DNA of 64,000 bases. It comes from Candidatus Helarchaeota archaeon. Its GTDB lineage: Archaea > Asgardarchaeota > Lokiarchaeia > Helarchaeales > RDOG01. Location: positions 352,001 to 416,000 of the forward strand of contig JAHPZH010000004.1 in assembly GCA_019058315.1 (NCBI GenBank), written 5' to 3'. The position numbers and the translations under genes are program-made. Each line of letters begins with the position of its first letter. The stretch's first letter is position 1. This document shows positions 1 to 64,000 of this stretch, in pieces. The notes under the pieces were generated by a model. That model made no database searches and was not told where the DNA came from. It worked only from the letters and a program-made list of their open reading frames with translations.

Positions 1-2
1 AT

Positions 3-980
3 GCAAATGATCTTAATAAACAGGCTGATAGAGAATTTAAACAAAAAAATTATAAAAAATCCCTTGAAATATATGAAAAATCAGTCGAAGTTGCCGATAA
101 ATCAAATAACGCAAAATTAATTAAAGATATGACTAAAGATTTACACAAAAATTACGAAACACTAGCCGATAATCTCGAAGAATCTGCTGAAAACTTGATT
201 GATGAAGGTCAGTTAGATGATGCTATTGATAAACTCAGTAATGCCTTGCGCTTTATAGAAAAGACTCAAGATGATAAAAAAGTGGAAAAAATAAGGAAGA
301 AAATTTCAAAAGTCTATGAAGATAATGCAGAAAAAATAAATAAAGCTGGAGACGAAGCATTTAAGCGAAAAGACTATGAAAAGGCAATAGATATCTATCA
401 TAGCAGTTTAGAAATGGCTAAGGAATCGCAAAATCAAAAAATGATTGAAAATTACTCAAAGGAATTAAATAAATCATTTGAAAAACATGCAGAAGAAGTG
501 AATAAGCAAGGGGATGAAGCGTTTGAGGCGAAAGAATATGAAAAAGCTGAAATGATTTATATCAAATCTCTTAGCCTAGCTACAGAAAGTGCAAAAGACT
601 CTTTGATAAATAAATACTCCAAAGAATTGAGAAAAACGCAGGAAACATGGGCTAAAAATATTAAAGAAGCAGCTAAACAAGCTTTGGAAGATCGCCAATA
701 TGAAATTGCAATCAAAAATTTTGAAGAATCTCTTGAGATTATCAAAAGAACAGAGGATGATGATGAAATTAAAGAATACTTAGAGGATCTTCAAGAGGCC
801 TATGAAGATTGGGCTGACAAATTGAATAAACGAGGAGATAATGCATATGATGCAAAAAATTATGAGCAAGCTGTTGAATTATACACTAAAGCCTTTGACT
901 TAATTGAAAAAACAGAAGATGAAGGCAAAATCAAAAAATATCGAAAAGATAGAGATAAAGCTATGAAAAAAATGACCTAA
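3..980 (+). CDS. TPR-like alpha-solenoid protein, 5'-partial
   Basis: Frame is open from position 3, upstream of the track start at 129. Repeated helical motif 'GDEAF..KDYEKAI.IY..SLE' recurs about every 54 aa. Confidence 0.8.
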   Translation, partial: ANDLNKQADREFKQKNYKKSLEIYEKSVEVADKSNNAKLIKDMTKDLHKNYETLADNLEESAENLIDEGQLDDAIDKLSNALRFIEKTQDDKKVEKIRKKISKVYEDNAEKINKAGDEAFKRKDYEKAIDIYHSSLEMAKESQNQKMIENYSKELNKSFEKHAEEVNKQGDEAFEAKEYEKAEMIYIKSLSLATESAKDSLINKYSKELRKTQETWAKNIKEAAKQALEDRQYEIAIKNFEESLEIIKRTEDDDEIKEYLEDLQEAYEDWADKLNKRGDNAYDAKNYEQAVELYTKAFDLIEKTEDEGKIKKYRKDRDKAMKKMT

Positions 981-1099
981 AAACTCTTTTAATTTTCTTT
1001 CATTTTGTTCATTCAATAATCTTATTAGAATAATTCTACCTTTTTTTACGTCAAAGAATGGACTGATTAACAAATAAAAAAAATGAATAATAGAATTGG

Positions 1100-1894
1100 C
1101 TATTCAGTCCAACCAATTCTTCTTTTAAACCACTCTGGCATTGAGAAGCAAACCCAGATAATATACGCCGAAAGGACGAAAAATATACGAAACGGGATAG
1201 CTAATGCTCCTAGAAAAGGAGCCACTTCAGCGATATAACCAATAGCGAAAAATAAGAGACTTATTCCCATCCAACGGGATCGACGTGAATTTGGTGGGTT
1301 TTCTTCTTTCGTTTTAGAAGAGAAATAAAAGAATATTACTGGACCTATTAAACTAATTGGCGTAAGAGTACAATAAACGATTATATCCGTGGTAGGTTGA
1401 TAAACAAGCTCATAATTGACGACATCAGCATAAGGATAACCAAGAATTATTGAATACACCAAAACTCCAACGTAAATTGCTGTTATAATAGAAACAAACA
1501 CTGTAAGTATAGCTACTTTATCTGGATAAGTTGTATGAAAAGAAAAAATATCAAAGCATACTATGGCAGCACCACTAAAAATTAGTGCAATAATAGCTGT
1601 TATATCCCCAAGAGCACGATTTCCTAAGGTTGAATAACTGACTTTCTCTATAATAAGAGATATAACTGCTATTAATAGAAATATAAATGCCAATGCCCAA
1701 TATAGAGTTGCAACCATTCTTGTCTTCTTATAATTTACACTTAATTGATAAGCTAAAATGGTAACAAGAATTATAGCAATTAATATAAGTCCAAGACCAA
1801 ATAGTTCCAAAGGATTCTTAAGAACTGAATAACCTGCAAGACGATTTCCTAAAAATTCAAAATCATATAATGAAATCATTTTAGTCCCACACAC
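1100..1894 (-). CDS. multi-pass (~7 TM) membrane protein
   Basis: About 7 hydrophobic segments; C-terminal 'MPEWFK' tail. Confidence 0.7.
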   Translation of the reverse strand: MCGTKMISLYDFEFLGNRLAGYSVLKNPLELFGLGLILIAIILVTILAYQLSVNYKKTRMVATLYWALAFIFLLIAVISLIIEKVSYSTLGNRALGDITAIIALIFSGAAIVCFDIFSFHTTYPDKVAILTVFVSIITAIYVGVLVYSIILGYPYADVVNYELVYQPTTDIIVYCTLTPISLIGPVIFFYFSSKTKEENPPNSRRSRWMGISLLFFAIGYIAEVAPFLGALAIPFRIFFVLSAYIIWVCFSMPEWFKRRIGWTE

Positions 1895-2092
1895 AAAAAA
1901 ATCTTAAAAAAAAAACATATCAAATAATGTTTTTAATATATCAATTTATGATATTTTAGGTAATTAAGAATTTTTATTTACATGTTAATTCATAATATAA
2001 AATCAGAAATTTTGATTTTTATCAGAATAGGGAAAGAATATTATAAGGAATAATAAATAAATTTATTAGATAATTATGCTTGGAATATTAAA

Positions 2093-3562
2093 ATGAGTTC
2101 TGCAATGTATGATATTGTAAAAAATATTTCAGGAAAAATGGGTCAACTTGTTGGAGTTAAGGTATATGTAGCTGTAACTGGTAAGGATGGAAATTTTATT
2201 TATTCTGATGATGTATTTGATGATTATAAAGATTTTATAAAGAGATTCGTAGAAACCAATTTTAATTACCTTCATCAAGGAGAACATTCTATTCCTTTAA
2301 GCTCAGAAAACATAATTTTCTTTAAAACCACAGAAAATACTATGACGATATTATATAATCCAAAAGGTAAAATTGGCCAATTATTAGCTTTTAAAAGTTT
2401 GATGCGGAATTATTCAGAGCCAATTGAGAATTGCTTGGCAACAGCAGAAAGCGGGGCAATTGAGATAATCGAGGAAACCGCAGCTTCCAAACTTGCGGCC
2501 CAGAAAATGGAAGAGTTAGGCATCGTATCCCGAAAGGAAGAATATTATCACAAAATTAAGCCAATTCTACGCAGATCTCTTAAGAAAAAAGATAAATTTA
2601 ACCTTATTGAAAGTACAATTCTTAATAAATGTGATGGAAATACCACCTTATTTAATATAATACGAGCTGTAGATGTAAGTGGTTTCCAAGTTATAGATAC
2701 CTTATATAAGTTTTTTGAAAAGAAGCTCATTGAGTTTGAAGATTACGAACTTTTTAATATTTCTTGTCCAGAGTGTAAGAATTCGGTAAAATATTTCATT
2801 CCCAAATTTATGTTAGAAAAAAGTGAGAAAGGTATAAGAGTTCAACTTTTTCCTGAGGGCTGTGATCATACTTTTATAGTATTCATTGATAAAAAATTGA
2901 AAATTAAGACCAAATCTGTTGAAAGATTACTAGAATTCAAAGATATATTAGATCTTAGAGAACTTTCAATAGGAAATTTAATTTCTTTTTTTGGACAAGA
3001 TGTATTTTTCAACATTTTCCACGCAATATTCTTCCGATTTTATACAGTCTTCATTGGAAAAGAGGATATAGTTAATATAATGACAGAATTTTTGAGGAAG
3101 ATCTTCACACAACTAGAATATGGACGTCATATATTCGCTATTGATCAAGAAGAATTTGAAAAAAATACCAAAAAATATAATGATTTTCTAATCATAGATT
3201 TCTATTCTAATTCAGTCATTGACCCCTATGATGAAGAAGAAGAAATATTTGACTTTGAATTTAAGTTATTTAAAAAAGTAATACAAAATCCTGATCAAAA
3301 CGTTCAAATTTTAAATACCTATTCCGAATTTGAACGCTTAATACTACTCACCGATACAATATTAAAAGAACTCGAACCTATAAAACAAATTTCAGAAGAC
3401 GACCTTATGAAAGAATTAGACGAAAAATACCAGATGAAAATAAAGCGATATGAAATACCGATTATTAAAAAATTATCCGAAATCTACTATGGTACAGATA
3501 TCTCAAAGAAAGTTACACGTACTGTTGTTGGACAAATGAGCAGTTGGTTTGAAAAGATCTAG
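2093..3562 (+). CDS. hypothetical protein with winged-helix-like segment and CxxC...CxH zinc site
   Basis: 489-aa ORF; 'ILNKCDGNTTL..I' wHTH-like motif; 'CPEC...GCDH'. Confidence 0.6.
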   Translation: MSSAMYDIVKNISGKMGQLVGVKVYVAVTGKDGNFIYSDDVFDDYKDFIKRFVETNFNYLHQGEHSIPLSSENIIFFKTTENTMTILYNPKGKIGQLLAFKSLMRNYSEPIENCLATAESGAIEIIEETAASKLAAQKMEELGIVSRKEEYYHKIKPILRRSLKKKDKFNLIESTILNKCDGNTTLFNIIRAVDVSGFQVIDTLYKFFEKKLIEFEDYELFNISCPECKNSVKYFIPKFMLEKSEKGIRVQLFPEGCDHTFIVFIDKKLKIKTKSVERLLEFKDILDLRELSIGNLISFFGQDVFFNIFHAIFFRFYTVFIGKEDIVNIMTEFLRKIFTQLEYGRHIFAIDQEEFEKNTKKYNDFLIIDFYSNSVIDPYDEEEEIFDFEFKLFKKVIQNPDQNVQILNTYSEFERLILLTDTILKELEPIKQISEDDLMKELDEKYQMKIKRYEIPIIKKLSEIYYGTDISKKVTRTVVGQMSSWFEKI

Positions 3563-3705
3563 TTTTTCTATTTTTGACTTAATTTTAGAATATTTCAATA
3601 TAATTTGTCCTTATTTCAATTCAGAAAATATATTATTAAGCTTATTAAATTAATAAACTTTTTATGAGATTGTGAGTTCAATATTAATAAAGGACAGTTT
3701 AAATA

Positions 3706-4668
3706 ATGTTAGAGTCTAAAATTAAATTAAAGGGTAAAAGTAAAGTTGAACTAATAATGAATAGGATAACTGTTGAGCAGATAAAGAAGGGCCATGAAGT
3801 AAATTCATTCAAATTACAAATAAGAAGAAAAACAAAACAATTTTTTCCATCAGGTGCAAAATCCATTGATTATGATCTAGGAGACGCTACAGGAGTTTTG
3901 AAAGGAAGAAAATTTTATGATGACAACGATGATATTAAAAGTTTTTATGATGACATAAAAATTGGAGATATATGCGAAATAACTGGTTCTTATTCCCTTA
4001 AATTCAAATCAATCACTATTGATACACTTAAAAAAACTCAAGATATCGATTTAGAAGAATTTGTTAAAATCCCAAAAATCGATGAAAAGCAATTAATGAA
4101 TGAAATAACGTCAGTAATTGAAGGATTAAAAAACATCCATTTAAAAAATTTATGTAAACTGGTTTTTCAAGATGAAGAACTTATAAAAAAATATAAAAAT
4201 ATTCCTTCTGCAACAAAGTATCATCACTCATATCCAAAAGGGAATCTTGAACATATTGTTGGTGTTCTTAGAATTTGTAAGACATTATTGAACTTATATA
4301 AGCCCTATCAAAATTCGAATATTAATAAGGATCTTCTTTTAACAGGTGTTATTTTCCACGATATTGGGAAAGCTTTTACTTATACATTACATAATAGAAT
4401 CGCAACTGTTACAGAGATGGGTGCTAAAATTGATCATATTGTCCTAGGTAATAATTATATCTTAAAAATGATTGAAAATTTTGAAGATTTTCCTGAGAAA
4501 TTGAAAATCGATCTTACGCATTTACTTTTAAGCCATCATGGTAGAAAAGAATGGGGATCTCCAGTAACTCCTAAAACACCAGAGGCTGAAATCCTCCATC
4601 TAGCTGATTTATTGGATTCGAGATTTAAAAAAGCATTAGAGGGAAAATTTGTAATAGATTCCCTCTAA
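3706..4668 (+). CDS. YhaM/Cbf1-like 3'-5' exonuclease (OB fold + HD domain)
   Basis: PSATKYHHSY..GNLEH, FHDIGK, DHIVLG, LSHHG..EWGSP..PKTPEAEILHLADLLDS are YhaM-family HD motifs. Confidence 0.85.
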   Translation: MLESKIKLKGKSKVELIMNRITVEQIKKGHEVNSFKLQIRRKTKQFFPSGAKSIDYDLGDATGVLKGRKFYDDNDDIKSFYDDIKIGDICEITGSYSLKFKSITIDTLKKTQDIDLEEFVKIPKIDEKQLMNEITSVIEGLKNIHLKNLCKLVFQDEELIKKYKNIPSATKYHHSYPKGNLEHIVGVLRICKTLLNLYKPYQNSNINKDLLLTGVIFHDIGKAFTYTLHNRIATVTEMGAKIDHIVLGNNYILKMIENFEDFPEKLKIDLTHLLLSHHGRKEWGSPVTPKTPEAEILHLADLLDSRFKKALEGKFVIDSL

Positions 4669-4734
4669 AATCCCTAATAAATTCCCCTTTTTTTAAATAG
4701 AAATGAATAAAAATAATGTTGAACTCTTGTAGAT

Positions 4735-6186
4735 TTATTTTTTAGATTTTCTCTTTGATTTCTTTTTAGTTTTCTTTTTAGATTTTACCTTAGATTTCTT
4801 AGTTTTTCCTTCAGGTTTTTTCTTAGCTGCAGATTTAGGTTCTTCCTTTACTTCTGGTTTCTTAATTTTATCAATATATTTTACAACTTGTGGTAAGATC
4901 TTTAAACGTGAATAGAAATAATCGTTGACTAATTTTACTACTTGTAACCTAGATTCATCAATTAGTCTATCCCATTCTTCGTCAGTAATTTTAGTAAAAC
5001 CAATGATATCATCTCTAAGACGGAATAAAGCTTCTACAATCTCAGTCTCTTCAGGTCCTTCACAAATTCTAACAATATCAATAATCAATTTTTTTGCTTG
5101 TTCTGCAAGTGTTCTTTTATCAATCCCAGCAGCATGTTTTTTTCCTGCATCAAGTGTTTCAATTAAAGACCAAACTTGATATAAACATGCAGCAGGTTCA
5201 TCGAATAATTCGCGTATAAACATAGCTTCTTTATGTTGACCCGTTAATCGAAATATATTATATAATCTCTTAGCAACCTTTCCGTAATTTTCATGGCCTA
5301 TTTCGGTATATTTAACTACTTGTCCTTCTAACGCTGTTACATAACTATCGAGTTTATCTGGGGTTAAATTTTCCTTTAATTTTGTAAAGAGTGGTATACT
5401 TCCAGCTTCTATATAAACTTCCTGAAAATAAGGATCTAATTGACCGTCTAATGGAATAATATTGCCGTCCGGTCCTTCCCAAGTAACATCTAACATGTTT
5501 GAGACACAAACAGTTCTACCAAGATCTTTTTCAAAAATAATCCAATCAAGTTTGCACCAACCTGGGTCTTTTTCGCCATATTCCCAGTCAATTCTTACAG
5601 GATTTCCCTTTTCATCTTCAACGTCCATATATCCTTGCCTAATTTCATTAGCATCCCAAGAAACTGGTGATTCAGCTTTTATTAATTTACCACCTTTTAC
5701 ATAATTTTCCTTAAATGTACCCCATTTTATTTCGATTAATTGGTAACTTGTAGAACAAAATGTTTCAAGACCTTTTTTTCTCATTACTTCACCAATAATT
5801 TTACAAGCTTCTTCTTTAGTAGGTGCTATTATGTTAACTCTTTCAAAATAGTCTAGATCACCAGGATATCTTTGAACTTTACCTTGTGCTGCTGATCCAG
5901 ATAAAGATAAGGCTGTTTCGACCACCCCTTTAGTATCTGGTAGTCCGACGATATCTGCTATTTTTTTAATTCTATCTAAACCTTCAGCATCAAAATCAAG
6001 AAGAGATACTTTATGTCCATATACTCCTTTTTCTTCATCAATAGAAAGATCATCTACACAAATTTCTGAAGATGACATATCAGCAAGCCACTTTATCGCT
6101 TTCTCTTCGTCAATATCAACACCTAATCTTCGTCCAGCTTTGATTATTTGCTGAATTTCATCTTTATCCTTTTTTGCTTTTGGCAT
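4735..6186 (-). CDS. hypothetical protein, probable Pol-beta-superfamily nucleotidyltransferase, Lys-rich tail
   Basis: 'LSGS-x11-DLDY' fits hG[GS]x9-13Dh[DE]h. Confidence 0.5.
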   Translation of the reverse strand: MPKAKKDKDEIQQIIKAGRRLGVDIDEEKAIKWLADMSSSEICVDDLSIDEEKGVYGHKVSLLDFDAEGLDRIKKIADIVGLPDTKGVVETALSLSGSAAQGKVQRYPGDLDYFERVNIIAPTKEEACKIIGEVMRKKGLETFCSTSYQLIEIKWGTFKENYVKGGKLIKAESPVSWDANEIRQGYMDVEDEKGNPVRIDWEYGEKDPGWCKLDWIIFEKDLGRTVCVSNMLDVTWEGPDGNIIPLDGQLDPYFQEVYIEAGSIPLFTKLKENLTPDKLDSYVTALEGQVVKYTEIGHENYGKVAKRLYNIFRLTGQHKEAMFIRELFDEPAACLYQVWSLIETLDAGKKHAAGIDKRTLAEQAKKLIIDIVRICEGPEETEIVEALFRLRDDIIGFTKITDEEWDRLIDESRLQVVKLVNDYFYSRLKILPQVVKYIDKIKKPEVKEEPKSAAKKKPEGKTKKSKVKSKKKTKKKSKRKSKK

Positions 6187-6230
6187 ATTTAATCGCCTTG
6201 AGATTTTCTTAATTTATTTTATATAAATTT

Positions 6231-7289
6231 TTAATGAAATCCAATCTTTATTAAATATTCTTTAAATATTTTTGCCAGTTCTTCAGGTCTTTGACTTATA
6301 ATATTACCATACATAAGTCTTGGGATGAACCACATGTCATTAATATAAACTTTATTTATGTTTGGGCGACGAATGATTGAAAAATTTAACCAATAATCAT
6401 CCAATTCTTCACCTAAAGGTCCCGAATAAAATACAAAATTAAAACTTGATTGTTTTTGTCTTTTATAAAACTTTAAAATTATTGCAATAAATCTTGCAAA
6501 ATTTTTTAAATCATTTTCTGATAATTCCAAAAAATTTGATTTGTTAATAATCCCCTGAATATTAAAATTTCCTATTGGAGCAAAAGGAATTAACCAATGT
6601 ATTCCCTCTGTTTCTGATATATATCTTTCTGAGCTTATTTTCTCTGTTTTGATAAGTTCTGACCAAAAATTAACTTTATTCTCTTCATAATATCTCTTAC
6701 TATTATCTAATAATAATTTTGAATAACAAAAAGGATATTCACCTGCTGTAATCTGGAGATGGGGATGAACAAGACTAGATCCAGAAGGAAATAAATAATT
6801 AGCACCCAGTACGGCATATTTTACTTTATCAATTTCATAAATCCTCTTTAAATAAATTAATGCTGCTTTAAGGGCATCAAAGAGTAACTCAGAGCTATAG
6901 TTTTCTAATGATAAAAAATGTGAGCGTGATAGGATTACAACGGCTGAATGTTCTAAATAAGGAAATAAATTAGGAATGATTACAGCTTCTCCAACTTTTA
7001 ATCTACCATCCGGAAAAATATCTGCAGTAAATTTTGGAGTAGCCGAATCTATCTTTTCTGGACAAAAAAAACAATTCTTTTTTGTTTTTGCACAAATATC
7101 ATCAAGTAGTTCATTATCTAATTTTTTATGAACTCTACTTATTTTCTTTTTCTGACTGCTAGGACATAAACTCAAGTGACCTAAAAGTGGATCAATTCTA
7201 TATTCGACCTCTTGTTCATCCAGTTCGAAATTGATTAACGGAGAATGTAATTTTGCGACTTTTATTTTCTTCTCAAAATGAATTGGCAT
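6231..7289 (-). CDS. galT: galactose-1-phosphate uridylyltransferase family (HIT-like)
   Basis: R.DPLLG, CFFCP, PNLFPY, GSSLVHPHLQ. Confidence 0.8.
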   Translation of the reverse strand: MPIHFEKKIKVAKLHSPLINFELDEQEVEYRIDPLLGHLSLCPSSQKKKISRVHKKLDNELLDDICAKTKKNCFFCPEKIDSATPKFTADIFPDGRLKVGEAVIIPNLFPYLEHSAVVILSRSHFLSLENYSSELLFDALKAALIYLKRIYEIDKVKYAVLGANYLFPSGSSLVHPHLQITAGEYPFCYSKLLLDNSKRYYEENKVNFWSELIKTEKISSERYISETEGIHWLIPFAPIGNFNIQGIINKSNFLELSENDLKNFARFIAIILKFYKRQKQSSFNFVFYSGPLGEELDDYWLNFSIIRRPNINKVYINDMWFIPRLMYGNIISQRPEELAKIFKEYLIKIGFH

Positions 7290-7395
7290 AATAAATGAAA
7301 ATAAATTTTGAATTTAATAATATATTTTTGCAAAAAGATAAATGCGAAAAAATTTATGTGATCTTACAATAAGTCTTTAATTAAGGAGATTAAAG

Positions 7396-7911
7396 TTGAC
7401 TGAGACACATTACGTATATAAGGTGGTAATAATAGGGGATTTCGCAGTGGGAAAAACCAGTCTTATAAAAGAATATATGGAGAAAACGTTCCAATACGAT
7501 TATAAACCCACTATAGGTGCTAATATAGCTAAGAAAGATTTTGAGATTCCTAAAAGTAAAGCTGTGGCATCAGTCAATTTTTGGGATATTGCAGGACAAA
7601 AAATGTTCGCTACTCTTCACCGTCCATTTTTTGAAGGTGCAAATGGAGTCTTAATAGTCTATGATGTCACCCGACCAGATTCTTTTAATAATCTAGGTAA
7701 TTGGTTTAATGATTTTAAGAAAATCGTAAAATCTGATATTCCAGGAGTTATTGTTGGGAATAAAATTGATTTGAAACGGGAAGTAAAAACCAAACAAGGA
7801 AAAAAATATGCAGATTCCATAGGATTTTATTTTATTGAGACATCTGCAAAGGAAAATAAAAATGTAGAAGACGCGTTTCGATATATTTTATCAAATATAT
7901 TACCAAAATAA
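7396..7911 (+). CDS. Rab-like small GTPase
   Basis: G1 GDFAVGKTS, G2 YKPTIG, G3 WDIAGQ, G4 NKID, G5 ETSAK. Confidence 0.95.
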   Translation: MTETHYVYKVVIIGDFAVGKTSLIKEYMEKTFQYDYKPTIGANIAKKDFEIPKSKAVASVNFWDIAGQKMFATLHRPFFEGANGVLIVYDVTRPDSFNNLGNWFNDFKKIVKSDIPGVIVGNKIDLKREVKTKQGKKYADSIGFYFIETSAKENKNVEDAFRYILSNILPK

Positions 7912-7929
7912 ATAAAATGAGGAAATATA

Positions 7930-8445
7930 ATGAGTTATAAAAAATTTACATTTAAAATAACCCTTATCGGGGATGGAGCAGTTGGCAAAACTAGCTTAAT
8001 AACCGCCTACATAGAAAAAAGGTTTAAATTCGATTATTTGCCTACCTTTGGCGCTAATATTATGAAAAAAGACTTTGCAATTCCTGAAAAAAATGCGGTA
8101 GCTAGTATAAATTTCTGGGATATTGCAGGGCAACCTTCTTTTAAATCTCTTCATAAAACATTTTTTGGAGGATCAAACGGAACTCTCCTTGTCTTTGATG
8201 TAACACAACCACATACGTTTGAGAGTTTGGCAGAGTGGCATAAAAGATTTAAAAAATTTGGATCTAAAAAAGCTCCTGGAGTAGTTGTAGCAAATAAAAT
8301 TGATTTAAAGCGAAAAATAAAAACCGATCAAGCGAAAGCTTTTGCAGATAAAATTGGTTATTACTATATCGAAACCTCTGCACTCCAAAATCGCAATGTC
8401 ACGGAGGCATTCCAATATTTATTAGATAATTTATTACCAAAATAA
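7930..8445 (+). CDS. Rab-like small GTPase (tandem paralogue)
   Basis: GDGAVGKTS, YLPTFG, WDIAGQ, NKID, ETSAL; same 171-aa length as its neighbour. Confidence 0.95.
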   Translation: MSYKKFTFKITLIGDGAVGKTSLITAYIEKRFKFDYLPTFGANIMKKDFAIPEKNAVASINFWDIAGQPSFKSLHKTFFGGSNGTLLVFDVTQPHTFESLAEWHKRFKKFGSKKAPGVVVANKIDLKRKIKTDQAKAFADKIGYYYIETSALQNRNVTEAFQYLLDNLLPK

Positions 8446-8660
8446 TAAATTTCATTTAAAAATCTCCCTTTTCTTTTCAACAATTGTCATATCTAGTTTA
8501 ATTACCCTATCCAAGGATTATAAATCATATTTTATTAACGAAAAAAAATTCCATCATTGAAATTTGATTGTAAATACAATATTTATATAAAATAGAAAAG
8601 TATATAAAGACAAAATCCATATTTTAATTAATCAAAAAAGAAAAAGTATGGATGAAAAAA

Positions 8661-8825
8661 ATGGATAGTTTAAGTATTAGTAAAAAAAGAATCATTAATT
8701 TAGGAAGTAATTGCGATTTAGGTTGTAAATACGCAAAAGATTTATTTTTCGGTAAAATTTATTGTAAAAGATATGGATGGATATCTAAAAACGTTAATTG
8801 CAAACATTATAAGCCAAGGAGATAA
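8661..8825 (+). CDS. small 4-Cys protein (54 aa), not in ORF track
   Basis: Manual translation MDSLSISKKRIINLGSNCDLGCKYAKDLFFGKIYCKRYGWISKNVNCKHYKPRR*. Confidence 0.55.
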   Translation: MDSLSISKKRIINLGSNCDLGCKYAKDLFFGKIYCKRYGWISKNVNCKHYKPRR

Positions 8826-8845
8826 ATTTTAAGGAAGGGTAATAA

Positions 8846-8992
8846 ATGTTAAAATGTGTATCTTGCAGTAAAAATCTATCAGAAGAAGAATCTAAATCAA
8901 CTGATTCGATTTTTCCTACTTGTAGTGCATGTAACAATTTTGAGAAGTTGAATTTATTCGGATCTAAACAAATCAACTATATTTCTTTGTAA
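8846..8992 (+). CDS. small zinc-finger protein (48 aa, CxxC...CxxC), not in ORF track
   Basis: MLKCVSCSKNLSEEESKSTDSIFPTCSACNNFEKLNLFGSKQINYISL*, with purine-rich AGGAAGGG upstream. Confidence 0.6.
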   Translation: MLKCVSCSKNLSEEESKSTDSIFPTCSACNNFEKLNLFGSKQINYISL

Positions 8993-9006
8993 TAAAAAAG
9001 ATTATC

Positions 9007-9077
9007 GAATCTTTCCCTCGCTAACTTTACTTTTTCGTCCCTCCCCCCAAAACTCCCTCCGTTGCGAGGGAAGATTC
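9007..9077. other. GC-rich inverted repeat with a pyrimidine-rich loop
   Basis: gaatctttccctcgctaac ... gttgcgagggaagattc pair with two bulges. Confidence 0.6.
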
Positions 9078-9384
9078 ACCCTTAAATTAAATGAAATGAA
9101 ATCTATTTAATTTGAATTAAGATTATAATAAGTGTTAAATCTTGATCAAAAATTTTTACAATTATAAAATTTTGAAATAGCTACCTCTCCAAAAAACTAT
9201 GACAAAAAAACTGACTTCTGAATATGAAAATTTTGTGTTGACATTTTGAGTAAAATAATTCAATTATATTATGTTCATATAAATTATTTTTCAGTGCTCA
9301 TATAGTCGACGAAAAAGCAATATCTTTATAAAAACTAAATGAAAATAATAAAATAACCAAAATTAAAATTTTGAGGAGAAAAAT

Positions 9385-9600
9385 ATGGCAAAAAAAAGAT
9401 ATTTCGCTTGGAGCCCACTTAGAAAAGTCATGGCTGATGCTGGAGCAAAAATCGTTGCAAGAGATGCACTAGGCACTCTTATTGCTTGGTTACAAGATGA
9501 AGCAGTAAGAATTTCAAAAAGAGCTTATGTTTTAGCTAAACATTCTAATCGAAAGAAAATTACAAAGGGCGATATAGATCTATCAATAAAAGGATATTAA
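9385..9600 (+). CDS. archaeal histone (HMf/NF-YB-like fold)
   Basis: PLRKVM..AGA..VA.DA ... LAKHSNRKKITKGDI histone-fold signature; GAGGAG RBS. Confidence 0.92.
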   Translation: MAKKRYFAWSPLRKVMADAGAKIVARDALGTLIAWLQDEAVRISKRAYVLAKHSNRKKITKGDIDLSIKGY

Positions 9601-9706
9601 ACAATCCATTAAACTTTCTCTTTTTTTTTTATTTTAAAAATTTTAAGTATTTTTTTGGACATTTTTATTCAAAATTTTTTTATAATTTAGTATTATTTCT
9701 TTTCTG

Positions 9707-10507
9707 GTGAAATTTTTCATGAGCTCAATTCGAGAATCATTAAGTGCTCTCAAAAAGGTTTTTTTTTCAACTCGGAAAATGAAAATATTCTCGCTGTGGC
9801 TTATAATCGCTGTATTGCTAGAAGTGCTAATAATTGGAGCATCAAGAAATGAATTATTTATAGGATTTGTTAATTTTAACTTTGTAATTAAAGAGATTAA
9901 AAACCAAACTAACCAACTTATCGTTTTTATTTCAGTTATCTTATGTGCTATAAGCATGCTCGTATTTTGGTTGATTAGAGAAAAATTAACAAAATCAATT
10001 GAAAAGTGGGAAAAGAAACCAAGAACAAAATTTATACTCTTTGGAAGTTTAAGTGCATTATGGGTGGAATTCATTTTTTGGTTAGTTGAAAAATTATTTA
10101 GAACTGAGGGAGTGGCAGCAAGTCCAAATCTAATTCTGGATTGGTTAGTGACCATGCCTTGGTACATAATGATGATTACTTTGATTTGGAAGATCAATAC
10201 TCGTTATAAATATTCATTAATTGAACTTGCAGTATTTGGTGGTATATATGAATTAGCTGCAGATGGAGTGCTAGGTTTAATTTTTCAAGGACAACCTGCT
10301 CAAATTATTCTCCTCCCACTGGTATTTCCTATTTTTGTTATTGTATATTCTTATATGATACTACCCCCCACCATTTTAACCCGAAAAGAAATAGAAATGA
10401 CGAATTCTGTTCATTTAGATAGAGAAGATTCAAGAAAATTTAAATATGGACTTCTTCCATTATTGGGATTGATTCCTTATATCTTCTTGTTTATACTTAT
10501 GATCTAG
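9707..10507 (+). CDS. membrane protein
   Basis: Several hydrophobic helices; start uncertain. Confidence 0.6.
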   Translation: MKFFMSSIRESLSALKKVFFSTRKMKIFSLWLIIAVLLEVLIIGASRNELFIGFVNFNFVIKEIKNQTNQLIVFISVILCAISMLVFWLIREKLTKSIEKWEKKPRTKFILFGSLSALWVEFIFWLVEKLFRTEGVAASPNLILDWLVTMPWYIMMITLIWKINTRYKYSLIELAVFGGIYELAADGVLGLIFQGQPAQIILLPLVFPIFVIVYSYMILPPTILTRKEIEMTNSVHLDREDSRKFKYGLLPLLGLIPYIFLFILMI

Positions 10508-10527
10508 TCAAAATGTACATTAATCAA

Positions 10528-10902
10528 TTATAAAGAAATTATTAATTGTCCTTCTTCTTGATATTCGAGCAAGAGATCGGCTACTTTGAAACTTGGTTCT
10601 AGTTTCACACCTTTCATTAACTCACTTTTATCAAGACCAATTATTTTAGCTGCAAGATCGCAGCATGTGAATTTTATTCCCATCTCAATGCATTCTATCA
10701 TTTCTTCTTCATATTGCATCCTGCCAACTTTTCCTTTCTTACCTAACAAAATGCCCATTGGTCCCCATAAAACAACGTGGACATCGAGCCCTTTCTTTTT
10801 ATAATATTTTGCAAAGCGTACTATCTCCATCGGGCTCGTGGACTCGTAAACCATGTTTTTTAACAATAGTAATACTTTAGTAACCTTTCCCAATTTTATC
10901 AA
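10528..10902 (-). CDS. DsrE/DsrF-like protein
   Basis: DVHVVLWGPMG, 'GIKFTCCDLAAK..G', C-terminal IISL. Confidence 0.7.
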   Translation of the reverse strand: MIKLGKVTKVLLLLKNMVYESTSPMEIVRFAKYYKKKGLDVHVVLWGPMGILLGKKGKVGRMQYEEEMIECIEMGIKFTCCDLAAKIIGLDKSELMKGVKLEPSFKVADLLLEYQEEGQLIISL

Positions 10903-11002
10903 AATCCTATTTGCATCTTATTAATTTCATAAATAATAACTAATTTTTTATAATAATTATAAATAAATTATTTCGCATAGTTTAATTTCAATTTTTTATT
11001 AG

Positions 11003-12157
11003 GTGTTGAATTTGGAAGAATTTATTTTTTCAAAGGAAGAACTAGAATTCAGGAAAAACGTGATTGAATTTTCAGAAGAAAATATAGCCCCTCATGCACG
11101 AGAAATAGACGAAAAAAACGAGATTCCGCAATTAATTTTTGATGCTATGGGAAAACAAGGTTATTTTGGTTTAACAGTCCCAAAAGAATATGGTGGACTT
11201 GGAAAAGGTGTATTTTATCATTGTAATGTTACTGAAATTCTTGGTAAATATTCAGGTGCTGTCAGTATGGCTAGAAATGCCACCGTTTACTCCCTTACAC
11301 CTATTCAGATGTACGGTACACCGGAACAGAAGGAAAAATTTCTTCGCCCTTTAGCAGCAGGTAAATCATTAGGAAGTATTTGCATAACAGAACCTGAAGT
11401 CGGTTCAGATACGGCTAGGATGGAAACAAAAGCCGTTTTGGAAGGTGATGAATGGGTCATAAATGGTAAAAAACGATTTATTACTAATGGTGGACAAGGA
11501 CAGCATATAGTTTGGGCAATAACAAATCCAAATGCTGAACGACCACAAAAGGGAATGAGTTGTTTTATTGTACCTAAAGAAACGAAGGGATTAAGTGTAG
11601 AAAAACGCCATGACCTGCTTGGCATGCGTGGTGTTCATAATGTACAATTAAAATTTGAAAATGTAAGAATTCCCAAAGAACATTTGATAGGAAAAGAGAA
11701 TGAGGGATTTAATATTTTGATGAGAATGTTTGTAACGGAGAGAGCCACTGCAACAGCTGAGGCTACTGCTTTTATGTTAGGTGCAATAGAAACAGCTAAA
11801 AAATACTCTAAAGAAAGAGTTCAATTCGGTAGGCCAATAGCAAAATTTCAAGCCATTCGTTTCATGATTGCTGATATGGTGACGATATGCTATGCAGCTA
11901 GATTAATGTTATGGAATTTATGCAGACAAATAGATGCAGGTGGTAATCCTTTTAAGGAAGCAGCTATGTCGAAACTTTTTGCAAGTTCTCAAGGGATACA
12001 AATATGTCTTAATGCACTCCAAATATGTGGGGGAGACGGTTATACTAAAGAATATCCTGTTGAGCGATATTTAAGAGATATGAAGCTTATGCAAATCGGT
12101 GGGGGCACAGATCAAATTCAAAAACTAATAATAGCTAGAGAAGAGCTGGGAAGATAA
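11003..12157 (+). CDS. acyl-CoA dehydrogenase
   Basis: CITEPEVGSD, INGKKRFITNG, RVQFGRPIAKFQ, GGDGYTKEYPVERYLRD. Confidence 0.95.
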   Translation: MLNLEEFIFSKEELEFRKNVIEFSEENIAPHAREIDEKNEIPQLIFDAMGKQGYFGLTVPKEYGGLGKGVFYHCNVTEILGKYSGAVSMARNATVYSLTPIQMYGTPEQKEKFLRPLAAGKSLGSICITEPEVGSDTARMETKAVLEGDEWVINGKKRFITNGGQGQHIVWAITNPNAERPQKGMSCFIVPKETKGLSVEKRHDLLGMRGVHNVQLKFENVRIPKEHLIGKENEGFNILMRMFVTERATATAEATAFMLGAIETAKKYSKERVQFGRPIAKFQAIRFMIADMVTICYAARLMLWNLCRQIDAGGNPFKEAAMSKLFASSQGIQICLNALQICGGDGYTKEYPVERYLRDMKLMQIGGGTDQIQKLIIAREELGR

Positions 12158-12167
12158 AAAAGAGAAT

Positions 12168-15100
12168 TTATAAATATTTTTCTACGAAGGTTTTAAATTC
12201 ATCCACATCTTTGAGAACATCAAAGTCAGGGTCTTCCATTGCTTGCTTTGCAAATTTAGGATTTAAATCTATTGCTTTTTTAATATAAGGCAGGGCGTGT
12301 TCCGGCTCATTTTTTAATGCATAAATACATGCGATATTATAATGTGCTGAACTATTAGTTGGCATCAGTTTAACTACTTCTTGAAAATCATTCATTGCTT
12401 CATCCAATTTATCCAAATTTAATAGATTGTAACCTCTTTCGAATAATGCTTTAGTATTTGTGGGATCTATATCAATCGCTTTAGTCCAACTTTCAATGGC
12501 TTCTTCTTTTCTATCTAATTTGACCAGCACAAAAGCTTTATTCGACCATGCTAATGCGTAGTCATTGTTAATCTCTATAGCTTTCTTATAACTATCAAGA
12601 GCTTCATTATATTTATCTAGATTTTCCTGACACACACCAAGATTATTCCAAGCTTTGTCATATTGAGGATTGAGCATTACTACTTCTGCAAAATCCTCTA
12701 ATGCAAGTTCATATTGTTTTAAATTCAAATACTGGAATCCTCTATCAAATATAGTTCGATAATCAGATGGATTGAGTGCTATTGATTTAGACCAACTTTC
12801 AATTGCCTCTTCTGGCTTGTCTAATGACAATAATGCATACCCTCGATTTGCCCACCCCAGAGCATAATCTTGTTTAATTTCTACTGCTTTATCATATGAT
12901 TTCAAAGCGTCTTCAAACTGTTTCATTTTCTCAAATGCATAACCACGGTTATTCCAACAAATATAATCATTTGGATCTATTTCTAATATTCTATCATAGA
13001 CCTTAATAGCCTCTGTGGCTTTTCCAGTATCTTCTAATACCGCCGCTTTGTTCAACAATGCTTTTGTATATTCTGGAAATATTTCTAATGCTTTGTTAAA
13101 TAATTCCAATGCTTCATCGAATTTTTTTTGTTTATGTAAAATAAGCCCCATGTTATTGTAGCCTCTGTAATAATTTGGATCAATTTCTATGGTCTTTTTA
13201 TAATTATCAAATGCTTTATCGAAATCTCCTAATTTCTCTAATAATATACCATAATTATTTAGAGCCGCTGTATATGATGAATTTAATTCTATACTTTTTT
13301 CATAGTATATTCTAGCTTCTTGTAATTTTCCTAAACGGACAAGCGCTTCTGCTGTATCATACCATGTATAGGAATCATTTGGATATATTTCCAGAGCTTT
13401 TTTAAATAACTCTAATGCTTCTTCCAAGTTTCCAAGGTCTTTCATAATGTAACCTTTGTCTATATATAATAAATCGTCTTTTGGATATTTTTCAATTAGA
13501 TTATTCAGAATTTGTAGCGCTTCATCTCTTCGGTTCATTTTTGTAAATATTTGAGCCTTGGTTCTCAAAGCAGCTTTATAATCCGGGTTAATTGTAAGAG
13601 CTTGTTCTATAAAATCTAATGCTTCATCTGTTTTACCCATTTTAAATAGTACAAATCCTTTGTTATATAGCGCAGCTGCATCTTTCGGTAAAATTTTAAG
13701 CCCTTGATCATATAAATCTAAAGCCTCTTCGTATCTTCTTAAATTTTGAAGGGTGAGAGCTTTATTAAAGTAATTAAAAGGTGCATTTGGTTCGAGCTCA
13801 ATACATTTCGTAAAGCATTTTAATGCTTCATCAAAATTCTTTTTGAAGTTTAAATACAACAATCCTAAATCATGATAGGCATATTTATAATTTGGATTTA
13901 GTTCTATTGCTTTTTTATAATTTTCAATCGCTTTATCTTTTTCTCCCATCCCATCAAGAGTAACTGCCTTATTATAATACGCAAAATCGCTATTGGGGTT
14001 CAATTCTAGAGCTTTTTCATAGGATTTTAAAGAATTTTCAGGTTCCTTAAGATCATCTAATACATTACCTCTATATACCCAAAATAAATCATCATCTGGA
14101 GCAAGTTCTACTAATTTTTCAAAAATTTCTAATGCTTCTCTTTTTTTATTACTTTTATTAAAAGCAAGAGCCTTGGCAAATAAAACTTCAATATTTTCTG
14201 GCTCCAATTTTAAAGCCTTATCATATAAAGCGATTGCTTTATCAATCTCACCTAAATCAATTAAAATCCTTCCTTTATTGATATATGCTTGAGTATTTGC
14301 TTCAGCATTAATAGAATCATCTAAATATTTTAAAGCCTCTTTTTTCATATCGAGCTCTGATAGAATTTTAGCTTTATAATTTAAAGCAAAAGTATATTTT
14401 GGGTTAATATTTATAGCTTCCTCTATGCATTTTAAAGCTTCATCTGTCTTTTTCAAATATTTATGTAAAAGACGCCCTTTATTGTACCAAGCAACATGAA
14501 AATGTGGATCTAGTTCTAAAACTTTATCATACATTTCAATAGACTCATCTATCTTTTCTTGACAGTCGAGTGAATAGGCTTTACGGAATAAAGTTTCTTG
14601 ATGATTTGGGATTCGTTTTAAAACTTCATCATATGCCTTTATTGCTTCCTCAAATTTTTCGCCAAGTTCTTGGCACCATCCTAAATTAAACCAAGCTTCA
14701 GCATAATCTGGGTTATTCTTTACTGCGTTCTCGTAGTATTTAATTGCCTCATTACAATTTTTTTCATCAAAATAGATGTTACCAATATTATAATAAGATA
14801 TATCATAATCGGGTTTAATTTCAATTGCTTTATTATAACATTCAAGAGCTTTCTCCTTATTATTTTGCCTGTAGTAAGCTAATCCCAAATTATTCCAAGC
14901 ATTATGAAATTTGGGATCAATTTCAATCGCTTTTTTACTGAATTCAATTGACTCTGCATATTTTTCTAATTGGATCGCTACATAGCCTTTTTTAAACCAG
15001 ATCAAAGCAGGATCTTTTGCTTCTTCCTCAGCCAAACTCTTATCTAAACAGGTCATTGCACCTTCAAAATCTCCTGTTTTTATACAATTCTCTGCTGATA

Positions 15101-15305
15101 CTAACCAAGCCTCTGAACTCTTATCATCTGGTAATTTCAAGGCTGCTAATCCTCTAGATAAAATATCAGTTGAAGTTTTCAAGCTTTCAGGTGCTGTTTT
15201 TTCCCAATCAAGATTTGCTGATATTTTATATTTCAATTGATCTCTAGGATGCCAAAATTTTTCCTTGATCTTAGCTCTTTCTTTTTCTTTTTCTTCCTCG
15301 CTCAT
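12168..15305 (-). CDS. large TPR protein (many 34-aa repeats)
   Basis: Repeated 'AW.NKG..L..L....EA...Y.KAIE.NP'; terminal 'HYNIAC.YA...A..DPDF'. Confidence 0.95.
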   Translation of the reverse strand: MSEEEKEKERAKIKEKFWHPRDQLKYKISANLDWEKTAPESLKTSTDILSRGLAALKLPDDKSSEAWLVSAENCIKTGDFEGAMTCLDKSLAEEEAKDPALIWFKKGYVAIQLEKYAESIEFSKKAIEIDPKFHNAWNNLGLAYYRQNNKEKALECYNKAIEIKPDYDISYYNIGNIYFDEKNCNEAIKYYENAVKNNPDYAEAWFNLGWCQELGEKFEEAIKAYDEVLKRIPNHQETLFRKAYSLDCQEKIDESIEMYDKVLELDPHFHVAWYNKGRLLHKYLKKTDEALKCIEEAININPKYTFALNYKAKILSELDMKKEALKYLDDSINAEANTQAYINKGRILIDLGEIDKAIALYDKALKLEPENIEVLFAKALAFNKSNKKREALEIFEKLVELAPDDDLFWVYRGNVLDDLKEPENSLKSYEKALELNPNSDFAYYNKAVTLDGMGEKDKAIENYKKAIELNPNYKYAYHDLGLLYLNFKKNFDEALKCFTKCIELEPNAPFNYFNKALTLQNLRRYEEALDLYDQGLKILPKDAAALYNKGFVLFKMGKTDEALDFIEQALTINPDYKAALRTKAQIFTKMNRRDEALQILNNLIEKYPKDDLLYIDKGYIMKDLGNLEEALELFKKALEIYPNDSYTWYDTAEALVRLGKLQEARIYYEKSIELNSSYTAALNNYGILLEKLGDFDKAFDNYKKTIEIDPNYYRGYNNMGLILHKQKKFDEALELFNKALEIFPEYTKALLNKAAVLEDTGKATEAIKVYDRILEIDPNDYICWNNRGYAFEKMKQFEDALKSYDKAVEIKQDYALGWANRGYALLSLDKPEEAIESWSKSIALNPSDYRTIFDRGFQYLNLKQYELALEDFAEVVMLNPQYDKAWNNLGVCQENLDKYNEALDSYKKAIEINNDYALAWSNKAFVLVKLDRKEEAIESWTKAIDIDPTNTKALFERGYNLLNLDKLDEAMNDFQEVVKLMPTNSSAHYNIACIYALKNEPEHALPYIKKAIDLNPKFAKQAMEDPDFDVLKDVDEFKTFVEKYL

Positions 15306-15481
15306 TTATTATCAACTACCATTTCAATTTTCATGATTTAATTAGAATATCAAAATTTTTTCTTATAATATTTCTTTCTTTTTCTTAGTCGTAAATTAAA
15401 AAACATTATTTTTATTATTATGTCATTCATTTAAAGGATTTTAATTTTTGAGTTTTCTTAAAAACAAAATGAGGAAAATTA

Positions 15482-16840
15482 ATGGAATTCGATTTGATAG
15501 TTGCTGGAGCTGATTGTACAGGAAGTACGGTTGCAAAATTAGTTGGAGAATCAGGATATTCCGTTTTATTAATTGATGAAAAAAGTGAGGAGGAATTAGG
15601 TAGACCATGGCATGATGCTGTATTTCCCTTTGTATTCGAAAAAATTGGTATAAAACCATTTGGGAAAGAACGTAAGGCAGCTAAAACTAAAATTTTTTCT
15701 CCAAATCAAAAGATCTCTGGTATTGTGGTTGGAGGAAGTGATTATTTAATTTCTCGTAAAGAATTATCAGCAAAACTGATTGGTTCGATTAAAAAAATGG
15801 ATAATATTGTTTTCAAGGATAAAACCGAAGTAATAAGACCTATTTTAAAAGATAATTCGGTTGTTGGTGTTGAACTCAATGAGATGGGAACAGTAAAACA
15901 ATATAAAAGTAACATTACAGTTGATGCAACGGGTTTTAAATCAGTCCTCAGAAAACAAATGCCAATAGAATCGGGCATAGATTCGAGTGATGTCGAAGAT
16001 TATGAATTATGTGTTGCTACGAAACAAATTCGAAAACGTAAAGAGGAGGATGTTGTTGGAGAATCTATTTGGGGTGTATATGGAGGTGGTATGTGGGTTA
16101 ATAATGATAGACCTGGAATTAGTGAAGTAGGGTTGAGATATCGAGGGGATCTAGATGTTAATATTAATGAAATATTGAATGAATTTAGCAAAAGTCGAAA
16201 ATATATAGATGATAAAATCATCACAGCAAGGACTGAATTGATACCAATGCGACGTAGTTACGATCAGCTAGTATCTGAAGGTTTTATGCTGGTTGGTGTT
16301 TCAGGCTGTCAATCCGATGCAATGTCAGGGATGGGCGTTTCTGCATCAGTATTAGCTGGAAGTTTAGCAGCCAAGACAATTATTAATGCAATTAAAGAAG
16401 AAAAATATGATATCAGAACGCTTTGGCCTTATCAGGTAGATTATATTAAAGAAAAGGGAGCTGAATATTCAGGATTAGATATAATGAAAAAGTATTTCCA
16501 ATATATTAATGAAGATGAATTTAATTTCCTATTTGAAAAAGAAATTGTAACTTTTGAGATAATTGAATATCTTGGAGGGAAAAAAGAGGCTACAGCAGAA
16601 ATTTCTTTTCGCCAAATATTTTTAAAATTTATGAAGGGGATGATGTATCGACCAAGATTAATGAATAGACTTCGAAAAGCTATTTCACAAGGCGAAAAGA
16701 TGAGAAAAATTTACGCGAAATTTCCAGAAAAATATGATAAACCCTTATTTGACAAATGGAAATTCAAAGTAGATAAATTAGTAAAGAAAGTTAAGAAAGA
16801 TTGTGGCAAGTTAGATGATGAGATCGAATATAAATCCTAA
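15482..16840 (+). CDS. geranylgeranyl reductase-family FAD oxidoreductase
   Basis: N-terminal FDLIVAGA..TG, VDATG, MLVG.SG.Q...SGMG; motifs partly degenerate. Confidence 0.75.
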   Translation: MEFDLIVAGADCTGSTVAKLVGESGYSVLLIDEKSEEELGRPWHDAVFPFVFEKIGIKPFGKERKAAKTKIFSPNQKISGIVVGGSDYLISRKELSAKLIGSIKKMDNIVFKDKTEVIRPILKDNSVVGVELNEMGTVKQYKSNITVDATGFKSVLRKQMPIESGIDSSDVEDYELCVATKQIRKRKEEDVVGESIWGVYGGGMWVNNDRPGISEVGLRYRGDLDVNINEILNEFSKSRKYIDDKIITARTELIPMRRSYDQLVSEGFMLVGVSGCQSDAMSGMGVSASVLAGSLAAKTIINAIKEEKYDIRTLWPYQVDYIKEKGAEYSGLDIMKKYFQYINEDEFNFLFEKEIVTFEIIEYLGGKKEATAEISFRQIFLKFMKGMMYRPRLMNRLRKAISQGEKMRKIYAKFPEKYDKPLFDKWKFKVDKLVKKVKKDCGKLDDEIEYKS

Positions 16841-16852
16841 AAATAAACTAAT

Positions 16853-18238
16853 TTATTCTTTTTTAATTGCAATTTGATAATAATACCATTCTATAATAGG
16901 CATATCCGGATCTTGGGGATTATTTTCGTATATACAATCTATTAATCCAATTTGTCTCATCCAAGGACAAATTACCACACCCACTTGAGGAATCAGTTGA
17001 AAATCGATAGGATCTGGTTTCAATTGATATTTATTATAAATGGTATCAATTTGCTTTTTTAATAAGGACCATTTTTCTAGGTTTTGTTTAACTAATACCG
17101 ACATGACTTCCTTTAGAACTGTTGGGTAGGAAATTGAAATACTTATAGCTTTAAGAAGAAACTTAATTTGATAAATTTCAAATTTGCGTAAAAATGCTGC
17201 TAAGTGAAGCATATCATTCCAATTAAGGTTTGTATTCAATGATAAATATTCGAAAATTGAGAGAGTAGCGGTAAGCTTCAAATGACTTAATTTATCACCA
17301 GATGAATAAATAGGAAAACTTTTATATGGATGTGAATGAACAAAACCTATTATTTTTTCACCAATATTTTCAAGTTCTAATATATTATTAATTAGATTTT
17401 TGTAATTTTGAGCAGTTACCATTTCTGCTCCAATTGAAAGTGGTTTATAACTATTTATTTCTTTTATAGACATATCAGAATTACGTTTACCTATCAAATA
17501 ACCACTACATTCGCGATCCCCCGACTTACGTGCATGTTCTGAAATTTCCGTTAAAATTTTTTTACTAAATACTAAATAACCCTTGGTTTTTATGTCAAAA
17601 TGCTTTTTATTAGTTACTTTAATTTGCAGACCTACTGGTACTAATTTATCAAAACCAACTATTGATTTATTAAAAGAAGAGATATCTGTTAGGTTTGAAT
17701 AATAACATTCAATAATTTTCTGTAAGGATAATTTATCAAGGGGGATCTGATAATATTCACTTACTTCTTTCATCCGCTTTAACGGATTTCCAAACATACT
17801 CAGCCAATACCAAACTCCTTCAATTAGACGATGTTTTAGCATTGGTCTCATTTTTCTAATTAAATTTATCCCACTTGGATTGCTCATTATAAATTTTTTA
17901 AGTATCAATTCATTATGCTGATCATAATTTTCATCTAGATTTAAGTAAGATTTAATTAATTTGTTAATTGATGAGGATATAATATTATTATCTAATATAA
18001 TTTCTCCATTTGAGGGGTAATAATAGTTGTTAGTAGTCGATTGATTAGTTAATACCATCTCTTTACTAGTTTCTGATGGTGGAGACGTGATTTGGGATAT
18101 TTTTTCATCAATTGTCCCATTACAGTTATGATTTATAGGTTGTCTATGTTTAAAACAGAAATCCCGATTACATTTTTTACAATGAAAAATTATATTAACT
18201 GATGTGTTGCAAAATTGACAATTTGTCACTATAAGCAT
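16853..18238 (-). CDS. AN1-type zinc finger + JAB/MPN+ (JAMM) metalloprotease
   Basis: N-terminal CQFC..FHCKKCNRDFCFKHRQPINHNC; RECSGYLIG ... GFVHSHP......SSGD. Confidence 0.8.
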   Translation of the reverse strand: MLIVTNCQFCNTSVNIIFHCKKCNRDFCFKHRQPINHNCNGTIDEKISQITSPPSETSKEMVLTNQSTTNNYYYPSNGEIILDNNIISSSINKLIKSYLNLDENYDQHNELILKKFIMSNPSGINLIRKMRPMLKHRLIEGVWYWLSMFGNPLKRMKEVSEYYQIPLDKLSLQKIIECYYSNLTDISSFNKSIVGFDKLVPVGLQIKVTNKKHFDIKTKGYLVFSKKILTEISEHARKSGDRECSGYLIGKRNSDMSIKEINSYKPLSIGAEMVTAQNYKNLINNILELENIGEKIIGFVHSHPYKSFPIYSSGDKLSHLKLTATLSIFEYLSLNTNLNWNDMLHLAAFLRKFEIYQIKFLLKAISISISYPTVLKEVMSVLVKQNLEKWSLLKKQIDTIYNKYQLKPDPIDFQLIPQVGVVICPWMRQIGLIDCIYENNPQDPDMPIIEWYYYQIAIKKE

Positions 18239-18347
18239 TCTCCCTAATTGATTTCAATATTATTTTAAATTTTTAAAATAAATGTGTTTTTCATATAAAA
18301 ATTAGTTCTATTATTTCTTTTATTTTAAAAAAAATAAAAGTTCAACA

Positions 18348-19127
18348 TTAAAAATCTTCATTAATATCCATCGAAATAACTCGTGAGGCATATCTAGCAA
18401 GCTGTGAACTCTTAAAATTTGAATTTAAATCTTTATCCTCTGGATAACCAATAAAGGGGCTTACTGATTTATCTTCTATATCCACAATCCAGACAAACTC
18501 TTGATTTAATAAGATTTTATTTGCATTAACCTTATAAAAATTTAAATAAGGTCCTGGAGAATTTCCTGTGGGTACAGCAAAAACTTGATTTTTTTCCCTA
18601 TGTAAATCCTTAATCTTATCATCTAAAATTAAAATTGATGGATAAACCAAAATTACATATTGTGAATTGCCTTTTATTGCTAAAATTTCGCGATTGATTG
18701 AATCCTTAATTTCAGCTGGTTCATAACCGCTTTTATTTAGAAATGTGTAAAGAATTTCTCTCATCTTTTCATTTTTGAATTTATATACCCTTTTACTTGC
18801 TTGTTCTAATATTTTCTCATCAGTACCAAATGTATGTCCAAAATAAAACGTAATATCTTTATAATTAATATGTTCAATTAACGAGGGTGCATTAATGGAG
18901 TCAGGAATTTCTTTTATACTTCCTAAAAAAATGTAATTCAAAGGTGTTGATTCATAATTTTCTTCTATATATTTTTCTTCATCTTTGGTTAGGGAAATTT
19001 CCTGTAATAAGTCCTTTATTTTTTCTCTTAATTCAGCCCTAGAAATGATTTTATATTCATCTGCAAAAATTTTTAATTTTTTATAGATAGAATTGATCTT
19101 TTCAAATAATTTTGATTCTGAATTCAA
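18348..19127 (-). CDS. hypothetical protein
   Basis: 259-aa ORF; no motif recognised with confidence. Confidence 0.55.
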   Translation of the reverse strand: MNSESKLFEKINSIYKKLKIFADEYKIISRAELREKIKDLLQEISLTKDEEKYIEENYESTPLNYIFLGSIKEIPDSINAPSLIEHINYKDITFYFGHTFGTDEKILEQASKRVYKFKNEKMREILYTFLNKSGYEPAEIKDSINREILAIKGNSQYVILVYPSILILDDKIKDLHREKNQVFAVPTGNSPGPYLNFYKVNANKILLNQEFVWIVDIEDKSVSPFIGYPEDKDLNSNFKSSQLARYASRVISMDINEDF

Positions 19128-19266
19128 TTTAAGCCCAAATCTAATCGATTATCATAAAATTTCTAAATCGAAATATTAATTTGTTCAATAAAAATCTAAT
19201 TTTGAAATATAAAAAATTTAAAAATAATCATAAAGAATTAAAATTGAATAAATTAAGTGTGAAAAT

Positions 19267-19650
19267 ATGAATGCAAATAAAATATATTCAATCATTGGGC
19301 TTGGATCGTCCATTTATGTTTTAATATCTCATTTCTACATTTATAATCTTTTTTTTCAAGTAATTTCCTTCGCTTTATATATTTTATTAATCGCCATTTT
19401 TTGGCCTTATACTATAGATCAAGAGTTTAGTAGCGGTACGGAAAAAAAAATAGTCTCTATAGTTTTCATCTTAATAATCGCTTCGGGAATTGCTTATATT
19501 CTTCTTATTATTGATATTGGGGGCGGATCCATAATAATCCAAAAACAGGGAATATTTTATTTTATATCTTATTCCATTACAGCTGCCCTCCTCATTTCAA
19601 GTGTATTATTAATAATTGTTGTTTTCTTTCTTAAACCAGAATCTTCTTAA
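19267..19650 (+). CDS. small 4-TM membrane protein
   Basis: Hydrophobicity pattern. Confidence 0.6.
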   Translation: MNANKIYSIIGLGSSIYVLISHFYIYNLFFQVISFALYILLIAIFWPYTIDQEFSSGTEKKIVSIVFILIIASGIAYILLIIDIGGGSIIIQKQGIFYFISYSITAALLISSVLLIIVVFFLKPESS

Positions 19651-19702
19651 AAAAATGACAACAATTGAAATATCATTAAAATAAGTAAAGGTTTGACTAT
19701 TA

Positions 19703-20278
19703 GTGAGCTCAATAAAATCATTTATCGAAAAATATACGAAAAAAATAATGCTTAAAAATGGTACTGAAGCATTATTAAGACCAATTAAAGATACAGATAG
19801 TCAATTATTGTATAATTTATTTCATTCTTGTTCATATGACACACTTTTTTATCGTTTTATGAGTTCATCAGTTTATTTGAATTTACAAAAAGGAAACACT
19901 TCTTTTGTTATGAAGACAGTGAGACGATTCACTCAAATTGATTATGAAAATCAACTCTCGATTGTTGCTATAAAAAAAGAAAATGATAAAGATATAATAG
20001 TATCTGAGGGCATGTATGTCAAAACGGGACCAAATCGTGCTGAAGTTGGTGCTTTAACCGGGGATGAATGGCAAAGACAAGGTCTCGCTACTAATATTGG
20101 TACCTTTTTGATGGAAATTGCTAAAACAAAGGAAATAAAATTCTTTGAAGGAGAAATTCTATTGGCTAACTTTAAATTAATAAATTTAATGAAAACCATG
20201 AAAATAAAATATAATAAGGTTATAAGTCATGGGACGTTACATTTCGAGATTGATTTAGACGAACCTTTTTATGAATAA
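19703..20278 (+). CDS. GNAT acetyltransferase (Pat-like domain)
   Basis: LKNGTEALLRPI, 'YRF', AEVG..TGDEWQRQGLAT. Confidence 0.85.
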   Translation: MSSIKSFIEKYTKKIMLKNGTEALLRPIKDTDSQLLYNLFHSCSYDTLFYRFMSSSVYLNLQKGNTSFVMKTVRRFTQIDYENQLSIVAIKKENDKDIIVSEGMYVKTGPNRAEVGALTGDEWQRQGLATNIGTFLMEIAKTKEIKFFEGEILLANFKLINLMKTMKIKYNKVISHGTLHFEIDLDEPFYE

Positions 20279-21512
20279 TAAAAAAAAGATGATAATTTTG
20301 GAAGTTGATAATGTTAAACAGATTGAAAATGCTAAAAAAATGCTAGAAGCAATTGTACATGAAACTCCTTTAGAATATAATACAACTTTTAGTGAAGTCT
20401 CAGGAAACCAAATTTATCTTAAATTAGAAAACCTACAGAAAACTGGATCTTTTAAAGTTAGAGGCGCATTTAATAAAATAATGAAATTGAGTGAAAAAGA
20501 AAGAAAAAATGGAGTAATTGCTGCTTCTGCAGGGAATCATGGACAAGGTGTTGCTTTAGCAGCAAAGAAATCCGGAATAAAATCTACAATAGTTGTGCCT
20601 AAAGGTACACCCATAATTAAAATACAAGCAATAAAAAGTTATGATGCCGAAGTTATTGAATATGGTAAAAGTTTTGATGAAGCCTACCAAAAGGCTTTAG
20701 AAATTCAAAAAGAAAAAAAAATGACCTTTATAGAACCCTTTAATGATATGGATATTATTATTGGGCAAGGCACAATAGGATTAGAAATATTAAAACAATT
20801 ACCTGATGTTGATATTATAGTTGTTCCAATTGGAGGCGGAGGAATAATTTCTGGTATTGCTTTATATTGTAAAAGAGTTAATCCTAAAATTAAAATTATT
20901 GGAGTCCAATCTGAGGGTGTTAAGACTTTATATCACTCATTTAAAAAAGGAAAATACGAAATTCCAGAAATAAAGGATACTATAGCAGAAGGTATCGCTG
21001 TTAAGAGACCAGGAGATATAACTTTTAAAATAATTAAAAATACTGTGGATGATATAGTCACCGTAAATGATGATGAAATTGCAAATGCTATTTTAATGTT
21101 GATGGAAAGGGCTAAACTTATAGTTGAGGGGGCAGGAGCAGTTCCTCTAGCAGCAATTTTAAATAACAAAATACCTGCTAAAGATAAAAAAATAGTTTTA
21201 GTGTTATCTGGCGGAAATATTGATGTAAATTTAATAAATCGAATTATATTAAAAGGTCTTATTAAAGCTGGGCGTCTGTTAAAAATTGTAACTAAAATTA
21301 AGGATATACCAGGTAGTCTTTCAAAAATTCTACAAATAATTGCAGAAGAAGGTGGCAATATAATCACAATAGAACATAATAGAGCAAAAATCGACTTACC
21401 ATTTAAAGAAGCTGAAATTGAAATTGATTTGGAAACAAGAGATAGTTCTCATATTTCTAAAATTTTAAAACGTCTGAAGAAAGAGAATTACCTAATAGAA
21501 GTCGAGGAATAA
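20271..21512 (+). CDS. ilvA: threonine ammonia-lyase with C-terminal ACT domain
   Basis: KLENLQKTGSFKVRGA, ASAGNHGQG, PIGGGG, LSGGNID, ACT 'D.PGSL'. Confidence 0.93.
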   Translation: MNNKKKMIILEVDNVKQIENAKKMLEAIVHETPLEYNTTFSEVSGNQIYLKLENLQKTGSFKVRGAFNKIMKLSEKERKNGVIAASAGNHGQGVALAAKKSGIKSTIVVPKGTPIIKIQAIKSYDAEVIEYGKSFDEAYQKALEIQKEKKMTFIEPFNDMDIIIGQGTIGLEILKQLPDVDIIVVPIGGGGIISGIALYCKRVNPKIKIIGVQSEGVKTLYHSFKKGKYEIPEIKDTIAEGIAVKRPGDITFKIIKNTVDDIVTVNDDEIANAILMLMERAKLIVEGAGAVPLAAILNNKIPAKDKKIVLVLSGGNIDVNLINRIILKGLIKAGRLLKIVTKIKDIPGSLSKILQIIAEEGGNIITIEHNRAKIDLPFKEAEIEIDLETRDSSHISKILKRLKKENYLIEVEE

Positions 21513-21552
21513 TCCTGATAAGTATAATTTAAAAAAAAGAGAAAGAGAAATA

Positions 21553-22131
21553 TTATTCTTGCATTTCCATCAATTTTGAAATTAATGCTATAGTAAAACC
21601 TTGAAATGTTAAAGCTATTCCTAGTATAAATCCAGTTATTGGAGCACTCACGAAAAAATACAGTCCAACAAATCTATTTACCGGGTTTACATTTACCAAT
21701 CCAGCAAGACCTATTAGATAGGATAATGTCATTGCATTAAAATTCGCCCGAAAACCTATTAACATTATAATAGGACCCGCTACACTTAAACCTACACCAA
21801 CCCATAAAAGATATAATTGTAATGAATAAGTAATTCCTTCGTCAATCACCGAATAGACAAATAAGAAAGTAATCAAACCGACTCCAACTAATGATAAAAC
21901 CGTACCTATAAATATACCTGATACATTTAATTTAATCATTATTAAAAACGAGATTTGCCAGATATTATTACCAAACGAACCCATTCTACTTGCAAACGCA
22001 ACTATCATAGCTAAAAATACTTGATCATAATAATTACCAAATGCTAATAGAGCTAATATTGGTCCTACTGCTATTAATGCTATTCCTGCCCAAGTTATAA
22101 TCAATTTTATTTTTTCAGGAATTTCAAACAT
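21553..22131 (-). CDS. membrane protein with internal duplication
   Basis: Two similar halves (W.G..L..VGPI / WVG..L...GPI). Confidence 0.6.
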   Translation of the reverse strand: MFEIPEKIKLIITWAGIALIAVGPILALLAFGNYYDQVFLAMIVAFASRMGSFGNNIWQISFLIMIKLNVSGIFIGTVLSLVGVGLITFLFVYSVIDEGITYSLQLYLLWVGVGLSVAGPIIMLIGFRANFNAMTLSYLIGLAGLVNVNPVNRFVGLYFFVSAPITGFILGIALTFQGFTIALISKLMEMQE

Positions 22132-22235
22132 TTAATTCCTCCAAATGCGAAGTATAAATAATTATTAAATCTTACACTTTTTTATCATTAATTTAAATCT
22201 TATCTCAAGTAAATATTATTAAATGGTGAAAGATT

Positions 22236-23396
22236 ATGAGAAAAGTTGCAATAGTAGCTGCTGGAGAATCCAAATTTGGAGATCGAGTTGGTAAAGAATA
22301 TGAAGAACTCATATCCGAAGCATATCTTGAAGCAATGTCAAGTGTGAATAATATAGAACCTAAGGATATCCAAGAAGCTTTTTGGGGATCGTTGGCCTTT
22401 GGTGGATCTCAACTAGGAAATATGAGTGCGCTTCTAGTTGATGGTATAAATATCATGGGTATACCTACTTCTCGGATTGAAAATGCTTGTGCGAGTAGTG
22501 GTTACGCCTTGAGATATGCTTTTTTTTCTATCGCTGCGGGAATAAATGATATTGTTATTGCTGGAGGGGCAGAAAAGATGCAAGATATTTCGCGAGCTAC
22601 AAGATTATATTGGTTCGGAGTGGGTGGAGATATTAAATGGGAACGCTTATCTGGAATGACATTTCCAGGGAATTATGCACTTATGGCTTCCAGACATATG
22701 CACGAATTTGGAACTAAAAAAGAAGATTTAGCACAAGTTGCTGTAAAAAACCACAAATTTGCATCAAATAATCCTAAAGCACAATTTCAAAAGGCTATAA
22801 CTTTAGAACAAGCGATGAAAGCTCCAATGGTAGCATATCCTCTCAATATTTTTGATTGTTGTCCTTTAACAGATGGTGCATCTTGTGTTATTCTATGTCC
22901 TGCTGAAGATGCTAAAAAATACACAGATACTCCAATTGAAATTATTGGTGCAGGGGCCGGAAGCGATCATTTAGCTTTATATCAAAGAGAATCATTAACT
23001 AGAATAGAAGGGGCAGTTAAAGCTAGTAAAATGGCTTTTGATATGGCAAAAATGACTCCAAATGATATAAATGTCGCTGAAGTGCATGATTGTTTTACAA
23101 TAGCTGAGATTCTAGCTTACGAAGATGTAGGTTTTTGTAAAAAAGGAGAAGGCGGTAAATTTATTTCTGAAGGTTTATCTGATATTGGTGGAAAAGTCCC
23201 AATTAACTCAGGAGGAGGATTGAAAGCAAAAGGTCATCCAATTGGAGCCACAGGTACTGCTCAAGTTTATGAAATATTTCATCAATTAAGAGGAGAACAT
23301 ATAAATCAAGTTGATGGTGCAGAAACTGCCCTAACTCACAATGTTGGGGGAACAGGGTCATCTTGTACTGTTCATATTTTTAAAAGGATGAGGTGA
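22236..23396 (+). CDS. archaeal-type acetyl-CoA acetyltransferase (thiolase)
   Basis: ENACASS, AEVHDCFT, KGHPIGATG. Confidence 0.93.
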   Translation: MRKVAIVAAGESKFGDRVGKEYEELISEAYLEAMSSVNNIEPKDIQEAFWGSLAFGGSQLGNMSALLVDGINIMGIPTSRIENACASSGYALRYAFFSIAAGINDIVIAGGAEKMQDISRATRLYWFGVGGDIKWERLSGMTFPGNYALMASRHMHEFGTKKEDLAQVAVKNHKFASNNPKAQFQKAITLEQAMKAPMVAYPLNIFDCCPLTDGASCVILCPAEDAKKYTDTPIEIIGAGAGSDHLALYQRESLTRIEGAVKASKMAFDMAKMTPNDINVAEVHDCFTIAEILAYEDVGFCKKGEGGKFISEGLSDIGGKVPINSGGGLKAKGHPIGATGTAQVYEIFHQLRGEHINQVDGAETALTHNVGGTGSSCTVHIFKRMR

Positions 23397-23400
23397 AATT

Positions 23401-24429
23401 TTGAAATCAAAACTTAAAATTCTTGGATATGGAAGTTATATACCACGGTTTCGAATTAAAAAAGAAGAGTACGTTAAGACATGGGGAAGTTTTCAAGGTA
23501 AAATTCAAGAAAAATCTGTAATTGGTTATGATGAGGATACCTTGACCATGGCTGTTGAAGCTGGAAAAAATGCTTTAAAAAATTCAAAGGTAAAAAGAGA
23601 AGACATAAAAGTGATTACAGTAGGATCAGGATCTCCTCCTTACGCACTTCGTTCAATGTCCTCAGAAGTCGCCATGGCGATCGGTATACCTTTGGATATT
23701 GTTTTATTAGATTTTAAGGAATCTGAAAAGGCAGGAACAACTGGTCTATTAACTAGTATCGATATTTTATCTAATCGAGGAGGAACTGGTTTAGTAATTG
23801 GAAGTGATTCTCCTCTTGCAAAACCGAATGATGAGGTTGAACATACATTTGGGGCAGGGGCGGCTGCTTTAATCGTTGGAAAAAATGGTGGAATTGCTGA
23901 TATAGAGGGATATAGTTCTAACAATGTATCATTTATGGCTGATCGTTTTAGAAAAGATGGGGATACGACAATTCAAGATTTATCAATTGCATCTTATAAA
24001 AAATATGCCTATCAGAATTCAATATCTGGAGCGGTTACTAAATTAATGGATGAACTTGGACTAAAATCTGATGATTTTAATCACGCTTTTATTCAAGGGC
24101 ACGATAGTCGAGAACCTACTCGCGTTATACCGAAATTAATTGACAAAAAGAAGATCTATACAGAAACATTAAATGTTTTAGGTGATACTGGTGCTGCATC
24201 AGCATTGATTGGAATGATTGGAATATTAAGCAAAGTATCGAAGCCTAATGATAGAATCTTATGTGTATCGTACGGCTCTGGAGCAGGAAGCGAGGCTTTC
24301 AGTATATTGGTTAAAGATAAACAAGTTAATGATCCAGAAACACCTGATTTTGAGATGTATCTGAACAATAAAAATTATTTGGATTATAGTCAGTATATTA
24401 AATTTCGAGAATTAATAGATTTGGAGTAG
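23401..24429 (+). CDS. HMG-CoA synthase homologue lacking the catalytic residues
   Basis: YIPRFRI, DEDTLTMAVEA, GAGAAA, SYGSGAGSEAF retained; canonical ESHPY/FACKAG/HQPN read GSPPY/ESEKAG/QGHD. Confidence 0.85.
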   Translation: MKSKLKILGYGSYIPRFRIKKEEYVKTWGSFQGKIQEKSVIGYDEDTLTMAVEAGKNALKNSKVKREDIKVITVGSGSPPYALRSMSSEVAMAIGIPLDIVLLDFKESEKAGTTGLLTSIDILSNRGGTGLVIGSDSPLAKPNDEVEHTFGAGAAALIVGKNGGIADIEGYSSNNVSFMADRFRKDGDTTIQDLSIASYKKYAYQNSISGAVTKLMDELGLKSDDFNHAFIQGHDSREPTRVIPKLIDKKKIYTETLNVLGDTGAASALIGMIGILSKVSKPNDRILCVSYGSGAGSEAFSILVKDKQVNDPETPDFEMYLNNKNYLDYSQYIKFRELIDLE

Positions 24430-24438
24430 GTGAATTAT

Positions 24439-24861
24439 ATGGCACATGTTTCAGTTCCAAAATATTGGAAAATTTTACCCCAAAAATATAGATTAGTTGC
24501 AGGTAAGTGTAAAGAATGTGGACACTTAAATTTTCCACCTAGACCAATATGTGAAAAATGTAGCAAAACCGATACTCAAGAAGATGTTGAATTAAAAGGT
24601 CGTGGAAAAGTTTATACGTTTACAATTATTGGACGTGGAGCAGCCCCTCCTGAGTTTGCAAAGATGCAGAAAAAATGCGGACCTTATGCTATTGCAGTAG
24701 TGGAATTGGAAGAAGGTCAAAAAATCAATGTCCAATTAACAGATTGTGATCCGTTTGAAATTAAAATTGGTATGCCAGTAACTGCAGTTTTTCGACAAAT
24801 TTACGAACAAGAATCGGTAATTCGTTATGGACTTAAATTCAGACCCGCTTTAAAAAAATAA
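24439..24861 (+). CDS. DUF35 zinc-ribbon/OB-fold protein
   Basis: KCKECG..FPPR.IC.KC, GKVYTFT, YGLKFRP. ATG at 24439 follows the AGGTGA RBS. Confidence 0.92.
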   Translation: MAHVSVPKYWKILPQKYRLVAGKCKECGHLNFPPRPICEKCSKTDTQEDVELKGRGKVYTFTIIGRGAAPPEFAKMQKKCGPYAIAVVELEEGQKINVQLTDCDPFEIKIGMPVTAVFRQIYEQESVIRYGLKFRPALKK

Positions 24862-25068
24862 TGAAATAAAACTTTTAATCTATCTTTGTGGATTTTTTTC
24901 AAGTTCCTTTCTTAAACCTTTAACAATTCGACTCATATTCTGTTCGCCTTTTTTTTCTCTAAAATAGAAATCTTATTCACTTTAAAATCTTGCCAAAGAT
25001 ATTTAAATTATGATTTATCATTCATAACTACAAATAATAGGGTTAAATATTATTTATTTGGAGGTTTT

Positions 25069-25611
25069 ATAACGGTTAAAATATTAATTACAAAAGATTC
25101 TTGGCTTAGTGAATTTAAAAAAGATAAAAATTATGGTGCTGGAAAAGGATGGAAAGAAAATTTTAAAGAAGGACGTCCTGCCTTGTTTCTCGGGTTCGGT
25201 GGTAGAGATAAAAAGATAGTTGTACTTGGCTTTGACACAGATGAGTTGAAGGGAAAAGATATTAAAAAGGCAACATTGAAATTAGCTGTTGTTTATTCTG
25301 GTTCTGCCAAGGAAATGGTACACGAAGCAAAAGCTATATTGGAAGATTGGGACCAAGATAAGGTGACTTGGAACAATTTAAAAAAGTTTGGGCCAGTAAT
25401 ATCTACCGCCACGATTAAGGGTTCTTGGAACTATAACGCTAAACCTAAATGGATTGAATGGGACATTACTTCAATCGTCAAAGATTGTGTTGCTGGAAAA
25501 GCCTTTGGTATTGCTATAGATACTCAAGGAAGTGCAGGAGTTGATAGACAAGTCGAGCCTAGTGAGTCTGAAAATGCCGACCTACGTCCCTATATCGAAG
25601 TGGAGCTATAA
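25069..25611 (+). CDS. DNRLRE-domain protein (probable ATA start upstream of the track's 25183)
   Basis: Upstream in-frame 'KDSWLSEFKKDKNYG' matches the family N-terminus; W...VTWN and RPYIEV C-terminus; GGAGG at 25060. Confidence 0.7.
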   Translation: MTVKILITKDSWLSEFKKDKNYGAGKGWKENFKEGRPALFLGFGGRDKKIVVLGFDTDELKGKDIKKATLKLAVVYSGSAKEMVHEAKAILEDWDQDKVTWNNLKKFGPVISTATIKGSWNYNAKPKWIEWDITSIVKDCVAGKAFGIAIDTQGSAGVDRQVEPSESENADLRPYIEVEL

Positions 25612-25751
25612 AAAAAAATAATTTTTATTATTTTTTGATGATTATAATAAAAAATGAATAGAGAATCCAAAAAGTGATTGAATTAATGTTTCAATTTCAA
25701 AAATTAAAAAAATCTAGATTATAGAAATTTTAACTAATAAAGAGGATAATA

Positions 25752-26885
25752 TTGAATCAGTTGATATCATTTCTAGTAATTTTAATAATGATTTCAATAT
25801 TATCCGTATTTTTAAAATATTCAATCGGTGTTTTAAAAAATAGAACTCAAATAAATCAATTATTTATCCTTTCTTTCATTTTTTTCGGATTTGGAATACT
25901 CTCTGACCTCATAAGAATTTTAGAAATTATATTTTTGGGAACTATCAATGAAAATATAGATAAAATTGTCTTTATCTTGAAAGTATTTCTTTATTTCTTT
26001 GGAACTTCCACTATTATTTATATTATGCAAATATTAAGCAGACAAAGTGGTCATCATACGAAAAAAGATACTGCAATAAGTACATCCTATTATATTTTAA
26101 ATCCATTTATCTCAATTTTAAATAGTTATACATTTATTAAAACAAATATTAACGAATATGGATTTTATTTTTTTCAAATCAATCCTTTTGTATTTTTATT
26201 AACTTTAGCAATATTATCTCCTCTTTTTGCTTATGTTTTTTTTAAAGTTAAAGTTCTTAAAAGCGAGATTAAAAGTGAACTAACGAGAAAACAAGTAGAT
26301 GTCTGTATAACTGCTTTTATATTAATTGAAATTAATTGTACAACAATTCTTATATTTTATTCATTGTTTAATAATTCGATTTATATCCTAATTACAAATC
26401 TTTTGATATTATTAACGTCTACTTATGTTTTTACTTTTTCATTATTTCGAAAATATCCAGATTTTTTAAATGCTGTAAGTACTTATTATTCTATCAGATC
26501 TATCTATATAATAGGAGGTAAAGGTGTTATTATTTATGAGTATGATTTTCAGAAAGAATCTTTAAAAGATCCTCTATCTACAAGAGAGTTATTATTAGGA
26601 GGTTTTTTATACATAATAGATAGTGGTTTAGTTACATTATTCGACGCAAAAGAGGATATTAAGTCAATAAATATTGGAAATATGAATTTAATATTTACTC
26701 ATGGAAAATATGTTTTTGGATTATTATTAACTACAGATTATACTTTTGTTATGGCTCGTAAATTAAATAATTTTGTTGAAAAATTTGAAAATAATTATAA
26801 GAATATACTTGAAAATTGGTCAGGTGAAATTACAGAATATAATTCAGAAATTATTCAAAATTGGATAGATGAATTTTTTAGATAA
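25752..26885 (+). CDS. 7TM protein with C-terminal longin-like domain
   Basis: About 7 TM helices then 'IYII...G..IY.YDF...LLGGFL..I...HGKYVF..L....KL..F.EKFE..Y...LENW.G'. Confidence 0.7.
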   Translation: MNQLISFLVILIMISILSVFLKYSIGVLKNRTQINQLFILSFIFFGFGILSDLIRILEIIFLGTINENIDKIVFILKVFLYFFGTSTIIYIMQILSRQSGHHTKKDTAISTSYYILNPFISILNSYTFIKTNINEYGFYFFQINPFVFLLTLAILSPLFAYVFFKVKVLKSEIKSELTRKQVDVCITAFILIEINCTTILIFYSLFNNSIYILITNLLILLTSTYVFTFSLFRKYPDFLNAVSTYYSIRSIYIIGGKGVIIYEYDFQKESLKDPLSTRELLLGGFLYIIDSGLVTLFDAKEDIKSINIGNMNLIFTHGKYVFGLLLTTDYTFVMARKLNNFVEKFENNYKNILENWSGEITEYNSEIIQNWIDEFFR

Positions 26886-26900
26886 ATTTAGAATCTATAA

Positions 26901-28049
26901 ATGGGTAAGGATTTAATGATAAGATATATAGTTGAAATATTAGTTCATGTAGTTATAATATTCTATTTAATCTCTTTATTACGAGTAATTATAGAATATT
27001 TAAAAAATAGAACAAACATTAATCAAACATTTGTAATAATGTTCTCAAGTATCGGATATGGAGTATTATACGATTGTATTCGAATTCTAAACTTTCTTGT
27101 TTCTGGTTATTTTAATGTATATTTCGATAAAATCAGCTTTCTTTTTAAGTTACCTACAGTTCTTATAGCGTATTCTTTTTTAGCACGAATATTGTTTAAA
27201 TTTATGGAAGTAAGCGGTTATAACATAAAAAAATATATTCCTATTAGGATATTTTTCCTTGGAATGTTCATTATATTATCATTTTTAAATTTATTTACAT
27301 ATTATCAATCTTATTTTTATGATCTATTTGGATTTTATATGTATATGGTTAATCCAATACTTCGCATTATTATATATTTCTTGTATACTCCTTTTTTTCT
27401 AATTTTAGGAATTAAGGGTATGAAGCTCTTATCCGAAATAGAAAATAAGGTTATAAAAAGGAGAATAACTTGTATGTTCACCTTTTTTGGAATTCTAATC
27501 ATGGGACGATTATACAATTTGGGATATTTTTCTCCATTCTCTAATTATATGTCCACATACATAATAGACTTTTTAATAATATCAATAAGCTTATTTTGCC
27601 TGTGTAGTTTTGCTATTAAATACCCTGAACTGCTTCAATTAATTAGTACATATTTTTCTGTAAAATCTGTTTATATAATTCAAAAAAATGGCACTTTAAT
27701 ATTTGATCATGATTTTAAGGAAGAAATTTCTCAGCACCCAATCTCTCCAAAACAAATCCTATTAGGAGGATTTATTTATGCAGTTAACAAGGGCTTAAAA
27801 TCATTTTTTGATCTAACAGGAGAAATTAATGTTATAAATTTTGGAAAATTAATTGCTTTAATTAAACATGGCAAATATATATTCGTTATATTGTCCGCTT
27901 CAGAAAATACTCCTACAATACAACAAAAATTAAACTTATTAATTGAAAAATTTGAGACATTATATGAATATGAACTTGAAAACTGGACAGGACCTTCCAT
28001 ATTTAAATCTGAAGATGTTAAAAAATTGATTTATGAGAGTTTCAGATAG
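26901..28049 (+). CDS. 7TM protein with C-terminal longin-like domain (tandem paralogue)
   Basis: Same architecture and motifs as 25752-26885. Confidence 0.7.
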   Translation: MGKDLMIRYIVEILVHVVIIFYLISLLRVIIEYLKNRTNINQTFVIMFSSIGYGVLYDCIRILNFLVSGYFNVYFDKISFLFKLPTVLIAYSFLARILFKFMEVSGYNIKKYIPIRIFFLGMFIILSFLNLFTYYQSYFYDLFGFYMYMVNPILRIIIYFLYTPFFLILGIKGMKLLSEIENKVIKRRITCMFTFFGILIMGRLYNLGYFSPFSNYMSTYIIDFLIISISLFCLCSFAIKYPELLQLISTYFSVKSVYIIQKNGTLIFDHDFKEEISQHPISPKQILLGGFIYAVNKGLKSFFDLTGEINVINFGKLIALIKHGKYIFVILSASENTPTIQQKLNLLIEKFETLYEYELENWTGPSIFKSEDVKKLIYESFR

Positions 28050-28161
28050 AATCACCTCAAAATTTTAAGAAAATCCAAGCAGAATGTTCTATTTAAAAAG
28101 GTTTTGTTTTTTTGGAATTACAAAACATTTATAAATAAAATCAAGAACCCTCTTCCTTTTC

Positions 28162-30117
28162 ATGCCTAAAACAAATTATATAATTTGCACACATAACGAC
28201 TTAGATGGGTTCTGTTGTGGTGCAATTTTATTAAATGAATTTCCCTATGCTACAATTTCCTTTGGAACTTCAAAATCTATACATAGAAAGATGTATTATA
28301 TTAGGAAATATTTGAGTGATAACTCAAAAAATTATCTATTTATTTGTGATATCAGTCCTAAAGCTGGTAATATCAGTAAAATCAATAAAATCATATCAGA
28401 TTTTAAAACAAATTTTAATTTGCAGGTCATTTGGTTTGATCATCATCAATGGCCAAATAATGCTAAAATTTTGAAAGGTATAGAAATAATCCATGATGAT
28501 AAGAAAAAATCTGCTGCCAATCTGGTTCAAAAATATGTGGATCAAACTACATTTAGCTATTTTTCAAAATTAGCTGAGTGGTTACCTGTAGAAGATGCAG
28601 AATATTGGAAGACAGTTATTCGAAATGCGGGTAAAATTCCGCTGTCTGATGAAAGGTTGAAAAGACTTCTTCATTATTTTAGTAAATTAAAGCAGTCGGA
28701 GCTTACAGAAGAATTCTATAAAAGTTCACAAAAGCTAACATCTAAAGAACTAGATAGCATTAGCTTGTTTGATACCATTGACGGCAAAAGATTCGCAATT
28801 CTTGATTTACGTAAAATATTTCATGATATTGATTATTACGCAGAAAAAAAGCGTATAACAAAAACGTATTCATGTGATTTTGTCTGTATCATTAAAAGAA
28901 AGAACGGAATTTCAATATATAATGAAAATGAAGTGGATCTCTCATTTTTAAAGGAGTTGGGAGTTGAAGGACATGTCAAAACAGGTGCGATTGTCATTCC
29001 AAGACCTTACATCAATTGGCCCAATTCTAAATTTCATCGTCCTTTAATTGAAGAGGAACTTATTGATATACTTATAGAAAAAAAGATAAAGAATTTAGAC
29101 TATGAAGGACAGCAACGCACTTCACATTATCATAAAGATGAAATTACCCAATTAAAAGAATTGCCAAGCATGGATTCAGACTTATTTAATCTACTCAATG
29201 AAAATAATATCAAAAATGTCTCTGATTTATCTAATTGTGAGACTTATTTACTGGAAGACCTTGACATTTCCAAGGATCTGGCTAAATGCTTAATTCGAGA
29301 GGCAGAAGCATCATTGGAAAGAAACCGATCTTGGTCTACTGACGGATTTGGTAGACCAAATTTGAAATTTAAAGAAAATCAAAAATATTTTGATATTTTA
29401 TGGGAATTTAATAAAGGTTGGACCATGACCAGCGGTTGTCAAAGTTTAGATGCATTTTTATTGAGTGATGGATTTAAAACTAAGGATATTTATGAATTCT
29501 ATGGGTTATCTAAAGTAGGTAAGACTTATTTGATACATCAACTTCTCTGCAGAGGCGTCTTGCCTCTTGAGCAGGGAGGTCTCGGAGGTATGGCTATATA
29601 TTTCGATACAGAACATAATTTTAATAAAGATATTATCCGAGCAATAGCACCTAGATTCAATCTAGAACCGGAATATGTTTTTCAAAACATGGCGAGACGT
29701 GAAACTGTTTCTACGAATGACCTGCTTTCGGGAGTTGAAAGAGAACTTCCTAAATTTATAAAAAGATATGAGGTAAGATTAATTATTGTTGATAATCTAA
29801 TTGAACATTTTTTAACCGAATACCCAAATCCAGATAATCCAGAACGTGGAAATAAAATAGCAAGAGTATTTGATACTTTAAAAGCTATTTCGCGTAATTT
29901 TAATGTGGTTGTAATTTATACTAATCATATTGTGAGTCTTCAAACGGATTATCAAAGAATAATGGATATTGAACATACAGGAGGAGTGTTACTTAACCCT
30001 AATGTTCGAATAAAAATCCAATTTGTTTATGATGAAATAGATATAAGGGAATTTTATATCTCAAATGAAAAACCTTGTGTCTTATCTATTTCGAGTGATG
30101 GATTTCATGATGTATGA
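28162..30117 (+). CDS. DHH-family phosphoesterase fused to a RadA/Rad51-like ATPase
   Basis: THNDLDG, ICDI, WFDHH; then TSG..SLD..L..G, EFYGLSKVGKT, YFDTE, LIIVD, VVIYTNH. Confidence 0.8.
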   Translation: MPKTNYIICTHNDLDGFCCGAILLNEFPYATISFGTSKSIHRKMYYIRKYLSDNSKNYLFICDISPKAGNISKINKIISDFKTNFNLQVIWFDHHQWPNNAKILKGIEIIHDDKKKSAANLVQKYVDQTTFSYFSKLAEWLPVEDAEYWKTVIRNAGKIPLSDERLKRLLHYFSKLKQSELTEEFYKSSQKLTSKELDSISLFDTIDGKRFAILDLRKIFHDIDYYAEKKRITKTYSCDFVCIIKRKNGISIYNENEVDLSFLKELGVEGHVKTGAIVIPRPYINWPNSKFHRPLIEEELIDILIEKKIKNLDYEGQQRTSHYHKDEITQLKELPSMDSDLFNLLNENNIKNVSDLSNCETYLLEDLDISKDLAKCLIREAEASLERNRSWSTDGFGRPNLKFKENQKYFDILWEFNKGWTMTSGCQSLDAFLLSDGFKTKDIYEFYGLSKVGKTYLIHQLLCRGVLPLEQGGLGGMAIYFDTEHNFNKDIIRAIAPRFNLEPEYVFQNMARRETVSTNDLLSGVERELPKFIKRYEVRLIIVDNLIEHFLTEYPNPDNPERGNKIARVFDTLKAISRNFNVVVIYTNHIVSLQTDYQRIMDIEHTGGVLLNPNVRIKIQFVYDEIDIREFYISNEKPCVLSISSDGFHDV

Positions 30118-30203
30118 ATTAAAAAATAAATTAATAATTTAATTTATTTTCAAACTTAACTTTCCTTATATTAAATTGGAGAGATTCAAGTAGAGATTAA
30201 TAT

Positions 30204-30953
30204 TTAGATTTTATATTCCACCATTTTATCATTTAACTTTTCTTTATATTTTTCTTCATATTCATTTATATCTTTAGAATAAAAATCCTCTATATTTTTA
30301 ATTAAATTATCATAAATTCTTAATATTTCAGTCTGATAATTATCAATTAATTCTCTAATATTAATGTCTAAACCTTTTTCAACAAATTTCTTTGAACTTC
30401 CCTTCCAACCACTCCATTTTTTTAATTCGTCATTTGATAATAATATATATTTAGATATTTCTCCATTATCTTTAACTTTAAGACCAAACGCTATAATGGG
30501 TAACATATAATGTTGAGTATAATCTCTTAATTTTTGAATAAAATGAATTTTTTCGTCGCGTTCCAGTTGTTTAAATTTAGCCTGCCAGAGAGAAGAAAGT
30601 TTAGAATTGTTCAGCTTTTTTAAAAAAACTCTAGTATGACCAATCAGAGATTTAACACTTGCTAAATAATTATGAATTAAACTAATAAACTCATTTTGAA
30701 AATCCGAAACGTGATCTCTAACACCATTCCAGAGACGTACACCAAATCCTTTACCATCATTTACTATTATAATGGTTTTTTTAAATAATTTAATGCCTTC
30801 AATTAATTTATTATAATTAGTTTTTAATATGAATATTGATGAAGTTAAAAATTTTAATAATTTTTTAACTCTCCAACCTTCCATTTCATCCAATTCATTT
30901 CTAATTTTTTCAAGTTGCTCCTGTGTAATATTTTTTGTCAAAATTTTTACCAT
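30204..30953 (-). CDS. putative HEPN-like protein
   Basis: Rx4H motif 'LRDYTQH' in a helical protein. Confidence 0.5.
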   Translation of the reverse strand: MVKILTKNITQEQLEKIRNELDEMEGWRVKKLLKFLTSSIFILKTNYNKLIEGIKLFKKTIIIVNDGKGFGVRLWNGVRDHVSDFQNEFISLIHNYLASVKSLIGHTRVFLKKLNNSKLSSLWQAKFKQLERDEKIHFIQKLRDYTQHYMLPIIAFGLKVKDNGEISKYILLSNDELKKWSGWKGSSKKFVEKGLDINIRELIDNYQTEILRIYDNLIKNIEDFYSKDINEYEEKYKEKLNDKMVEYKI

Positions 30954-30955
30954 TT

Positions 30956-32140
30956 TTAATTTTTTAAATCAATTAATCCCTTTGTATTTAAAATCTTTTC
31001 AATAATGTAATTTTTATCAACTCTTTTCTCCGAATGTTTATTATAAAGTAAAAATAAGTCCCACGTAGTCATTAAGCAAATGTTATAATCTACAGCCAGT
31101 TTTATTGCATCTCTTGAAAAAGGGGGATCTCTAAATTCTGGATCTATTTCACGATAATGATTCACGATAAAAAAGCCTTTAATCCTTCCCTTTTTTTCCT
31201 GAATTCTTAAATAATTTAAATATTTTGGGTTGAAATGCTTTGCTTTTGCAAGCTTAGTTAATCCTTTTACTTCTCCTATGCCTACTACTCCATTTAAATC
31301 GAGTGCAATGTCAAATTCTCCCTCTTCTTCCTTCCAGTCGGATTTTATACCCATTTTTTCAAATATTTTAGATATTGATTTAGATAGAGATTTATCATAA
31401 CCATAAAGGATATTTTTTAATTTTCTCTCCTCTTTTAATGAAGCCTTATATTGCTCAATATCTTTGAACAGCTTTAATTCATTTTCCGTTTGATATTTAT
31501 TAATCCAATCAGGGGTATATTGTATAATATCTATTATGGTTCTTGCAAATTTTCCAAAAATCTCACCATCAACATCATATAAATGTGGAAATACAAATAT
31601 TCTTGATTTTTTTAATTTATCACTTTTATTATCTATTGTATGCAAATAATTCTCAGGTTTAATTGCATATGAAATAATAGAACCCACTGTATTTGTTGCT
31701 ATTATTAAATTATCGTTCAATTCTTCTTCTAGTATCCAATTCCAATTAAATTTGCCCTTAATCTTGTCAAAAACTTGTGCTAACTCGTGTTTTTTATTAG
31801 GATTAATGCGAAATCCAGATTGATTAGTGAGATTCTCTTTAACTCGTGGAACTTTAAAAGAAAAGATATTTTGAATAATATTTGGATTGCCTGTTAAGAC
31901 CATAATTCCCCCATTCAAAAAAAAGCCCTTGATTTGATTTTTTATAAGTTCCCAATCCGGTTCTTTACGTCCTCTAATTAAGTTTTTAGAACATTCAATG
32001 AATATTATATCTAAATCATATAAAGGAACACCGAATGGAGATAGATCAGCTAATTGCCAAGCATTATTCCAGACTTCATATCTTTTTTTCTTAAAATTTT
32101 TTATCTTAAACCCTAATCTTAGCATTATATATTTTTTCAT
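30956..32140 (-). CDS. protein with C-terminal PD-(D/E)XK nuclease-like domain
   Basis: 'FDIAL...IGEVKG' followed by 'KGFFIVNH..PP'. Confidence 0.55.
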   Translation of the reverse strand: MKKYIMLRLGFKIKNFKKKRYEVWNNAWQLADLSPFGVPLYDLDIIFIECSKNLIRGRKEPDWELIKNQIKGFFLNGGIMVLTGNPNIIQNIFSFKVPRVKENLTNQSGFRINPNKKHELAQVFDKIKGKFNWNWILEEELNDNLIIATNTVGSIISYAIKPENYLHTIDNKSDKLKKSRIFVFPHLYDVDGEIFGKFARTIIDIIQYTPDWINKYQTENELKLFKDIEQYKASLKEERKLKNILYGYDKSLSKSISKIFEKMGIKSDWKEEEGEFDIALDLNGVVGIGEVKGLTKLAKAKHFNPKYLNYLRIQEKKGRIKGFFIVNHYREIDPEFRDPPFSRDAIKLAVDYNICLMTTWDLFLLYNKHSEKRVDKNYIIEKILNTKGLIDLKN

Positions 32141-32322
32141 GATTTATTGTCTCGTCTTTAGCATTAAAAGCTGAATTTATTTGGTAAGAACTTTGAAATT
32201 CAAAATAAATTATTTTAAAGAAGGGATGCATCGGATTTAAATTATTGTTTTTTATTCTTAAACCTACAACTCAAAAATTAAAATTTAAAATAAACATCCC
32301 TTATTGATTTTTAACAAATCTA

Positions 32323-34374
32323 TTAACTTAATTCTATATTACTTAATTTGCATCTTTCTTTAATGAAATTAAGAATCTTCTCCTTTAATTCATTATTTTT
32401 ATTATCTGGAAGCTTATAGATTTGATCTAAATCCATATCTTTGTAATAAGATTGATTTTCAACCTTTTTTAAGTAAAATCTAAAATATTTTCCAACTAAT
32501 TCCAAGTCATAGCTTGTATTAGCTTCAGGGATTAAATTTAAAATTGAGAATATTTTTTTCTGTTCTTGGTCCGGTAGGTTTTTTAATGTAATTAGTAAAT
32601 TAAAAAAATCATCAATTTTAATCGAATTATAAATTTTTTGTACAATTATCGAAATTTTATCTATATTCTCATATTCATGAATCATCCGATTCTTTATTTC
32701 ATCTATAGTCATAAGACGAGTAGTACTGCTATTAATATCTCTAATATAACATTTATCTTTGTAAGCAATCAGATTTTTAGATTTTTTAATATTAACTTTT
32801 ACTAACTTCTTCCTCTCATTCAGATCAAATACTTCATAATTAATAATTGGTTTTTCTCCCCCAAAATTTTTTAAAATTCCAGAAATCCTATTGTTTATTT
32901 CTTGTGCTTTGTCTATACCTATAATTTTTTTATCATCTTTAATCCCGAAAAAAATATCCCCTCCTTCCTGATTGGCAAAAGCTGAGATTAGGGTACCAAT
33001 TTTATCGGCACTATAAAATTCTTGCTTGAAATCTAAATTATGTGATTCCATTTTTTTAACTATGTCTTTAATTTCGGGAGGAATTTTCATTTGTAGTTTT
33101 TTAATTGGTTTTGCAATTATTTGCTTATCCATTTTATATATTATTTTTTCTATAATTTTGTATAATTCATCATAATACTCTGGTATGCCATTTATAGAAT
33201 CTTGATGGATTTTACCTCTACTAATATCAAAAATAACTAGAGATTTATTTAAATTTATGAGAGTTTCCTCAATGTCATTTTTAGAATATTCATAAATTTG
33301 AGGAATTCCCATCAGATAAGGAATTAATACAATACAACTTATCGACTCATCTTCGATAAGATTCCAAAAATCATGCCGAGATATCCAAGGTGTTAGGATT
33401 ATAAGATGGTAAGATTCCAGTGAATATTTTCTAAGTAGATCTATTTTCCATATTTTAGGTGCACTTACCAGAATTCTTGATACTTTTGAAAGGTTATATT
33501 TCGGGTAATTCTTTTCACAAAATTTTTGAAGTACTTGATTAATTTCATCTATTATTTTGGAATATAAGCTAATTTTTTTTCTATTATCAAAAACTCTTAT
33601 TAAAGATTTGTATTTTCCAGTTCCATTTCTAATATTTTTCAGAATTAACTCGAGATTCATTAATTCCTTAATAGATTTATCTTGATAAAGATTTTCAAGC
33701 TGTCCAAAAAAGTAAGATTTCTCAGGCTCTGAAAAATCACAGTAATTGTCAATTTCATAAAAGAGAGATTCTAAATATCTTGGAAATATTATTTTTAAAT
33801 CTCTTTTAGAACAATTTTTTGAATGTACCCATTCAAGGAGATTTATTATACCTAATTTGTTAAGAATTTCTATAGGATCTTTTATTTTTTCAGAGGATTT
33901 ATTGAAAATTAATTGATAAAGATATTTAAACTCTTCTATTTCTATCTTTGTATATTGTTCGTTTAAATTGGAATAATTTAATGTATCCTTATAATTAAAA
34001 AAAAGCCAAACTAAGTTTTTTTCTTCTTGGGTGGCTTTATTTAGCATTTTTAAAGTATTTGACTTTAAAGGTGTCTTTACTTCGTTTAGGATTAAATCTT
34101 GAATTAAATAGTCGTTAATTACAAATGCATCATCAAAATTTAATTTTGATTTGTAAATTTTATTTTTTAAGGTTAAATAGATTTTTTTAGCTTTATCTAA
34201 GGAATAATTATATCTTTTCATTAAATTATCGATAATATATGCATGATTTGCTTTACAATTAGTTGTCAAAATTGATGTTTTACTCGTAGGATTGCTTACC
34301 CATTGATAAAGAGCATCTAGCATAACTATATCATTACCAATTAATTGCATTAAGTTATTTATGTAATATTGCAA
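32323..34374 (-). CDS. large protein with AlbA_2 (Schlafen-like) domain
   Basis: ESHNLDFKQ, ISAFANQEGGDIFFGIKD..IIGI, CYIR. Confidence 0.75.
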   Translation of the reverse strand: MQYYINNLMQLIGNDIVMLDALYQWVSNPTSKTSILTTNCKANHAYIIDNLMKRYNYSLDKAKKIYLTLKNKIYKSKLNFDDAFVINDYLIQDLILNEVKTPLKSNTLKMLNKATQEEKNLVWLFFNYKDTLNYSNLNEQYTKIEIEEFKYLYQLIFNKSSEKIKDPIEILNKLGIINLLEWVHSKNCSKRDLKIIFPRYLESLFYEIDNYCDFSEPEKSYFFGQLENLYQDKSIKELMNLELILKNIRNGTGKYKSLIRVFDNRKKISLYSKIIDEINQVLQKFCEKNYPKYNLSKVSRILVSAPKIWKIDLLRKYSLESYHLIILTPWISRHDFWNLIEDESISCIVLIPYLMGIPQIYEYSKNDIEETLINLNKSLVIFDISRGKIHQDSINGIPEYYDELYKIIEKIIYKMDKQIIAKPIKKLQMKIPPEIKDIVKKMESHNLDFKQEFYSADKIGTLISAFANQEGGDIFFGIKDDKKIIGIDKAQEINNRISGILKNFGGEKPIINYEVFDLNERKKLVKVNIKKSKNLIAYKDKCYIRDINSSTTRLMTIDEIKNRMIHEYENIDKISIIVQKIYNSIKIDDFFNLLITLKNLPDQEQKKIFSILNLIPEANTSYDLELVGKYFRFYLKKVENQSYYKDMDLDQIYKLPDNKNNELKEKILNFIKERCKLSNIELS

Positions 34375-34622
34375 AATAGATCCCTACTTGATTGTATAAC
34401 TAGAATTATAAAAATCCAATATGAGAAATTAGTATAGAAAAAGGAATGATACAATAAAAATCATTGTAATTTAAAAATTGCATTTTTATTTGTCTTTCTA
34501 TAATTGTTCAATTAAAATTTTCTCCGATAAAAATAATGCAATTTATTAAATTATCGGATCTAAAGAATTTCGGGTTATGTATATATATAAAACACATAAC
34601 ATAAAAATATAAGGGAAGTAAT

Positions 34623-35768
34623 ATGCCTCAAAAAGGTCAACTTGCATATATTAATCCAAAAATATTAAAATGGGCACGAGAAGAATCGGGATTAACTTTA
34701 AAGGAGGCTTCAAGCTCAGTATTAAATCAAAGAAAATTGGAGAATGCTGAACAAGGTTTAGATAAGTTAACTTTTAGACAATTAATATTAATTGCAAAAA
34801 AATATCGGAGACCTCCAGGTTTTTTCTATCTTAAAAATCTACCAGTTGAAAAAGAGTTACTTAATGATTTTCGAACTCTTGATTCTGTTAAAGTGAAATA
34901 TAGACCAAGATTGAGAGAACAAATTTTGAAGATAAAAGAGAAACGTGAATTTGCTGTTAATTTTAAAACATATAGTAAAAAATATGATTATTCTTGGATT
35001 AATCATATTTCAATAAAGGAAAAACCAGAAATTATTGCTAAAAAAATATTAAATTTATTTAATATCAAAATGGAACATCGCAAGAAGTGGAAAACGCCTT
35101 ATGATGCACTTAATGCTTGGAGAAATGTAGTAGAAAAAATGGGAGTTCTAGTATTCCAAATTTCTGGAATATTAGTCACCGAAATGCGAGGATTTTCTAT
35201 ATCTGAAATTCCTTTTCCAACAATAGCATTAAATCGAGGTGATGCGCCTTTAGGACGTGTTTTTACACTAATTCACGAGTTTTGTCATATAATGCTTAAA
35301 AAAGGTGGTATATGCACGATATTTGAAGGAGATAGTGATCATTTTAAGGTTGAAAAGTTTTGTAATGCAGTTACTGGTGCTGTGCTAGTTCCAAATGATA
35401 TATTAATTAAATCTGGGATTGTTCTAAAACATAAGACTGGTGAAATTTGGCTCCCAGACGAATTAAATTCATTAAAAAAATATTTTTGGGTGAGTCAAGA
35501 AGTTATTCTACGTCGTTTATTAATAAACAATTTGACTTCAAATGATTTCTATCAAGAAAAAAGAAACGAATGGGCTAAATTAATAAGAAAAAAAGCAGGA
35601 GGACCTGAAAAACCTTATACAAAGGTACTAAAAACAAATTCACATAATTTTATTAAAATTGTGTTAAATGCAATGTATAATAACAAAATCAATTTAGTTG
35701 ATGTTTCTTATTATTTCGACATGAGTTTAAAGCATTTGAAGAGTTTAGAGAAAAATTTAGAGGGGTAA
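34623..35768 (+). CDS. XRE-HTH + ImmA/IrrE (M78) metallopeptidase
   Basis: INPKILKWAREESGL; FTLIHEFCH; EKFCN; VSQEVILRRL. Confidence 0.88.
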   Translation: MPQKGQLAYINPKILKWAREESGLTLKEASSSVLNQRKLENAEQGLDKLTFRQLILIAKKYRRPPGFFYLKNLPVEKELLNDFRTLDSVKVKYRPRLREQILKIKEKREFAVNFKTYSKKYDYSWINHISIKEKPEIIAKKILNLFNIKMEHRKKWKTPYDALNAWRNVVEKMGVLVFQISGILVTEMRGFSISEIPFPTIALNRGDAPLGRVFTLIHEFCHIMLKKGGICTIFEGDSDHFKVEKFCNAVTGAVLVPNDILIKSGIVLKHKTGEIWLPDELNSLKKYFWVSQEVILRRLLINNLTSNDFYQEKRNEWAKLIRKKAGGPEKPYTKVLKTNSHNFIKIVLNAMYNNKINLVDVSYYFDMSLKHLKSLEKNLEG

Positions 35769-35788
35769 AAATTACAAAAGCACGGCTT

Positions 35789-36259
35789 ATGCCATTATAT
35801 CCAAATGGTGTTTATAGTTTTGATACGAGCGCATTTATAGAACCATGGAATAGACATTATCCCAGAGATATTTTCCCATCAATATGGGACGGAATTCAAG
35901 AATTAATTGTAAATAAGAAAATTCTTGTGACTAATATGGTTGAAATTGAATTAAAAAAACAAAGAGATGATTTGTATCGATATTTAAGGAACCTAAACCC
36001 ATTTGTCCAGCCTACTAAGGATGAACAAGAAGTTGTTAGACAATTAATAAATCACCCTGATTTTGATAAATGGATAATTAGCTATAAACATATTGCAGAT
36101 CCGTTCGTTGTTGCTCTTGCAAAAGTTCATAGTTTATCTGTAGTCACCTATGAAGATACCAGAGCTGAAAAAAATAAAATTCCAGCAGCTTGTCGCTTAT
36201 ATAGAGTTGATTGTATTAAATTTGTTGATTTTCTTAGAAGGGAACAAATAATAATTTAA
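35789..36259 (+). CDS. PIN-fold protein (DUF4411-like), partner of XRE-ImmA
   Basis: YSFDTSAFI, Y..DIFP..W, ADPFVVALA, VVTYE, KIP..C. Confidence 0.85.
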   Translation: MPLYPNGVYSFDTSAFIEPWNRHYPRDIFPSIWDGIQELIVNKKILVTNMVEIELKKQRDDLYRYLRNLNPFVQPTKDEQEVVRQLINHPDFDKWIISYKHIADPFVVALAKVHSLSVVTYEDTRAEKNKIPAACRLYRVDCIKFVDFLRREQIII

Positions 36260-36336
36260 ACAAATTTTTAATATAAAATGAATAAACAAAGTCCATAGAT
36301 TATTTTTAAATTCAAATATACTTAAAGTATATACCG

Positions 36337-36396
36337 GGCAGAAATAGAGGATTTAAGCGCAGAGTACAACGTGCTGCTTCCAAAAATAAAAAATAA
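36337..36396 (+). pseudogene. 3' remnant of the small basic gene at 41206-41313
   Basis: Encodes GRNRGFKRRVQRAASKNKK*, against GKNKGFKSRAQRAASKNKK* in the intact gene. Confidence 0.7.
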
Positions 36397-36451
36397 AAAA
36401 ATACCCCCTCTCTTCTTTTTTTCAATTAATTTTATTTTTTAAATCAAAATT

Positions 36452-37663
36452 TCATTTTTTGTATTTTTTTTTAAAAATAAAACCCTTTCTAAATATATGT
36501 GTAGCCCATTTGATCTTAAATTCATTATTTTTAATTCGATTTTCTAAAAAATCAAGGGCTTCTGTTGGTATATCTTGTTTTACTTTCAAGTCCTCAAATT
36601 TATTTAATATAGATTTATAAAATGATTGCATTTTTTTTCCATAACTATTACTCCATTCATAAGATATTTCCAGGGGAAATTTAATTTTTTTACAAAATCC
36701 GATAGATTTTTTCTTGTAATATTTATCATCTTCTAGAATTAATGAAATTTTATCATAAATTGCATGATAATCATCTGTTCTCTTACGAGGATCACCTTTA
36801 GCACCAACGATGATAATCAATCCCCTCTTTCTTAATGAATCGGCAAAACTTCTTAATTCCAATTTTAAATTATTAACTAATGAAATTTGAGTGAAAAAAT
36901 TACTAAAAATTACTAAATTATAGCGATTAGAATGTCTCCAATATGGAAAGTCATATTCAAATGAATATTGACTGAAATAATTTTCACCAATTTCATATTT
37001 AGTTTTTAAACTCATAAATAATTCTTGTTTACGTTTTCTAAAATCTAAACCCTTTGCATTATTAAAACTTCCATGTTGATAAGGCACTGACCATCTAAAA
37101 TCTATTGGTCTATATTTTTCATAATCCATTCTATATCTTTCTTCGTTTGTACCGTTTGCAAATTCAAGAAATCTATGTAACCAATTACGCCAACCATAAC
37201 TATTCTCAACATAATCCGTTTTAAATTTAAGTTCCTTAAAAACAAGTTTATTGGTTTCTTTTCCATATATTTTTAAAAGTGTATATATGTCTGAAATCGC
37301 AAATAACGAGGGAGCGGGACCTGTTCCAACACCTATAATATCTATTTTTTTTCTTTTAATTGGTAATTTGTAATATTTTAATAATAATTTCGAAATTAAT
37401 TGAAATCTATGGTATCTATCGAGAAAATGCAATATTGTATATGCTTCTGGTACTCCTTTTTTATTATAATCGACAGTATTACACTTTTTTATTACATCTA
37501 GTAAGTTTTCAGCTATTGATTTTGCTCTCTCCCTAGAAACCAAAACATAATTAATTAAATAATATTCTAATATATCTGATAAATAACAAAATCTTTTATA
37601 GAAATAATTATTTCTTTCTATCCAATTAATAATTTCTGTTGTATTATAAGGGGGGATTTTCAT
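36452..37663 (-). CDS. hypothetical protein, SAM-methyltransferase-like motif I
   Basis: 'DIIGVGTGPAP' and 'YNLVIFSNF'. Confidence 0.5.
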   Translation of the reverse strand: MKIPPYNTTEIINWIERNNYFYKRFCYLSDILEYYLINYVLVSRERAKSIAENLLDVIKKCNTVDYNKKGVPEAYTILHFLDRYHRFQLISKLLLKYYKLPIKRKKIDIIGVGTGPAPSLFAISDIYTLLKIYGKETNKLVFKELKFKTDYVENSYGWRNWLHRFLEFANGTNEERYRMDYEKYRPIDFRWSVPYQHGSFNNAKGLDFRKRKQELFMSLKTKYEIGENYFSQYSFEYDFPYWRHSNRYNLVIFSNFFTQISLVNNLKLELRSFADSLRKRGLIIIVGAKGDPRKRTDDYHAIYDKISLILEDDKYYKKKSIGFCKKIKFPLEISYEWSNSYGKKMQSFYKSILNKFEDLKVKQDIPTEALDFLENRIKNNEFKIKWATHIFRKGFIFKKKYKK

Positions 37664-37708
37664 GAAAGTACCATCTGATTTCGTTATAATTTCATTTCGT
37701 AACTATTC

Positions 37709-38761
37709 TTATAATGGTATTAAACCGCTCCATCTTCTAAATCGAATTTTTTCCTTTTTTAATCTTATTATACCTTCTTTATTAAGTGGTCTACACTCTG
37801 GACCAATTCTCACATAATATTTAATTTCACCATTTATTACTCCATGACATCGTGGCATTCTTGGAATGAAAAAGACAAGAATTACATTTCCATTTTCGAG
37901 TGTTATTTCTTGAAATAGATCGTTCTTTGTAGGTTCAATAAAAGGTTTTATATGGTGAAATGCTTTCAAAATATCTTCAACTTCACTTGGTAATACACCA
38001 TTTAGCGACTTGATAGTACTATCTTCTTCTAATACTCCTACTATAATGTGTCCTCCCTTTGTATTTGCGAATGCAGAGATAACTCTTGCAAATTTTTTCC
38101 CCCTCGCCTCTTTTGCTATAGATTTGAATTCAATAAATATACGTTTATTAAAATCAAGAAATGAACCTTCACGAATACTTCTTTTTTTCAAATTTATAAT
38201 TGTATTAATTGTTATCTTTTGAACATTTTCAGGAATAAGATATTTAATTTCTTTTAAGGAATCCCGACCCAAACTTGTTATTTTCCAATAATAATAATCA
38301 TTATCAATTAATCCCAGATCTTCAAGGTATAATCCAATTCTCACAAACAATTCCGTTTTAATTTGCTTATCTTCGGTTCTATTAGAGTTTATCTCTTTTT
38401 GAAGTTCTTTAAAAGCAAAACCATATTTTGCCGGATCTTTTTTCCATTCAGCATCTAAAAATTTGAGAATTTCAGAGCTAACTTGATCAAAAAACGGATC
38501 TTCAAGCAATTCTTCATGTGTTACTATACCTATAGAACCAATTTTAAGTTCAGGAAATTCCTCTCCGTGATAGGGTTGCCAACGAAAAAAATCCTTTGAC
38601 TTTCCGTCATATAATGCCCTCCTTAATGTATTTTCGTTTATATCTGGGATATGACCTTTAAGACTCTCCAAAATTTCTTCAAAAGATGACCTTTCGTCAT
38701 TTATTTCTTTTTCATATAGAATTTTTAATATTTGTAATTGGATATAATTGATTTTATCCAT
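37709..38761 (-). CDS. wHTH + AlbA_2 (Schlafen-like) protein
   Basis: IEFK, ISAFANTKGGHIIVGV.E, YYVRIG; 'ITSLGRD' wing motif. Confidence 0.8.
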   Translation of the reverse strand: MDKINYIQLQILKILYEKEINDERSSFEEILESLKGHIPDINENTLRRALYDGKSKDFFRWQPYHGEEFPELKIGSIGIVTHEELLEDPFFDQVSSEILKFLDAEWKKDPAKYGFAFKELQKEINSNRTEDKQIKTELFVRIGLYLEDLGLIDNDYYYWKITSLGRDSLKEIKYLIPENVQKITINTIINLKKRSIREGSFLDFNKRIFIEFKSIAKEARGKKFARVISAFANTKGGHIIVGVLEEDSTIKSLNGVLPSEVEDILKAFHHIKPFIEPTKNDLFQEITLENGNVILVFFIPRMPRCHGVINGEIKYYVRIGPECRPLNKEGIIRLKKEKIRFRRWSGLIPL

Positions 38762-38762
38762 T

Positions 38763-39059
38763 TTATGAAACCCCTAATCCTAATCTTTTTAATTCCCTTC
38801 GCAAGATCTTCGTGTATAATTTTCTTAATTTAAATTTTATCTGATAATAAAATGCAACTGAAGGTGAATAACTCATAGTGACTACGATTTTATTTTTTCG
38901 TAAGGTGCTATCAAAATTTAAAAATGAAAACTCTAGAAGTGTTGGATAAATATGTTTTAGGATTAAATGGAATTTCTTATTAGAATTTATGATGCCTTTC
39001 TCTAAAGCATTATTTATTTGATCTTTTCCTATAATATTTCCTGATTTCAACTTAATCAT
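38763..39059 (-). CDS. hypothetical protein
   Basis: 98-aa ORF abutting the downstream gene. Confidence 0.4.
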   Translation of the reverse strand: MIKLKSGNIIGKDQINNALEKGIINSNKKFHLILKHIYPTLLEFSFLNFDSTLRKNKIVVTMSYSPSVAFYYQIKFKLRKLYTKILRRELKRLGLGVS

Positions 39060-39337
39060 TATATACCAACTTATAAGATTAATCTGCTTTTAATTTAATG
39101 ATTTGAACATTCATCAAGTTAATGTCCCCTTATGTAGCTATTTTTAAATAATAATATTGTAATATAATTTAATTTCGTTGTTCTAGGATATTTTTATAAT
39201 TCTATATTTTTATCAAAATATAATCTTTTTAATTTAGTAAGTTTTTCTAATCCTTTTAATTTTTTAATTCTATTATGACTCAAATATAAACCTCTAATTA
39301 AGTTAGATTTTCAAACCTTTCAATTTTTTCAATTTGG

Positions 39338-41047
39338 TTAAAATGTAGAAATATCACTTTTAATTGTAGAAGTTGAGAGATTAGATTTCAATTCATTTAA
39401 AAAAGGTAATAATTCAGGATAATGTATAGATACTTTTTCATAGATTCCTTTCGCTTTAACATAAGATTTTCTTTTAAGCAAAGAAAAATATAGTTCTTTG
39501 ATTATATTGGTATCATATTCATTTTCGTTATATGCTCCAAGACAAAAATCTTCTAATTCTTCCCAATTCTCCAACTTTTTTAAAATATTAACTATTAAAT
39601 TAAATAATTTGAGATTACGTTCTTGATGTTCATACCAACTATAAAAAGAATATTCTTTTGCACTTTCGAAATCATTTTGAATATAAAATACTTTAGCTCT
39701 ATAATATAAGAAAAATGGTTCTAAATGAATTAAATTTGGATTATTTTTTATGATTTTTAATGAACCTCCAATGAATAATTTAGCTTTTTTTAGATCTTGA
39801 TCTATATCTACGTAATATTCAATCAATAACCGCATGGTAATTAAATCATCCTTATAAATTTTAAGGGTTTTTTCTGTAAATTGTAGGAATTCTTGATATT
39901 TTTTAAGATTAAAATAAACTAGCTGCATTGAATGTAACATATCTATGTCATTTGGTCGATGATTAAGATATTTTTCACCCCAAAGAATCGATTCATCTTG
40001 TTTTTTTAAATTTAAATAAATTTTATTAAGAATTCTAAATATTTCTAATGCTTGATTTGAATTTGGTGAAATTGATTTAAGTTCAGATTTTAATTTCTTC
40101 TCCATTTTAATTAATGATTGTTTGTCAATAGGAATATCTTTCCAAGCATAAGAAAAACCTTTATCCTGCTCTAGAAATTTCCTCATAAAGAAATTAATTA
40201 TTTCAACAAGGATTTGTATTTGGTTATAATCCAACTCAAGCATAAAATTCTTAATTAAATCAACTCCAATATAATATCCTTCATTACTTAATTGGAAATG
40301 AAAATTTTCAAATATTAATTCTTGAAGAACTGCTCTTTGAGTTCTAAATCTAATTTCCATAAGAAGTGCCTCAAAAACCATATCATCTTCCATTAAAAAC
40401 CAAGGCTCACCATTTTTATCTCTCATAAAGTATATTTTTCGAATTTCACTCCATTTTTTTAAAAAATATTCTAATTCAATATTATTAATTTTAAAATGAT
40501 TTCTAAATTCTTTTTGTAGTAATTTTATAATTTCAGGTTGAACTCTTCTCCATTGTTCTGATTTAGAATATTTAAGATTAAATCGGGATATATAATAAGC
40601 AAAAATGTAAGCTTTTTCTTCTGTTTCAAGGAATTTTATAAAATCAAAATCTTCTATTTCTAAAAAATTTTGTACACAATCAATTAGTAGTGAATTTGGT
40701 ATGGAGCCAAATTGTAAAAGGAATTTATCTCGAATATTTTTAACTTGACGTTCTATTAATTTATATCTACGAACTCGGGATGAATAATCATCCTTCCCAA
40801 GGATTTTTTCTACTTCTAAGCGTCCTTTAATAGTTAATTTATTCCACTTAATTTTATCTTCATATTCAATTTCAATAAGTCCATTTTCCCTTAAAAACTT
40901 TAAATACTTGCTTATTGTATTCCTTGATAAGTTAATTTTTTTATTTTTAATCAATGTGGTGTAATTTGTTTTACCATTTTCATGAATATAAACCAAAATT
41001 CTCTGAGCGTTGTCTAAATCATTGTAATCAACCAAATTTTTCACCAA
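39338..41047 (-). CDS. winged-HTH regulator with C-terminal TPR-like region
   Basis: LSRNTISKYLKFLRENGLIE...LTIKGR; helical repeats at the C-terminus. Confidence 0.75.
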   Translation of the reverse strand: MVKNLVDYNDLDNAQRILVYIHENGKTNYTTLIKNKKINLSRNTISKYLKFLRENGLIEIEYEDKIKWNKLTIKGRLEVEKILGKDDYSSRVRRYKLIERQVKNIRDKFLLQFGSIPNSLLIDCVQNFLEIEDFDFIKFLETEEKAYIFAYYISRFNLKYSKSEQWRRVQPEIIKLLQKEFRNHFKINNIELEYFLKKWSEIRKIYFMRDKNGEPWFLMEDDMVFEALLMEIRFRTQRAVLQELIFENFHFQLSNEGYYIGVDLIKNFMLELDYNQIQILVEIINFFMRKFLEQDKGFSYAWKDIPIDKQSLIKMEKKLKSELKSISPNSNQALEIFRILNKIYLNLKKQDESILWGEKYLNHRPNDIDMLHSMQLVYFNLKKYQEFLQFTEKTLKIYKDDLITMRLLIEYYVDIDQDLKKAKLFIGGSLKIIKNNPNLIHLEPFFLYYRAKVFYIQNDFESAKEYSFYSWYEHQERNLKLFNLIVNILKKLENWEELEDFCLGAYNENEYDTNIIKELYFSLLKRKSYVKAKGIYEKVSIHYPELLPFLNELKSNLSTSTIKSDISTF

Positions 41048-41075
41048 GATAGAATTTAAGAAAAAGTATATTTTA

Positions 41076-41091
41076 CTATACTTAAGTATAG
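41076..41091. promoter_or_regulatory. perfect 16-bp palindrome CTATACTTAAGTATAG, possible operator
   Basis: Lies between divergent genes; a related ATATACTTAAAGTATAT is at 36316-36332. Confidence 0.45.
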
Positions 41092-41205
41092 GTACATATA
41101 CCTACAAATAAAATGTTTTCTAATATCTAATTAGCCATTTTAAAAAGAATAGAATGGTGCATATTTAGAAAATAAATAAAAAAGGTGATAAATACGACTA
41201 AGAAA

Positions 41206-41313
41206 ATGACTGAAAAAGCTGCATCTAGAATTCAGTCACATTCAGATAAATCAGGTAAAAACAAAGGATTTAAGAGTAGAGCACAACGTGCTGCCTCAAA
41301 AAATAAAAAATAA
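41206..41313 (+). CDS. small basic SMP/LEA-like protein (35 aa), not in ORF track
   Basis: MTEKAASRIQSHSDKSGKNKGFKSRAQRAASKNKK*, matching the 'AASRIQS...F..RAQRAA' pattern. Confidence 0.7.
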   Translation: MTEKAASRIQSHSDKSGKNKGFKSRAQRAASKNKK

Positions 41314-41383
41314 TCCTTTTCTTCTTTTTTTAAATACTTATTATTTTCTAACAACTATTAATTAAAATAGTATAAGAATTAGG

Positions 41384-41468
41384 TGGGGGGGGCGGGATTT
41401 GAACCCGCGAACTCCTTCGAGAGTCACTTTCAAGGTGACCGCATTTGACCAGACTTTGCTACCCCCAT
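41384..41468 (-). tRNA. class II tRNA, anticodon TGA (Ser), Leu-like body, mismatched 1:72 and 2:71 pairs
   Basis: ATGGGGG-TA-GCAAAGTCTGGTCAAATGC-G-GTCAC CT TGA AA GTGAC-T CTC GAAG GAG TT C-GCGGG TTCAAAT CCCGC-CCCCCCC-A. Confidence 0.85.
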
Positions 41469-41796
41469 GGGAGCATTAAAATTATTTAAAATTCGAGAAA
41501 AATATAAATTTATTCTTATTATGATTCTATTTCATACTATTCATTTGAAAGTACAAATAAATTATATATAAAATAATATATAAATTCCCTAAAAATGTAA
41601 GATCTATAATATAAATTAGTTGTTCATTCAAATAATTTGTTAATTGTATTTTCAAACGGATTATCTAAGAATTTTAACTTTTCTGGGTAAGAATTTAAAG
41701 GCAAATTGGGAATAAATTCTCCTTTGATTAAAAAAATAAATAAAAATAAGATAAATACATAATAATTATTTTAAGAAATTTAGGATTTTCAAGTGC

Positions 41797-41952
41797 CTAT
41801 CTGTTTCCAAATCCAATTCCTGTAATTTCAATTCCATCGCTGATTTTACTCATCAAACAATTAAAATGCACTAACTTTCCTTTTTTATTTTTTATTATTT
41901 TATCACTAGATGAAATTTTTTTATTACAAATCGGGCAAATTTGATTTGGCAT
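41797..41952 (-). CDS. small zinc-finger protein (C-x2-C-x16-H-x2-C, LIM-half-like)
   Basis: MPNQICPICNKKI...VHFNC; the internal ATG at 41952 is preferred over the track start. Confidence 0.55.
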   Translation of the reverse strand: MPNQICPICNKKISSSDKIIKNKKGKLVHFNCLMSKISDGIEITGIGFGNR

Positions 41953-42115
41953 ATTATTTTCTTTAGAAGCTTTAATAGAAGAGTTATCCATTTTTTTCAT
42001 CATTAATTGATTTAAAACTAATAAAAGTAAAATAATTTTTGCATAAAAATATAACATTAAAACTAATTATATCAAGAAAAAAATATTTTTGACTTTTGTA
42101 AATTTATTTTGAATT

Positions 42116-42604
42116 TCAGACATTGGATTTTATTTTAATAGTATAGTAATAACCCCATACTTTGTCTTGTTTCTTATCAGAAATTGAGACAAAATCTTTT
42201 AAATTTTCTAGATATTTATTCCAAAAACTTAAATCTTCTTCAGGAATGAAAAAATATATACAAAAACTTTTCAAAAAATCTATTTTTTCTAAAAGATAAT
42301 TAGTTATATGTTCGTACATAAATTTCGCAAAACCTTTTTTTTCAAAACCCTCTTTAACACCGATTCTACTAATATAATACACATTTTTTATATTAGGATG
42401 TTTGATACTCTCATCACGAAATCGCGCAATACCAACAATCTCCCCATCTAGCTCAAGAACCCAAGTTATATATTCTAATGATTCATCATAAAATTCTTTT
42501 AGTGTTCCACTTGGATTTTTTTTGTTAAATGACTCCCTACTTGTCAAAAAACTTATTTCCCGATCTTTTTTTTCTATCCTTCGAATTACTTTTGACATGT
42601 ACAT
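42116..42604 (-). CDS. GNAT acetyltransferase
   Basis: YISRIGV..GFEKKGFAK. Confidence 0.75.
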   Translation of the reverse strand: MYMSKVIRRIEKKDREISFLTSRESFNKKNPSGTLKEFYDESLEYITWVLELDGEIVGIARFRDESIKHPNIKNVYYISRIGVKEGFEKKGFAKFMYEHITNYLLEKIDFLKSFCIYFFIPEEDLSFWNKYLENLKDFVSISDKKQDKVWGYYYTIKIKSNV

Positions 42605-42745
42605 TTGGATTTGTATACGTATATAAAGCTTATCTTTTTAAATAATGATTTTATTGAGGTTACCTAATTATAGCTTCTGGTTTATTAAAATTTTAGAGAT
42701 TTTTTACAAAAAATTTAGAAGAAAGTGGAGAAAAATATTTATGCA

Positions 42746-43414
42746 CTAAATCTTTGATTGATGTAGTAACCGACTTAGATTTTCTAAGCCTTCCAATTTC
42801 TCGATTTGATTATTATCAACATAAATTCTTTTTAATTGAGAGAGATTCACTAAACCTTCTATTTTTTCAATTTGATTATAACTCAAATACAAGGTTTCTA
42901 AATTAGAGAGATTTTCTAACCCCTCTATTTTTTGAATCCAATTGTGATGAAGAAATAAAAATTTTAATTGGAATAGTTTCTCGAGTCCCTCAATTTTTTG
43001 AATATAATTACCGAGCAAGTCTAAAATTTGTAATTGTGATAGATGTTCCAAACCTTCTATTTTTTTAATTTTATTCCATGCCAAAAATAATTGTCTTAGT
43101 CTTACAAGTTTTTCCAACCCTTCAATTTTACTAATTTGATTATTTTCAAAGTCCAAAATTTCCAATTTCTTAAGATCATCTAGATTTTCTATCTTTCTAA
43201 TTTTATTTTTTATAAAGAAATCTCCACCAATTTTTAAGTATTTTAATTGAGAAAAATTACTAATAATTTTGGGTACTTTTTCCATATCATTGCTATATAA
43301 GGCAAGTTCAATAACTCTTCCTCTCTCATCAATATCATAATCTAGATGCTCAATTTCTTCCCAATCTTCTAACTCCGAAATGCGTTTTTTTTCTAATGGA
43401 TGTTTAATTTCTAT
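42746..43414 (-). CDS. SDS22-type leucine-rich repeat protein
   Basis: 22-aa 'L..L.L..N.I.KIEGL' repeats. Frame extends upstream of 43285 with a cap homologous to the LRR cap of the upstream fusion. Confidence 0.85.
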   Translation of the reverse strand: MEIKHPLEKKRISELEDWEEIEHLDYDIDERGRVIELALYSNDMEKVPKIISNFSQLKYLKIGGDFFIKNKIRKIENLDDLKKLEILDFENNQISKIEGLEKLVRLRQLFLAWNKIKKIEGLEHLSQLQILDLLGNYIQKIEGLEKLFQLKFLFLHHNWIQKIEGLENLSNLETLYLSYNQIEKIEGLVNLSQLKRIYVDNNQIEKLEGLENLSRLLHQSKI

Positions 43415-43416
43415 AA

Positions 43417-46400
43417 TTATACCCCCTGAACCTTAATTTTTTTACAATATTTGATTACAGCATTGACTCCATGATCATAAACAATTTGATCAGATTTTGA
43501 TAAAGGGTTGTTAGATAAATCCAATTTCTTTAAACTTGAAAGGTCTTCTAATCCACTAATATTTTTAATCTGATTTCCATAAACTATAAATTGCTGTAAA
43601 TGTTTTAGATGTCCTAAATTTTCAATAATTTTAATATCATTTTTTCCGAGATTCAATCTTTTTAATTTAAACAACTTATGCAGACCACTAATTTTTGAAA
43701 TTCTATTATTGTGTAAATTTAGCACTTCTAATTTGGTTAGATCATCAAGTTCCTCTATTTTGGAGATTTGATTTAGAGACAAATCTAAAACACGTAAATA
43801 TGAGAAGTTAGAAATTATTTTTGGAATTTTTTCAAGAAAAAGGTTATTTAAATTAAGTCTTACTACATGACCATCATAATCCATCTCATAATCATATGAT
43901 CCTATACGATATTTTGTGATTAATTCCTGAATTATCTCTCCATCTTTAATCTCTTCTATTTCAGGTTTTTCTCCAGGTTTTATTATCTGATTTATTATTT
44001 CAAATTGGTACTGAATTTGTTGTGTTTCTATCCTTCTTTCAAATGAAGCAAAAACACCATATTCGGAATCATTTAATAGATAATTAGCTAAGTTTTTCGC
44101 TTCAAAATCAATAATGTCGGACAAAGGCATTATTTGATGGTCATAGAAGAAAGGAAATGAAAATAATCTATTAAATAATCCATCCAATTTATCATTTTTC
44201 CCTCCCACTATATAAAATACTCTCTCATTCCATTCACTATTTTTCCAATTTATATCAGTTTCGTCGAATTTGCTAGCTCTAAACATTAATAATAAATAAA
44301 AACGAAGTGGAACTCTATAAGCATCCATAAAATCATATATAAGCTCTCTATTCTCTGGACTTTCTATAGGTTTAGATTTTCCCTCTCCATAAGAACGATA
44401 ATGGAGTATTCCTCTTCCTGGCCAATATTTTGAAAATCCAACTTTACCCAAAGCTTCACTAGCTCTTTTTTCTAGATTGAAAAATAAATAATTTAATGCC
44501 ACATTATACCTATCTAGTGCTCGAGCACCATAAAATATAGCTGTAGTGGCATGCCGTTGATATTGACGACTTGAAAATCTATCCTCTGGGGGTAGTGCTT
44601 TTTTAACACCATCCCATGCTTCATCATCGCAATTCGCTTCTATAGATCTTAATTTTCCTATAATCTCATCAAATTTTTTCTCATTATCACCTTGAGATTC
44701 CTTTAAAATTTTCTCTTTAATATAATAAGCTGTTATAGCATAATCTAACTGTCTTAATACAAGCAAATTGACCTTTTTTGGAAAAATTTTATGTTTTTTT
44801 AATTGTAGAGTATAAAAGATACTTGATTTAATCTTACTAATTACCATTTCCCAAGCTATTGGGAATAATTTTCCTTCTTCTCTCGCTTTTTGAATTGCTT
44901 GACGTAATTTATCAGCTTCAGCAGCTTTTTGTTTTTGTATTTCTATTTCATAATCAGAAAGTTTTTCAATTTCAATGTTTAATTTACTAATGAATTCTAG
45001 GTCTTCGTCGAAAATTTCTCCACCCGCAAGTCTTAATTTATACACTTCAAACGTATAATACGAACGACCATCAACTTTGATAATATGTAAATTAAATTGT
45101 TCCCCTCTTTCTAATGACAATTTCTTTCCTGGTCCAAGATGAATTAATTGCTTAGTACCGTAAATAGTAACCGAGTAAATTCCTCTATATTTACTTATTC
45201 TATCGGACCCGATGTTTGTTCCTTTATAGAACACAAATCCTCCTTTTTTATACCTAATTAGAACCTCACAGTTATTGCAAATATACATTTTATTCTTTGT
45301 AGGCATTCTTAGAGTCCCTGATTTACGACAATTGGGACATATGATTTTATCTTGTTCATCCTTGTTGAATTTATTAAAAGGATGATAATTTCGGGATTTA
45401 TATTTGAAATGAATACAAGCAGGTTCATTTTTTAACCGTCTCTTTTGTTTTTTTCGACAACAAGATTTGGGACCATCTTCCCTAACTTTTATGGAATTTG
45501 CGATAAAAAATTCACATTCTTGGCAAAAAATCCGTTCTTTCTCCTCAGGTTTCATTCCTGCTAAATAATAACGCTTAGACGGACGCCCCTTTATTATCAG
45601 GTCAAACGAAAATTCCAAATCTTTACTAATTTTGTCCAATTGATACCAAATAGCAGATTTCTTAATATTATTATATTTACGCTTTAATATATGATGTAAT
45701 TCTTTTATTGTCGCCCCTTTTTTTCCACTATTTCCCAATTCTTCTTTTATAGAATCCAGATATATCGAACTTCCATGTTTCTTCCTACGTGTGCGTTTAG
45801 AAACATGAAAATGAATTGTGTCTTTATCATCATTATATCGTTCAATTATATATCTAATCCGCCAAAATATTGGTTTATTTTCTTTTAAATTTAATATTTT
45901 CTTCTCGTCTATATCATGATAGTTTTTTCTCCCTAGGGCAATAGAATGAAATAATCTAGCAGCCTTAATAACATACGTTGAACAGAAAAACCATATTCCA
46001 GTTTTTCTACAAACTTCTACATCTCCCCCAAAATACTTATTTTTTTTAATAAATTTTTTATTTTTTAGTTTATTTTGAGAATATTTTTGGATTATTATTT
46101 TATATTTATTATTCTCTCGTTCAATATACTCTTGTGAAATTACACCCTTATATTGTGAAATTATTTCTTCCGCATGAGATTCACCAATTATTTCACCAAT
46201 TCTAAGTATGATCTCCTTACTCTTGGGTTTTTCATTTTGGTTAAAAAAGTCTAAAATTTGCATAAACGCTTTTCTATTTAGCTGAGTCTCTACAAGGCCC
46301 TCCCCTAGATAAGTTAGAGCATATTTTTTCTTAACATCCCGAATTAAATTCCTATTTTTTTTCATCAGTTCTTTATTCTTTACTGGAACTAGATCGGGCA

Positions 46401-47835
46401 TCAAGGATTTTAAAATCAGATCAAGGGGTTTTACATCGATACAGAAAGTTATTGATAATATGAAAGGCACTCGAAACATATATTCTACAAATTTATCGGG
46501 ATGCAAGACTTTCTCAAGATGCTCCATAATCTGAGCTTTTGAACGCTGACGTAAAAATAAATATTCAAGAATAATTTTTGGCAAATCTTTAATCGTTATT
46601 TGGCTATTTATTGCTTCTAGTGTATAACCCCGGAAAATTGTTTTATTTTTATCTAGAAATTTGACACTCTTTTTAAAGTCCTGATAATCTCTATAATACA
46701 TTAAATGAACTATTGTACCTAATAATTCTCTACATCTACCAATTATTTGTTCAAGCTCAATTTTTGAATATTTTTCAGGATCAGCTATAATTATTTCTTC
46801 AATATCCTTTACATCTACACCAGCTTCTAAAATGGGGCTACAACTCAAAATTTTGATTTTACCTGAATTAAAACTATCGAAAATTTGCTTTTTTTCATAA
46901 GTCGCAAGCCCTGCATGAATAAATCCGAAGATTTCAATATTATAACCTTTAAATTTTTCTTTGAGATGGTCTGAAATTTCCTGAGCTTTTTCTCTTGATT
47001 TGATAAAAATTAATAATTTAGCTTTTATTACTTCTCTATATTTTCTTAAGAAATTCCTGACTAATCCTGTAATTTCATCAAGTGGGGGATCACTTGCTTT
47101 TTGATGTAATTCAAATTTGAATTTGCGATTAGATGGATAGTAAAGTAATTCTGAACCAAATCTTTCCGACCAATATTCAGCAGATTCACGGTCAAATGTT
47201 CCAGTTAGAAAGCAAAAAAGAGGTCTGCTTTTCTTATTATCGAAATATTCAAATTTTAACTTATAAATCATGGTCTCTAATTTCATTCCCCTAGAAGGGT
47301 CTCTAATAGTATGGATTTCATCTACTATTATTGCTCCAAAAATGTCTTTTCTGTCAAACAACTCATATTTTTGAATTCGAAATAAAAAAGCTCGAAACGC
47401 TTCATAAGTACAAAGGAGAACTACTCGCCGATCTCTTTCTTTAGGTTTTTTCTTACTTTTACGGTCTTGTTGCCCTTTCTTCATTTTTGGTCTTAATTCT
47501 AATAGGTCTGGTCTTGATTCACCGACTAGTTTTAATATTTTAACCTTACTCCCAAAAAACCACCTTAACTCCTTTTCCTTTTGATATACCAACGTAGTAG
47601 TTGGTTCGAGTATAACACCTATTTTTCCTTCATCTGTTCCGACATAAAGGCCAATAAAAGCAACCCAAGTCTTTCCAGAATTTGTTGGGGCACAAAGAAA
47701 TATACTTATACCAGACAATAATTTATAAATCGCCAATTTTTGACTTTCAAATAAATCTGCAGTTGTAACACCATTTCTACGTGCGAATTGATCAAGTAGA
47801 TAAAGTAATTCGCTTCTATTTTTTAATAAAGCTAT
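43417..47835 (-). CDS. cas1: SF2 (Ski2/Hel308-like) helicase - HTH - Cys clusters - Cas1 - LRR fusion
   Basis: Helicase: Q motif LFESQ, APTNSGKT, DEIH, TGT, IFIKSR, HAGL, LEAGVD, QIIGR. Cas1: 'LRSIEA', 'DRYNVALNYLF', 'GILH', 'LIYDFMDAYR'. C-terminal SDS22 LRRs. Confidence 0.8.
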   Translation of the reverse strand: MALLKNRSELLYLLDQFARRNGVTTADLFESQKLAIYKLLSGISIFLCAPTNSGKTWVAFIGLYVGTDEGKIGVILEPTTTLVYQKEKELRWFFGSKVKILKLVGESRPDLLELRPKMKKGQQDRKSKKKPKERDRRVVLLCTYEAFRAFLFRIQKYELFDRKDIFGAIIVDEIHTIRDPSRGMKLETMIYKLKFEYFDNKKSRPLFCFLTGTFDRESAEYWSERFGSELLYYPSNRKFKFELHQKASDPPLDEITGLVRNFLRKYREVIKAKLLIFIKSREKAQEISDHLKEKFKGYNIEIFGFIHAGLATYEKKQIFDSFNSGKIKILSCSPILEAGVDVKDIEEIIIADPEKYSKIELEQIIGRCRELLGTIVHLMYYRDYQDFKKSVKFLDKNKTIFRGYTLEAINSQITIKDLPKIILEYLFLRQRSKAQIMEHLEKVLHPDKFVEYMFRVPFILSITFCIDVKPLDLILKSLMPDLVPVKNKELMKKNRNLIRDVKKKYALTYLGEGLVETQLNRKAFMQILDFFNQNEKPKSKEIILRIGEIIGESHAEEIISQYKGVISQEYIERENNKYKIIIQKYSQNKLKNKKFIKKNKYFGGDVEVCRKTGIWFFCSTYVIKAARLFHSIALGRKNYHDIDEKKILNLKENKPIFWRIRYIIERYNDDKDTIHFHVSKRTRRKKHGSSIYLDSIKEELGNSGKKGATIKELHHILKRKYNNIKKSAIWYQLDKISKDLEFSFDLIIKGRPSKRYYLAGMKPEEKERIFCQECEFFIANSIKVREDGPKSCCRKKQKRRLKNEPACIHFKYKSRNYHPFNKFNKDEQDKIICPNCRKSGTLRMPTKNKMYICNNCEVLIRYKKGGFVFYKGTNIGSDRISKYRGIYSVTIYGTKQLIHLGPGKKLSLERGEQFNLHIIKVDGRSYYTFEVYKLRLAGGEIFDEDLEFISKLNIEIEKLSDYEIEIQKQKAAEADKLRQAIQKAREEGKLFPIAWEMVISKIKSSIFYTLQLKKHKIFPKKVNLLVLRQLDYAITAYYIKEKILKESQGDNEKKFDEIIGKLRSIEANCDDEAWDGVKKALPPEDRFSSRQYQRHATTAIFYGARALDRYNVALNYLFFNLEKRASEALGKVGFSKYWPGRGILHYRSYGEGKSKPIESPENRELIYDFMDAYRVPLRFYLLLMFRASKFDETDINWKNSEWNERVFYIVGGKNDKLDGLFNRLFSFPFFYDHQIMPLSDIIDFEAKNLANYLLNDSEYGVFASFERRIETQQIQYQFEIINQIIKPGEKPEIEEIKDGEIIQELITKYRIGSYDYEMDYDGHVVRLNLNNLFLEKIPKIISNFSYLRVLDLSLNQISKIEELDDLTKLEVLNLHNNRISKISGLHKLFKLKRLNLGKNDIKIIENLGHLKHLQQFIVYGNQIKNISGLEDLSSLKKLDLSNNPLSKSDQIVYDHGVNAVIKYCKKIKVQGV

Positions 47836-48073
47836 TCCTTCCTATTATCGAATTACAAAACTTATAATGATTAATATCAAATGAATTTAAAATTTACTAA
47901 GAATTTTTTGAAAAAAAAATAATTTTTTAATAAATAAAAATTTTTAAAGGTATGAAATGCAATTGTTATAAGAACAAAGAGGAGTTTTTATTCTAAAATA
48001 AAAGTTCTTTACATAAAGTTTAGTTAAATTGTTAATTCTCTTCGAATAAATATTAGTTTAGGGAGAAAATATA

Positions 48074-48181
48074 ATGAAAAAAATCCGTAAAATTGGCGTT
48101 GGGGTTAGTATCACATTAATTTTTAGTATATTAATTGGGCTTACCATTTATTTTACTTCTGGGAATATATGTAAAATATAG
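48074..48181 (+). pseudogene. short signal/anchor-like ORF (35 aa), probable gene remnant
   Basis: MKKIRKIGVGVSITLIFSILIGLTIYFTSGNICKI* with GGGAG RBS. Confidence 0.35.
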
Positions 48182-48199
48182 AGGAGTTTTATATTAATT

Positions 48200-50590
48200 A
48201 TGAGAAATAACATTAAAAAAAAGCGCTTCTTAACAATATTTCTAGTTTTTATTATATTTTCCTTTATCATTTTTGAATTTTCACCAAAAAAATATTTTCA
48301 ATTCAATTCATTTAATGATAGGGGTCAAAAAAACCATTTTATTATACCTATAACAGATTTACAGGATTTTTTTGAGTTAGATACCAATTCATATATTTGG
48401 ACACAAACACAAGTTGTTTCCATTGAAAGCTCTGATAGTATACTTGATTTATCATTATTTATAGACGATTCTGACATTTTACATCTCGCTTGGAGTGATT
48501 ATACAGATTATCAAGGATCAGGAGAAGATGCGGATTATCTTTATAAAAGTTGTAATAGTACTTCAGGAATTTGGACACCAGCTGAGGTAATTTCCACAGA
48601 AAGTGCAAACCGTTCTCACTTTGGAAATATTGATGTAGATAAATTTGGTAATATAAATATTGCTTGGTGTGATATTACTGATTACGGGGGTGCAGGAATA
48701 GATTATGATATATTTTATAAATATAAAGACGCTAACACAGGTCTTTGGACTATTACTGAGGTTATTACCTCAGGGGCTGTTAATTCATCTGCCGATCCAG
48801 AAATTCGATCAGATAATTTTGGAAACTTGCATATGGTATGGTATGATTCTACAGACTATGGAGGAACTGGTTCAGATATTGATATCTTCTATAAATTTCG
48901 CAATCACACTACTGGTACGTGGTCTATAATTGAACTAGTTTCAACAAATACCACAGAAAATTCCATGTGGCCCGATATGACTTTAGATGAATTTGGAAAT
49001 GTTCATGTAGTTTGGGAAGAATGGAACAGTTCTGGACTTGAATATAATATTTTTTATAAAATGCGCAATTTTACAACAGGAAATTGGACAAAAATTGAGG
49101 AAGTTTCAACAGAAAGTTCTGATTTTTCCGAAGCTCCTGCTATATCAGTTGATTCTTCTGGTAATATACATGTTGTTTGGAGAGATAAAATGGATTATAT
49201 GGGTGCTGGTATAGATGAGGATATATTCTATAAGCAAAAGTATACAAACAATAATAGTTGGTCTGCTGCTGTATTAGTTTCTGATGGGTGTAATAAAGTT
49301 TCTAGTTCTCCTGAAATCTTTATGGGTAATGATGGAAAATTACATTTTGTATGGAGAGATGATACTGAATATAATGGAGCAGGAGGAGATTGTGATATCT
49401 TCTATAAATGTTTAGATTTAAATAATAATGAGTGGTCGACGAAAGAAGTGGTTTCCACTGAAAGTACTGCCAGCTCCTCATATCCAAAGCTCGCTGTAGA
49501 TGGTTTGGGAGTAATTCATGTAGTTTGGTTGGATGGCACGAATTATAATGGTTCAGGTGCGGATTCTGATGTCTTTTATAAGAAAAAAATTAAATTTACC
49601 CCACAAAATAATGAAGATCCAGATTATAGTCTCCCATTTTATACAACACCACCAACTTATAGATTTTGGCCTTATTTAATTTTAATGTTTATCGTTTTAT
49701 TGATCCCCTTACCTTTTATGATATATAAAAAATATTCTTCCAAATCCTCTCAACTGATTTTTGATAAAACATCACCTGAACAAAGAACATTATTTAGATC
49801 AAAATTAGATAGTTATCCATTATATAGAGAGGAATTACCATTTGAACAATTTGAAAAAACCTATGAAAAAGATAAAGTAAAGCATATAGATAGAAAATCA
49901 ATTGATTACTCAATAAAGGTTAAAAAAACTGAAACTAAAAAATCATTAGTTCCACGTTCGCCAAGGGTTTCACCACTAAGCTCGAAATTAAAGAGATATT
50001 CAATGTACAAAGAAGATGTTCCCTTTGAAAAATTAAAAAAAGCCTATTTAGAAAATAAAGCAAATGATCTTGACAAAAAATCTATTGAAGAATCAATAAC
50101 AGATAAAAAAATTAAAACCGAAAAACCATTAATTTCACATTCATTAGAAGAACAAAGCTCTCTTATTCTAGCCCTCAAGGATGAGAATATTTTTATACGT
50201 ATTAATGCTGCTAAAGAGCTCGGAAAATTTAATGATATAAAATCAAGTTACGTACTAATTAATGCCTTTAAAAACAACATTGAAAATAAAGAAGTTCAAA
50301 ATGCGGTGGAGTTATCTCTAATAAAAATTGGCGAAACAGCAGTAAAGCCATTACTTGATTTAATCAAAGGTTTGGAAATAAGCCTATTAACTAGCTCCTT
50401 TTTTAGAACAGATTTGTTATTTTTCGTTTTTAGAGTATTAAAAACAATTGCTACTAATAAAGTAGGGAAAAAAGCTGTAGACAAAATCCCGTTTAGAGAT
50501 GAACATCTTTATATTTCACGATTTCATCAATTAGCTCATAGAGCTAGATTATTTGCAGAAATAATAATTGGTAAATCAAAAAATTCGTGA
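48200..50590 (+). CDS. single-pass membrane protein: extracellular 7-blade beta-propeller, cytoplasmic repeat, HEAT repeats
   Basis: Signal peptide; seven 'IHVVW.D...DIFYK' units; TM helix; two SKL..Y..Y.E..PFE repeats; 'RINAAKELG' HEAT. Confidence 0.75.
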   Translation: MRNNIKKKRFLTIFLVFIIFSFIIFEFSPKKYFQFNSFNDRGQKNHFIIPITDLQDFFELDTNSYIWTQTQVVSIESSDSILDLSLFIDDSDILHLAWSDYTDYQGSGEDADYLYKSCNSTSGIWTPAEVISTESANRSHFGNIDVDKFGNINIAWCDITDYGGAGIDYDIFYKYKDANTGLWTITEVITSGAVNSSADPEIRSDNFGNLHMVWYDSTDYGGTGSDIDIFYKFRNHTTGTWSIIELVSTNTTENSMWPDMTLDEFGNVHVVWEEWNSSGLEYNIFYKMRNFTTGNWTKIEEVSTESSDFSEAPAISVDSSGNIHVVWRDKMDYMGAGIDEDIFYKQKYTNNNSWSAAVLVSDGCNKVSSSPEIFMGNDGKLHFVWRDDTEYNGAGGDCDIFYKCLDLNNNEWSTKEVVSTESTASSSYPKLAVDGLGVIHVVWLDGTNYNGSGADSDVFYKKKIKFTPQNNEDPDYSLPFYTTPPTYRFWPYLILMFIVLLIPLPFMIYKKYSSKSSQLIFDKTSPEQRTLFRSKLDSYPLYREELPFEQFEKTYEKDKVKHIDRKSIDYSIKVKKTETKKSLVPRSPRVSPLSSKLKRYSMYKEDVPFEKLKKAYLENKANDLDKKSIEESITDKKIKTEKPLISHSLEEQSSLILALKDENIFIRINAAKELGKFNDIKSSYVLINAFKNNIENKEVQNAVELSLIKIGETAVKPLLDLIKGLEISLLTSSFFRTDLLFFVFRVLKTIATNKVGKKAVDKIPFRDEHLYISRFHQLAHRARLFAEIIIGKSKNS

Positions 50591-50615
50591 TTAAATTATC
50601 TTTGAAAGATATAAA

Positions 50616-50830
50616 TTCAAAAAAATGATGCCTTTTTCTAAACACTTTTCAAAAAATCGATATTATAAAAAATTGATCAAAAAGGAGTTTATTGATCAAA
50701 AAAAATTCTATGCAGTTTTCTAAACGCTTTTTAAAAAATTGTATTTTACTAGGTGATTTTTGATCAAAAAAATTTCTATGCAGTCTTCTAAACGATTTTC
50801 GAAAAATTGAACTTTTCAGGATCAAAAAAA
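50616..50830. repeat. degenerate ~68-bp tandem repeat (about 3 units) with TTGATCAA palindromes
   Basis: ttgatcaaaaaaa.ttctatgcagt.ttctaaacg.tttt..aaaaattg at 50692 and 50760; a more degenerate unit near 50616. Confidence 0.7.
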
Positions 50831-51685
50831 ATTTTCATTTTTACTGAAATCAAAGAGATCCCTTAACTATAAGAATTGAGATAAATTATAAAAATTTGTA
50901 ATTAAATAACCTGATTTAAGTGGAAAATAGAATAAAAAAATTAGTTATTGAATAAGTATAAGTTTCTTAATTTCATTTACTAAATTTAAAATTTTTAATT
51001 TATTACAATGTTATGTTGTTTAACGCTGAAAAAAATGAGAGTTTCTACAAAAATATAGTTAAGTTAATCTTTGGATTTGAAAGAAGAATTTTAAAGAGTT
51101 ATAATTGAATCGCTATTAATTCTAAACATTAAATTGGAAAATATTTTTTAAATTTAAAGATGGAATAATGTTTTTCGATATTTATGTTCATAAGAAAGCT
51201 TCTTAATGATATTAAATTTAAAAACAATAAATAACTCTTAATTATTTTGTAAACTAAGTATATTTTTCTAATTTTATAATTTAAGCTAAAAAATTTTCAA
51301 ACTTCTAAATTCATTTAAATTAAATTTTAATTTTTATATTAGAAAGCTTATACAGCTAAAATTTTAATCAAAATTAAATAAACTCTTTTTAAATTAATTG
51401 GCTTATTAAATTTGTGATTGCTTAATAATAATTCAAATTAAAGTATATACCAGAATACTTAATTATAATTTAAGAAAATTTATATAAAATTTTCGTTTAA
51501 TTTGAATAAAGTCGATAATAATCAGCCTTGATATCCTCATTCGATGAAAAAATTTATTTAATAAATTTTTCTTTTTTTACTAAGAAATTTTTAAATTAAT
51601 GATAAAAACTTCTTTTTAATAAAATTTTAAAGATATTAAAATTGTTATCTTTTCTATTTTCTGCCCAAATTCCTACCCGAACCGT

Positions 51686-51731
51686 CTAAATAACCAGTTT
51701 TAGGGGTGTTTAAATATAGAATTAACAGTTA
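51686..51731 (+). promoter_or_regulatory. putative promoter/operator of the RAMP operon
   Basis: TTTAAATA box plus TAACaGTTA palindrome; 41/46 identical to 54052-54097 and 60361-60406. Confidence 0.7.
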
Positions 51732-51773
51732 TATAATAAATAAAAGTTTCAAAAAAAAAGAGGTTGAAAGAAT

Positions 51774-52619
51774 TTGAAAACAATAAATGTGGTTTTTTTA
51801 TGTGAATCAATAACAACAAGACAAGATCTCTTTGTCACCTTTGGAAATAGTCATGGAATCTTTGATCAAAAAAAGTTATCGGGGTATACTAAACTTGGTC
51901 GCATACCTGGTAAGACCTTGAAAGGTTGGTTAAGACATGGAATGGAAAAACTATTGTTGAAAATGGGAATATCTATTTGTCATCCTCTACCTGCAAATAC
52001 GATAACAAACGAGAGGAATAAAAAATATTATAAAGAAGATATGGCAATCGGTTACCATCCACGAGGAGAATGTGAAAAACAAGGCGGATGTCCGATATAT
52101 AATATGTTTGGGGATTTAGATAAACCAAGTAATTTAATTGTTCCCAGTGTTTATTTTTATCCTTCAGTTGGAGGCGGAACAATGGCAGCTAATATTAATA
52201 AAATTTTTGGATCTGTCGGAAGAGGAAGAATTGAAATTGACCATGAAAGTCCTAGAAAACGATCAAATAGTTTTCAAACATATATGAGCAACGAAACAAT
52301 TGTAGGAACTTATATTGAGGCACCTTGGAATCTTGTAATTCGAGAAGATAACGAACTTCATGAAATTTTAATTTTAAAAACTTTGGAATATCTCTTCGAA
52401 AAAAACACAAATTCCGATATGACATTTATGGTAGGCGGACAACGAACTGCTGGATGTGGAAGAGCTGTTGCGGTTAAATTAAATGATAGCGGAAATTATT
52501 TGATAAAAAATAGAAATTCCCTTGGTATAAAGCAAGAAAAAGTGGAGTTAATTAATGGAAAATTCGATGATTTCATGAAGGAGTTAAAAAAGAAATTTCC
52601 TATAAAGGCGGTAAAATAA
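51774..52619 (+). CDS. cas7: Cas7-like RAMP (HRAMP/Asgard-RAMP type)
   Basis: RIPGKTLKGWLRH, Cys/His insert ICHP..YHPRGEC....CPIYNMFG, G-rich loop VGGQRTAGCG. Confidence 0.85.
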   Translation: MKTINVVFLCESITTRQDLFVTFGNSHGIFDQKKLSGYTKLGRIPGKTLKGWLRHGMEKLLLKMGISICHPLPANTITNERNKKYYKEDMAIGYHPRGECEKQGGCPIYNMFGDLDKPSNLIVPSVYFYPSVGGGTMAANINKIFGSVGRGRIEIDHESPRKRSNSFQTYMSNETIVGTYIEAPWNLVIREDNELHEILILKTLEYLFEKNTNSDMTFMVGGQRTAGCGRAVAVKLNDSGNYLIKNRNSLGIKQEKVELINGKFDDFMKELKKKFPIKAVK

Positions 52620-52620
52620 A

Positions 52621-53328
52621 TTGGAATACAAAGTTTTAAGATTGCTCTTTGGATTCTTAAGCGAATATGTGGGAAATCCGCTCTATATCTCTGGAAATGC
52701 AATTCGCCATGCTTTTCATAAAAAAATTAATACATCGGTTGGATGTTTTACAGAATTAAGACGATTGGATGCAATAAATAGCTATGAAGCTTTTATTAAA
52801 ATCAGAATAGAGAAGCCTTTTTTAATACCTCACACTCAATCTTTTTTTTCTAAGATTGAAAGGAAGAAAAAACATCTAATTTATTTCACACCTACTTCAA
52901 TAACCTTCGATATTATTAATCCTCCTGAGAATCTTATTAATTTTATTAAAAATTTGAATATAATTCAGTTGGGTGGTTTAAGAAATGAAGGTTTTGGAGC
53001 TGTTGAACTTCTTGATCATCTACTTATTGATTTAAAAAAAATTGAATATCCTGATATTGGGACACATGTAACTCTTATATCACCAATATTATATGTTCCA
53101 AAATTTCTTGAAACTTATCAGTGTCGTCAGGAATATGTAATTTTTTGGAATAATAGTAAAAAAAATCGGATAAAAATAATCTCACCTGGACAATTTTTCA
53201 GAATAAAAAAGAATAAAAACATAAAAAAAATTGCAGAAAAAGGGATCTTACGCAAGGTTTTATTTGGTCAGTTCGGGTTTGGTGAATTCTTTGTTAATAA
53301 TTGGCCAAAGGAGGAGGAAAATGAATAA
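52621..53328 (+). CDS. cas5: Cas5-group RAMP with two G-rich loops
   Basis: YISGNAIRHA, QLGGLRNEGFG, LISP, C-terminal GQFGFGEF; 1-nt gap after cas7. Confidence 0.7.
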   Translation: MEYKVLRLLFGFLSEYVGNPLYISGNAIRHAFHKKINTSVGCFTELRRLDAINSYEAFIKIRIEKPFLIPHTQSFFSKIERKKKHLIYFTPTSITFDIINPPENLINFIKNLNIIQLGGLRNEGFGAVELLDHLLIDLKKIEYPDIGTHVTLISPILYVPKFLETYQCRQEYVIFWNNSKKNRIKIISPGQFFRIKKNKNIKKIAEKGILRKVLFGQFGFGEFFVNNWPKEEENE

Positions 53329-53998
53329 TATACTATCAATTCTACGACATGATCTTCATAAATTGAGGATAAAAGGATTTAAACCCCATAAAGAAGCCTT
53401 AGTTGAGCCTGAAATGAAAAAAGCAGATTCTATAGCCAGTTGGTTTTCAAGAAATGGCAATAAAATAGAGTTCGATATTAATAAAAGACTGTATTTGAGG
53501 GATTCTTATTTGATTAAAATTGAAAAAAATAAAATCAGAAATCAAATCATTAAAAAAAGAGAAGAAATTTTTAAAATTTTTAATGAAAAAAATCCTACAA
53601 AATTACATTCTCAGATTTTAAACTCAAAGGTTCTAAATAAATTTTCAGAGGCACGAATTTGCCCCCATAGTAGCTATAAATATCATTTGCTTTTAACTTG
53701 CAGTATTTATTGGAATTTGAAAAATAGTAATTGTTGGCAAAAATTATATTTAGCAGAAAATGCCGAAATTGATAGTCCGTTTCAGATTATCTACAAAGAT
53801 GATCAACGTGAATGGGCACTTACTCCTAACGGAGGAATGTCCCGCGTTTTCCCACAGTTTTCTAGAACTTGGTTGAGACGTCAAACATTTAGTTTAGGAG
53901 GTGATGATCTCATCCTCGATGGACTCCTATCCCAAATCGGGAGTTGGAGTGCTGCACTTGCAACAATCGAGGATTGGAGAGAGCTTCAAAAACCATAA
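53321..53998 (+). CDS. third core gene of the HRAMP-like module (uncharacterised)
   Basis: ATG at 53321 after GGAGGAGG, overlapping the cas5 stop. 'YKYHLLL' and 'LDGLLSQIGSWSAAL..IED' resemble, from recall, the haloarchaeal HRAMP-associated protein. Confidence 0.65.
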   Translation: MNNILSILRHDLHKLRIKGFKPHKEALVEPEMKKADSIASWFSRNGNKIEFDINKRLYLRDSYLIKIEKNKIRNQIIKKREEIFKIFNEKNPTKLHSQILNSKVLNKFSEARICPHSSYKYHLLLTCSIYWNLKNSNCWQKLYLAENAEIDSPFQIIYKDDQREWALTPNGGMSRVFPQFSRTWLRRQTFSLGGDDLILDGLLSQIGSWSAALATIEDWRELQKP

Positions 53999-54036
53999 AT
54001 ATAGCAAGGGAAAAATTAGCTTGACTCGGTGCCTAA

Positions 54037-54217
54037 CAATGCATAGTACCACTAAATAACCAGTTTTCGGGGAATTTAACTATAAAATTAACAGTTAATC
54101 AAAGCTCTAAATAGAATAATCCTAAAAACAAAGTTACGTCTCGGTCTCAGCAGTGTAGACCGAAAAGAGGTAAAATCTGGAAATAGAAATTATCTCAATG
54201 TATAGTACAACTAAATA
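54037..54217 (+). repeat. 22-nt direct repeat pair (54037-54058, 54196-54217)
   Basis: CAATGCATAGTACCACTAAATA vs CAATGTATAGTACAACTAAATA (20/22); also at 60346 and 60505. Confidence 0.8.
54052..54106 (+). promoter_or_regulatory. second copy of the RAMP promoter, with no ORF downstream
   Basis: 41/46 identical to 51686-51731; 55/55 identical to 60361-60415. Confidence 0.7.
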
Positions 54218-54290
54218 TAAAGAACCATCTTTATGCATCATATCCAGAAGCGGATTCACTAAGTTTCTCAGTTCACTTTAATAACCTTAA
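54103..54290 (+). ncRNA. candidate structured RAMP-associated ncRNA (ends approximate)
   Basis: Hairpins at 54141-63, 54167-96 (GAAA loop), 54217-34 and 54242-55; differences from the 60.4-kb copy mostly preserve pairing. Confidence 0.55.
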
Positions 54291-54309
54291 TAATTAATCT
54301 TTCATAATA

Positions 54310-55399
54310 CTAATCATATTCCCTAACTAATTCAAAAGTTTGTTTTAAGAACTTAGAAGTTCCTTTTTTTTGCATTAAATCTAGAAGTGGGTTTATGGGA
54401 AGAAAAATTATTTGGTTTTTAATAAAATTATCAAGAATTTTTAAAAATTTTAAAGATCCTGAGACACTAGTTGCCAATGAGAGGATTGCTGAAAATTTAT
54501 TTAAATCTGTATATCTTATGCCTATTATCGTGTTTATCCACCACCCAAATTGCTCTGACAATTGATGTTTTGCGATTAAAAGGGCTTTTTCAACATTTCT
54601 TTCCCGTTCAAAAATATCAATTACTTGTTCTTTAGAGATAGTGTAGAATTTTTCTAATGAACCATTTTTTAAATCTAAACCTAAAATCGTTTGTAATTTT
54701 ATATCTTGATCGAAAATGAACATTATTGTCCTAACTTGATATCCATAAATGAAATTAAAAGCTCTATTATAACTTAGTATTGAAGGGGGATTTAATTTTT
54801 TTAAATCAAAATTAAAAAATGTTTTTCCCCAACGTCTAAATAACACAATTTTACCATCAGAAGTCCATAAATCATCTGATTTGGTAATAAATTCTGTAAA
54901 TTTGATAAGGAAATTTTTAAAATTATATTTAGACATTATATCTTTCAAATAATTAAATATTTCAAATCTTGTTATAAAAGCGGTATTTACTTTCAGATAT
55001 TTTTCATTATAGAATACCTGATATTTTTTATGAAATTGTTTAGCGAGTTCTGCCATAAGATCCTGCATTGAATGTTTCTTCTTTTTGATTTTTTCAAATC
55101 TATGCTCAATTTTTTTATTATCCAGAAATGTAAAAACCAACTTATAAGGTGTTGTAAGAATTACAAATGATGCTATTTTCTTTTCATTTATCAAGGAAAA
55201 AACAACATTTTGAGGAGGTAATAATTTCGTAATTACGTTTCTAAAGGTTAAGGCATCGAAATTATCATTATCTGTAATAAATTTTTTAAGAAAATCTAAA
55301 AATAAGGGAGGATTATAAACTTGAATTCTTTCTTCTTTATACATTTTAGCTAAAAAATTCCAAAGAGCTGCAATATAGTCTAAAAATTCATATTTTAAT
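54310..55399 (-). pseudogene. 5'-truncated paralogue of the 60620-62200 gene
   Basis: Collinear with 60620-61709; homology ends abruptly at 55399, so the N-terminal ~164 codons are missing. Confidence 0.8.
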
Positions 55400-55438
55400 A
55401 ATTAGTCAAAAATAAATAGTTTTGCATCCTTTAAAATT

Positions 55439-56182
55439 TTATATTAATTGTTTAGAATAAATACCTAATAAGATTGAACTAATAATAATTATTATTAATC
55501 CTAAAATTACTATCCAAGAAAATAAAATTGCTAATTGTTGTAATTGGTTATCTAACGCATCTATAGCCATGTATTCAGGAAAGAATACCAAAAAAAATAC
55601 AATAAATGATGGCTCAAAATATAATAAGGTTAGAAATGTTGAATGCCTGAGTAAATATCTTGTAGTAAAAACCCTAATTATATATGGAATTATTGAAAAT
55701 CCCATAAATAATAATATTCCTATAAGAAGTAATAATTTAAAATAGAATGTTGGAACTTGGGGTATTATTAATTCACCAGCAAGTGTATCTCTTTTACTTC
55801 GTCTGAAAATTAAAAAATTAAAGAATAATGCGACTATTATTGAACAAATTAACATGATAGCAAAATATATAATGAATGATGGAATATTATAGGATGTAAT
55901 TGAAGATGCTAACACACCAAGATTAAACCATATGGATAAAATTTGAGATAAAGACCCCAAAATAAAACCTATTTTGGCATATTTTGGTATTTTTTTGATG
56001 CTATATAATATAAAAAAAATTTTTGATGGGAAATAGAGGAAAAATGGAATGAGATAAAAGATATAGGTAATCATGTTAAAATTTAAATACAAGGCGATAT
56101 AGCTCAAAATTATAAAATTAATCCAGAAAATGATTATTAGTCCGAAACTTAGTTTATATGATAATTTATCTTGGATTATCAA
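55439..56182 (-). CDS. multi-pass membrane protein
   Basis: Hydrophobicity pattern. Confidence 0.6.
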   Translation of the reverse strand: MIIQDKLSYKLSFGLIIIFWINFIILSYIALYLNFNMITYIFYLIPFFLYFPSKIFFILYSIKKIPKYAKIGFILGSLSQILSIWFNLGVLASSITSYNIPSFIIYFAIMLICSIIVALFFNFLIFRRSKRDTLAGELIIPQVPTFYFKLLLLIGILLFMGFSIIPYIIRVFTTRYLLRHSTFLTLLYFEPSFIVFFLVFFPEYMAIDALDNQLQQLAILFSWIVILGLIIIIISSILLGIYSKQLI

Positions 56183-56699
56183 AAAAAATTTCCCACCTAA
56201 GTTAATTAAATAATTTAATTTTTTATAAAATTTGTTATACTAATCAAGAAATGAATTATAATTAAAATAAAAGAATTAACCTTATTTCTAGAACTCAGTA
56301 ACTCATATTTTGTTTTATATGAATTTTCTGAATCATTGAAACATTAATCTTAGTTACATCAATCTCTTAATAAATATCGTAATAGATTACTATAATTAGG
56401 TTACATATTATCTTATAATCTTATAGTAATAAGATTAATTATAATAACTCTAAATATTGATTACAATTAATTTTGAATTTACCAAATTTATAAAGAGCGC
56501 TCTAATCATTATTTCGGAAAAAAATTATAGATTTCGCAATTTTTAACTATTTTTTTGTAATTTATTATTTCTTCATTGAGAAATTTTAAGAATTCCTCAA
56601 TTTTCAAAATATCATACAATATTATTATAAAGAGTAGTTAATAAACTTAATTCAAATACTAAATACACTTAGTACATTTACAAAAATGGGGTTTACAAA

Positions 56700-59600
56700 G
56701 TGAATAAAAAAACGACTATCGTAATAATAATATTAATTAATTCTATATTGCCAGCAACACTCTTTTTTCACGAAACAGATAATAATATGTTCAATAATTT
56801 TATATCTTTAATTGAAATGGTGAAACAAAAGAATCAGAAACAAGAAAATCAAATAGAATCAGAACCACCCGAATTAGGAAGGACATTAATATTTATATTT
56901 GGATTTGAAGCGGCTGGTCAACTTAATAATTCGACTAATTTCTCGAACATAACAACACCTTATATTCCAGAGTTTAACTTTAATTACAGTTATACCAAAG
57001 TAGATGTGACTTTGGAGAACTATAGTCCATATTATTCTAATAGTATAGTATATTTTCACCGGAGTATCGCTGAATTAGCTTATTTACCTGAAGAAGAATT
57101 TTTATTAGTAGATACAGCATATCACAGCTGGTACGATCAATATAGAAGTCTGGGTTATGCTGAAGGGGAAGCTGGTTCAATGGCTAGAGCGCAAATAGAT
57201 ATTAATATGCTAGCAAGGGCATTATACTTTAGAATTATAGAAAGTGGAGAAGCTTTTTCGAAAATACATATAATAGGACACTCTATGGGCGGTTTAATTG
57301 CAAGAGCATTAGTCTGTTCTTATTATACTTCTTTAAAGGAATATGGTTATCAAATAGAGGCTGTAGCAACGCTCGGGACTCCAAACCATGGAACAAGTCT
57401 AATTAGTAGAAGATATCAAATCTCCCCTCTCGATATTGATTATGCTTGGGTGATAAAATATCGAGATACCTTACAAGCGTCTCAAATGGGATTTGAGTCA
57501 CCCTTTATTCATGATTTAAATGTGGATGGTGATGAAACTCCATATGATGATGAAATTAATTGGGTTACTGTAGCAGGATGGGCAGGAAAATATGGTAGAA
57601 TTTGGAATCCGGGATTAAGTTTTATTTATGGAGGATATGGTCTAGTTCCGTGCCCTGTACCACCATTTGGATACACTATTTTAGCACCATGTATAGCATA
57701 TACATTGGGAATATGTTGGGCTTGGATAATACCTTATCCTTGCTTAATTCCATATTGGACTATCTGTGTTCAAACAATCGAAGTTTGGAATGATAAACTT
57801 GTAGATATATGGAGTGTTCCTTTGAAGGGAGCAAAAAACGAATATACGCCATTCGACCATCAGGGGTTATTAGCAGTAGGTTTGGCTTATCTTAATGATG
57901 AATGGTCCAATGAATTTACTGCTAAGCTATTCAGTGCAATGACGGGTGGAATCATACAACAAATTAGTTTTACTCAATTCCAAGTTGTAGAATCACCCTC
58001 AGCGGATTATAATATTCGAATTTCAGTCCATATCTCTTCAAATATAGGAAATATAATAAAAGAAGACTTTGTTTATGCTAGGATTGACGGAGATGTCTAT
58101 TACTTTACTCCTTGTGAAAGTTGTGAAGATGTGTATTATATGGATCTTCGGTTAGATGATGGTGATTATTCTATTCAAATATTTGCAGAAGATTCAGAAG
58201 ATAATTTAGAATGGTGGACTGAAGGAATATCAATCGCTGATGACGACAATTGTCCACCAAATATTGCATTCCTTCCTAAATTTACTCCAGAAAACCGAAC
58301 TTTTAATGATTCAGTAGTTCAGACTAATTTATCATGGGCAATCTCTGACTATAGTGGGCTTTCTCAAGTAGAGGTAAAATTAAATGATGCTCTAATTAGT
58401 AATGAAGAAATAGGTTATCATCTAGTTGGTAATGATTTAGGAAATTATAAGTGGGAACTATATGCACTTGATAATGATCAAGATAGACCAGATGATCAAT
58501 TATCATCATACAAATCTCAAGAATTTACCATTATAGACGACGATACAACACCCCCATGTATTGATATTTCATATATGGGTGGTAATACGGATGGTAATCC
58601 TGGAACCTGGATGGTGACAGCAATTGATGAAGAAAGCGAGATAGATACTATTAAGGTTCAAATTGATGACGGTCAACCCTTTGAAATAATAAGTGGTTCT
58701 GCGATAGATGTACCTAATAGTCTTGGGATTCACACTATTATGGTAGAGGCAATAAATGGGGATTTGGATCGAGGTACAATTGATCAGGAATCTACAATAA
58801 CTTCAGACAGCCAGATCATTGTCGATGACGATACCATTCATCCGACAGTGACTAATTTAATTATCGAAGACAATTTTTTGAATGTACAAGTTGCTTTGGA
58901 TGCATCGGACGATAGTACAGGTGATGATGAAGGAATTAGCAATATCGACATATTCGTGGATGGTGAATTGATATTAAATTACGTTTCAACACCTTTCGAG
59001 ACTTCGTTTAACTTTGAATTTTCTAATGATTGGATTATGGAGTTTGGAACGCACAAAGTGGAAATACAGGTTACAGATGCGGATGATGATCGCCCTGCAG
59101 ATTCACTTACTACAATCGTTAATAGTACCTTCAAAACCTCGGTTGAAGATATGTCCAATTATATTTTATATGAAATACCTATTCTAAAAGATGATGTGGA
59201 TCAAAGAGTCAATTGTCCTTTTAATAGGATGATTATTAATCAATTGGAAAGGGCAGAGATTTTAATTCAAGATGCTCTTTCTTCATATCTCGATGATTCT
59301 ATTGTAAAATCGATTATATTGGATAAATTAGCTAAAGCTCATGTGGAACTCTCTGATGTAATAACAACAATTTTAGATTGGTTAACTATAATTTCACCAG
59401 AAGATAGTGATTATATCTTGGATTCGCTTCATGAGATACGTGATCATATAACGCTTACTATGGGGGCTATAGTGGGAACTGATGAAGCCGTAGAGATCTC
59501 GATTGTCGAAACCAAAATAGAACAGCTCGCAGATCAGATCTTTGATGACTATTGTTTATCCGTTTCTATCCCAATAGATATCTATCTTTGGTGTGCAGGT

Positions 59601-59822
59601 GAAAACCTTGATTCTACTCTTATCTGGTTAGCTACTAATTATACTTGTCTCGCTGAACAACACATAAATTTTGCAGAATTTAAGTTAGAAAAAGCTAAAT
59701 ATAAAACTAACAACTTACAAGAGAGAGGAAGAATTTCAGATGAAGAAGCTCAGAAAATTTTAATTAAGATAGATATCTTAATCCAAGAGATCATTAATAT
59801 CCGCACTCTTCATAATTTATGA
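56700..59822 (+). CDS. secreted alpha/beta hydrolase (PGAP1/lipase-like) with acidic Ig-like repeats
   Basis: Signal peptide, GHSMGGL.AR, TLGTPNHG, ND.LV, 'DDDT.PP' linkers. Confidence 0.8.
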   Translation: MNKKTTIVIIILINSILPATLFFHETDNNMFNNFISLIEMVKQKNQKQENQIESEPPELGRTLIFIFGFEAAGQLNNSTNFSNITTPYIPEFNFNYSYTKVDVTLENYSPYYSNSIVYFHRSIAELAYLPEEEFLLVDTAYHSWYDQYRSLGYAEGEAGSMARAQIDINMLARALYFRIIESGEAFSKIHIIGHSMGGLIARALVCSYYTSLKEYGYQIEAVATLGTPNHGTSLISRRYQISPLDIDYAWVIKYRDTLQASQMGFESPFIHDLNVDGDETPYDDEINWVTVAGWAGKYGRIWNPGLSFIYGGYGLVPCPVPPFGYTILAPCIAYTLGICWAWIIPYPCLIPYWTICVQTIEVWNDKLVDIWSVPLKGAKNEYTPFDHQGLLAVGLAYLNDEWSNEFTAKLFSAMTGGIIQQISFTQFQVVESPSADYNIRISVHISSNIGNIIKEDFVYARIDGDVYYFTPCESCEDVYYMDLRLDDGDYSIQIFAEDSEDNLEWWTEGISIADDDNCPPNIAFLPKFTPENRTFNDSVVQTNLSWAISDYSGLSQVEVKLNDALISNEEIGYHLVGNDLGNYKWELYALDNDQDRPDDQLSSYKSQEFTIIDDDTTPPCIDISYMGGNTDGNPGTWMVTAIDEESEIDTIKVQIDDGQPFEIISGSAIDVPNSLGIHTIMVEAINGDLDRGTIDQESTITSDSQIIVDDDTIHPTVTNLIIEDNFLNVQVALDASDDSTGDDEGISNIDIFVDGELILNYVSTPFETSFNFEFSNDWIMEFGTHKVEIQVTDADDDRPADSLTTIVNSTFKTSVEDMSNYILYEIPILKDDVDQRVNCPFNRMIINQLERAEILIQDALSSYLDDSIVKSIILDKLAKAHVELSDVITTILDWLTIISPEDSDYILDSLHEIRDHITLTMGAIVGTDEAVEISIVETKIEQLADQIFDDYCLSVSIPIDIYLWCAGENLDSTLIWLATNYTCLAEQHINFAEFKLEKAKYKTNNLQERGRISDEEAQKILIKIDILIQEIINIRTLHNL

Positions 59823-60221
59823 CAATAATAAACTCTGCTTCTTAATCTTTTTTTTTTCGAAAAATATCTATTTAGTTATCAATACACTTTTTGAAAAATT
59901 GAACTTTACTTGTTTTAAAAAAATTTTCATTTTTACTAAAAACCTAGAATATAAAATAATAAGATAAATTTTTAATATTTTTAATTAAACAACTTATTGA
60001 CAGCTTTTTTCTAAAATAAAATAAACTCTTTCTAAATCGATTGGTTTATTTAATTTGTGATTGTTAAAGATTAATTTTATTTAGAAAATATATTTGATTT
60101 TTTACTTAAAATTTAAGATAGAATAATTATAGCTACAGTTAAGTTAAACAAAAGTCTGTAAAATTTATTAAGTTTATCTTTATATTTTTTTTTTACTCAG
60201 AATTTAGAACTTTTTAGTATT

Positions 60222-60307
60222 ATTATTGGTGGGTCCTTTCTCAGATTGAGAGTTGGAGCGCTGTACTTGCAACGATCGAGGATTGGAGTGATCTTCAAGA
60301 AACTTAA
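60222..60307 (+). pseudogene. 3' remnant of the third RAMP-module gene
   Basis: VLSQIESWSAVLATIEDWSDLQET* vs LLSQIGSWSAALATIEDWRELQKP*. Confidence 0.85.
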
Positions 60308-60411
60308 ATATTGCATAGGAAAAATTTGCCTGACATAGTGCCTGACAATGCATAGTTCCACTAAATAACCAGTTTTCGGGGAATTTAACTATAAAATTAA
60401 CAGTTAATCAA

Positions 60412-60600
60412 AGCTTTAGATTGCTAAATATCAGAAACAAAGGTCTGTCCCAGTCTCAGCAGTGTAGATCGAAAAGAGATAAAATCTAGAAATAGAAATT
60501 ATCTCAATGTATAGTACAACTAAAGAAAGAGAGCTATCTTTATGTATCATATCCAGCAGAGGATTTGCCAAGTTTATTCAGTTCATTCTCATACTCTTAA
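60412..60600 (+). ncRNA. second copy of the candidate RAMP-associated ncRNA
   Basis: Promoter block 60361-60415 is intact; hairpins at 60476-60505, 60526-43 and 60551-64. Confidence 0.5.
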
Positions 60601-60619
60601 TAACTAATCTCTTATAATT

Positions 60620-62200
60620 CTAATCATATTCCCTAATTAATTCAAAAACTTCTTTAAAAAACTTAGAAGTTCCTTTTTTTTTCATTAAATCGAGAAGTGG
60701 ATTTATAGGAAGAAATATCATTTGATTTTTGATGAAATTATCAAGGATTTTTAAGAACTTCAGCGATCCTGGGACACTAGTTGCCAACGATAGGATCGCT
60801 GAAAATTTATTCAAATCTGTATATCTTACACCGATTACTGTGTTTATCCACAACCCAAATTGCTCCGACAATTGATGTTTAGCAATTACAAGAGCTTTTT
60901 TGACATCTTTTTCCCTTTTAAAAATATCTTTTACTTTTTCCATAGAGATTATATAGAATTTCTCTAATGTACCATTTTTTAAATCTAATCCTAAAATTGT
61001 TTGTAATTTTACATCTTGATCAAAAATAAACATTATTGTCCTAGCTCGATATCCATATATGAAATTAAAACCTCGATTATAACTTAATACTGAAGGAGGA
61101 TTTAATTTATTTAAATCAAAATCAAAAAAGGATTTTCCCCAACGCCTAAACAAAACAATTTTACCATCAGAAGTCCATAAATCATCTGATTTTATAATAA
61201 ATTCTGTAATTTTAATAAGGAAATTCTTAAAACTATATTTCAATATTATATCTTTCAAATAATTGAATATTTCAAATCTTATTACAAAAGCAGTATTTAC
61301 TTTCAGATATTTTTCATTATAGAATACACGATATTTTTTATGAAGTTGTTTAGCAAGTTCTGCCATGAGCTCCTGAAATAAATGTTTCTTATTTTTGATT
61401 TTTTTAAATCTCTGCTCAATTCTTTTATTATCTAAAAAGGTAAAAACGAACTTATAGGGTGTTGTTAGTATAGCAAATGCTGCTGTTTTCTTTTCATTTA
61501 TCAAGGAAAAAACAACATTTTGAGGAGGTAATAATTTCGTAATTACGTTTCTAAAGGTTAAGGCATCGAAATTATCATTATCTGTAATAAATTTTTTAAG
61601 AAAATCTAAAAATAAGGGAGGATTATAAACTTGAATTCTTTCTTCTTTATACATTTTAGCTAAAAAATTCCAAAGAGCTGCAATATAGTCTAAAAATTCA
61701 TATTTTAATGAATCATGTAATTCTCTAAAATCTTCAAGGAATTTTAAATCAATAACAATAATGAAATTGAGGTTAAAATTAGAATTGAGCCCGATATTTA
61801 AATTTTGAACGTAATTATTTATTTTTTCAAAGGAATTATCTTTAATTAATCCAAGTATTTCTTCAGAATTTTGAATTTCAAATTTGAAAAAGTCGAAATA
61901 ATTCCCATTCTCTTCGTATTGCGCAGCTGACCAAATTACTTGATTATGAGAATCATTTAAAATTAAAATTAAAGAATCCCCATTTTCCGTAAATAATTTT
62001 GGAAAAGATTCTGAAAAGAAATTAAAAAAAGTATAACAATCTACTTCAATAGGAATAAATGGAAAAGTAAGCTTTGTTTCTTGTTCTGATATTTTCTCTC
62101 CTATGGCGATTTTTTTATTAAATTTTATAATTTTTTTCCAATCTTCAACTAATTCTTCAAACCAACTTATAATCTCATGCAAAATATACTCATGCTCCAA
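60620..62200 (-). CDS. hypothetical protein (full-length copy)
   Basis: 526-aa ORF overlapping the stop of the DUF362 gene. Confidence 0.7.
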   Translation of the reverse strand: MEHEYILHEIISWFEELVEDWKKIIKFNKKIAIGEKISEQETKLTFPFIPIEVDCYTFFNFFSESFPKLFTENGDSLILILNDSHNQVIWSAAQYEENGNYFDFFKFEIQNSEEILGLIKDNSFEKINNYVQNLNIGLNSNFNLNFIIVIDLKFLEDFRELHDSLKYEFLDYIAALWNFLAKMYKEERIQVYNPPLFLDFLKKFITDNDNFDALTFRNVITKLLPPQNVVFSLINEKKTAAFAILTTPYKFVFTFLDNKRIEQRFKKIKNKKHLFQELMAELAKQLHKKYRVFYNEKYLKVNTAFVIRFEIFNYLKDIILKYSFKNFLIKITEFIIKSDDLWTSDGKIVLFRRWGKSFFDFDLNKLNPPSVLSYNRGFNFIYGYRARTIMFIFDQDVKLQTILGLDLKNGTLEKFYIISMEKVKDIFKREKDVKKALVIAKHQLSEQFGLWINTVIGVRYTDLNKFSAILSLATSVPGSLKFLKILDNFIKNQMIFLPINPLLDLMKKKGTSKFFKEVFELIREYD

Positions 62201-63449
62201 TTTGTGGGTGTCTAGGGTCTAATAGTTTACGCCCTTTTGTCCATCTCTTTATTATTTCATTAATAAATTCAAAGGCTGGGATTTTATCTTTGAAATTTAT
62301 TGCGATTTTTTCAAAAATATTCAAATTGATAGGAGGACAACCAGAAATTTCTTGTATTCTATAAGCTCGGCGAATTCTTTTATTGGTATTAAATCTATAA
62401 TTTTTAGTGGAAATAATAGCACAATCGCCAAATATAATGATATTTCTCTTATATGATGAAACTTCAGGATTTTCTCCTAATAAACAAGTAAATCCTCCAT
62501 ATCCCTTTAACTCTTTTCCGAGGAACGTATCCATTAAGTCTGAAAATATTCTAAATGAAGCCAAACAACCCGAACAACATTTGCCTTGATGTATACTTAA
62601 TAATTCACTATCAGAAGGTAAGAGTTGAGCCTTTTTAAAATTAAAATAATTTGGGTCATCTCCCACTAATGAGATTTTCTTAGGATCTCCATTACCTAAA
62701 TTTAAATCTTGAGCAAGCTTAATATGCTTAATTTGAGAAGGATCAAATCCCATAATTGACGCTGCAATTGAATCAATAGCAATGGGATCAGTACCGGCTA
62801 AATTAAATTTGGTTTCTATCCCTGAAAGGTTAAATGGACCTTGTCCTTCCCCTCCAATAAATGAATCCATTATGATCAAATCGGGTTTAATTGCTTTCAA
62901 TATATCAGTAAGTCCTTCATGAATTCCGGATTTATAAAGTAAGAAATATTGCTCATCTGGCAATAATCCATGAAGATTTTTAATTGAAAGAGCAACATCG
63001 GATAAAAAATCAGTTCGTATAGTGGGAATTGAAATAAAAACATCTGAACTCAAAACACTTTTTGGAAGATGAACTTCTGTAAGGACTTTAGATTCTGATA
63101 CTTTTATGGGCTCGAAATGTTCCTTCTCTAAATTTATTAATGTCACTCCAATGCTATTGAGATATTCATCTAATCCTGTAAATTTAAATAAATTTTTTGA
63201 TGAAATTCCTCCAAAGGGATTATCGCCAACAATTACTTTTTTAGCACCAACATCAAAACACATCTTTGCTATTGTTCCAATTATTAAAGGATCTGTGCTT
63301 GCAGGAATACCTATAGGGGTACTAAGATCCGGTTTTAAAAAAACTGTTTGTCCTTTTCTAACAAAATTCTGTATTCCCCCTAAAAGTTCTATAGCTTTTC
63401 TAGTTGCATTAATTGTATTTTCTCCCTTAGCAATTGCAACTATAGACAA
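62190..63449 (-). CDS. DUF362 Fe-S protein
   Basis: AIELLGG....V..G..V.LKP, GEGQGP, GTDPIAID, CSGC, GDCA, SGCPP. Confidence 0.85.
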   Translation of the reverse strand: MSIVAIAKGENTINATRKAIELLGGIQNFVRKGQTVFLKPDLSTPIGIPASTDPLIIGTIAKMCFDVGAKKVIVGDNPFGGISSKNLFKFTGLDEYLNSIGVTLINLEKEHFEPIKVSESKVLTEVHLPKSVLSSDVFISIPTIRTDFLSDVALSIKNLHGLLPDEQYFLLYKSGIHEGLTDILKAIKPDLIIMDSFIGGEGQGPFNLSGIETKFNLAGTDPIAIDSIAASIMGFDPSQIKHIKLAQDLNLGNGDPKKISLVGDDPNYFNFKKAQLLPSDSELLSIHQGKCCSGCLASFRIFSDLMDTFLGKELKGYGGFTCLLGENPEVSSYKRNIIIFGDCAIISTKNYRFNTNKRIRRAYRIQEISGCPPINLNIFEKIAINFKDKIPAFEFINEIIKRWTKGRKLLDPRHPQIGA

Positions 63450-63580
63450 AACTCATCACGAAAGACTATTAATCAAATAAGTTTCTGATATTTTTCATAT
63501 TATTTGTATATAATACTTTTCTTTAGATTACTTCAGAATGTTTAAAAGAAGAATAGGATCAATAATATAAGGTTATTGTT

Positions 63581-64000
63581 TTGGTTGACATTAAGTTAAA
63601 ATTAATATCATTGGCGCAATTATTAACCTCCTTTTTTAGCTTAAATCGTCCAGCAGTAGTATTTATGGGTCTCCCATTCGCAATGGTCGGGGTAGCATAT
63701 GCATTAATTTCTACATATTCAAATATAACCTTATTACAAGCTGCCTTAGGAATAACTTCCGTTTTTTTGGTTACAGGAGGGGTTCACACGATGGATGATG
63801 TCTTTGATAGAAAACGCGATAGAGGCATGTGGCCAAATAGAGCTTTATCATTGGGTTTTGCAACACCTAAACAAGCAACAATATTAGCTATAACATGTTT
63901 TTCCATCGGGTTATCTATTACATTATTTATCTTCAATATAATTACTTTCTTTATTTTGACATTAGCCACAAGTCTTACAATCTTGTATTCTGGGTATTTA
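63581..64000 (+). CDS. UbiA-family prenyltransferase (DGGGP-synthase-like), 3'-partial, not in ORF track
   Basis: Manual translation ...LNRP...HTMDDVFDRKRDRGMWPNRALSLG... carries the UbiA Asp-rich motif. Confidence 0.85.
   Translation, partial: MVDIKLKLISLAQLLTSFFSLNRPAVVFMGLPFAMVGVAYALISTYSNITLLQAALGITSVFLVTGGVHTMDDVFDRKRDRGMWPNRALSLGFATPKQATILAITCFSIGLSITLFIFNIITFFILTLATSLTILYSGYL

Follow-up and report, generated by a model that had tools for sequence, protein, structure and literature searches.

An array-less RAMP module beside an Asgard helicase-Cas1-LRR fusion, with a candidate crRNA-like RNA that matches the module's own promoter

The locus at 42746-54290 of the window (the whole 64,000-nt stretch of Candidatus Helarchaeota DNA that was analysed) is, judged from its sequence, likely to be an ARAMP module beside an Asgard helicase-Cas1-LRR fusion, with a fixed, probably autoregulatory crRNA-like RNA. 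The gene set itself is not new, since ARAMP and the helicase-Cas1 fusion of Asgard archaea (aCas1/Cas1H), both already published, correspond to it; what seems to be new is a conserved motif with a guide-like sequence that copies the box in the promoter of the module's own cas7. All the parts named in a first-pass annotation of this DNA are found within 42746-54290, and the divergent transcription it described holds for the Cas1 fusion (minus strand) and the cassette (plus strand). The assembly of parts was put forward there as a fresh hypothesis, whereas ARAMP with aCas1 had already been published (Makarova et al. 2020, according to the citing accounts in PMC8730458, PMC10691335 and PMC12669027). 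The reported lack of a CRISPR array is borne out by TRF in the window and by an 18-mer chain scan of the 5.79-Mb assembly, from which, as from any assembly, arrays can have been lost. A tRNA-Ser gene (41382-41468) is the sole Rfam match in the window. Homologues of the cassette carry the names Candidatus Helarchaeota and Hodarchaeota.

The effector cassette and the helicase-Cas1 fusion

The cassette encodes three effector proteins on the plus strand, a Csm3-like Cas7, a Csm4-like Cas5 and a mini-Cas10 with an HD nuclease motif. The 281-aa product of cas7 (51774-52619) is recognised as a RAMP by Pfam (RAMPs, E 5.7e-7) and PADLOC (Csm3, E 1.2e-7), and C69, H70, H95, C100, C106 and FGDL are invariant in the family alignment. 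The 235-aa product of cas5 (52621-53328) is a Csm4/Cmr3-like RAMP with two RRMs, and Foldseek matches its model (pLDDT 90) to the III-D effector 8s9x_A (E 3.7e-6), the type VII Cas5 9j9e_C, Csm4, Cmr3 and Cas6; it is possibly the enzyme that processes the precursor RNA. No ORF of the locus gave a family match to Cas6 or Cas11.

The third gene, mini-cas10 (orf3, 53321-53998, plus strand), encodes 225 aa, one third of the length of Cas10. Profiles of Cas7 and mini-Cas10 found no meaningful match among PDB sequences, and only structure comparison worked: the top 32 VIA-align matches to the mini-Cas10 model (pLDDT 81) are all Cas10, Csm1 or Cmr2, the best being 9g9e_A (Z 12.0, rmsd 3.8 Å, 201 residues aligned). 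Relatives carry Pfam DUF8574 (PF26506), an assignment taken from their precomputed labels. Without exception, the 13 sequences compared have HDxHK in the N-terminal HD domain; a GG[D/E]x remnant is nearly invariant and reads GGDD in the window copy only, GGDD being the cyclase motif of a full type III Cas10 with its HD and two Palm domains. A complex prediction for Cas5 with mini-Cas10 scored 0.54 against 0.01 for the best control, above a mark reached by 58/80 solved complexes and 2/110 mismatched pairs, in a range (up to 0.60) that holds only 7/80 solved complexes plus both mismatched pairs that passed. At least 87% of contacts are shared between the runs, with partner pLDDT of at least 76. 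The prediction lends the pairing tentative support, and since Csm1-Csm4 complexes have been solved the pass may reflect likeness to these. The cassette is single-copy in the genome, and a search of the genome and metagenome contigs with a profile from the Cas7 alignment added only 6 loci.

The Cas1 gene (43417-47736, minus strand; Pfam, PADLOC) encodes a 1439-aa fusion of the Asgard aCas1/Cas1H type, in which an SF2 DEAD/Helicase_C domain (residues 1-360, Pfam) is followed by Zn-ribbon-like Cys clusters (about 790-880), a Cas1 domain (931-1146, or about 930-1150; Pfam E 2.9e-5, PADLOC Cas1 E 4.4e-8) and LRRs (1290-1439). In a weak alignment (E 0.22) with the A. fulgidus Cas1 4n06, the Glu of SIEAN and the His of GILH are paired; the candidate catalytic Asp (YDFMDAYR) falls outside the printed alignment and was assigned by eye. 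Directly downstream of the fusion is the gene for a small LRR protein of 179 aa (42746-43285, minus strand; Pfam LRR_4 E 1.6e-31), a homologue of which tblastn finds in the equivalent position of locus L037. Four more Cas1H paralogues with the same helicase-Cas1 architecture occur in the genome, all without a cassette; three adjoin TnpB, and one of them also PolB (L054).

Between fusion and cassette lies a plus-strand gene (48200-50590) whose 796-aa product has a hydrophobic anchor at its N-terminus, repeats of 58 aa and, at the C-terminal end, HEAT repeats, and matches NCBIfam PDIAV_lipo below the family cutoff. The separation of the modules by this large membrane-protein gene, as first annotated, is true of the window but not of the closest relatives (L037, L053, L052, L048 and L041), which lack the gene and in which Cas1H and cassette abut directly. 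Judged from these gene orders, it probably came in by insertion between fusion and cassette and does not belong to the system. Genes for SLFN/AlbA_2 and an M78 peptidase lie close by.

A guide-like sequence downstream of mini-cas10

An ORF-free stretch of about 300 nt (53999-54310) lies 3' of mini-cas10 and holds a conserved pair of repeat-like motifs. The handle-like motif A1 (CAATGCAT, 54037-54044, plus strand; consensus AWTG[C/T]AT) begins about 40 nt after mini-cas10. In 226 kb of loci, nhmmer placed motifs of this kind almost exclusively 3' of mini-cas10, on the cassette strand, and A1 has only 4 sites in the genome. It is followed on the same strand by guide 1 (54045-54097), whose positions 1-7 (AGTACCA) are a conserved extension of the motif, by two hairpins (54142-54196, with a GC stem at 54142-54162 and an AT stem at 54167-54196) and by A2 (CAATGTATAGTACAACTAAATA, 54196-54217), the second and terminal repeat-like unit. 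The fold of 54037-54260 has a z of -2.56; the AT stem borders directly on A2, and alignments compared by eye show covariation of the stem sequence between loci. A relic of the stretch at 60234-60620 (plus strand) is 88% identical to 53925-54310 in a blastn self-comparison and retains the 3'-terminal 72 nt of mini-cas10 followed by A1, guide, hairpins and A2, the cassette genes having been deleted; the duplicated segment extends over 53925-55399, found again at 60234-61709. The non-coding stretch initially described as a single ncRNA is thus present, but it contains two repeat-like motifs and has a degenerate copy of its whole length.

Positions 8-53 of guide 1 match a 46-nt box (51686-51731, plus strand) 43 nt upstream of the cas7 start, which is 41/46 identical to 54052-54097, overlaps a TATA-like TTTAAATA (51709-51716) and is preceded by a conserved flank, GAACCGT. 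It is the top non-self match of the guide genome-wide, in register 0. Counting the base after A1 as position 1, guide and box mismatch at positions 24, 29, 30, 36 and 41 in the window, at 24, 30 and 42 in L052, at 12, 24, 30, 36, 42 and 48 in L041, at 12 and 18 in L048, at 36 and 42 in L040 and at 33, 36 and 42 in L038. Over these six loci 18/21 mismatches fall at multiples of six (binomial P about 8e-12), a number reached by 0/200,000 permutations, and in L041 alone all six do (P 5e-6). The box varies between loci, yet guide and box agree within each. An unrelated variant in G307, with GIY-YIG, also has a period-6 pattern, with 7/10 mismatches in one class. Mismatches that recur every six bases from A1 are, at the level of sequence, the signature of a class-1 guide-target pair, and the RNA gene probably specifies a fixed crRNA-like RNA with an autoregulatory role.

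Some features qualify this reading. In L044, L045/L047, L029 and L051 the search for a match to the promoter came up empty, and L037 is degenerate. The first 7 nt after the putative handle never pair with the target, so that the true length of the handle is uncertain. The guide has the sense of the operon mRNA, and type III-like complexes are not known to bind dsDNA, which leaves the nature of the molecule that would be contacted at the promoter in doubt. Locus L053 has A-type motifs directly before the starts of cas7 and cas5, a placement equally compatible with a guide handle and with a cis-regulatory or processing element. The proposal that a fixed RNA replaces the array is strongly, if indirectly, favoured by the period-6 signature between guide and promoter. 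The only target identified, the system's own promoter, points to regulation and not to defence or integration.

Searches for targets of the later guides gave 0 matches in IMG/VR for the A2 guide with sixth positions masked, and nothing above background among local targets of A2 and A3 guides in 11 loci. One candidate, the 3' end of the neighbouring gene (54367-54395; 22/25 to the A2 guide, in the right register), was rejected as not significant; random best matches genome-wide equal it, and the relic copy carries no compensatory change.

Linkage of the two modules and competing explanations

A Cas1H-type gene adjoins the cassette in 8/15 distinct loci (the window, L037, L053, L052, L048, L041, L014 and the P0014 contig), and the arrangements differ: the Cas1 fusion lies 4 kb upstream of the cassette in the window, and in the P0014 contig Cas1H is downstream on the same strand. 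G307, which represents another family, has two operons of helicase-Cas1, a Cas7-like protein, a 269-aa protein and GIY-YIG, at loci with no Rfam match. The two modules, which the first-pass annotation had joined in one system, are thus not independently distributed. Cas1H-like genes were detected in only 6/400 genomes of the phylum, which makes chance adjacency to the cassette negligible. None is present in the visible flanks of five cassette loci (L038/L039, L040, L044, L051 and L045), and a tree of 8 Cas1 domains is poorly resolved as to whether cassette-linked Cas1s form one clade. On these gene neighbourhoods we regard the link as real but not obligate.

The modules might still be coincidental neighbours in a variable or defence island, the helicase-Cas1 being an element in its own right, such as a transposase of aCas1-TnpB-type mobile elements, and the RAMP cassette self-sufficient. 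The cassette-less paralogues beside TnpB and PolB, a setting published for aCas1 (PMC10691335), would be expected of such an element, and the loci without Cas1H in their visible flanks, the intervening 796-aa gene and the nearby SLFN/AlbA_2 and M78-peptidase genes, which suggest an island, agree with it. We nevertheless consider coincidence unlikely, as adjacency recurs in differing arrangements among loci whose Cas7 identities are 49-76%, and again in the G307 operon, for a gene as rare as Cas1H; most ARAMPs, moreover, include a distinct Cas1 according to the summary in PMC8730458. It is more improbable again that the 46-nt boxes are duplicated promoters or operators that a protein regulator recognises and that gene conversion has kept similar, and the non-coding stretch a by-product transcript or 3' UTR with no guide RNA. 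Such an origin suits a box that holds a TATA-like element at the right distance from cas7, A-type motifs before gene starts in L053, L042 and L052, and the absence of a cas6 gene from the locus. It gives no reason to expect that mismatches should fall on every sixth base in a register set by the motif, as they do in four or more independent lineages and in a second variant of the system, or that boxes should diverge between loci but co-vary within each.

The least probable of these explanations, which we hold to be very unlikely, is that Cas1H and cassette form a present or past mobile element, casposon-like or aCas1-transposon-like, whose scars or ends are the direct repeats and the duplication. 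Loci of aCas1 have been reported as repeat-flanked and are thought to be transposons (PMC10691335), and the duplicated segment, the tRNA-Ser gene and the varied contexts of the cassette could be read in the same way. Neither terminal inverted repeats nor target-site duplications could be found around 42.7-54.3 kb, however, and the 46-nt repeats are imperfect with a period of 6, unlike integration scars. The cassette is not multiplied in the genome, and the relic retains a fragment of mini-cas10, which points to a deletion as its origin instead of an excision at repeats. Of casposon features, the window has no PolB gene, TIR or TSD; the PolB of this genome that adjoins a Cas1H is beside a different paralogue (L054).

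A possible mechanism and related systems

The crRNA-like reading draws on two kinds of known system. The 8-nt tag of archaea, AUUGAAAG, is similar to the handle-like motif AUUGCAU, and types III-A and III-B (Csm/Cmr) share with the locus a Csm3-like Cas7, a Csm4-like Cas5, a Cas10-like HD domain and the six-nucleotide periodicity of guide-target pairing. They differ in that Cas10 is here reduced to 225 aa, that Cas11, Cas6, CARF effectors and an array are lacking, and that a fixed guide is directed at the system itself. In type I systems, CreR/CreA-type RNAs consist of two degenerate units that resemble repeats and lie next to the cas operon, and the 'spacer' between them partly matches the cas promoter, which predicts autorepression. 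Motif A1 at 54037, A2 at 54196 and a guide whose positions 8-53 match 51686-51731 follow the same plan; the effector here, in contrast, is type III-like and not known to bind dsDNA, the match is as long as about 46 nt, and the distance between motifs is 77-180 nt and includes hairpins as well as the promoter copy. In Cas9 systems, tracr-L, described by Workman in 2021 (as cited in PMC8730458), is reportedly also a cas-regulating RNA.

In the mechanism that we propose, the cassette transcript would continue through motif A1, and Cas5 would bind AWUGCAU as a 5' handle and perhaps cut there, while Cas7 subunits would cover about 48 nt of the guide. The complex could then pair with the promoter box, either as template-strand DNA over the TATA box or as antisense RNA, so that the system would sense or repress its own expression, much as CreR-type mini-arrays of type I do. 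The guide, being a promoter copy, might also serve to drive the second unit, A2. The helicase-Cas1, to judge from its neighbourhoods a genuine but facultative partner of the cassette, might, speculatively, install or exchange the guide unit, or serve mobility. The general proposition that ARAMPs are RNA-guided, each with a fixed mini-array in which the first guide polices the promoter of the system itself and the guide unit or units are installed or exchanged by the neighbouring helicase-Cas1, we put forward as doubtful but with some chance of being right.

The cassette resembles ARAMP (Makarova et al. 2020 CRISPR J 3:156), summarised in PMC8730458 and PMC12669027 as array-less, derived from type III, found in Asgard archaea and possibly not programmable. 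Shared features are the Asgard host, diverged Cas7 and Cas5 closest to type III, the lack of an array and a distinct Cas1 beside most loci, with a candidate for the associated nuclease. As far as those summaries describe ARAMP, the putative mini-array-like RNA gene with two motifs and a promoter-matching guide distinguishes the present locus, as does its nuclease candidate: the HD motif of mini-Cas10, or GIY-YIG in the G307 variant, is neither of the nucleases that they name as most common, HNH or PD-(D/E)xK. HRAMP of Haloarchaea (Makarova 2019, as cited in PMC8730458) is by description likewise an array-less Cas5/Cas7 derivative with added nucleases; it belongs to another host group, and that description reports no association with Cas1. 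Both have been catalogued as arrayless CRISPR derivatives and their mode of action called enigmatic. If the present reading is true, a handle and a guide with the class-1 six-nucleotide signature would mean that such an effector still reads nucleic acid through RNA, and an RNA sequence, a register and a concrete target, its own promoter, would now be at hand. The three proteins, about 740 aa together, would make a very small type III-like effector for which the guide is defined, and the unusual fusions of helicase and Cas1 in Asgard archaea would have a testable role. Like the published aCas1/Cas1H fusions (PMC10691335), that of the window joins an N-terminal SF2 helicase to a diverged Cas1, with several paralogues in the genome and TnpB neighbours confirmed here; it is, however, shorter (1439 aa against 2090-2766 aa), ends in LRRs with a separate LRR gene following, and has a RAMP cassette as its neighbour instead of TnpB.

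The effector cassette and its surroundings

The locus (GC of the window ~28%) begins with two genes on the minus strand, encoding a 179-residue LRR protein (42746-43285) and a 1439-residue fusion whose SF2 helicase is joined to Cys-rich Zn-ribbon-like segments, a Cas1 domain and, at the C-terminus, LRRs (43417-47736). These are followed on the plus strand by a 796-residue protein with an N-terminal hydrophobic anchor, 58-residue repeats and HEAT repeats (48200-50590) and, after an intergenic gap of 1.2 kb, by a closely packed cassette of cas7 (51774-52619), cas5 (52621-53328) and mini-cas10 (53321-53998). On the 3' side of the cassette ~310 nt are free of ORFs, and then comes a convergent gene. 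The parts list of the first-pass annotation (Cas1-helicase, a large membrane-protein gene, Cas7/Cas5/orf3 and a non-coding stretch) is correct, as is the lack of a CRISPR array, none being found in the window by TRF or in the whole 5.79-Mb, 94%-complete assembly by an 18-mer chain scan. The 796-residue gene separating the two modules is probably an insertion, since it is not at the corresponding position in other loci. Just 3' of it lie three direct repeats of ~68-82 nt (50619-50815; core TTTTCTAAACGNTTTTNAAAAAATTG, with GATCAAAAAAA), and a related block (59860-59993) is found in the relic, a second, degenerate copy of the non-coding stretch. The surroundings at 32323-41468 resemble a variable or defence island, with two SLFN/AlbA_2 proteins (32323-34374 and 37709-38761), an M78 peptidase-domain protein (34623-35768), a wHTH protein (39338-41047) and a tRNA-Ser (41382-41468); a GNAT gene lies at 42116-42604.

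The first cassette gene encodes a RAMP nearest to Csm3 (Pfam E 5.7e-7; PADLOC Csm3 E 1.2e-7), and its Cas7 family, about 40 clusters at 90% identity bearing Hel- and Hodarchaeota names, shares an FGDL motif and has Cys/His residues that are invariant. The model of gene 2 (pLDDT 90) resembles type III-D effector, type VII Cas5, Csm4, Cmr3 and Cas6 chains (Foldseek, best E 3.7e-6), and on its predicted fold the protein is a Cas5-like two-RRM RAMP. Relatives of gene 3 bear the label DUF8574; its model (pLDDT 81, pTM 0.83) gives weak Foldseek E-values, and the best 32 VIA-align rows are all Cas10/Csm1/Cmr2 (32/32), the closest being 9g9e_A (Z 12.0, rmsd 3.8 Å, 201/225 residues). An alignment of 13 sequences shows an invariant N-terminal HDxHK, further invariant His/Asp residues and an almost invariant GG[D/E]x, which reads GGDD in the window copy only. 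This mini-Cas10 family is small, with 110 representatives (E<=1e-3) out of 1.84 billion proteins, all <=396 residues. A Csm3-like, a Cas5-like and a Cas10-like component together make the cassette a minimal effector of type III-like character: Cas7, Cas5 and mini-Cas10(HD). Complex prediction lends weak support to a pairing of Cas5 with mini-Cas10 (score 0.54, best control 0.01; at least 87% contact agreement among runs, partner pLDDT at least 76), the mark being one met by 58/80 solved complexes and 2/110 mismatched pairs; scores <=0.60 occur in just 7 of those 80 complexes and in both passing mismatches. Because Csm1-Csm4 complexes are already solved, the pass may reflect mere likeness to them.

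Linkage of the cassette to helicase-Cas1

The primary description of ARAMP, the array-less, type III-derived CRISPR-like effector of Asgard archaea, is reportedly that of Makarova et al. 2020 in CRISPR J. Section 6 of PMC8730458 also describes ARAMP, and PMC10691335 describes Asgard Cas1 variants (aCas1; 'Cas1H-Asgard' groups) that are TnpB-associated and thought to be transposases. This aCas1 picture is confirmed by the genome studied here: three of its five helicase-Cas1 genes (1439-2766 residues) each run divergently from a TnpB gene, and the one among these three that also adjoins a family B DNA polymerase looks casposon-like. The four giants outside the window (2090-2766 residues) lie at L054 (C6:298000-313714), L056, L057 (C11) and L055 (C7). 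The system-level idea proposed at first pass corresponds to the already published ARAMP with aCas1, to which the locus adds an apparently undescribed feature, a putative fixed guide-like RNA.

Cassette loci were gathered by exact-protein look-ups and scans, and compared by tblastn. A helicase-Cas1-fusion-like or Cas1 gene adjoins the cassette in 8 of 15 distinct loci: the window, with the 796-residue gene between; L037 (Cas7 identity 70%), with helicase and Cas1-LRR as separate genes and a small LRR gene too; L053 (76%), L052 (57%) and L048 (49%); L041 (55%), with a Cas1 of 1071 residues; L014, where the match is an 81-residue helicase N-terminus only, at the contig end (E 2.6e-6); and the P0014 contig, with a 635-residue Cas1 downstream on the same strand. 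Cas1H was not found in the visible flanks of L038/L039, L040, L044, L051, L045+L047, L042 or L043, the last two scored on a single visible flank. Since close Cas7 homologues (3/400 genomes of the phylum) and Cas1H-like domains (6/400) are rare, chance adjacency is negligible. These comparisons, including in-operon Cas1H in the genome G307, indicate that the linkage is real, yet facultative in both directions; the Cas1-domain tree has too low a resolution to judge monophyly of the cassette-linked Cas1s.

L038/L039 and L040, without visible Cas1H, have in common a coiled-coil pair and a giant protein. The pair (~362 and 409 residues, weak SMC/JetC-like matches) lies at 7315-9653 in L038, 2457-4813 in L040 and 4669-6057 in L052, upstream of the cassette in two and downstream in one. 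The giant (2430-2450 residues, 57-60% identity between loci over aligned parts) is encoded 3' of the cassette in L038 (from 15842), L040 (from 12604) and L043 (3176-10468), all three Helarchaeota-like.

A guide-like sequence matching the cas7 promoter

A 46-nt direct repeat flanks the cassette (51686-51731 and 54052-54097, identity 41/46), with a third copy at 60361 in the relic, part of a 1.48-kb segmental duplication (53925-55399 vs 60234-61709, 88% identity) in which the final 72 nt of mini-cas10 survive together with the non-coding stretch and a convergent-gene paralogue. The duplicated segment includes a 344-residue gene (54310-55344, minus strand), a 5'-truncated paralogue of a 526-residue gene (60620-62200) that, with its DUF362 neighbour (62190-63449), recurs in L042, where its distance to the cassette is 6 kb. 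The 200-430 nt 3' of mini-cas10 contain, in every locus, 2-3 copies, 77-180 nt apart, of a motif ~AWTG[C/T]AT[A/G]G, 6 nt, TAAATAA (A1 and A2 in the window, at 54037 and 54196). A profile built from clear copies places it, across 226 kb of loci, almost exclusively downstream of mini-cas10 on the cassette strand, and in the whole genome at the four expected sites only. The stretch separating the motifs holds two hairpins, one GC and one AT (stems judged by eye), the latter bordering the second motif and varying in stem sequence by locus with pairing preserved, again by eye. A degraded cassette in L029 (G125:C194, 1501-2180), with the Cas7 N-terminus fused next to the mini-Cas10 C-terminus, retains both motifs, 77 nt apart.

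Straight after A1 comes a copy of the promoter box; the box itself sits 43-103 nt 5' of cas7, overlaps a TATA-like element and has a conserved GAAC(C)GT-like flank on its 5' side. The box sequence is locus-specific and matched within each locus (window, L037, L052, L041, L048; shorter in L038 and L040). With the base following ...GCAT as position 1, the downstream copy differs from the promoter copy at positions 24, 29, 30, 36 and 41 in the window, 24, 30 and 42 in L052, 12, 24, 30, 36, 42 and 48 in L041, 12 and 18 in L048, 36 and 42 in L040, and 33, 36 and 42 in L038, L037 being degenerate. Multiples of six account for 18 of the 21 mismatches in these six loci (binomial P 8e-12; reached by 0 of 200,000 permutations; L041 alone, P 5e-6), in a register relative to the motif that is identical in all lineages.

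Codon periodicity is excluded as the source of this pattern, because guide and box regions are non-coding. Class-1 effectors, as seen in Cascade, Csm and Cmr structures, leave every sixth base of the crRNA-target duplex unconstrained, and because the mismatches show the same period, we read A1 and the next ~50 nt as a putative guide resembling a crRNA, its 5' handle terminating in AUGCAU, and the promoter box as its predicted target. A reading of the A-type motifs as a cis-regulatory or processing element is kept alive by the closest relative, L053 (Cas7 identity 76%), in which, in contrast to the window, they stand directly 5' of the cas7 and cas5 starts (2015-2041 and 2976-3001). For the guide reading, the period-6 mismatch pattern across loci gives strong, albeit indirect, sequence support to the earlier proposal of a fixed RNA in place of the array, with the system's own promoter as sole identifiable target. 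There is no sign of spacer turnover, L048 and L050 sharing one guide, as do the two window copies. The sequence after A2 has no significant match, no local targets in other loci and no matches in IMG/VR; its resemblance to the 3' end of the neighbouring gene was rejected as genome-wide noise.

The guide has plus-strand sense, and could pair with template-strand DNA to occlude the promoter, in the manner of the CreR-type RNAs of type I systems; alternatively, it could pair with an antisense RNA such as an extended leader of the divergently transcribed Cas1H gene. The interest of the locus lies in making the question of whether ARAMP is RNA-guided directly testable.

A GIY-YIG variant

G307, a complete genome from a different family, contains two loci in which a helicase-Cas1, a Cas7-like RAMP (hhalign probability 96.5% against the Cas7 family), a 269-residue protein and a GIY-YIG nuclease lie on a single strand, a second variant with Cas1H inside the operon. 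Here a copy of the cas7 promoter box is found 3' of a conserved GC-rich element of 110 nt, with 7/10 mismatches sharing one mod-6 class (both loci). The ~110-nt element, ending AAAAGTGA, has no Rfam match and occurs in three copies across the two loci (L058, 7994-8226; L059, reverse strand, IG2 and IG3); it is a candidate repeat or scaffold for the putative guide RNA of this variant.

Follow-up and report, generated by a model that had tools for sequence, protein, structure and literature searches.

HRAMP and ARAMP are, to our knowledge, among the few CRISPR derivatives to which no RNA, mechanism or phenotype has been assigned; they are reportedly array-less, as Makarova and colleagues are said to have described in 2019 (FEMS Microbiol Lett) and in 2020 (CRISPR J). 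Does a module of this kind carry an RNA, or a cis element, of its own? We investigated this question at a locus of a Helarchaeota archaeon at which a cas7-cas5-orf3 operon is followed by a stretch without genes. The first-pass annotation had read that stretch as four hairpins of a structured RNA, bound by the RAMP complex as a guide or scaffold. The locus lies in a stretch of 64,000 nucleotides of contig JAHPZH010000004.1, called the window below. A search of the available literature for HRAMP found no paper describing an RNA, and the reviews that treat HRAMP and ARAMP (PMC8730458, PMC12669027) present them as array-less and mention neither an RNA nor any conserved non-coding part.

The protein-coding features on which the assignment of the module rests are the following.

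51774-53998, + strand: cas7-cas5-orf3 operon, three overlapping or abutting ORFs
51774-52619, + strand: Cas7-like RAMP gene, 281 aa (Pfam RAMPs PF03787, E = 5.7e-7)
52621-53328, + strand: Cas5-like gene, 235 aa (BLASTP, glycine-rich loops)
53321-53998, + strand: orf3, the third core protein, about 225 aa from M31 (homologues)
43417-47835, - strand: helicase-Cas1-LRR fusion gene (Pfam DEAD, Helicase_C, Cas_Cas1 at 3.1e-5, LRR)

Judged by sequence comparison, all three proteins of the operon are homologues of the haloarchaeal HRAMP core (Cas7-like, Cas5-like and orf3). The Cas7-like protein matches a haloarchaeal HRAMP Cas7-like protein (BLASTP, 4e-18), and the Cas5-like protein matches the product of the last gene of the haloarchaeal HRAMP core (BLASTP, 5e-13), with which it has glycine-rich loops in common; these loops and the published HRAMP description are the source of the label Cas5-like, Pfam and NCBIfam searches with the protein having returned no match. 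The third ORF was called at 53231-53998, and its homology starts at M31 (position 53321). Homologues of orf3 occur in all seven genomes of the window's order (7/7), at 59 metagenome loci and in more than 60 Haloarchaea (24-28% identity over the full length), and their alignment reveals two conserved motifs, RHDLHK (HD-like) and SLKYHxLLTC. The best fold match of orf3 is Csm1/Cas10, and it is weak (E = 0.28, model pLDDT 62); profile searches for a "mini Cas10" returned no match, and the GGDD-like motif reads GGEH or GGD in relatives. Gene order is permuted, being cas7-orf3-cas5 in Haloarchaea vs. cas7-cas5-orf3 in the window.

The Cas1-domain fusion lies 4 kb upstream of the RAMP operon on the opposite strand, which recalls the Cas1 homologue found near many ARAMPs. 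Modules of this kind are expected to come with a nuclease (HNH, PD-(D/E)xK or HD) and, in the case of ARAMP, with a distinct Cas1; what the locus offers here is a Cas1 domain inside a fusion and an HD-like motif in orf3, a protein with no more than the weak Cas10/Csm1 fold match. No CRISPR-like tandem array was found within the 64-kb window: three or more regularly spaced repeats with variable spacers are absent, and there are only two copies of a short motif (R and R′ below), separated by a conserved segment and spaced about 160 nt. With its diverged Cas7-like and Cas5-like proteins, the cassette fits the published descriptions of HRAMP and ARAMP (PMC8730458, PMC12669027). Both the + strand operon and its kinship with these modules, as the first-pass annotation had them, were recovered here.

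The tail behind orf3 breaks down into the parts below, listed together with the box in front of the operon.

51686-51731, + strand: 46-nt promoter box 5′ of the Cas7-like gene, TATA-like TTTAAATATA at 51707-51716
54038-54058, + strand: motif R, the 21-nt motif AATGYATAGTAC.ACTAAATA in its first copy, running into the promoter box
54052-54097, + strand: promoter box copy, TATA-like at 54075-54087
54098-54141, + strand: variable segment from the promoter box to H1, 68% identity between copies 1 and 2, missing in copy 3
54142-54162, + strand: H1, a weak 6-bp stem with loop CAGCAGTGT, the loop being invariant in three copies
54167-54196, + strand: H2 hairpin, 7-bp outer stem, internal loop, 4-bp inner stem, GAAA loop
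54197-54217, + strand: motif R′ (terminal motif), end of the conserved unit, matching ATTGYATGGTATAGATAATAAA of relatives
54218-54309, no strand assigned: H3/H4 region of the first-pass annotation, 78% identity, outside the conserved element

The stretch between the orf3 stop codon and the convergent gene at 54310-55344 is devoid of genes, and no ORF of at least 50 aa exists on the + strand within 54060-54309, in agreement with the ORF-less tail reported at first pass. The promoter copy reported after the operon is likewise there: the box at 54052-54097 is 89% identical to the box at 51686-51731 before cas7, and identical at 46/46 positions to a box at 60361-60406 (together the three-copy direct repeat D6). 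A + strand transcript start near 54105-54112 is a fair prediction from the TATA-like element of this box; among public sequencing runs, none of RNA is listed with this stretch. A pattern search of the 5.8-Mb genome found the 21-nt motif five times (R twice and R′ three times), never antisense. We also considered the box as a genome-wide regulon motif and rejected this reading: only three exact copies are known in the window's genome, and since matches at one or two mismatches are no commoner there than in the reversed control, the box is not such a motif in this genome.

The + strand of 54100-54290 folds at -32.6 kcal/mol (z = -2.3, 2/200 shuffles as good), and the - strand gives z = -1.6. The four hairpins proposed for this stretch fared unequally. 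H2 is found in the centroid folds of copies 1 and 2 (see below), and its differences in copy 2 are, as claimed, two G-to-A changes that turn G-U pairs into A-U pairs. H1 is weak; the loss noted for copy 2 is an A.C mismatch in its stem, present also in the copy on contig 11 (copy 3), and the invariant part is the loop CAGCAGTGT only. H3 and H4 had to be given up as parts of the element, being 78% identical between copies as neutral flanks are, and absent from the contig-11 copy and from relatives. Rfam returned a single match at gathering score in the whole window, a tRNA elsewhere in it, and within 53900-54400, at E up to 10, only a chance-level snoRNA match (16 bits vs. a 60-bit threshold). 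A scan of 53900-54450 for bacterial-type terminators, which is not built for archaea, found none. A C/D-box reading of the tail was dropped, GTGATGA...CTGA being present in the copy of one relative (G128) and absent from the window copies.

The copy at 60.4-60.6 kb had served the first-pass annotation as an internal comparison. It is no independent locus, as it falls within a segmental duplication 1.5 kb or more in length (53925-55400 vs. 60234-61710) that also carries the 3′ end of orf3 (the last ~70 nt) and the entire convergent gene. Deletion has removed cas7, cas5 and the greater part of orf3 from it, and tblastn matches orf3 residues 232-254 only. Its parts are these.

60234-60526, + strand: copy 2, with an orf3 3′ remnant (60234-60308), R (60347-60367) and the box (60361-60406)
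60451-60526, + strand: copy 2, continued, with H1 (60451-60471), H2 (60476-60505) and R′ (60506-60526)

What remains informative is the unevenness of its identity to copy 1, segment by segment.

Promoter box: 100% (0 differences in 46)
R (54038-54058): 95%
H1-H2-R′ (54142-54217): 93.4% (5 differences in 76)
orf3 remnant: 82%
H3/H4 region: 78%
Stop codon to R: 77%
Segment after the TATA box: 68%

The flanks differ between the two copies at 56 of 249 nt, the neighboring non-coding DNA is 68-82% identical, and the variable segment at 54098-54141 is the least conserved part of all. Because identity is uneven inside one and the same duplication, the box and H1-H2-R′ look constrained and H3/H4 does not. 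The conserved unit is thus about 54038-54217, and not 54052-54290 as first delimited.

A third, partial copy on contig 11 consists of a C-terminal remnant of orf3, a TATA-like sequence that is not the same but is correctly spaced, and then H1-H2-R′, directly after which similarity stops. Its H2 keeps the outer stem and has a rebuilt inner stem, with ACUAA/UUAGU in place of UCUG/UAGA; with this one rebuilt stem, H2 is the only structure supported by compensatory change in this genome. We searched for an empty site through the flavoprotein gene beside this copy, orthologues of which occur in five relatives without the element, and found no precise insertion site, synteny not being conserved.

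Among 400 sampled genomes of the phylum, orf3 homologues at E = 1e-37 or better were found in the window's order only. There are usually several copies per genome, many of which are a C-terminal piece or contain stops, and many lie at contig ends; Cas7 and Cas5 homologues were found only in G000, in G125 (Hel_GB_A) and, as fragments, in G124. The parts 3′ of orf3 follow a common order in these relatives: first a T-rich stretch and the 5′ arms of a stem or of two, next motif R (ATTGCAT..GATAATAAG) and the box, and finally the 3′ stem arms and R′, after which homology ends. The box, AATAAGCCAGTTT...TTTAAATA (CCAGTTT...TTTAAATA), is homologous to that of the window and is kept 3′ of orf3 across the order, and R′ of the window corresponds to the terminal motif ATTGYATGGTATAGATAATAAA of the relatives, beyond which homology again stops. 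Short forms of ~96 nt comprise the outer stem, loop and R′ only, and in long forms the second stem, R and the box sit inside the loop.

In one family of the copies in these relatives (f2), the stems covary. In ten Hel_GB_A copies, 23 stem pairs are 96.1% paired when read as the + strand, with eight single changes that keep pairing by wobble, vs. 86.1% and one such change when the same columns are read as the - strand; the one-side changes are G-U/A-U or G-U/G-C exchanges. A covariance model (R1) built from the Hel_GB_A copies has 25 matches in Hel_GB_A, 4 in G124 and 5 in G123; it did not detect the copies of the window's genome, G128, G126 (Hel_GB_B) and G127, lineages that were compared by eye and BLAST only. 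With 21 copies from three genomes aligned by the model, 88.6% of cells pair vs. 68.4% in shuffles (0/500 reach the observed value), both sides have changed in 20 of the 23 pairs, and there are 100 doubly changed cells vs. 34 expected, numbers that flatter the structure in that the alignment was fitted to the model's structure and the copies are mutually related. When the partner columns were slid by 1-3 positions as a control, pairing was 33-52%. The stem arms themselves differ between copies yet are complementary (GTCCAAGG/CCTTGGAC, CTCAAAAG/CTTTTGAG and GTTCGAGG/CTTCGAAC).

The position of the box relative to these arms matters for what kind of molecule could fold. In most relatives the 5′ stem arms sit upstream of the internal promoter box, so that their stems can pair only in single-stranded DNA or in RNA that reads through from the operon; an RNA started at the box cannot form the covarying structure of the relatives, because only the 3′ arms would be inside it. 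In the window lineage, H1 and H2 are wholly downstream of the box, and the small-RNA picture can therefore hold there. Furthermore, R and R′ are more alike within loci than across loci (permutation P ~ 6e-4), and this excess in similarity is mostly between major lineages. A self-targeting guide is one possible cause of the likeness, and a lineage-specific DNA-binding protein is another.

The copies differ at one end only. All Hel_GB_A copies end in the same R′, a fixed 3′ end, whereas their 5′ junctions vary: one copy has no orf3 remnant, others have remnants of different lengths, and in one copy residues 1-101 of cas7 are fused to the orf3 C-terminus by an internal deletion. The copies of the element include 5′-truncated, internally deleted and solo forms, and the element stays paired even in genomes (82-94% complete) in which orf3 is left as pseudogenes only and no intact cas7 or cas5 was found.

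A same-strand ORF of at least 60 aa starts within 30 nt of the element end in 19 of 30 copies, and two further copies of the 30 are cut by contig ends. For three of the downstream genes there are relatives without the element, which allowed a comparison of promoters: a thiolase gene (orthologues 93% identical in G123 and 91% in G000), a glycerate-kinase-like gene and an SD-led acetyltransferase-like gene. Where the element is absent, the start is preceded by a native TATA region at a distance of 25-35 nt. Where it is present, this region is replaced entirely in all three orthologue comparisons, with only 2-6 nt between the element end and the ATG or the native SD (GGTGA). Since the native promoters of these intact genes have been replaced, the element must drive them; this indirect argument suggests that the box is a working promoter in the relatives, reading rightward through the hairpin arm and R′. 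The element junction lies close to the expected start of the native transcript.

We compared 68 haloarchaeal loci all against all. A sharply bounded three-gene block of 2.7 kb is common to 40-60 of them, and the flanks are unrelated. The block ends in a tail of ~85 nt after the last stop codon; the final ~30 nt are nearly invariant (AATAAAGAAATCGTATT..CAACAACTG.TA), and similarity then stops abruptly. The shorter-spacing pattern of this motif has 10 matches in Natrinema gelatinilyticum BND6 and 4 in Halobacterium salinarum DSM 3754 (reversed control: 0 matches), and a one-base-longer form adds one match in N. gelatinilyticum. The copies include full cassettes, 5′-truncated ones and solo motifs. 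The end of the haloarchaeal motif (ACAAC..T.ATA) resembles R′ of the window (ACAACTAAATA), a likeness that is suggestive only. RNAalifold found no consensus pairs and no common fold in 21 haloarchaeal tails, and the solo tails have no consistent downstream gene. The conserved structure that the first-pass reading called for at homologous loci is thus present in Helarchaeota (pairing above shuffles, changes on both sides) and fails in the haloarchaeal tails. On these alignments, what is common to both phyla is a conserved non-coding tail whose 3′ boundary is fixed and whose decay starts at the 5′ end, with no shared RNA structure. Two further observations concern the surroundings of the haloarchaeal cassettes. 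TnpB 3′ ends lie directly upstream of some of them, and an inverted solo motif 3 kb upstream of one Halopiger cassette was considered as a terminal inverted repeat and rejected as inconsistent in other genomes.

We are confident that 54038-54217 is a real, constrained, + strand element at the end of an HRAMP-type cassette and no chance fold. Ordinary intergenic DNA, that is, a recent segmental duplication with the chance hairpins of AT-rich sequence, would account for the location of copy 2 inside a duplication, for the neutral evolution of H3/H4 and of the post-TATA segment and for the modest fold z-score of -2.3, but it is contradicted by the identity that varies by segment inside the duplication, by the compensated H2 of copy 3 and by the architecture and covariation conserved across the order. 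The analogous tail in Haloarchaea speaks against it as well, and we consider it very improbable. For the role of the element, the explanation that we favor, at about an even chance, is a cis-acting module of promoter, hairpin and motif that travels with the cassette and then outlives it. The window segment would be the non-coding 3′ terminal module of the cassette, made up of R, an archaeal promoter box, H2 with the weaker H1, and R′ as the cassette's 3′ boundary. The box, by its predicted activity, would start a rightward + strand transcript with predicted ends that bears the hairpin and R′; in relatives the module would sit directly before host genes and act as their promoter and leader. Cassette and tail together would form a repeat family that spreads or duplicates and decays 5′-first, so that the tail outlasts the genes; "spreads" is read from the copy pattern alone, since no transposase or other mobility gene was identified. 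The role of promoter and leader does not apply to the window copy, because no gene follows the element there; its product would be a small structured RNA with a length of some 110 nt or more. The stem arms located upstream of the internal promoter in relatives are left unaccounted for by promoter and leader.

Could the tail instead be a dedicated partner RNA of the RAMP complex? The hairpin and R′ would then be the putative handle and guide, or the scaffold, of a Cas7/Cas5/orf3 complex and replace the crRNA, a possibility that we entertain tentatively. In both phyla the tail goes with the final gene of the cassette, despite the permuted gene order (orf3 in Helarchaeota, cas5 in Haloarchaea), but the element remains conserved and paired in the genomes with orf3 pseudogenes in which no cas7 or cas5 was found, and solo copies persist. 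The window tail has the same promoter box as the cas operon, and the strand-specific wobble changes favor the + strand; however, in most relatives an RNA started at the box would contain the 3′ stem arms only. R and R′ are confined to these loci in the genome and are more alike within loci, which a guide would explain; the excess, mostly between major lineages, would be explained by a lineage-specific DNA-binding protein as well. In one possible variant, R′ would be a fixed guide that matches R beside its own promoter, resulting in autoregulation; in another, the RNA might read beyond R′ into the flank and guide the complex to the insertion site of the cassette. The latter agrees with a tail that, as in TnpB elements, closes the 3′ side of a multi-copy element and has an outward promoter, but the sequence past R′ is usually the start of a host gene, favoring a leader over a guide. 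A hairpin with a conserved single-stranded segment of 21-33 nt resembles, as a comparison only, the stem and 5′ handle of a CRISPR repeat, while two of the four proposed hairpins are not conserved and no fold is common to the haloarchaeal tails. A promoter and leader at the cassette end agrees with the data no less well than a guide RNA does, and the two readings overlap, in that a box-started RNA with hairpin and R′ could be both leader and RAMP ligand; any interaction of the tail with RAMP proteins is something that we infer. A DNA-level cis site, be it the end of a mobile element (IS200/IS605 or a rolling-circle hairpin) or a recombination site, with an incidental transcript, strikes us as quite unlikely. 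The sharp fixed 3′ boundary with its variable 5′ extent, the solo ends, the internally deleted copy that keeps both ends and the frequent contig breaks at copies are all compatible with it, but the conserved block contains no transposase, Rep or integrase, and neither a terminal inverted repeat nor a target duplication was seen. G-T wobble is tolerated in single-stranded DNA hairpins also, as is established for IS608 ends and attC sites, and haloarchaeal tails conserved in sequence rather than fold, as well as the TnpB 3′ ends upstream of some haloarchaeal cassettes, would suit such a site. However, stems that differ between subfamilies yet remain complementary fit selection on structure better than a fixed protein-binding site, and the promoter box and the junctions at gene starts are left unexplained.

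Several known systems come close to the tail. The omega RNA of TnpB and IscB (OMEGA, IS200/IS605), in which a scaffold takes its guide from DNA beyond the element, is, as here, a non-coding region 3′ of an effector gene that reaches the element boundary, with outward transcription (predicted in our case) and multiple copies, many of them decayed with the 3′ end retained. The effector here would be a multi-subunit RAMP complex and not a RuvC nuclease, and the flank past the element is usually a host gene start; no TnpA or TnpB was found within the cassette, and its RAMP-type effector genes do not match an IS200/IS605 element with a single RuvC-type effector. A class 1 CRISPR repeat yields a crRNA with a stem-loop and an 8-nt 5′ handle bound by Cas5. 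The tail is similar in having a hairpin directly followed by a conserved single-stranded motif (AATGYAT...), and two direct copies of a ~21-nt motif (R, R′) beside cas7 and cas5 homologues. It differs in that the copies are only two, ~160 nt apart, with a promoter in the conserved segment between them, and in that variable spacers, Cas6 and neighboring adaptation genes are missing. Outward-facing IS promoters and mobile promoter elements share with the tail a promoter at the element end that reads into host genes and replaces theirs; in our case no transposase was found, the junctions are within a few bases of the start codon or SD, and a covarying stem structure encloses the promoter. In Haloarchaea, cas genes can be guarded by CreTA, toxin-antitoxin RNA pairs that resemble CRISPR (PMC8730458). 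There, too, small non-coding genes with degenerate repeat-like motifs lie beside cas5 and cas7 and a motif matches promoter DNA, but our locus revealed neither a small RNA of toxin type with a rare-codon ORF nor a second divergent RNA gene.

HRAMP and ARAMP as a kind are already known, and what sets the present cassettes apart is a conserved terminal non-coding module in both lineages, carried by a multi-copy unit that decays from its 5′ side. The conserved tail, the multi-copy 5′ decay and the replacement of host promoters are not described in the reviews, which are the literature covered here. The three-gene core carries a conserved non-coding tail in Asgard archaea and Haloarchaea alike, and the tail has a sharp 3′ boundary, exists in multiple copies, lives longer than the genes and takes over the promoters of host genes. 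It is a specific candidate for the RNA or cis element that had been missing, and the cassette is carried by cultivable haloarchaea (for example Halobacterium salinarum DSM 3754, Natrinema gelatinilyticum, Halosimplex pelagicum R2 and a Haloferax strain). A bolder reading, which we find rather doubtful, is that HRAMP and ARAMP cassettes are mobile RNA-guided class 1 units whose tail encodes the missing RNA partner as a hairpin and a fixed handle. If it were true, the RNA would target its own promoter motif or read into the flank as the TnpB omega RNA does, and the junctions at host transcription starts and the 5′-truncated copies would be footprints of guided mobility. If the tail is only a portable promoter that ends a duplicating cassette, a CRISPR-derived module would be behaving like a selfish or domesticated mobile unit that rewires host expression, which would still be new.

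The following features of the window bear on the region duplicated around the array-less RAMP module (cas7-like, cas5-like and orf3 genes, 51774-53998, +) and on its surroundings.

43417-47835, -, 1472-aa fusion protein joining an SF2 helicase to a Cas1 domain and leucine-rich repeats
50600-51520, AT-rich repeats 5′ of the operon; counterpart at 59849-60161
54310-55344, -, convergent gene, 344 aa, 5′-truncated paralogue of the 526-aa gene
60620-62200, -, 526-aa gene, longer paralogue of the convergent gene
62190-63449, -, DUF362-family gene (family match E = 3.9e-34)

The upstream repeats comprise an AT-rich unit, TTTTCTAAACGCTTTTTAAAAAATTG, of about 70-80 nt in 3-4 copies (50619-50856), and a second AT-rich block of 149 nt (51370-51518). 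Because these repeats recur at 70-75% identity 5′ of copy 2, the orf3 3′ remnant plus tail at 60234-60526, the duplicated region is longer than 1.5 kb, and copy 2 is a version from which the cas genes have been deleted. The 344-aa and 526-aa paralogues are 85% identical at the 3′ end, and their identity climbs to 98-100% at the start codon of the 344-aa gene and past it, a gradient suggestive of gene conversion or of a more recent duplication boundary. A protein family search with this pair returned no match. The start of the 526-aa gene is overlapped by the DUF362-family gene. Close to the RAMP module on its other side, the helicase-Cas1-leucine-rich repeat fusion represents an unusual Cas1 architecture.

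An orf3 remnant is also followed by a tail in a sister genus (locus L013), where the tail contains a GC hairpin and, after it, a C/D-box-like GTGATGA...CTGA; two tRNA-like genes come immediately after the tail, in the same orientation. In Halopiger djelfimassiliensis, a solo haloarchaeal terminal motif (L260) lies inverted 3 kb upstream of a full cassette (L191) and may represent the opposite boundary of a larger element; no such inverted solo motif upstream of a cassette was seen in the other haloarchaeal genomes compared. In several Haloarchaea (loci L196, L197, L198 and L214), a TnpB-like gene with the zinc-ribbon motif QQCHVCG has its 3′ end directly 5′ of the three-gene HRAMP core, some 100-200 nt before the cas7-like gene, and this adjacency could reflect an insertion hotspot or association with an IS200/IS605-type element.

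Follow-up and report, generated by a model that had tools for sequence, protein, structure and literature searches.

A co-varying pair of 22-nt motifs in the closing non-coding module of a Helarchaeota ARAMP cassette

CRISPR repeats are read by their Cas proteins, and degenerate mini-arrays, such as CreA of CreTA and the Cas-regulating RNAs, regulate cas or toxin genes. Right-end (omega or re) RNAs belong to TnpB and IscB in IS200/IS605-type elements, and the ends of Tn7-like and CAST transposons carry repeated 22-bp transposase sites. CreTA and OMEGA are among the systems listed in one review (PMC8730458), and Tn7 elements of Asgard archaea are the subject of a preprint (bioRxiv 10.1101/2025.07.27.667033). 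The same review and a second one (PMC12669027) summarise the ARAMP and HRAMP systems of Makarova et al. 2020, CRISPR-like cassettes that derive from type III, lack an array and occur in Asgard archaea and haloarchaea; neither review mentions an RNA or repeat component for these cassettes.

The DNA analysed here (the window) is an AT-rich stretch of 64,000 nt from a Candidatus Helarchaeota archaeon. It contains a promoter block and three genes that fit a Helarchaeota ARAMP cassette, made up of a Cas7-like RAMP, a putative Cas5 and a mini-Cas10-like orf3, without an array:

51686–51731, plus strand: promoter block of cas7, with CTAAATA, ACCAGTTTT and the TATA-like TTTAAATA at 51709–51716 (read directly; matches 54052–54097)
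51774–52619, plus strand: Cas7-like RAMP gene (Pfam RAMPs PF03787, E 5.7e-07)
52621–53328, plus strand: putative Cas5-like second gene, 235 aa (position in the cassette)
53321–53998, plus strand: orf3, mini-Cas10-like, 225 aa (AlphaFold model and structural matches)

The Cas7-like protein scored 30.7 bits against PF03787, above the curated cut-off of 22.1, and its relatives came from Asgard genomes only. The second gene had no match in Pfam or NCBIfam and is putatively called Cas5-like from its position; in related loci, fragments homologous to it stand before orf3. For orf3, an AlphaFold model built on an alignment of 21 sequences (pLDDT 75, pTM 0.80) gave six top structural matches that were all Csm1/Cmr2 (Cas10) proteins, with Z falling from 9.7 to 4.8. 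The best of them (Z 9.7, rmsd 3.9, 202 aligned) spanned the whole length, and Foldseek again returned the Csm1/Cmr2 family, weakly (E 0.12). A Pfam run on 21 orf3 homologues gave nothing significant. The HDLHK near the N-terminus of orf3 is conserved; the GGDD found here is replaced by GGEH in the Hel_GB_A relatives, and conservation of cyclase or polymerase chemistry across the relatives is therefore unlikely. No recombinase or transposase gene was found by Pfam and NCBIfam in the 2.5-kb unit, and the region 43417–47736 gave helicase and LRR family matches only. Neither Tandem Repeats Finder in the window nor a k-mer spacing scan of the 12 genome contigs found a CRISPR array, the periodic matches of the scan being coding repeats only.

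We class the locus as ARAMP because of its RAMP gene, its Cas10-like orf3, its Asgard host and the absence of an array, and close relatives of cas7 and orf3 sit on Helarchaeota MAG contigs. A diverged Cas7-like RAMP, a putative Cas5-like RAMP, the lack of an array, an Asgard host and type III origin, the last seen in the Csm1/Cmr2 matches of the orf3 model, are all shared with ARAMP and HRAMP. Unlike those systems, this three-gene unit gave no HNH or PD-(D/E)xK nuclease domain in the Pfam and NCBIfam searches, and it ends in a conserved module of hairpin and motif, the motif having a second copy that co-varies with the first. Since orf3 has a Cas10-like fold and the first gene is a RAMP, the genes next door would encode a complex that reads repeat-derived RNA. 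As a separate observation, the 1.1 kb upstream of the cas7 promoter (50590–51680) has 15–20% G+C and no ORF, and direct repeats of about 50–60 nt lie near 50690–50815 (GATCAAAAAAA..CTATGCAGT..TTCTAAACG).

The features of the closing module and of a duplicate locus further along the window are as follows:

54037–54058, plus strand: copy A of the motif, CAATGCATAGTACCACTAAATA (read directly)
54052–54097, plus strand: internal promoter-like block, with ACCAGTTTT and a TATA-like box at 54075–54082 (alignment with the cas7 promoter)
54141–54163, plus strand: hairpin H1 (RNA fold; in the duplicate one G-C pair has become A-U, a compensatory change)
54167–54196, plus strand: hairpin H2, its 3′ strand abutting copy B (RNA fold)
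54196–54217, plus strand: copy B of the motif, CAATGTATAGTACAACTAAATA (read directly)
about 54217–54234, plus strand: hairpin H3, flank outside the conserved unit (only in the segmental duplicate)
60234–60307, plus strand: remnant of orf3 in the duplicate locus, its last 23 codons (sequence comparison)
60346–60367, plus strand: copy A in the duplicate locus (degenerate motif search and A/B comparison across loci)
60505–60526, plus strand: copy B in the duplicate locus (degenerate motif search and A/B comparison across loci)

The initial annotation had reported that the linker following H2 repeats a stretch at the start of the internal promoter block, that both copies persist in the duplicate locus, and that the cas7 promoter shares the sequence CTAAATA alone with them. 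All of this was borne out. Read directly, A and B are identical at 20 of 22 positions, ungapped and on the same strand, with their starts 159 nt apart; A overlaps the first 7 nt of the block 54052–54097; a motif search recovered the copies at 60346 and 60505; and comparison with the block at 51686 left only CTAAATA in common between the cas7 promoter and the 22-nt motif. A degenerate 20-mer allowing up to three mismatches has four matches in the window (A, B and the two copies in the duplicate), compared with 0.06 expected from shuffles, and the same motif with up to two mismatches yields only those four in the whole 5.8-Mb, 12-contig genome. When the 332-nt intergenic stretch was shuffled 300 times, the best 22-mer direct repeat never exceeded 18/22. 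A chance origin of the match is ruled out by these genome-wide counts and shuffles. The pair is real and belongs to the closing non-coding module of the cassette.

The internal block matches the cas7 promoter block at 41 of 46 positions and is perfectly conserved in the duplicate locus. From archaeal TATA spacing, transcription of the module is predicted to start at about 54105. A cas7-promoter block paired with a module block was also found at loci L089, L102 and L111, and a AATAAGCCMGTT-TATA design is common to the cas7 promoter and the module block in four families, in three of which the block differs from the cas7 promoter of its locus by a 1-nt indel. Two degenerate repeats beside cas genes, enclosing a stretch that resembles a cas promoter, recall the regulatory mini-arrays, for which autoregulation would be the expected outcome, and a degenerate two-repeat mini-array had been put forward for this pair. 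The repeat-like behaviour of A and B fits that proposal; the insert does not, since at 59–137 nt, and with a promoter-like block carrying its own TATA-like box, it is far longer than a mini-array spacer (about 30–40 nt). The locus also departs from mini-arrays in the indels just mentioned, in a genome that offers no cognate CRISPR array for repeat comparison, and in an effector that is type III-like, not Cascade. Because of the indels in three families and the TATA-like box of the block itself, a duplicated promoter would be a sufficient explanation of the likeness between the blocks, one that appears to account for it equally well as the partial promoter match of a mini-array insert. Duplicated promoters also suit these observations better than a relation of guide to target would. 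A further CTAAATA stands at 54107–54113, at the predicted transcription start of the module (60424–60430 in the duplicate, shifted by 9 nt), and the 30 nt after it are the most diverged stretch between the window locus and its duplicate.

The segment from 53925 to about 55300 is duplicated from 60234 on, with 85% identity, and the duplicate is a relic. The outer stem of H2 is kept in it, with a G.U pair changed to A-U. A third copy lies on another contig of the genome (C11:50082–50502, minus strand) and consists of the last 86 codons of orf3, H1, H2 and B (CAATGAATAATACTACTAAATAA), without A and without a recognisable promoter block; in this copy the inner stem of H2 is replaced by a different complementary pair. 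It sits between a divergent methyltransferase-like gene and an FprA-like gene, upstream of the latter. Its relatives have different neighbours, so that an exact empty site is not definable. Hairpin H3 is absent after B both in the C11 copy and at every other locus. The arrangement of hairpin, 20 nt and hairpin, read in the initial annotation as a guide layout, fails because H3 is flank: homology stops right after B in C11 and in the related loci. What is conserved instead is a hairpin followed by a single-stranded 22-nt tail. An Rfam scan of the window gave one tRNA above threshold and nothing at the module.

An orf3 search found 13 copies in Hel_GB_A (G125) and one in a second genome (G128), and the orf3 alignment retrieved 18 loci from genomes and 55 from metagenomes. 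The A/B pair is present in most of the approximately 70 related loci, in a common order that runs from the orf3 stop through the 5′ arms of a long imperfect hairpin, A, the conserved GCCMGTT with a TATA-like box, a variable stretch and the 3′ arms to B, after which homology ends. Of the 38 unique loci that carry the promoter anchor, which served as the reference point, 33 show A and B matching without gaps at 13–20 of 22 positions, with starts 81–159 nt apart, that is, with an insert of 59–137 nt. The self-match had been expected to recur in homologues, with the linker and the upstream site changing together, and both expectations held. Among 17 family representatives, A and B of the same locus agree at 16.2 of 22 positions and A and B of different loci at 13.6 (reached by 0 of 10,000 permutations), in a test that is not tree-aware and draws on loci from related organisms that are partly non-independent. 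This co-variation argues that the pair is functional, or at least co-evolving, and not a matter of chance. The pair is kept across families whose cas proteins are only 43–50% identical.

Changes in step fall on columns 7, 9, 12, 14, 16 and 20, without indels. The ends of the motif, CAWTG and AAWAA, are nearly invariant, as are the first 8 nt as a whole (CAWTGYAT), and the body between them is specific to the family (ATAGTACMACTAAATA here, ATGGTATWGAKAATAA in Hel_GB_A, CTAGATTTATTAAAAA at L122 and TCTWGATAATA at L102 and L130). At column 6, A nearly always has C where B has T, and at columns 14 and 17 the difference between A and B is likewise conserved across families. These systematic differences suggest that A and B are under non-identical constraint. 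Several families, some with a full-length orf3, have the hairpin and B only, with neither A nor the TATA block. As B and the hairpin persist where A and the internal block are missing, B is the primary copy, and A accompanies the internal promoter block. At L096 (930–1199), beyond a full orf3, the repeat occurs three times in a 39-nt version with spacings of 111 and 120 nt, resembling a small array with long inserts, the first of which carries the palindrome ATTGAAAC-ACTG-GTTTCAAT. At another locus (L049, on G128:C75) a tRNA gene cluster takes the place of the hairpin and motif after an orf3 fragment that contains an in-frame TGA, and neither A nor B was recognised.

The arms around the two copies form two long helices in the common architecture. 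The 3′ strand of helix P1 lies directly against B and its 5′ strand ends 14–19 nt upstream of A; the 5′ strand of helix P2 lies directly against A. The sequences of P1 and P2 differ between families, complementarity being kept by compensatory changes, and the helices contain G.U pairs valid on the plus strand only. Arm duplexes within a locus had a mean of -21.5 kcal/mol compared with -11.9 across loci (0 of 10,000 permutations reached this). Conservation of P1 and P2 with plus-strand G.U pairs calls for a plus-strand RNA, or single-stranded DNA, that starts upstream of A, and in the case of RNA this would mean read-through from orf3. No intramolecular pairing partner for B was found at a consistent position across loci, where only weak energies were obtained, which suggests that B is a free tail. 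In this window the long helices P1 and P2 are absent and the local hairpin H2 alone precedes B; with H2 in their place, the architecture of this genome is a variant of the common one.

We favour, at a probability of roughly 0.4, a reading that treats A and B as pseudo-repeats recognised by a single factor from the cassette, giving feedback on the promoter of the module. Each would be a copy of one pseudo-repeat, about 22 nt long and specific to the family, in the non-coding module that closes the cassette. The primary copy, B, would serve as a terminal, handle-like single-stranded tail after a conserved hairpin; A would be a second, operator-like copy directly upstream of an internal, outward-facing promoter block that may have been copied from the cas7 promoter. 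We infer a single reader for both from the way the middle of the motif changes in step between fixed ends (CAWTG and AAWAA), and this reader would most plausibly be the RAMP/mini-Cas10 complex. It would bind B, either on DNA or as part of the transcript, as well as A, next to the promoter from which this transcript would arise, so that binding would couple the level of the complex to the output of the internal promoter and, through read-out, to the downstream sequence. Against this reading stand the differences between A and B at columns 6 (C as opposed to T), 14 and 17, the ability of gene conversion or repeated duplication to make linked repeats co-vary as well, and the replacement of P1 and P2 by a local hairpin in this genome.

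An unlikely alternative is RNA-guided self-targeting, in which the tail B would act as a fixed guide with which the RAMP complex pairs to the bottom strand of A, repressing or marking its own promoter. The layout of a hairpin followed by a free 22-nt tail would suit a guide, and so would the ungapped co-variation, which is concentrated in the middle and 3′ part of the motif behind a CAWTGYAT head that resembles a 5′ handle. If columns 1–8 are taken as the handle, the sole mismatch in the remaining 14 nt of the window pair falls on guide position 6, whose base is flipped out by class 1 backbones, and the C of A facing the T of B at column 6 would give an rU.dG wobble. A 6-nt register would put the mismatches between A and B at guide positions 6 and 12, however, and they are in fact commonest at 6 and 9, with position 12 changing in step instead of being free. 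The differences between A and B (columns 6, 14 and 17) are moreover conserved across families instead of being purged, B is kept in families without A, more than 20 relics carry B alone, and A in the sense transcript would be identical to B, not complementary to it. The effector also looks type III-like, and type III complexes are known to bind RNA and are not known to open double-stranded DNA. The conserved differences, the families without A and the nature of the effector thus speak against the original proposal that the linker is a guide targeting its own locus.

The same early proposal had considered that the pair marks the end of an element, and for copy B this was supported. Homology between independent copies stops exactly after B at more than 50 junctions, usually after AATAA and one further A. 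Hel_GB_A has 26 motif matches compared with 2 for a control pattern. The left limits of its copies fall in cas5, in orf3 or inside the module, the shortest copies retaining 15 nt and B or nothing but B, and relics that keep only B number more than 20; the full copies in Hel_GB_A share a sharp left limit 57 nt before the start of cas7. Among side observations, the 3.8-Mb MAG of Hel_GB_A holds at least 26 copies of the terminal motif (L149–L161, L039–L059), about half of them without an orf3 fragment and many at contig ends, as expected of an assembly-breaking repeat. At L006 and L064 (G125:C105 and C194) the left limit of homology is at TGTGTGACC, 9 nt before the TATA box, and in the C194 copy cas7 codon 100 runs directly into orf3 codon 160 as the result of an internal deletion. 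The idea that A and its block are a copy of a right-end/left-end junction fits the window, where CTAAATA occurs in both places, but does not fit Hel_GB_A, whose left boundary lies nearer to the TATA box, and was rejected.

Such an end invites a reading of A and B as DNA sites, with A a subterminal and B a terminal binding site of a mobilising machinery (a recombinase, a transposase or the nearby helicase), much as transposase sites are repeated in Tn7 or Mu ends and arm sites in att regions. We consider this decidedly unlikely. The exact right boundary at the many independent junctions, the excess of motif matches and the sharp left boundary in Hel_GB_A would be accounted for, and direct copies of about 22 bp, 81–159 bp apart and within about 150 bp of a precise end beside Cas genes, recall Tn7-like and CAST ends. 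In contrast to those, no inverted copies at the other end and no TnsB-like gene are seen here. Within 3 kb on the left side, none of five full loci has an inverted or direct copy of the motif, and no minus-strand copy at 16/22 or better lies upstream of cas7 in the window or in those five loci. No terminal inverted repeats were found, and no pattern of target-site duplication emerged over 20 junctions, with one suggestive case (L155, CGTTATT). The 2.5-kb unit brings no recombinase or transposase gene of its own, the short families move or persist without A, and the G.U pairs in the conserved helices point to RNA or single strands and not to duplex DNA.

It is less probable again that the likeness of A and B is a functionless by-product of history, left by a partial tandem duplication of motif and promoter and kept up by gene conversion, to which closely spaced direct repeats are prone. 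Upstream of both window copies a weak similarity continues (GGAAAAATTAGCT and GGAAATAGAAATTATCT), A followed by its block resembles a fusion of B with the promoter block of cas7, and L096 has three tandem units, as such a history would predict. Persistence of the pair between families with cas proteins as diverged as 43–50% identity is hard to reconcile with it, however, and conversion would erase the conserved A-type and B-type differences at columns 6, 14 and 17. Complementarity (P1/P2), not similarity, relates the stretches immediately before A and B in most families, so that a simple tandem duplication does not describe them.

The surroundings of the junctions could also suggest ordinary promoter architecture, with elements for host transcription factors and with B as a promoter or 5′ UTR element of the downstream gene. 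At about 27 of 33 usable junctions a co-directional gene follows B, with its start codon 2–120 nt away and often 2–30 nt, and relics with variable 5′ truncation stand directly upstream of housekeeping genes. The Hel_GB_A thiolase gene and its G123 orthologue align from precisely the ATG onwards, and synteny upstream of it is lost; the native TATA box, about 30 nt upstream of the ATG in G123, is gone, and the module sits in its place. Comparison of L162 (G125:C194) with L163 (G123:C169) shows the right end of the module fused 4 nt before, or exactly at, this ATG, and the G123 TATA box stands where a leaderless gene would have it. At three other junctions the translation start is 2, about 13 (with the junction before the SD) and about 27 nt away. 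Together with the place of A directly upstream of a TATA-bearing block, the position of B before start codons and the replaced thiolase promoter would suit this architecture. A site for a host factor should, however, be conserved across families, not family-specific and co-varying; B stands anywhere from 2 to more than 100 nt before the start codon; in this window B is followed by a convergent gene; and the motif is confined to ARAMP modules, occurring four times in this genome. We regard the reading as very unlikely. Its stricter form, B as a fixed core promoter for leaderless genes, was rejected, the distances to start codons being too variable. The junction pattern could reflect decay under selection for an outward promoter, a one-ended DNA process or an RNA-mediated process.

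The module shares with OMEGA right-end RNAs a structured non-coding stretch that follows the effector gene directly and reaches precisely to the right boundary of the unit, so that any read-through RNA would continue into the flank, as well as a presence in many copies, some without intact genes. Unlike OMEGA systems, it comes with no TnpB or IscB nuclease, no TnpA and no RuvC family match, and a left-end counterpart of the hairpin and motif was not found. We give little credence to an OMEGA-like logic on a class 1, type III-derived effector, in which the unit would be a mobile RNA-using element, possibly with an RNA-mediated copying step, whose 3′ end at B becomes fused to the 5′ ends of host genes at the start codon or transcription start, whose variably 5′-truncated copies replace host promoters with the outward promoter, and whose RAMP/mini-Cas10 complex would load the B handle with the adjoining flank or A as a fixed guide.

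ARAMP and HRAMP have been described as array-less CRISPR derivatives without a known RNA. Under the favoured reading, of pseudo-repeats with a common cassette-encoded reader, the A/B pair would be a concrete candidate for a recognition sequence in a system thought to lack one. In one ARAMP lineage this candidate element consists of a hairpin and then a 22-nt motif whose CAWTG head is invariant and whose body is specific to the family, and a second copy at the promoter of the module itself co-evolves with the first. Sequences for binding, pull-down and reporter experiments are now defined, as is the exact right end of the unit. Relics of the unit stand directly before housekeeping genes, and in one case the native promoter has been replaced up to the start codon. 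If this pattern holds, the cassettes would influence how host genes are expressed, and they may be mobile by a route not yet described.
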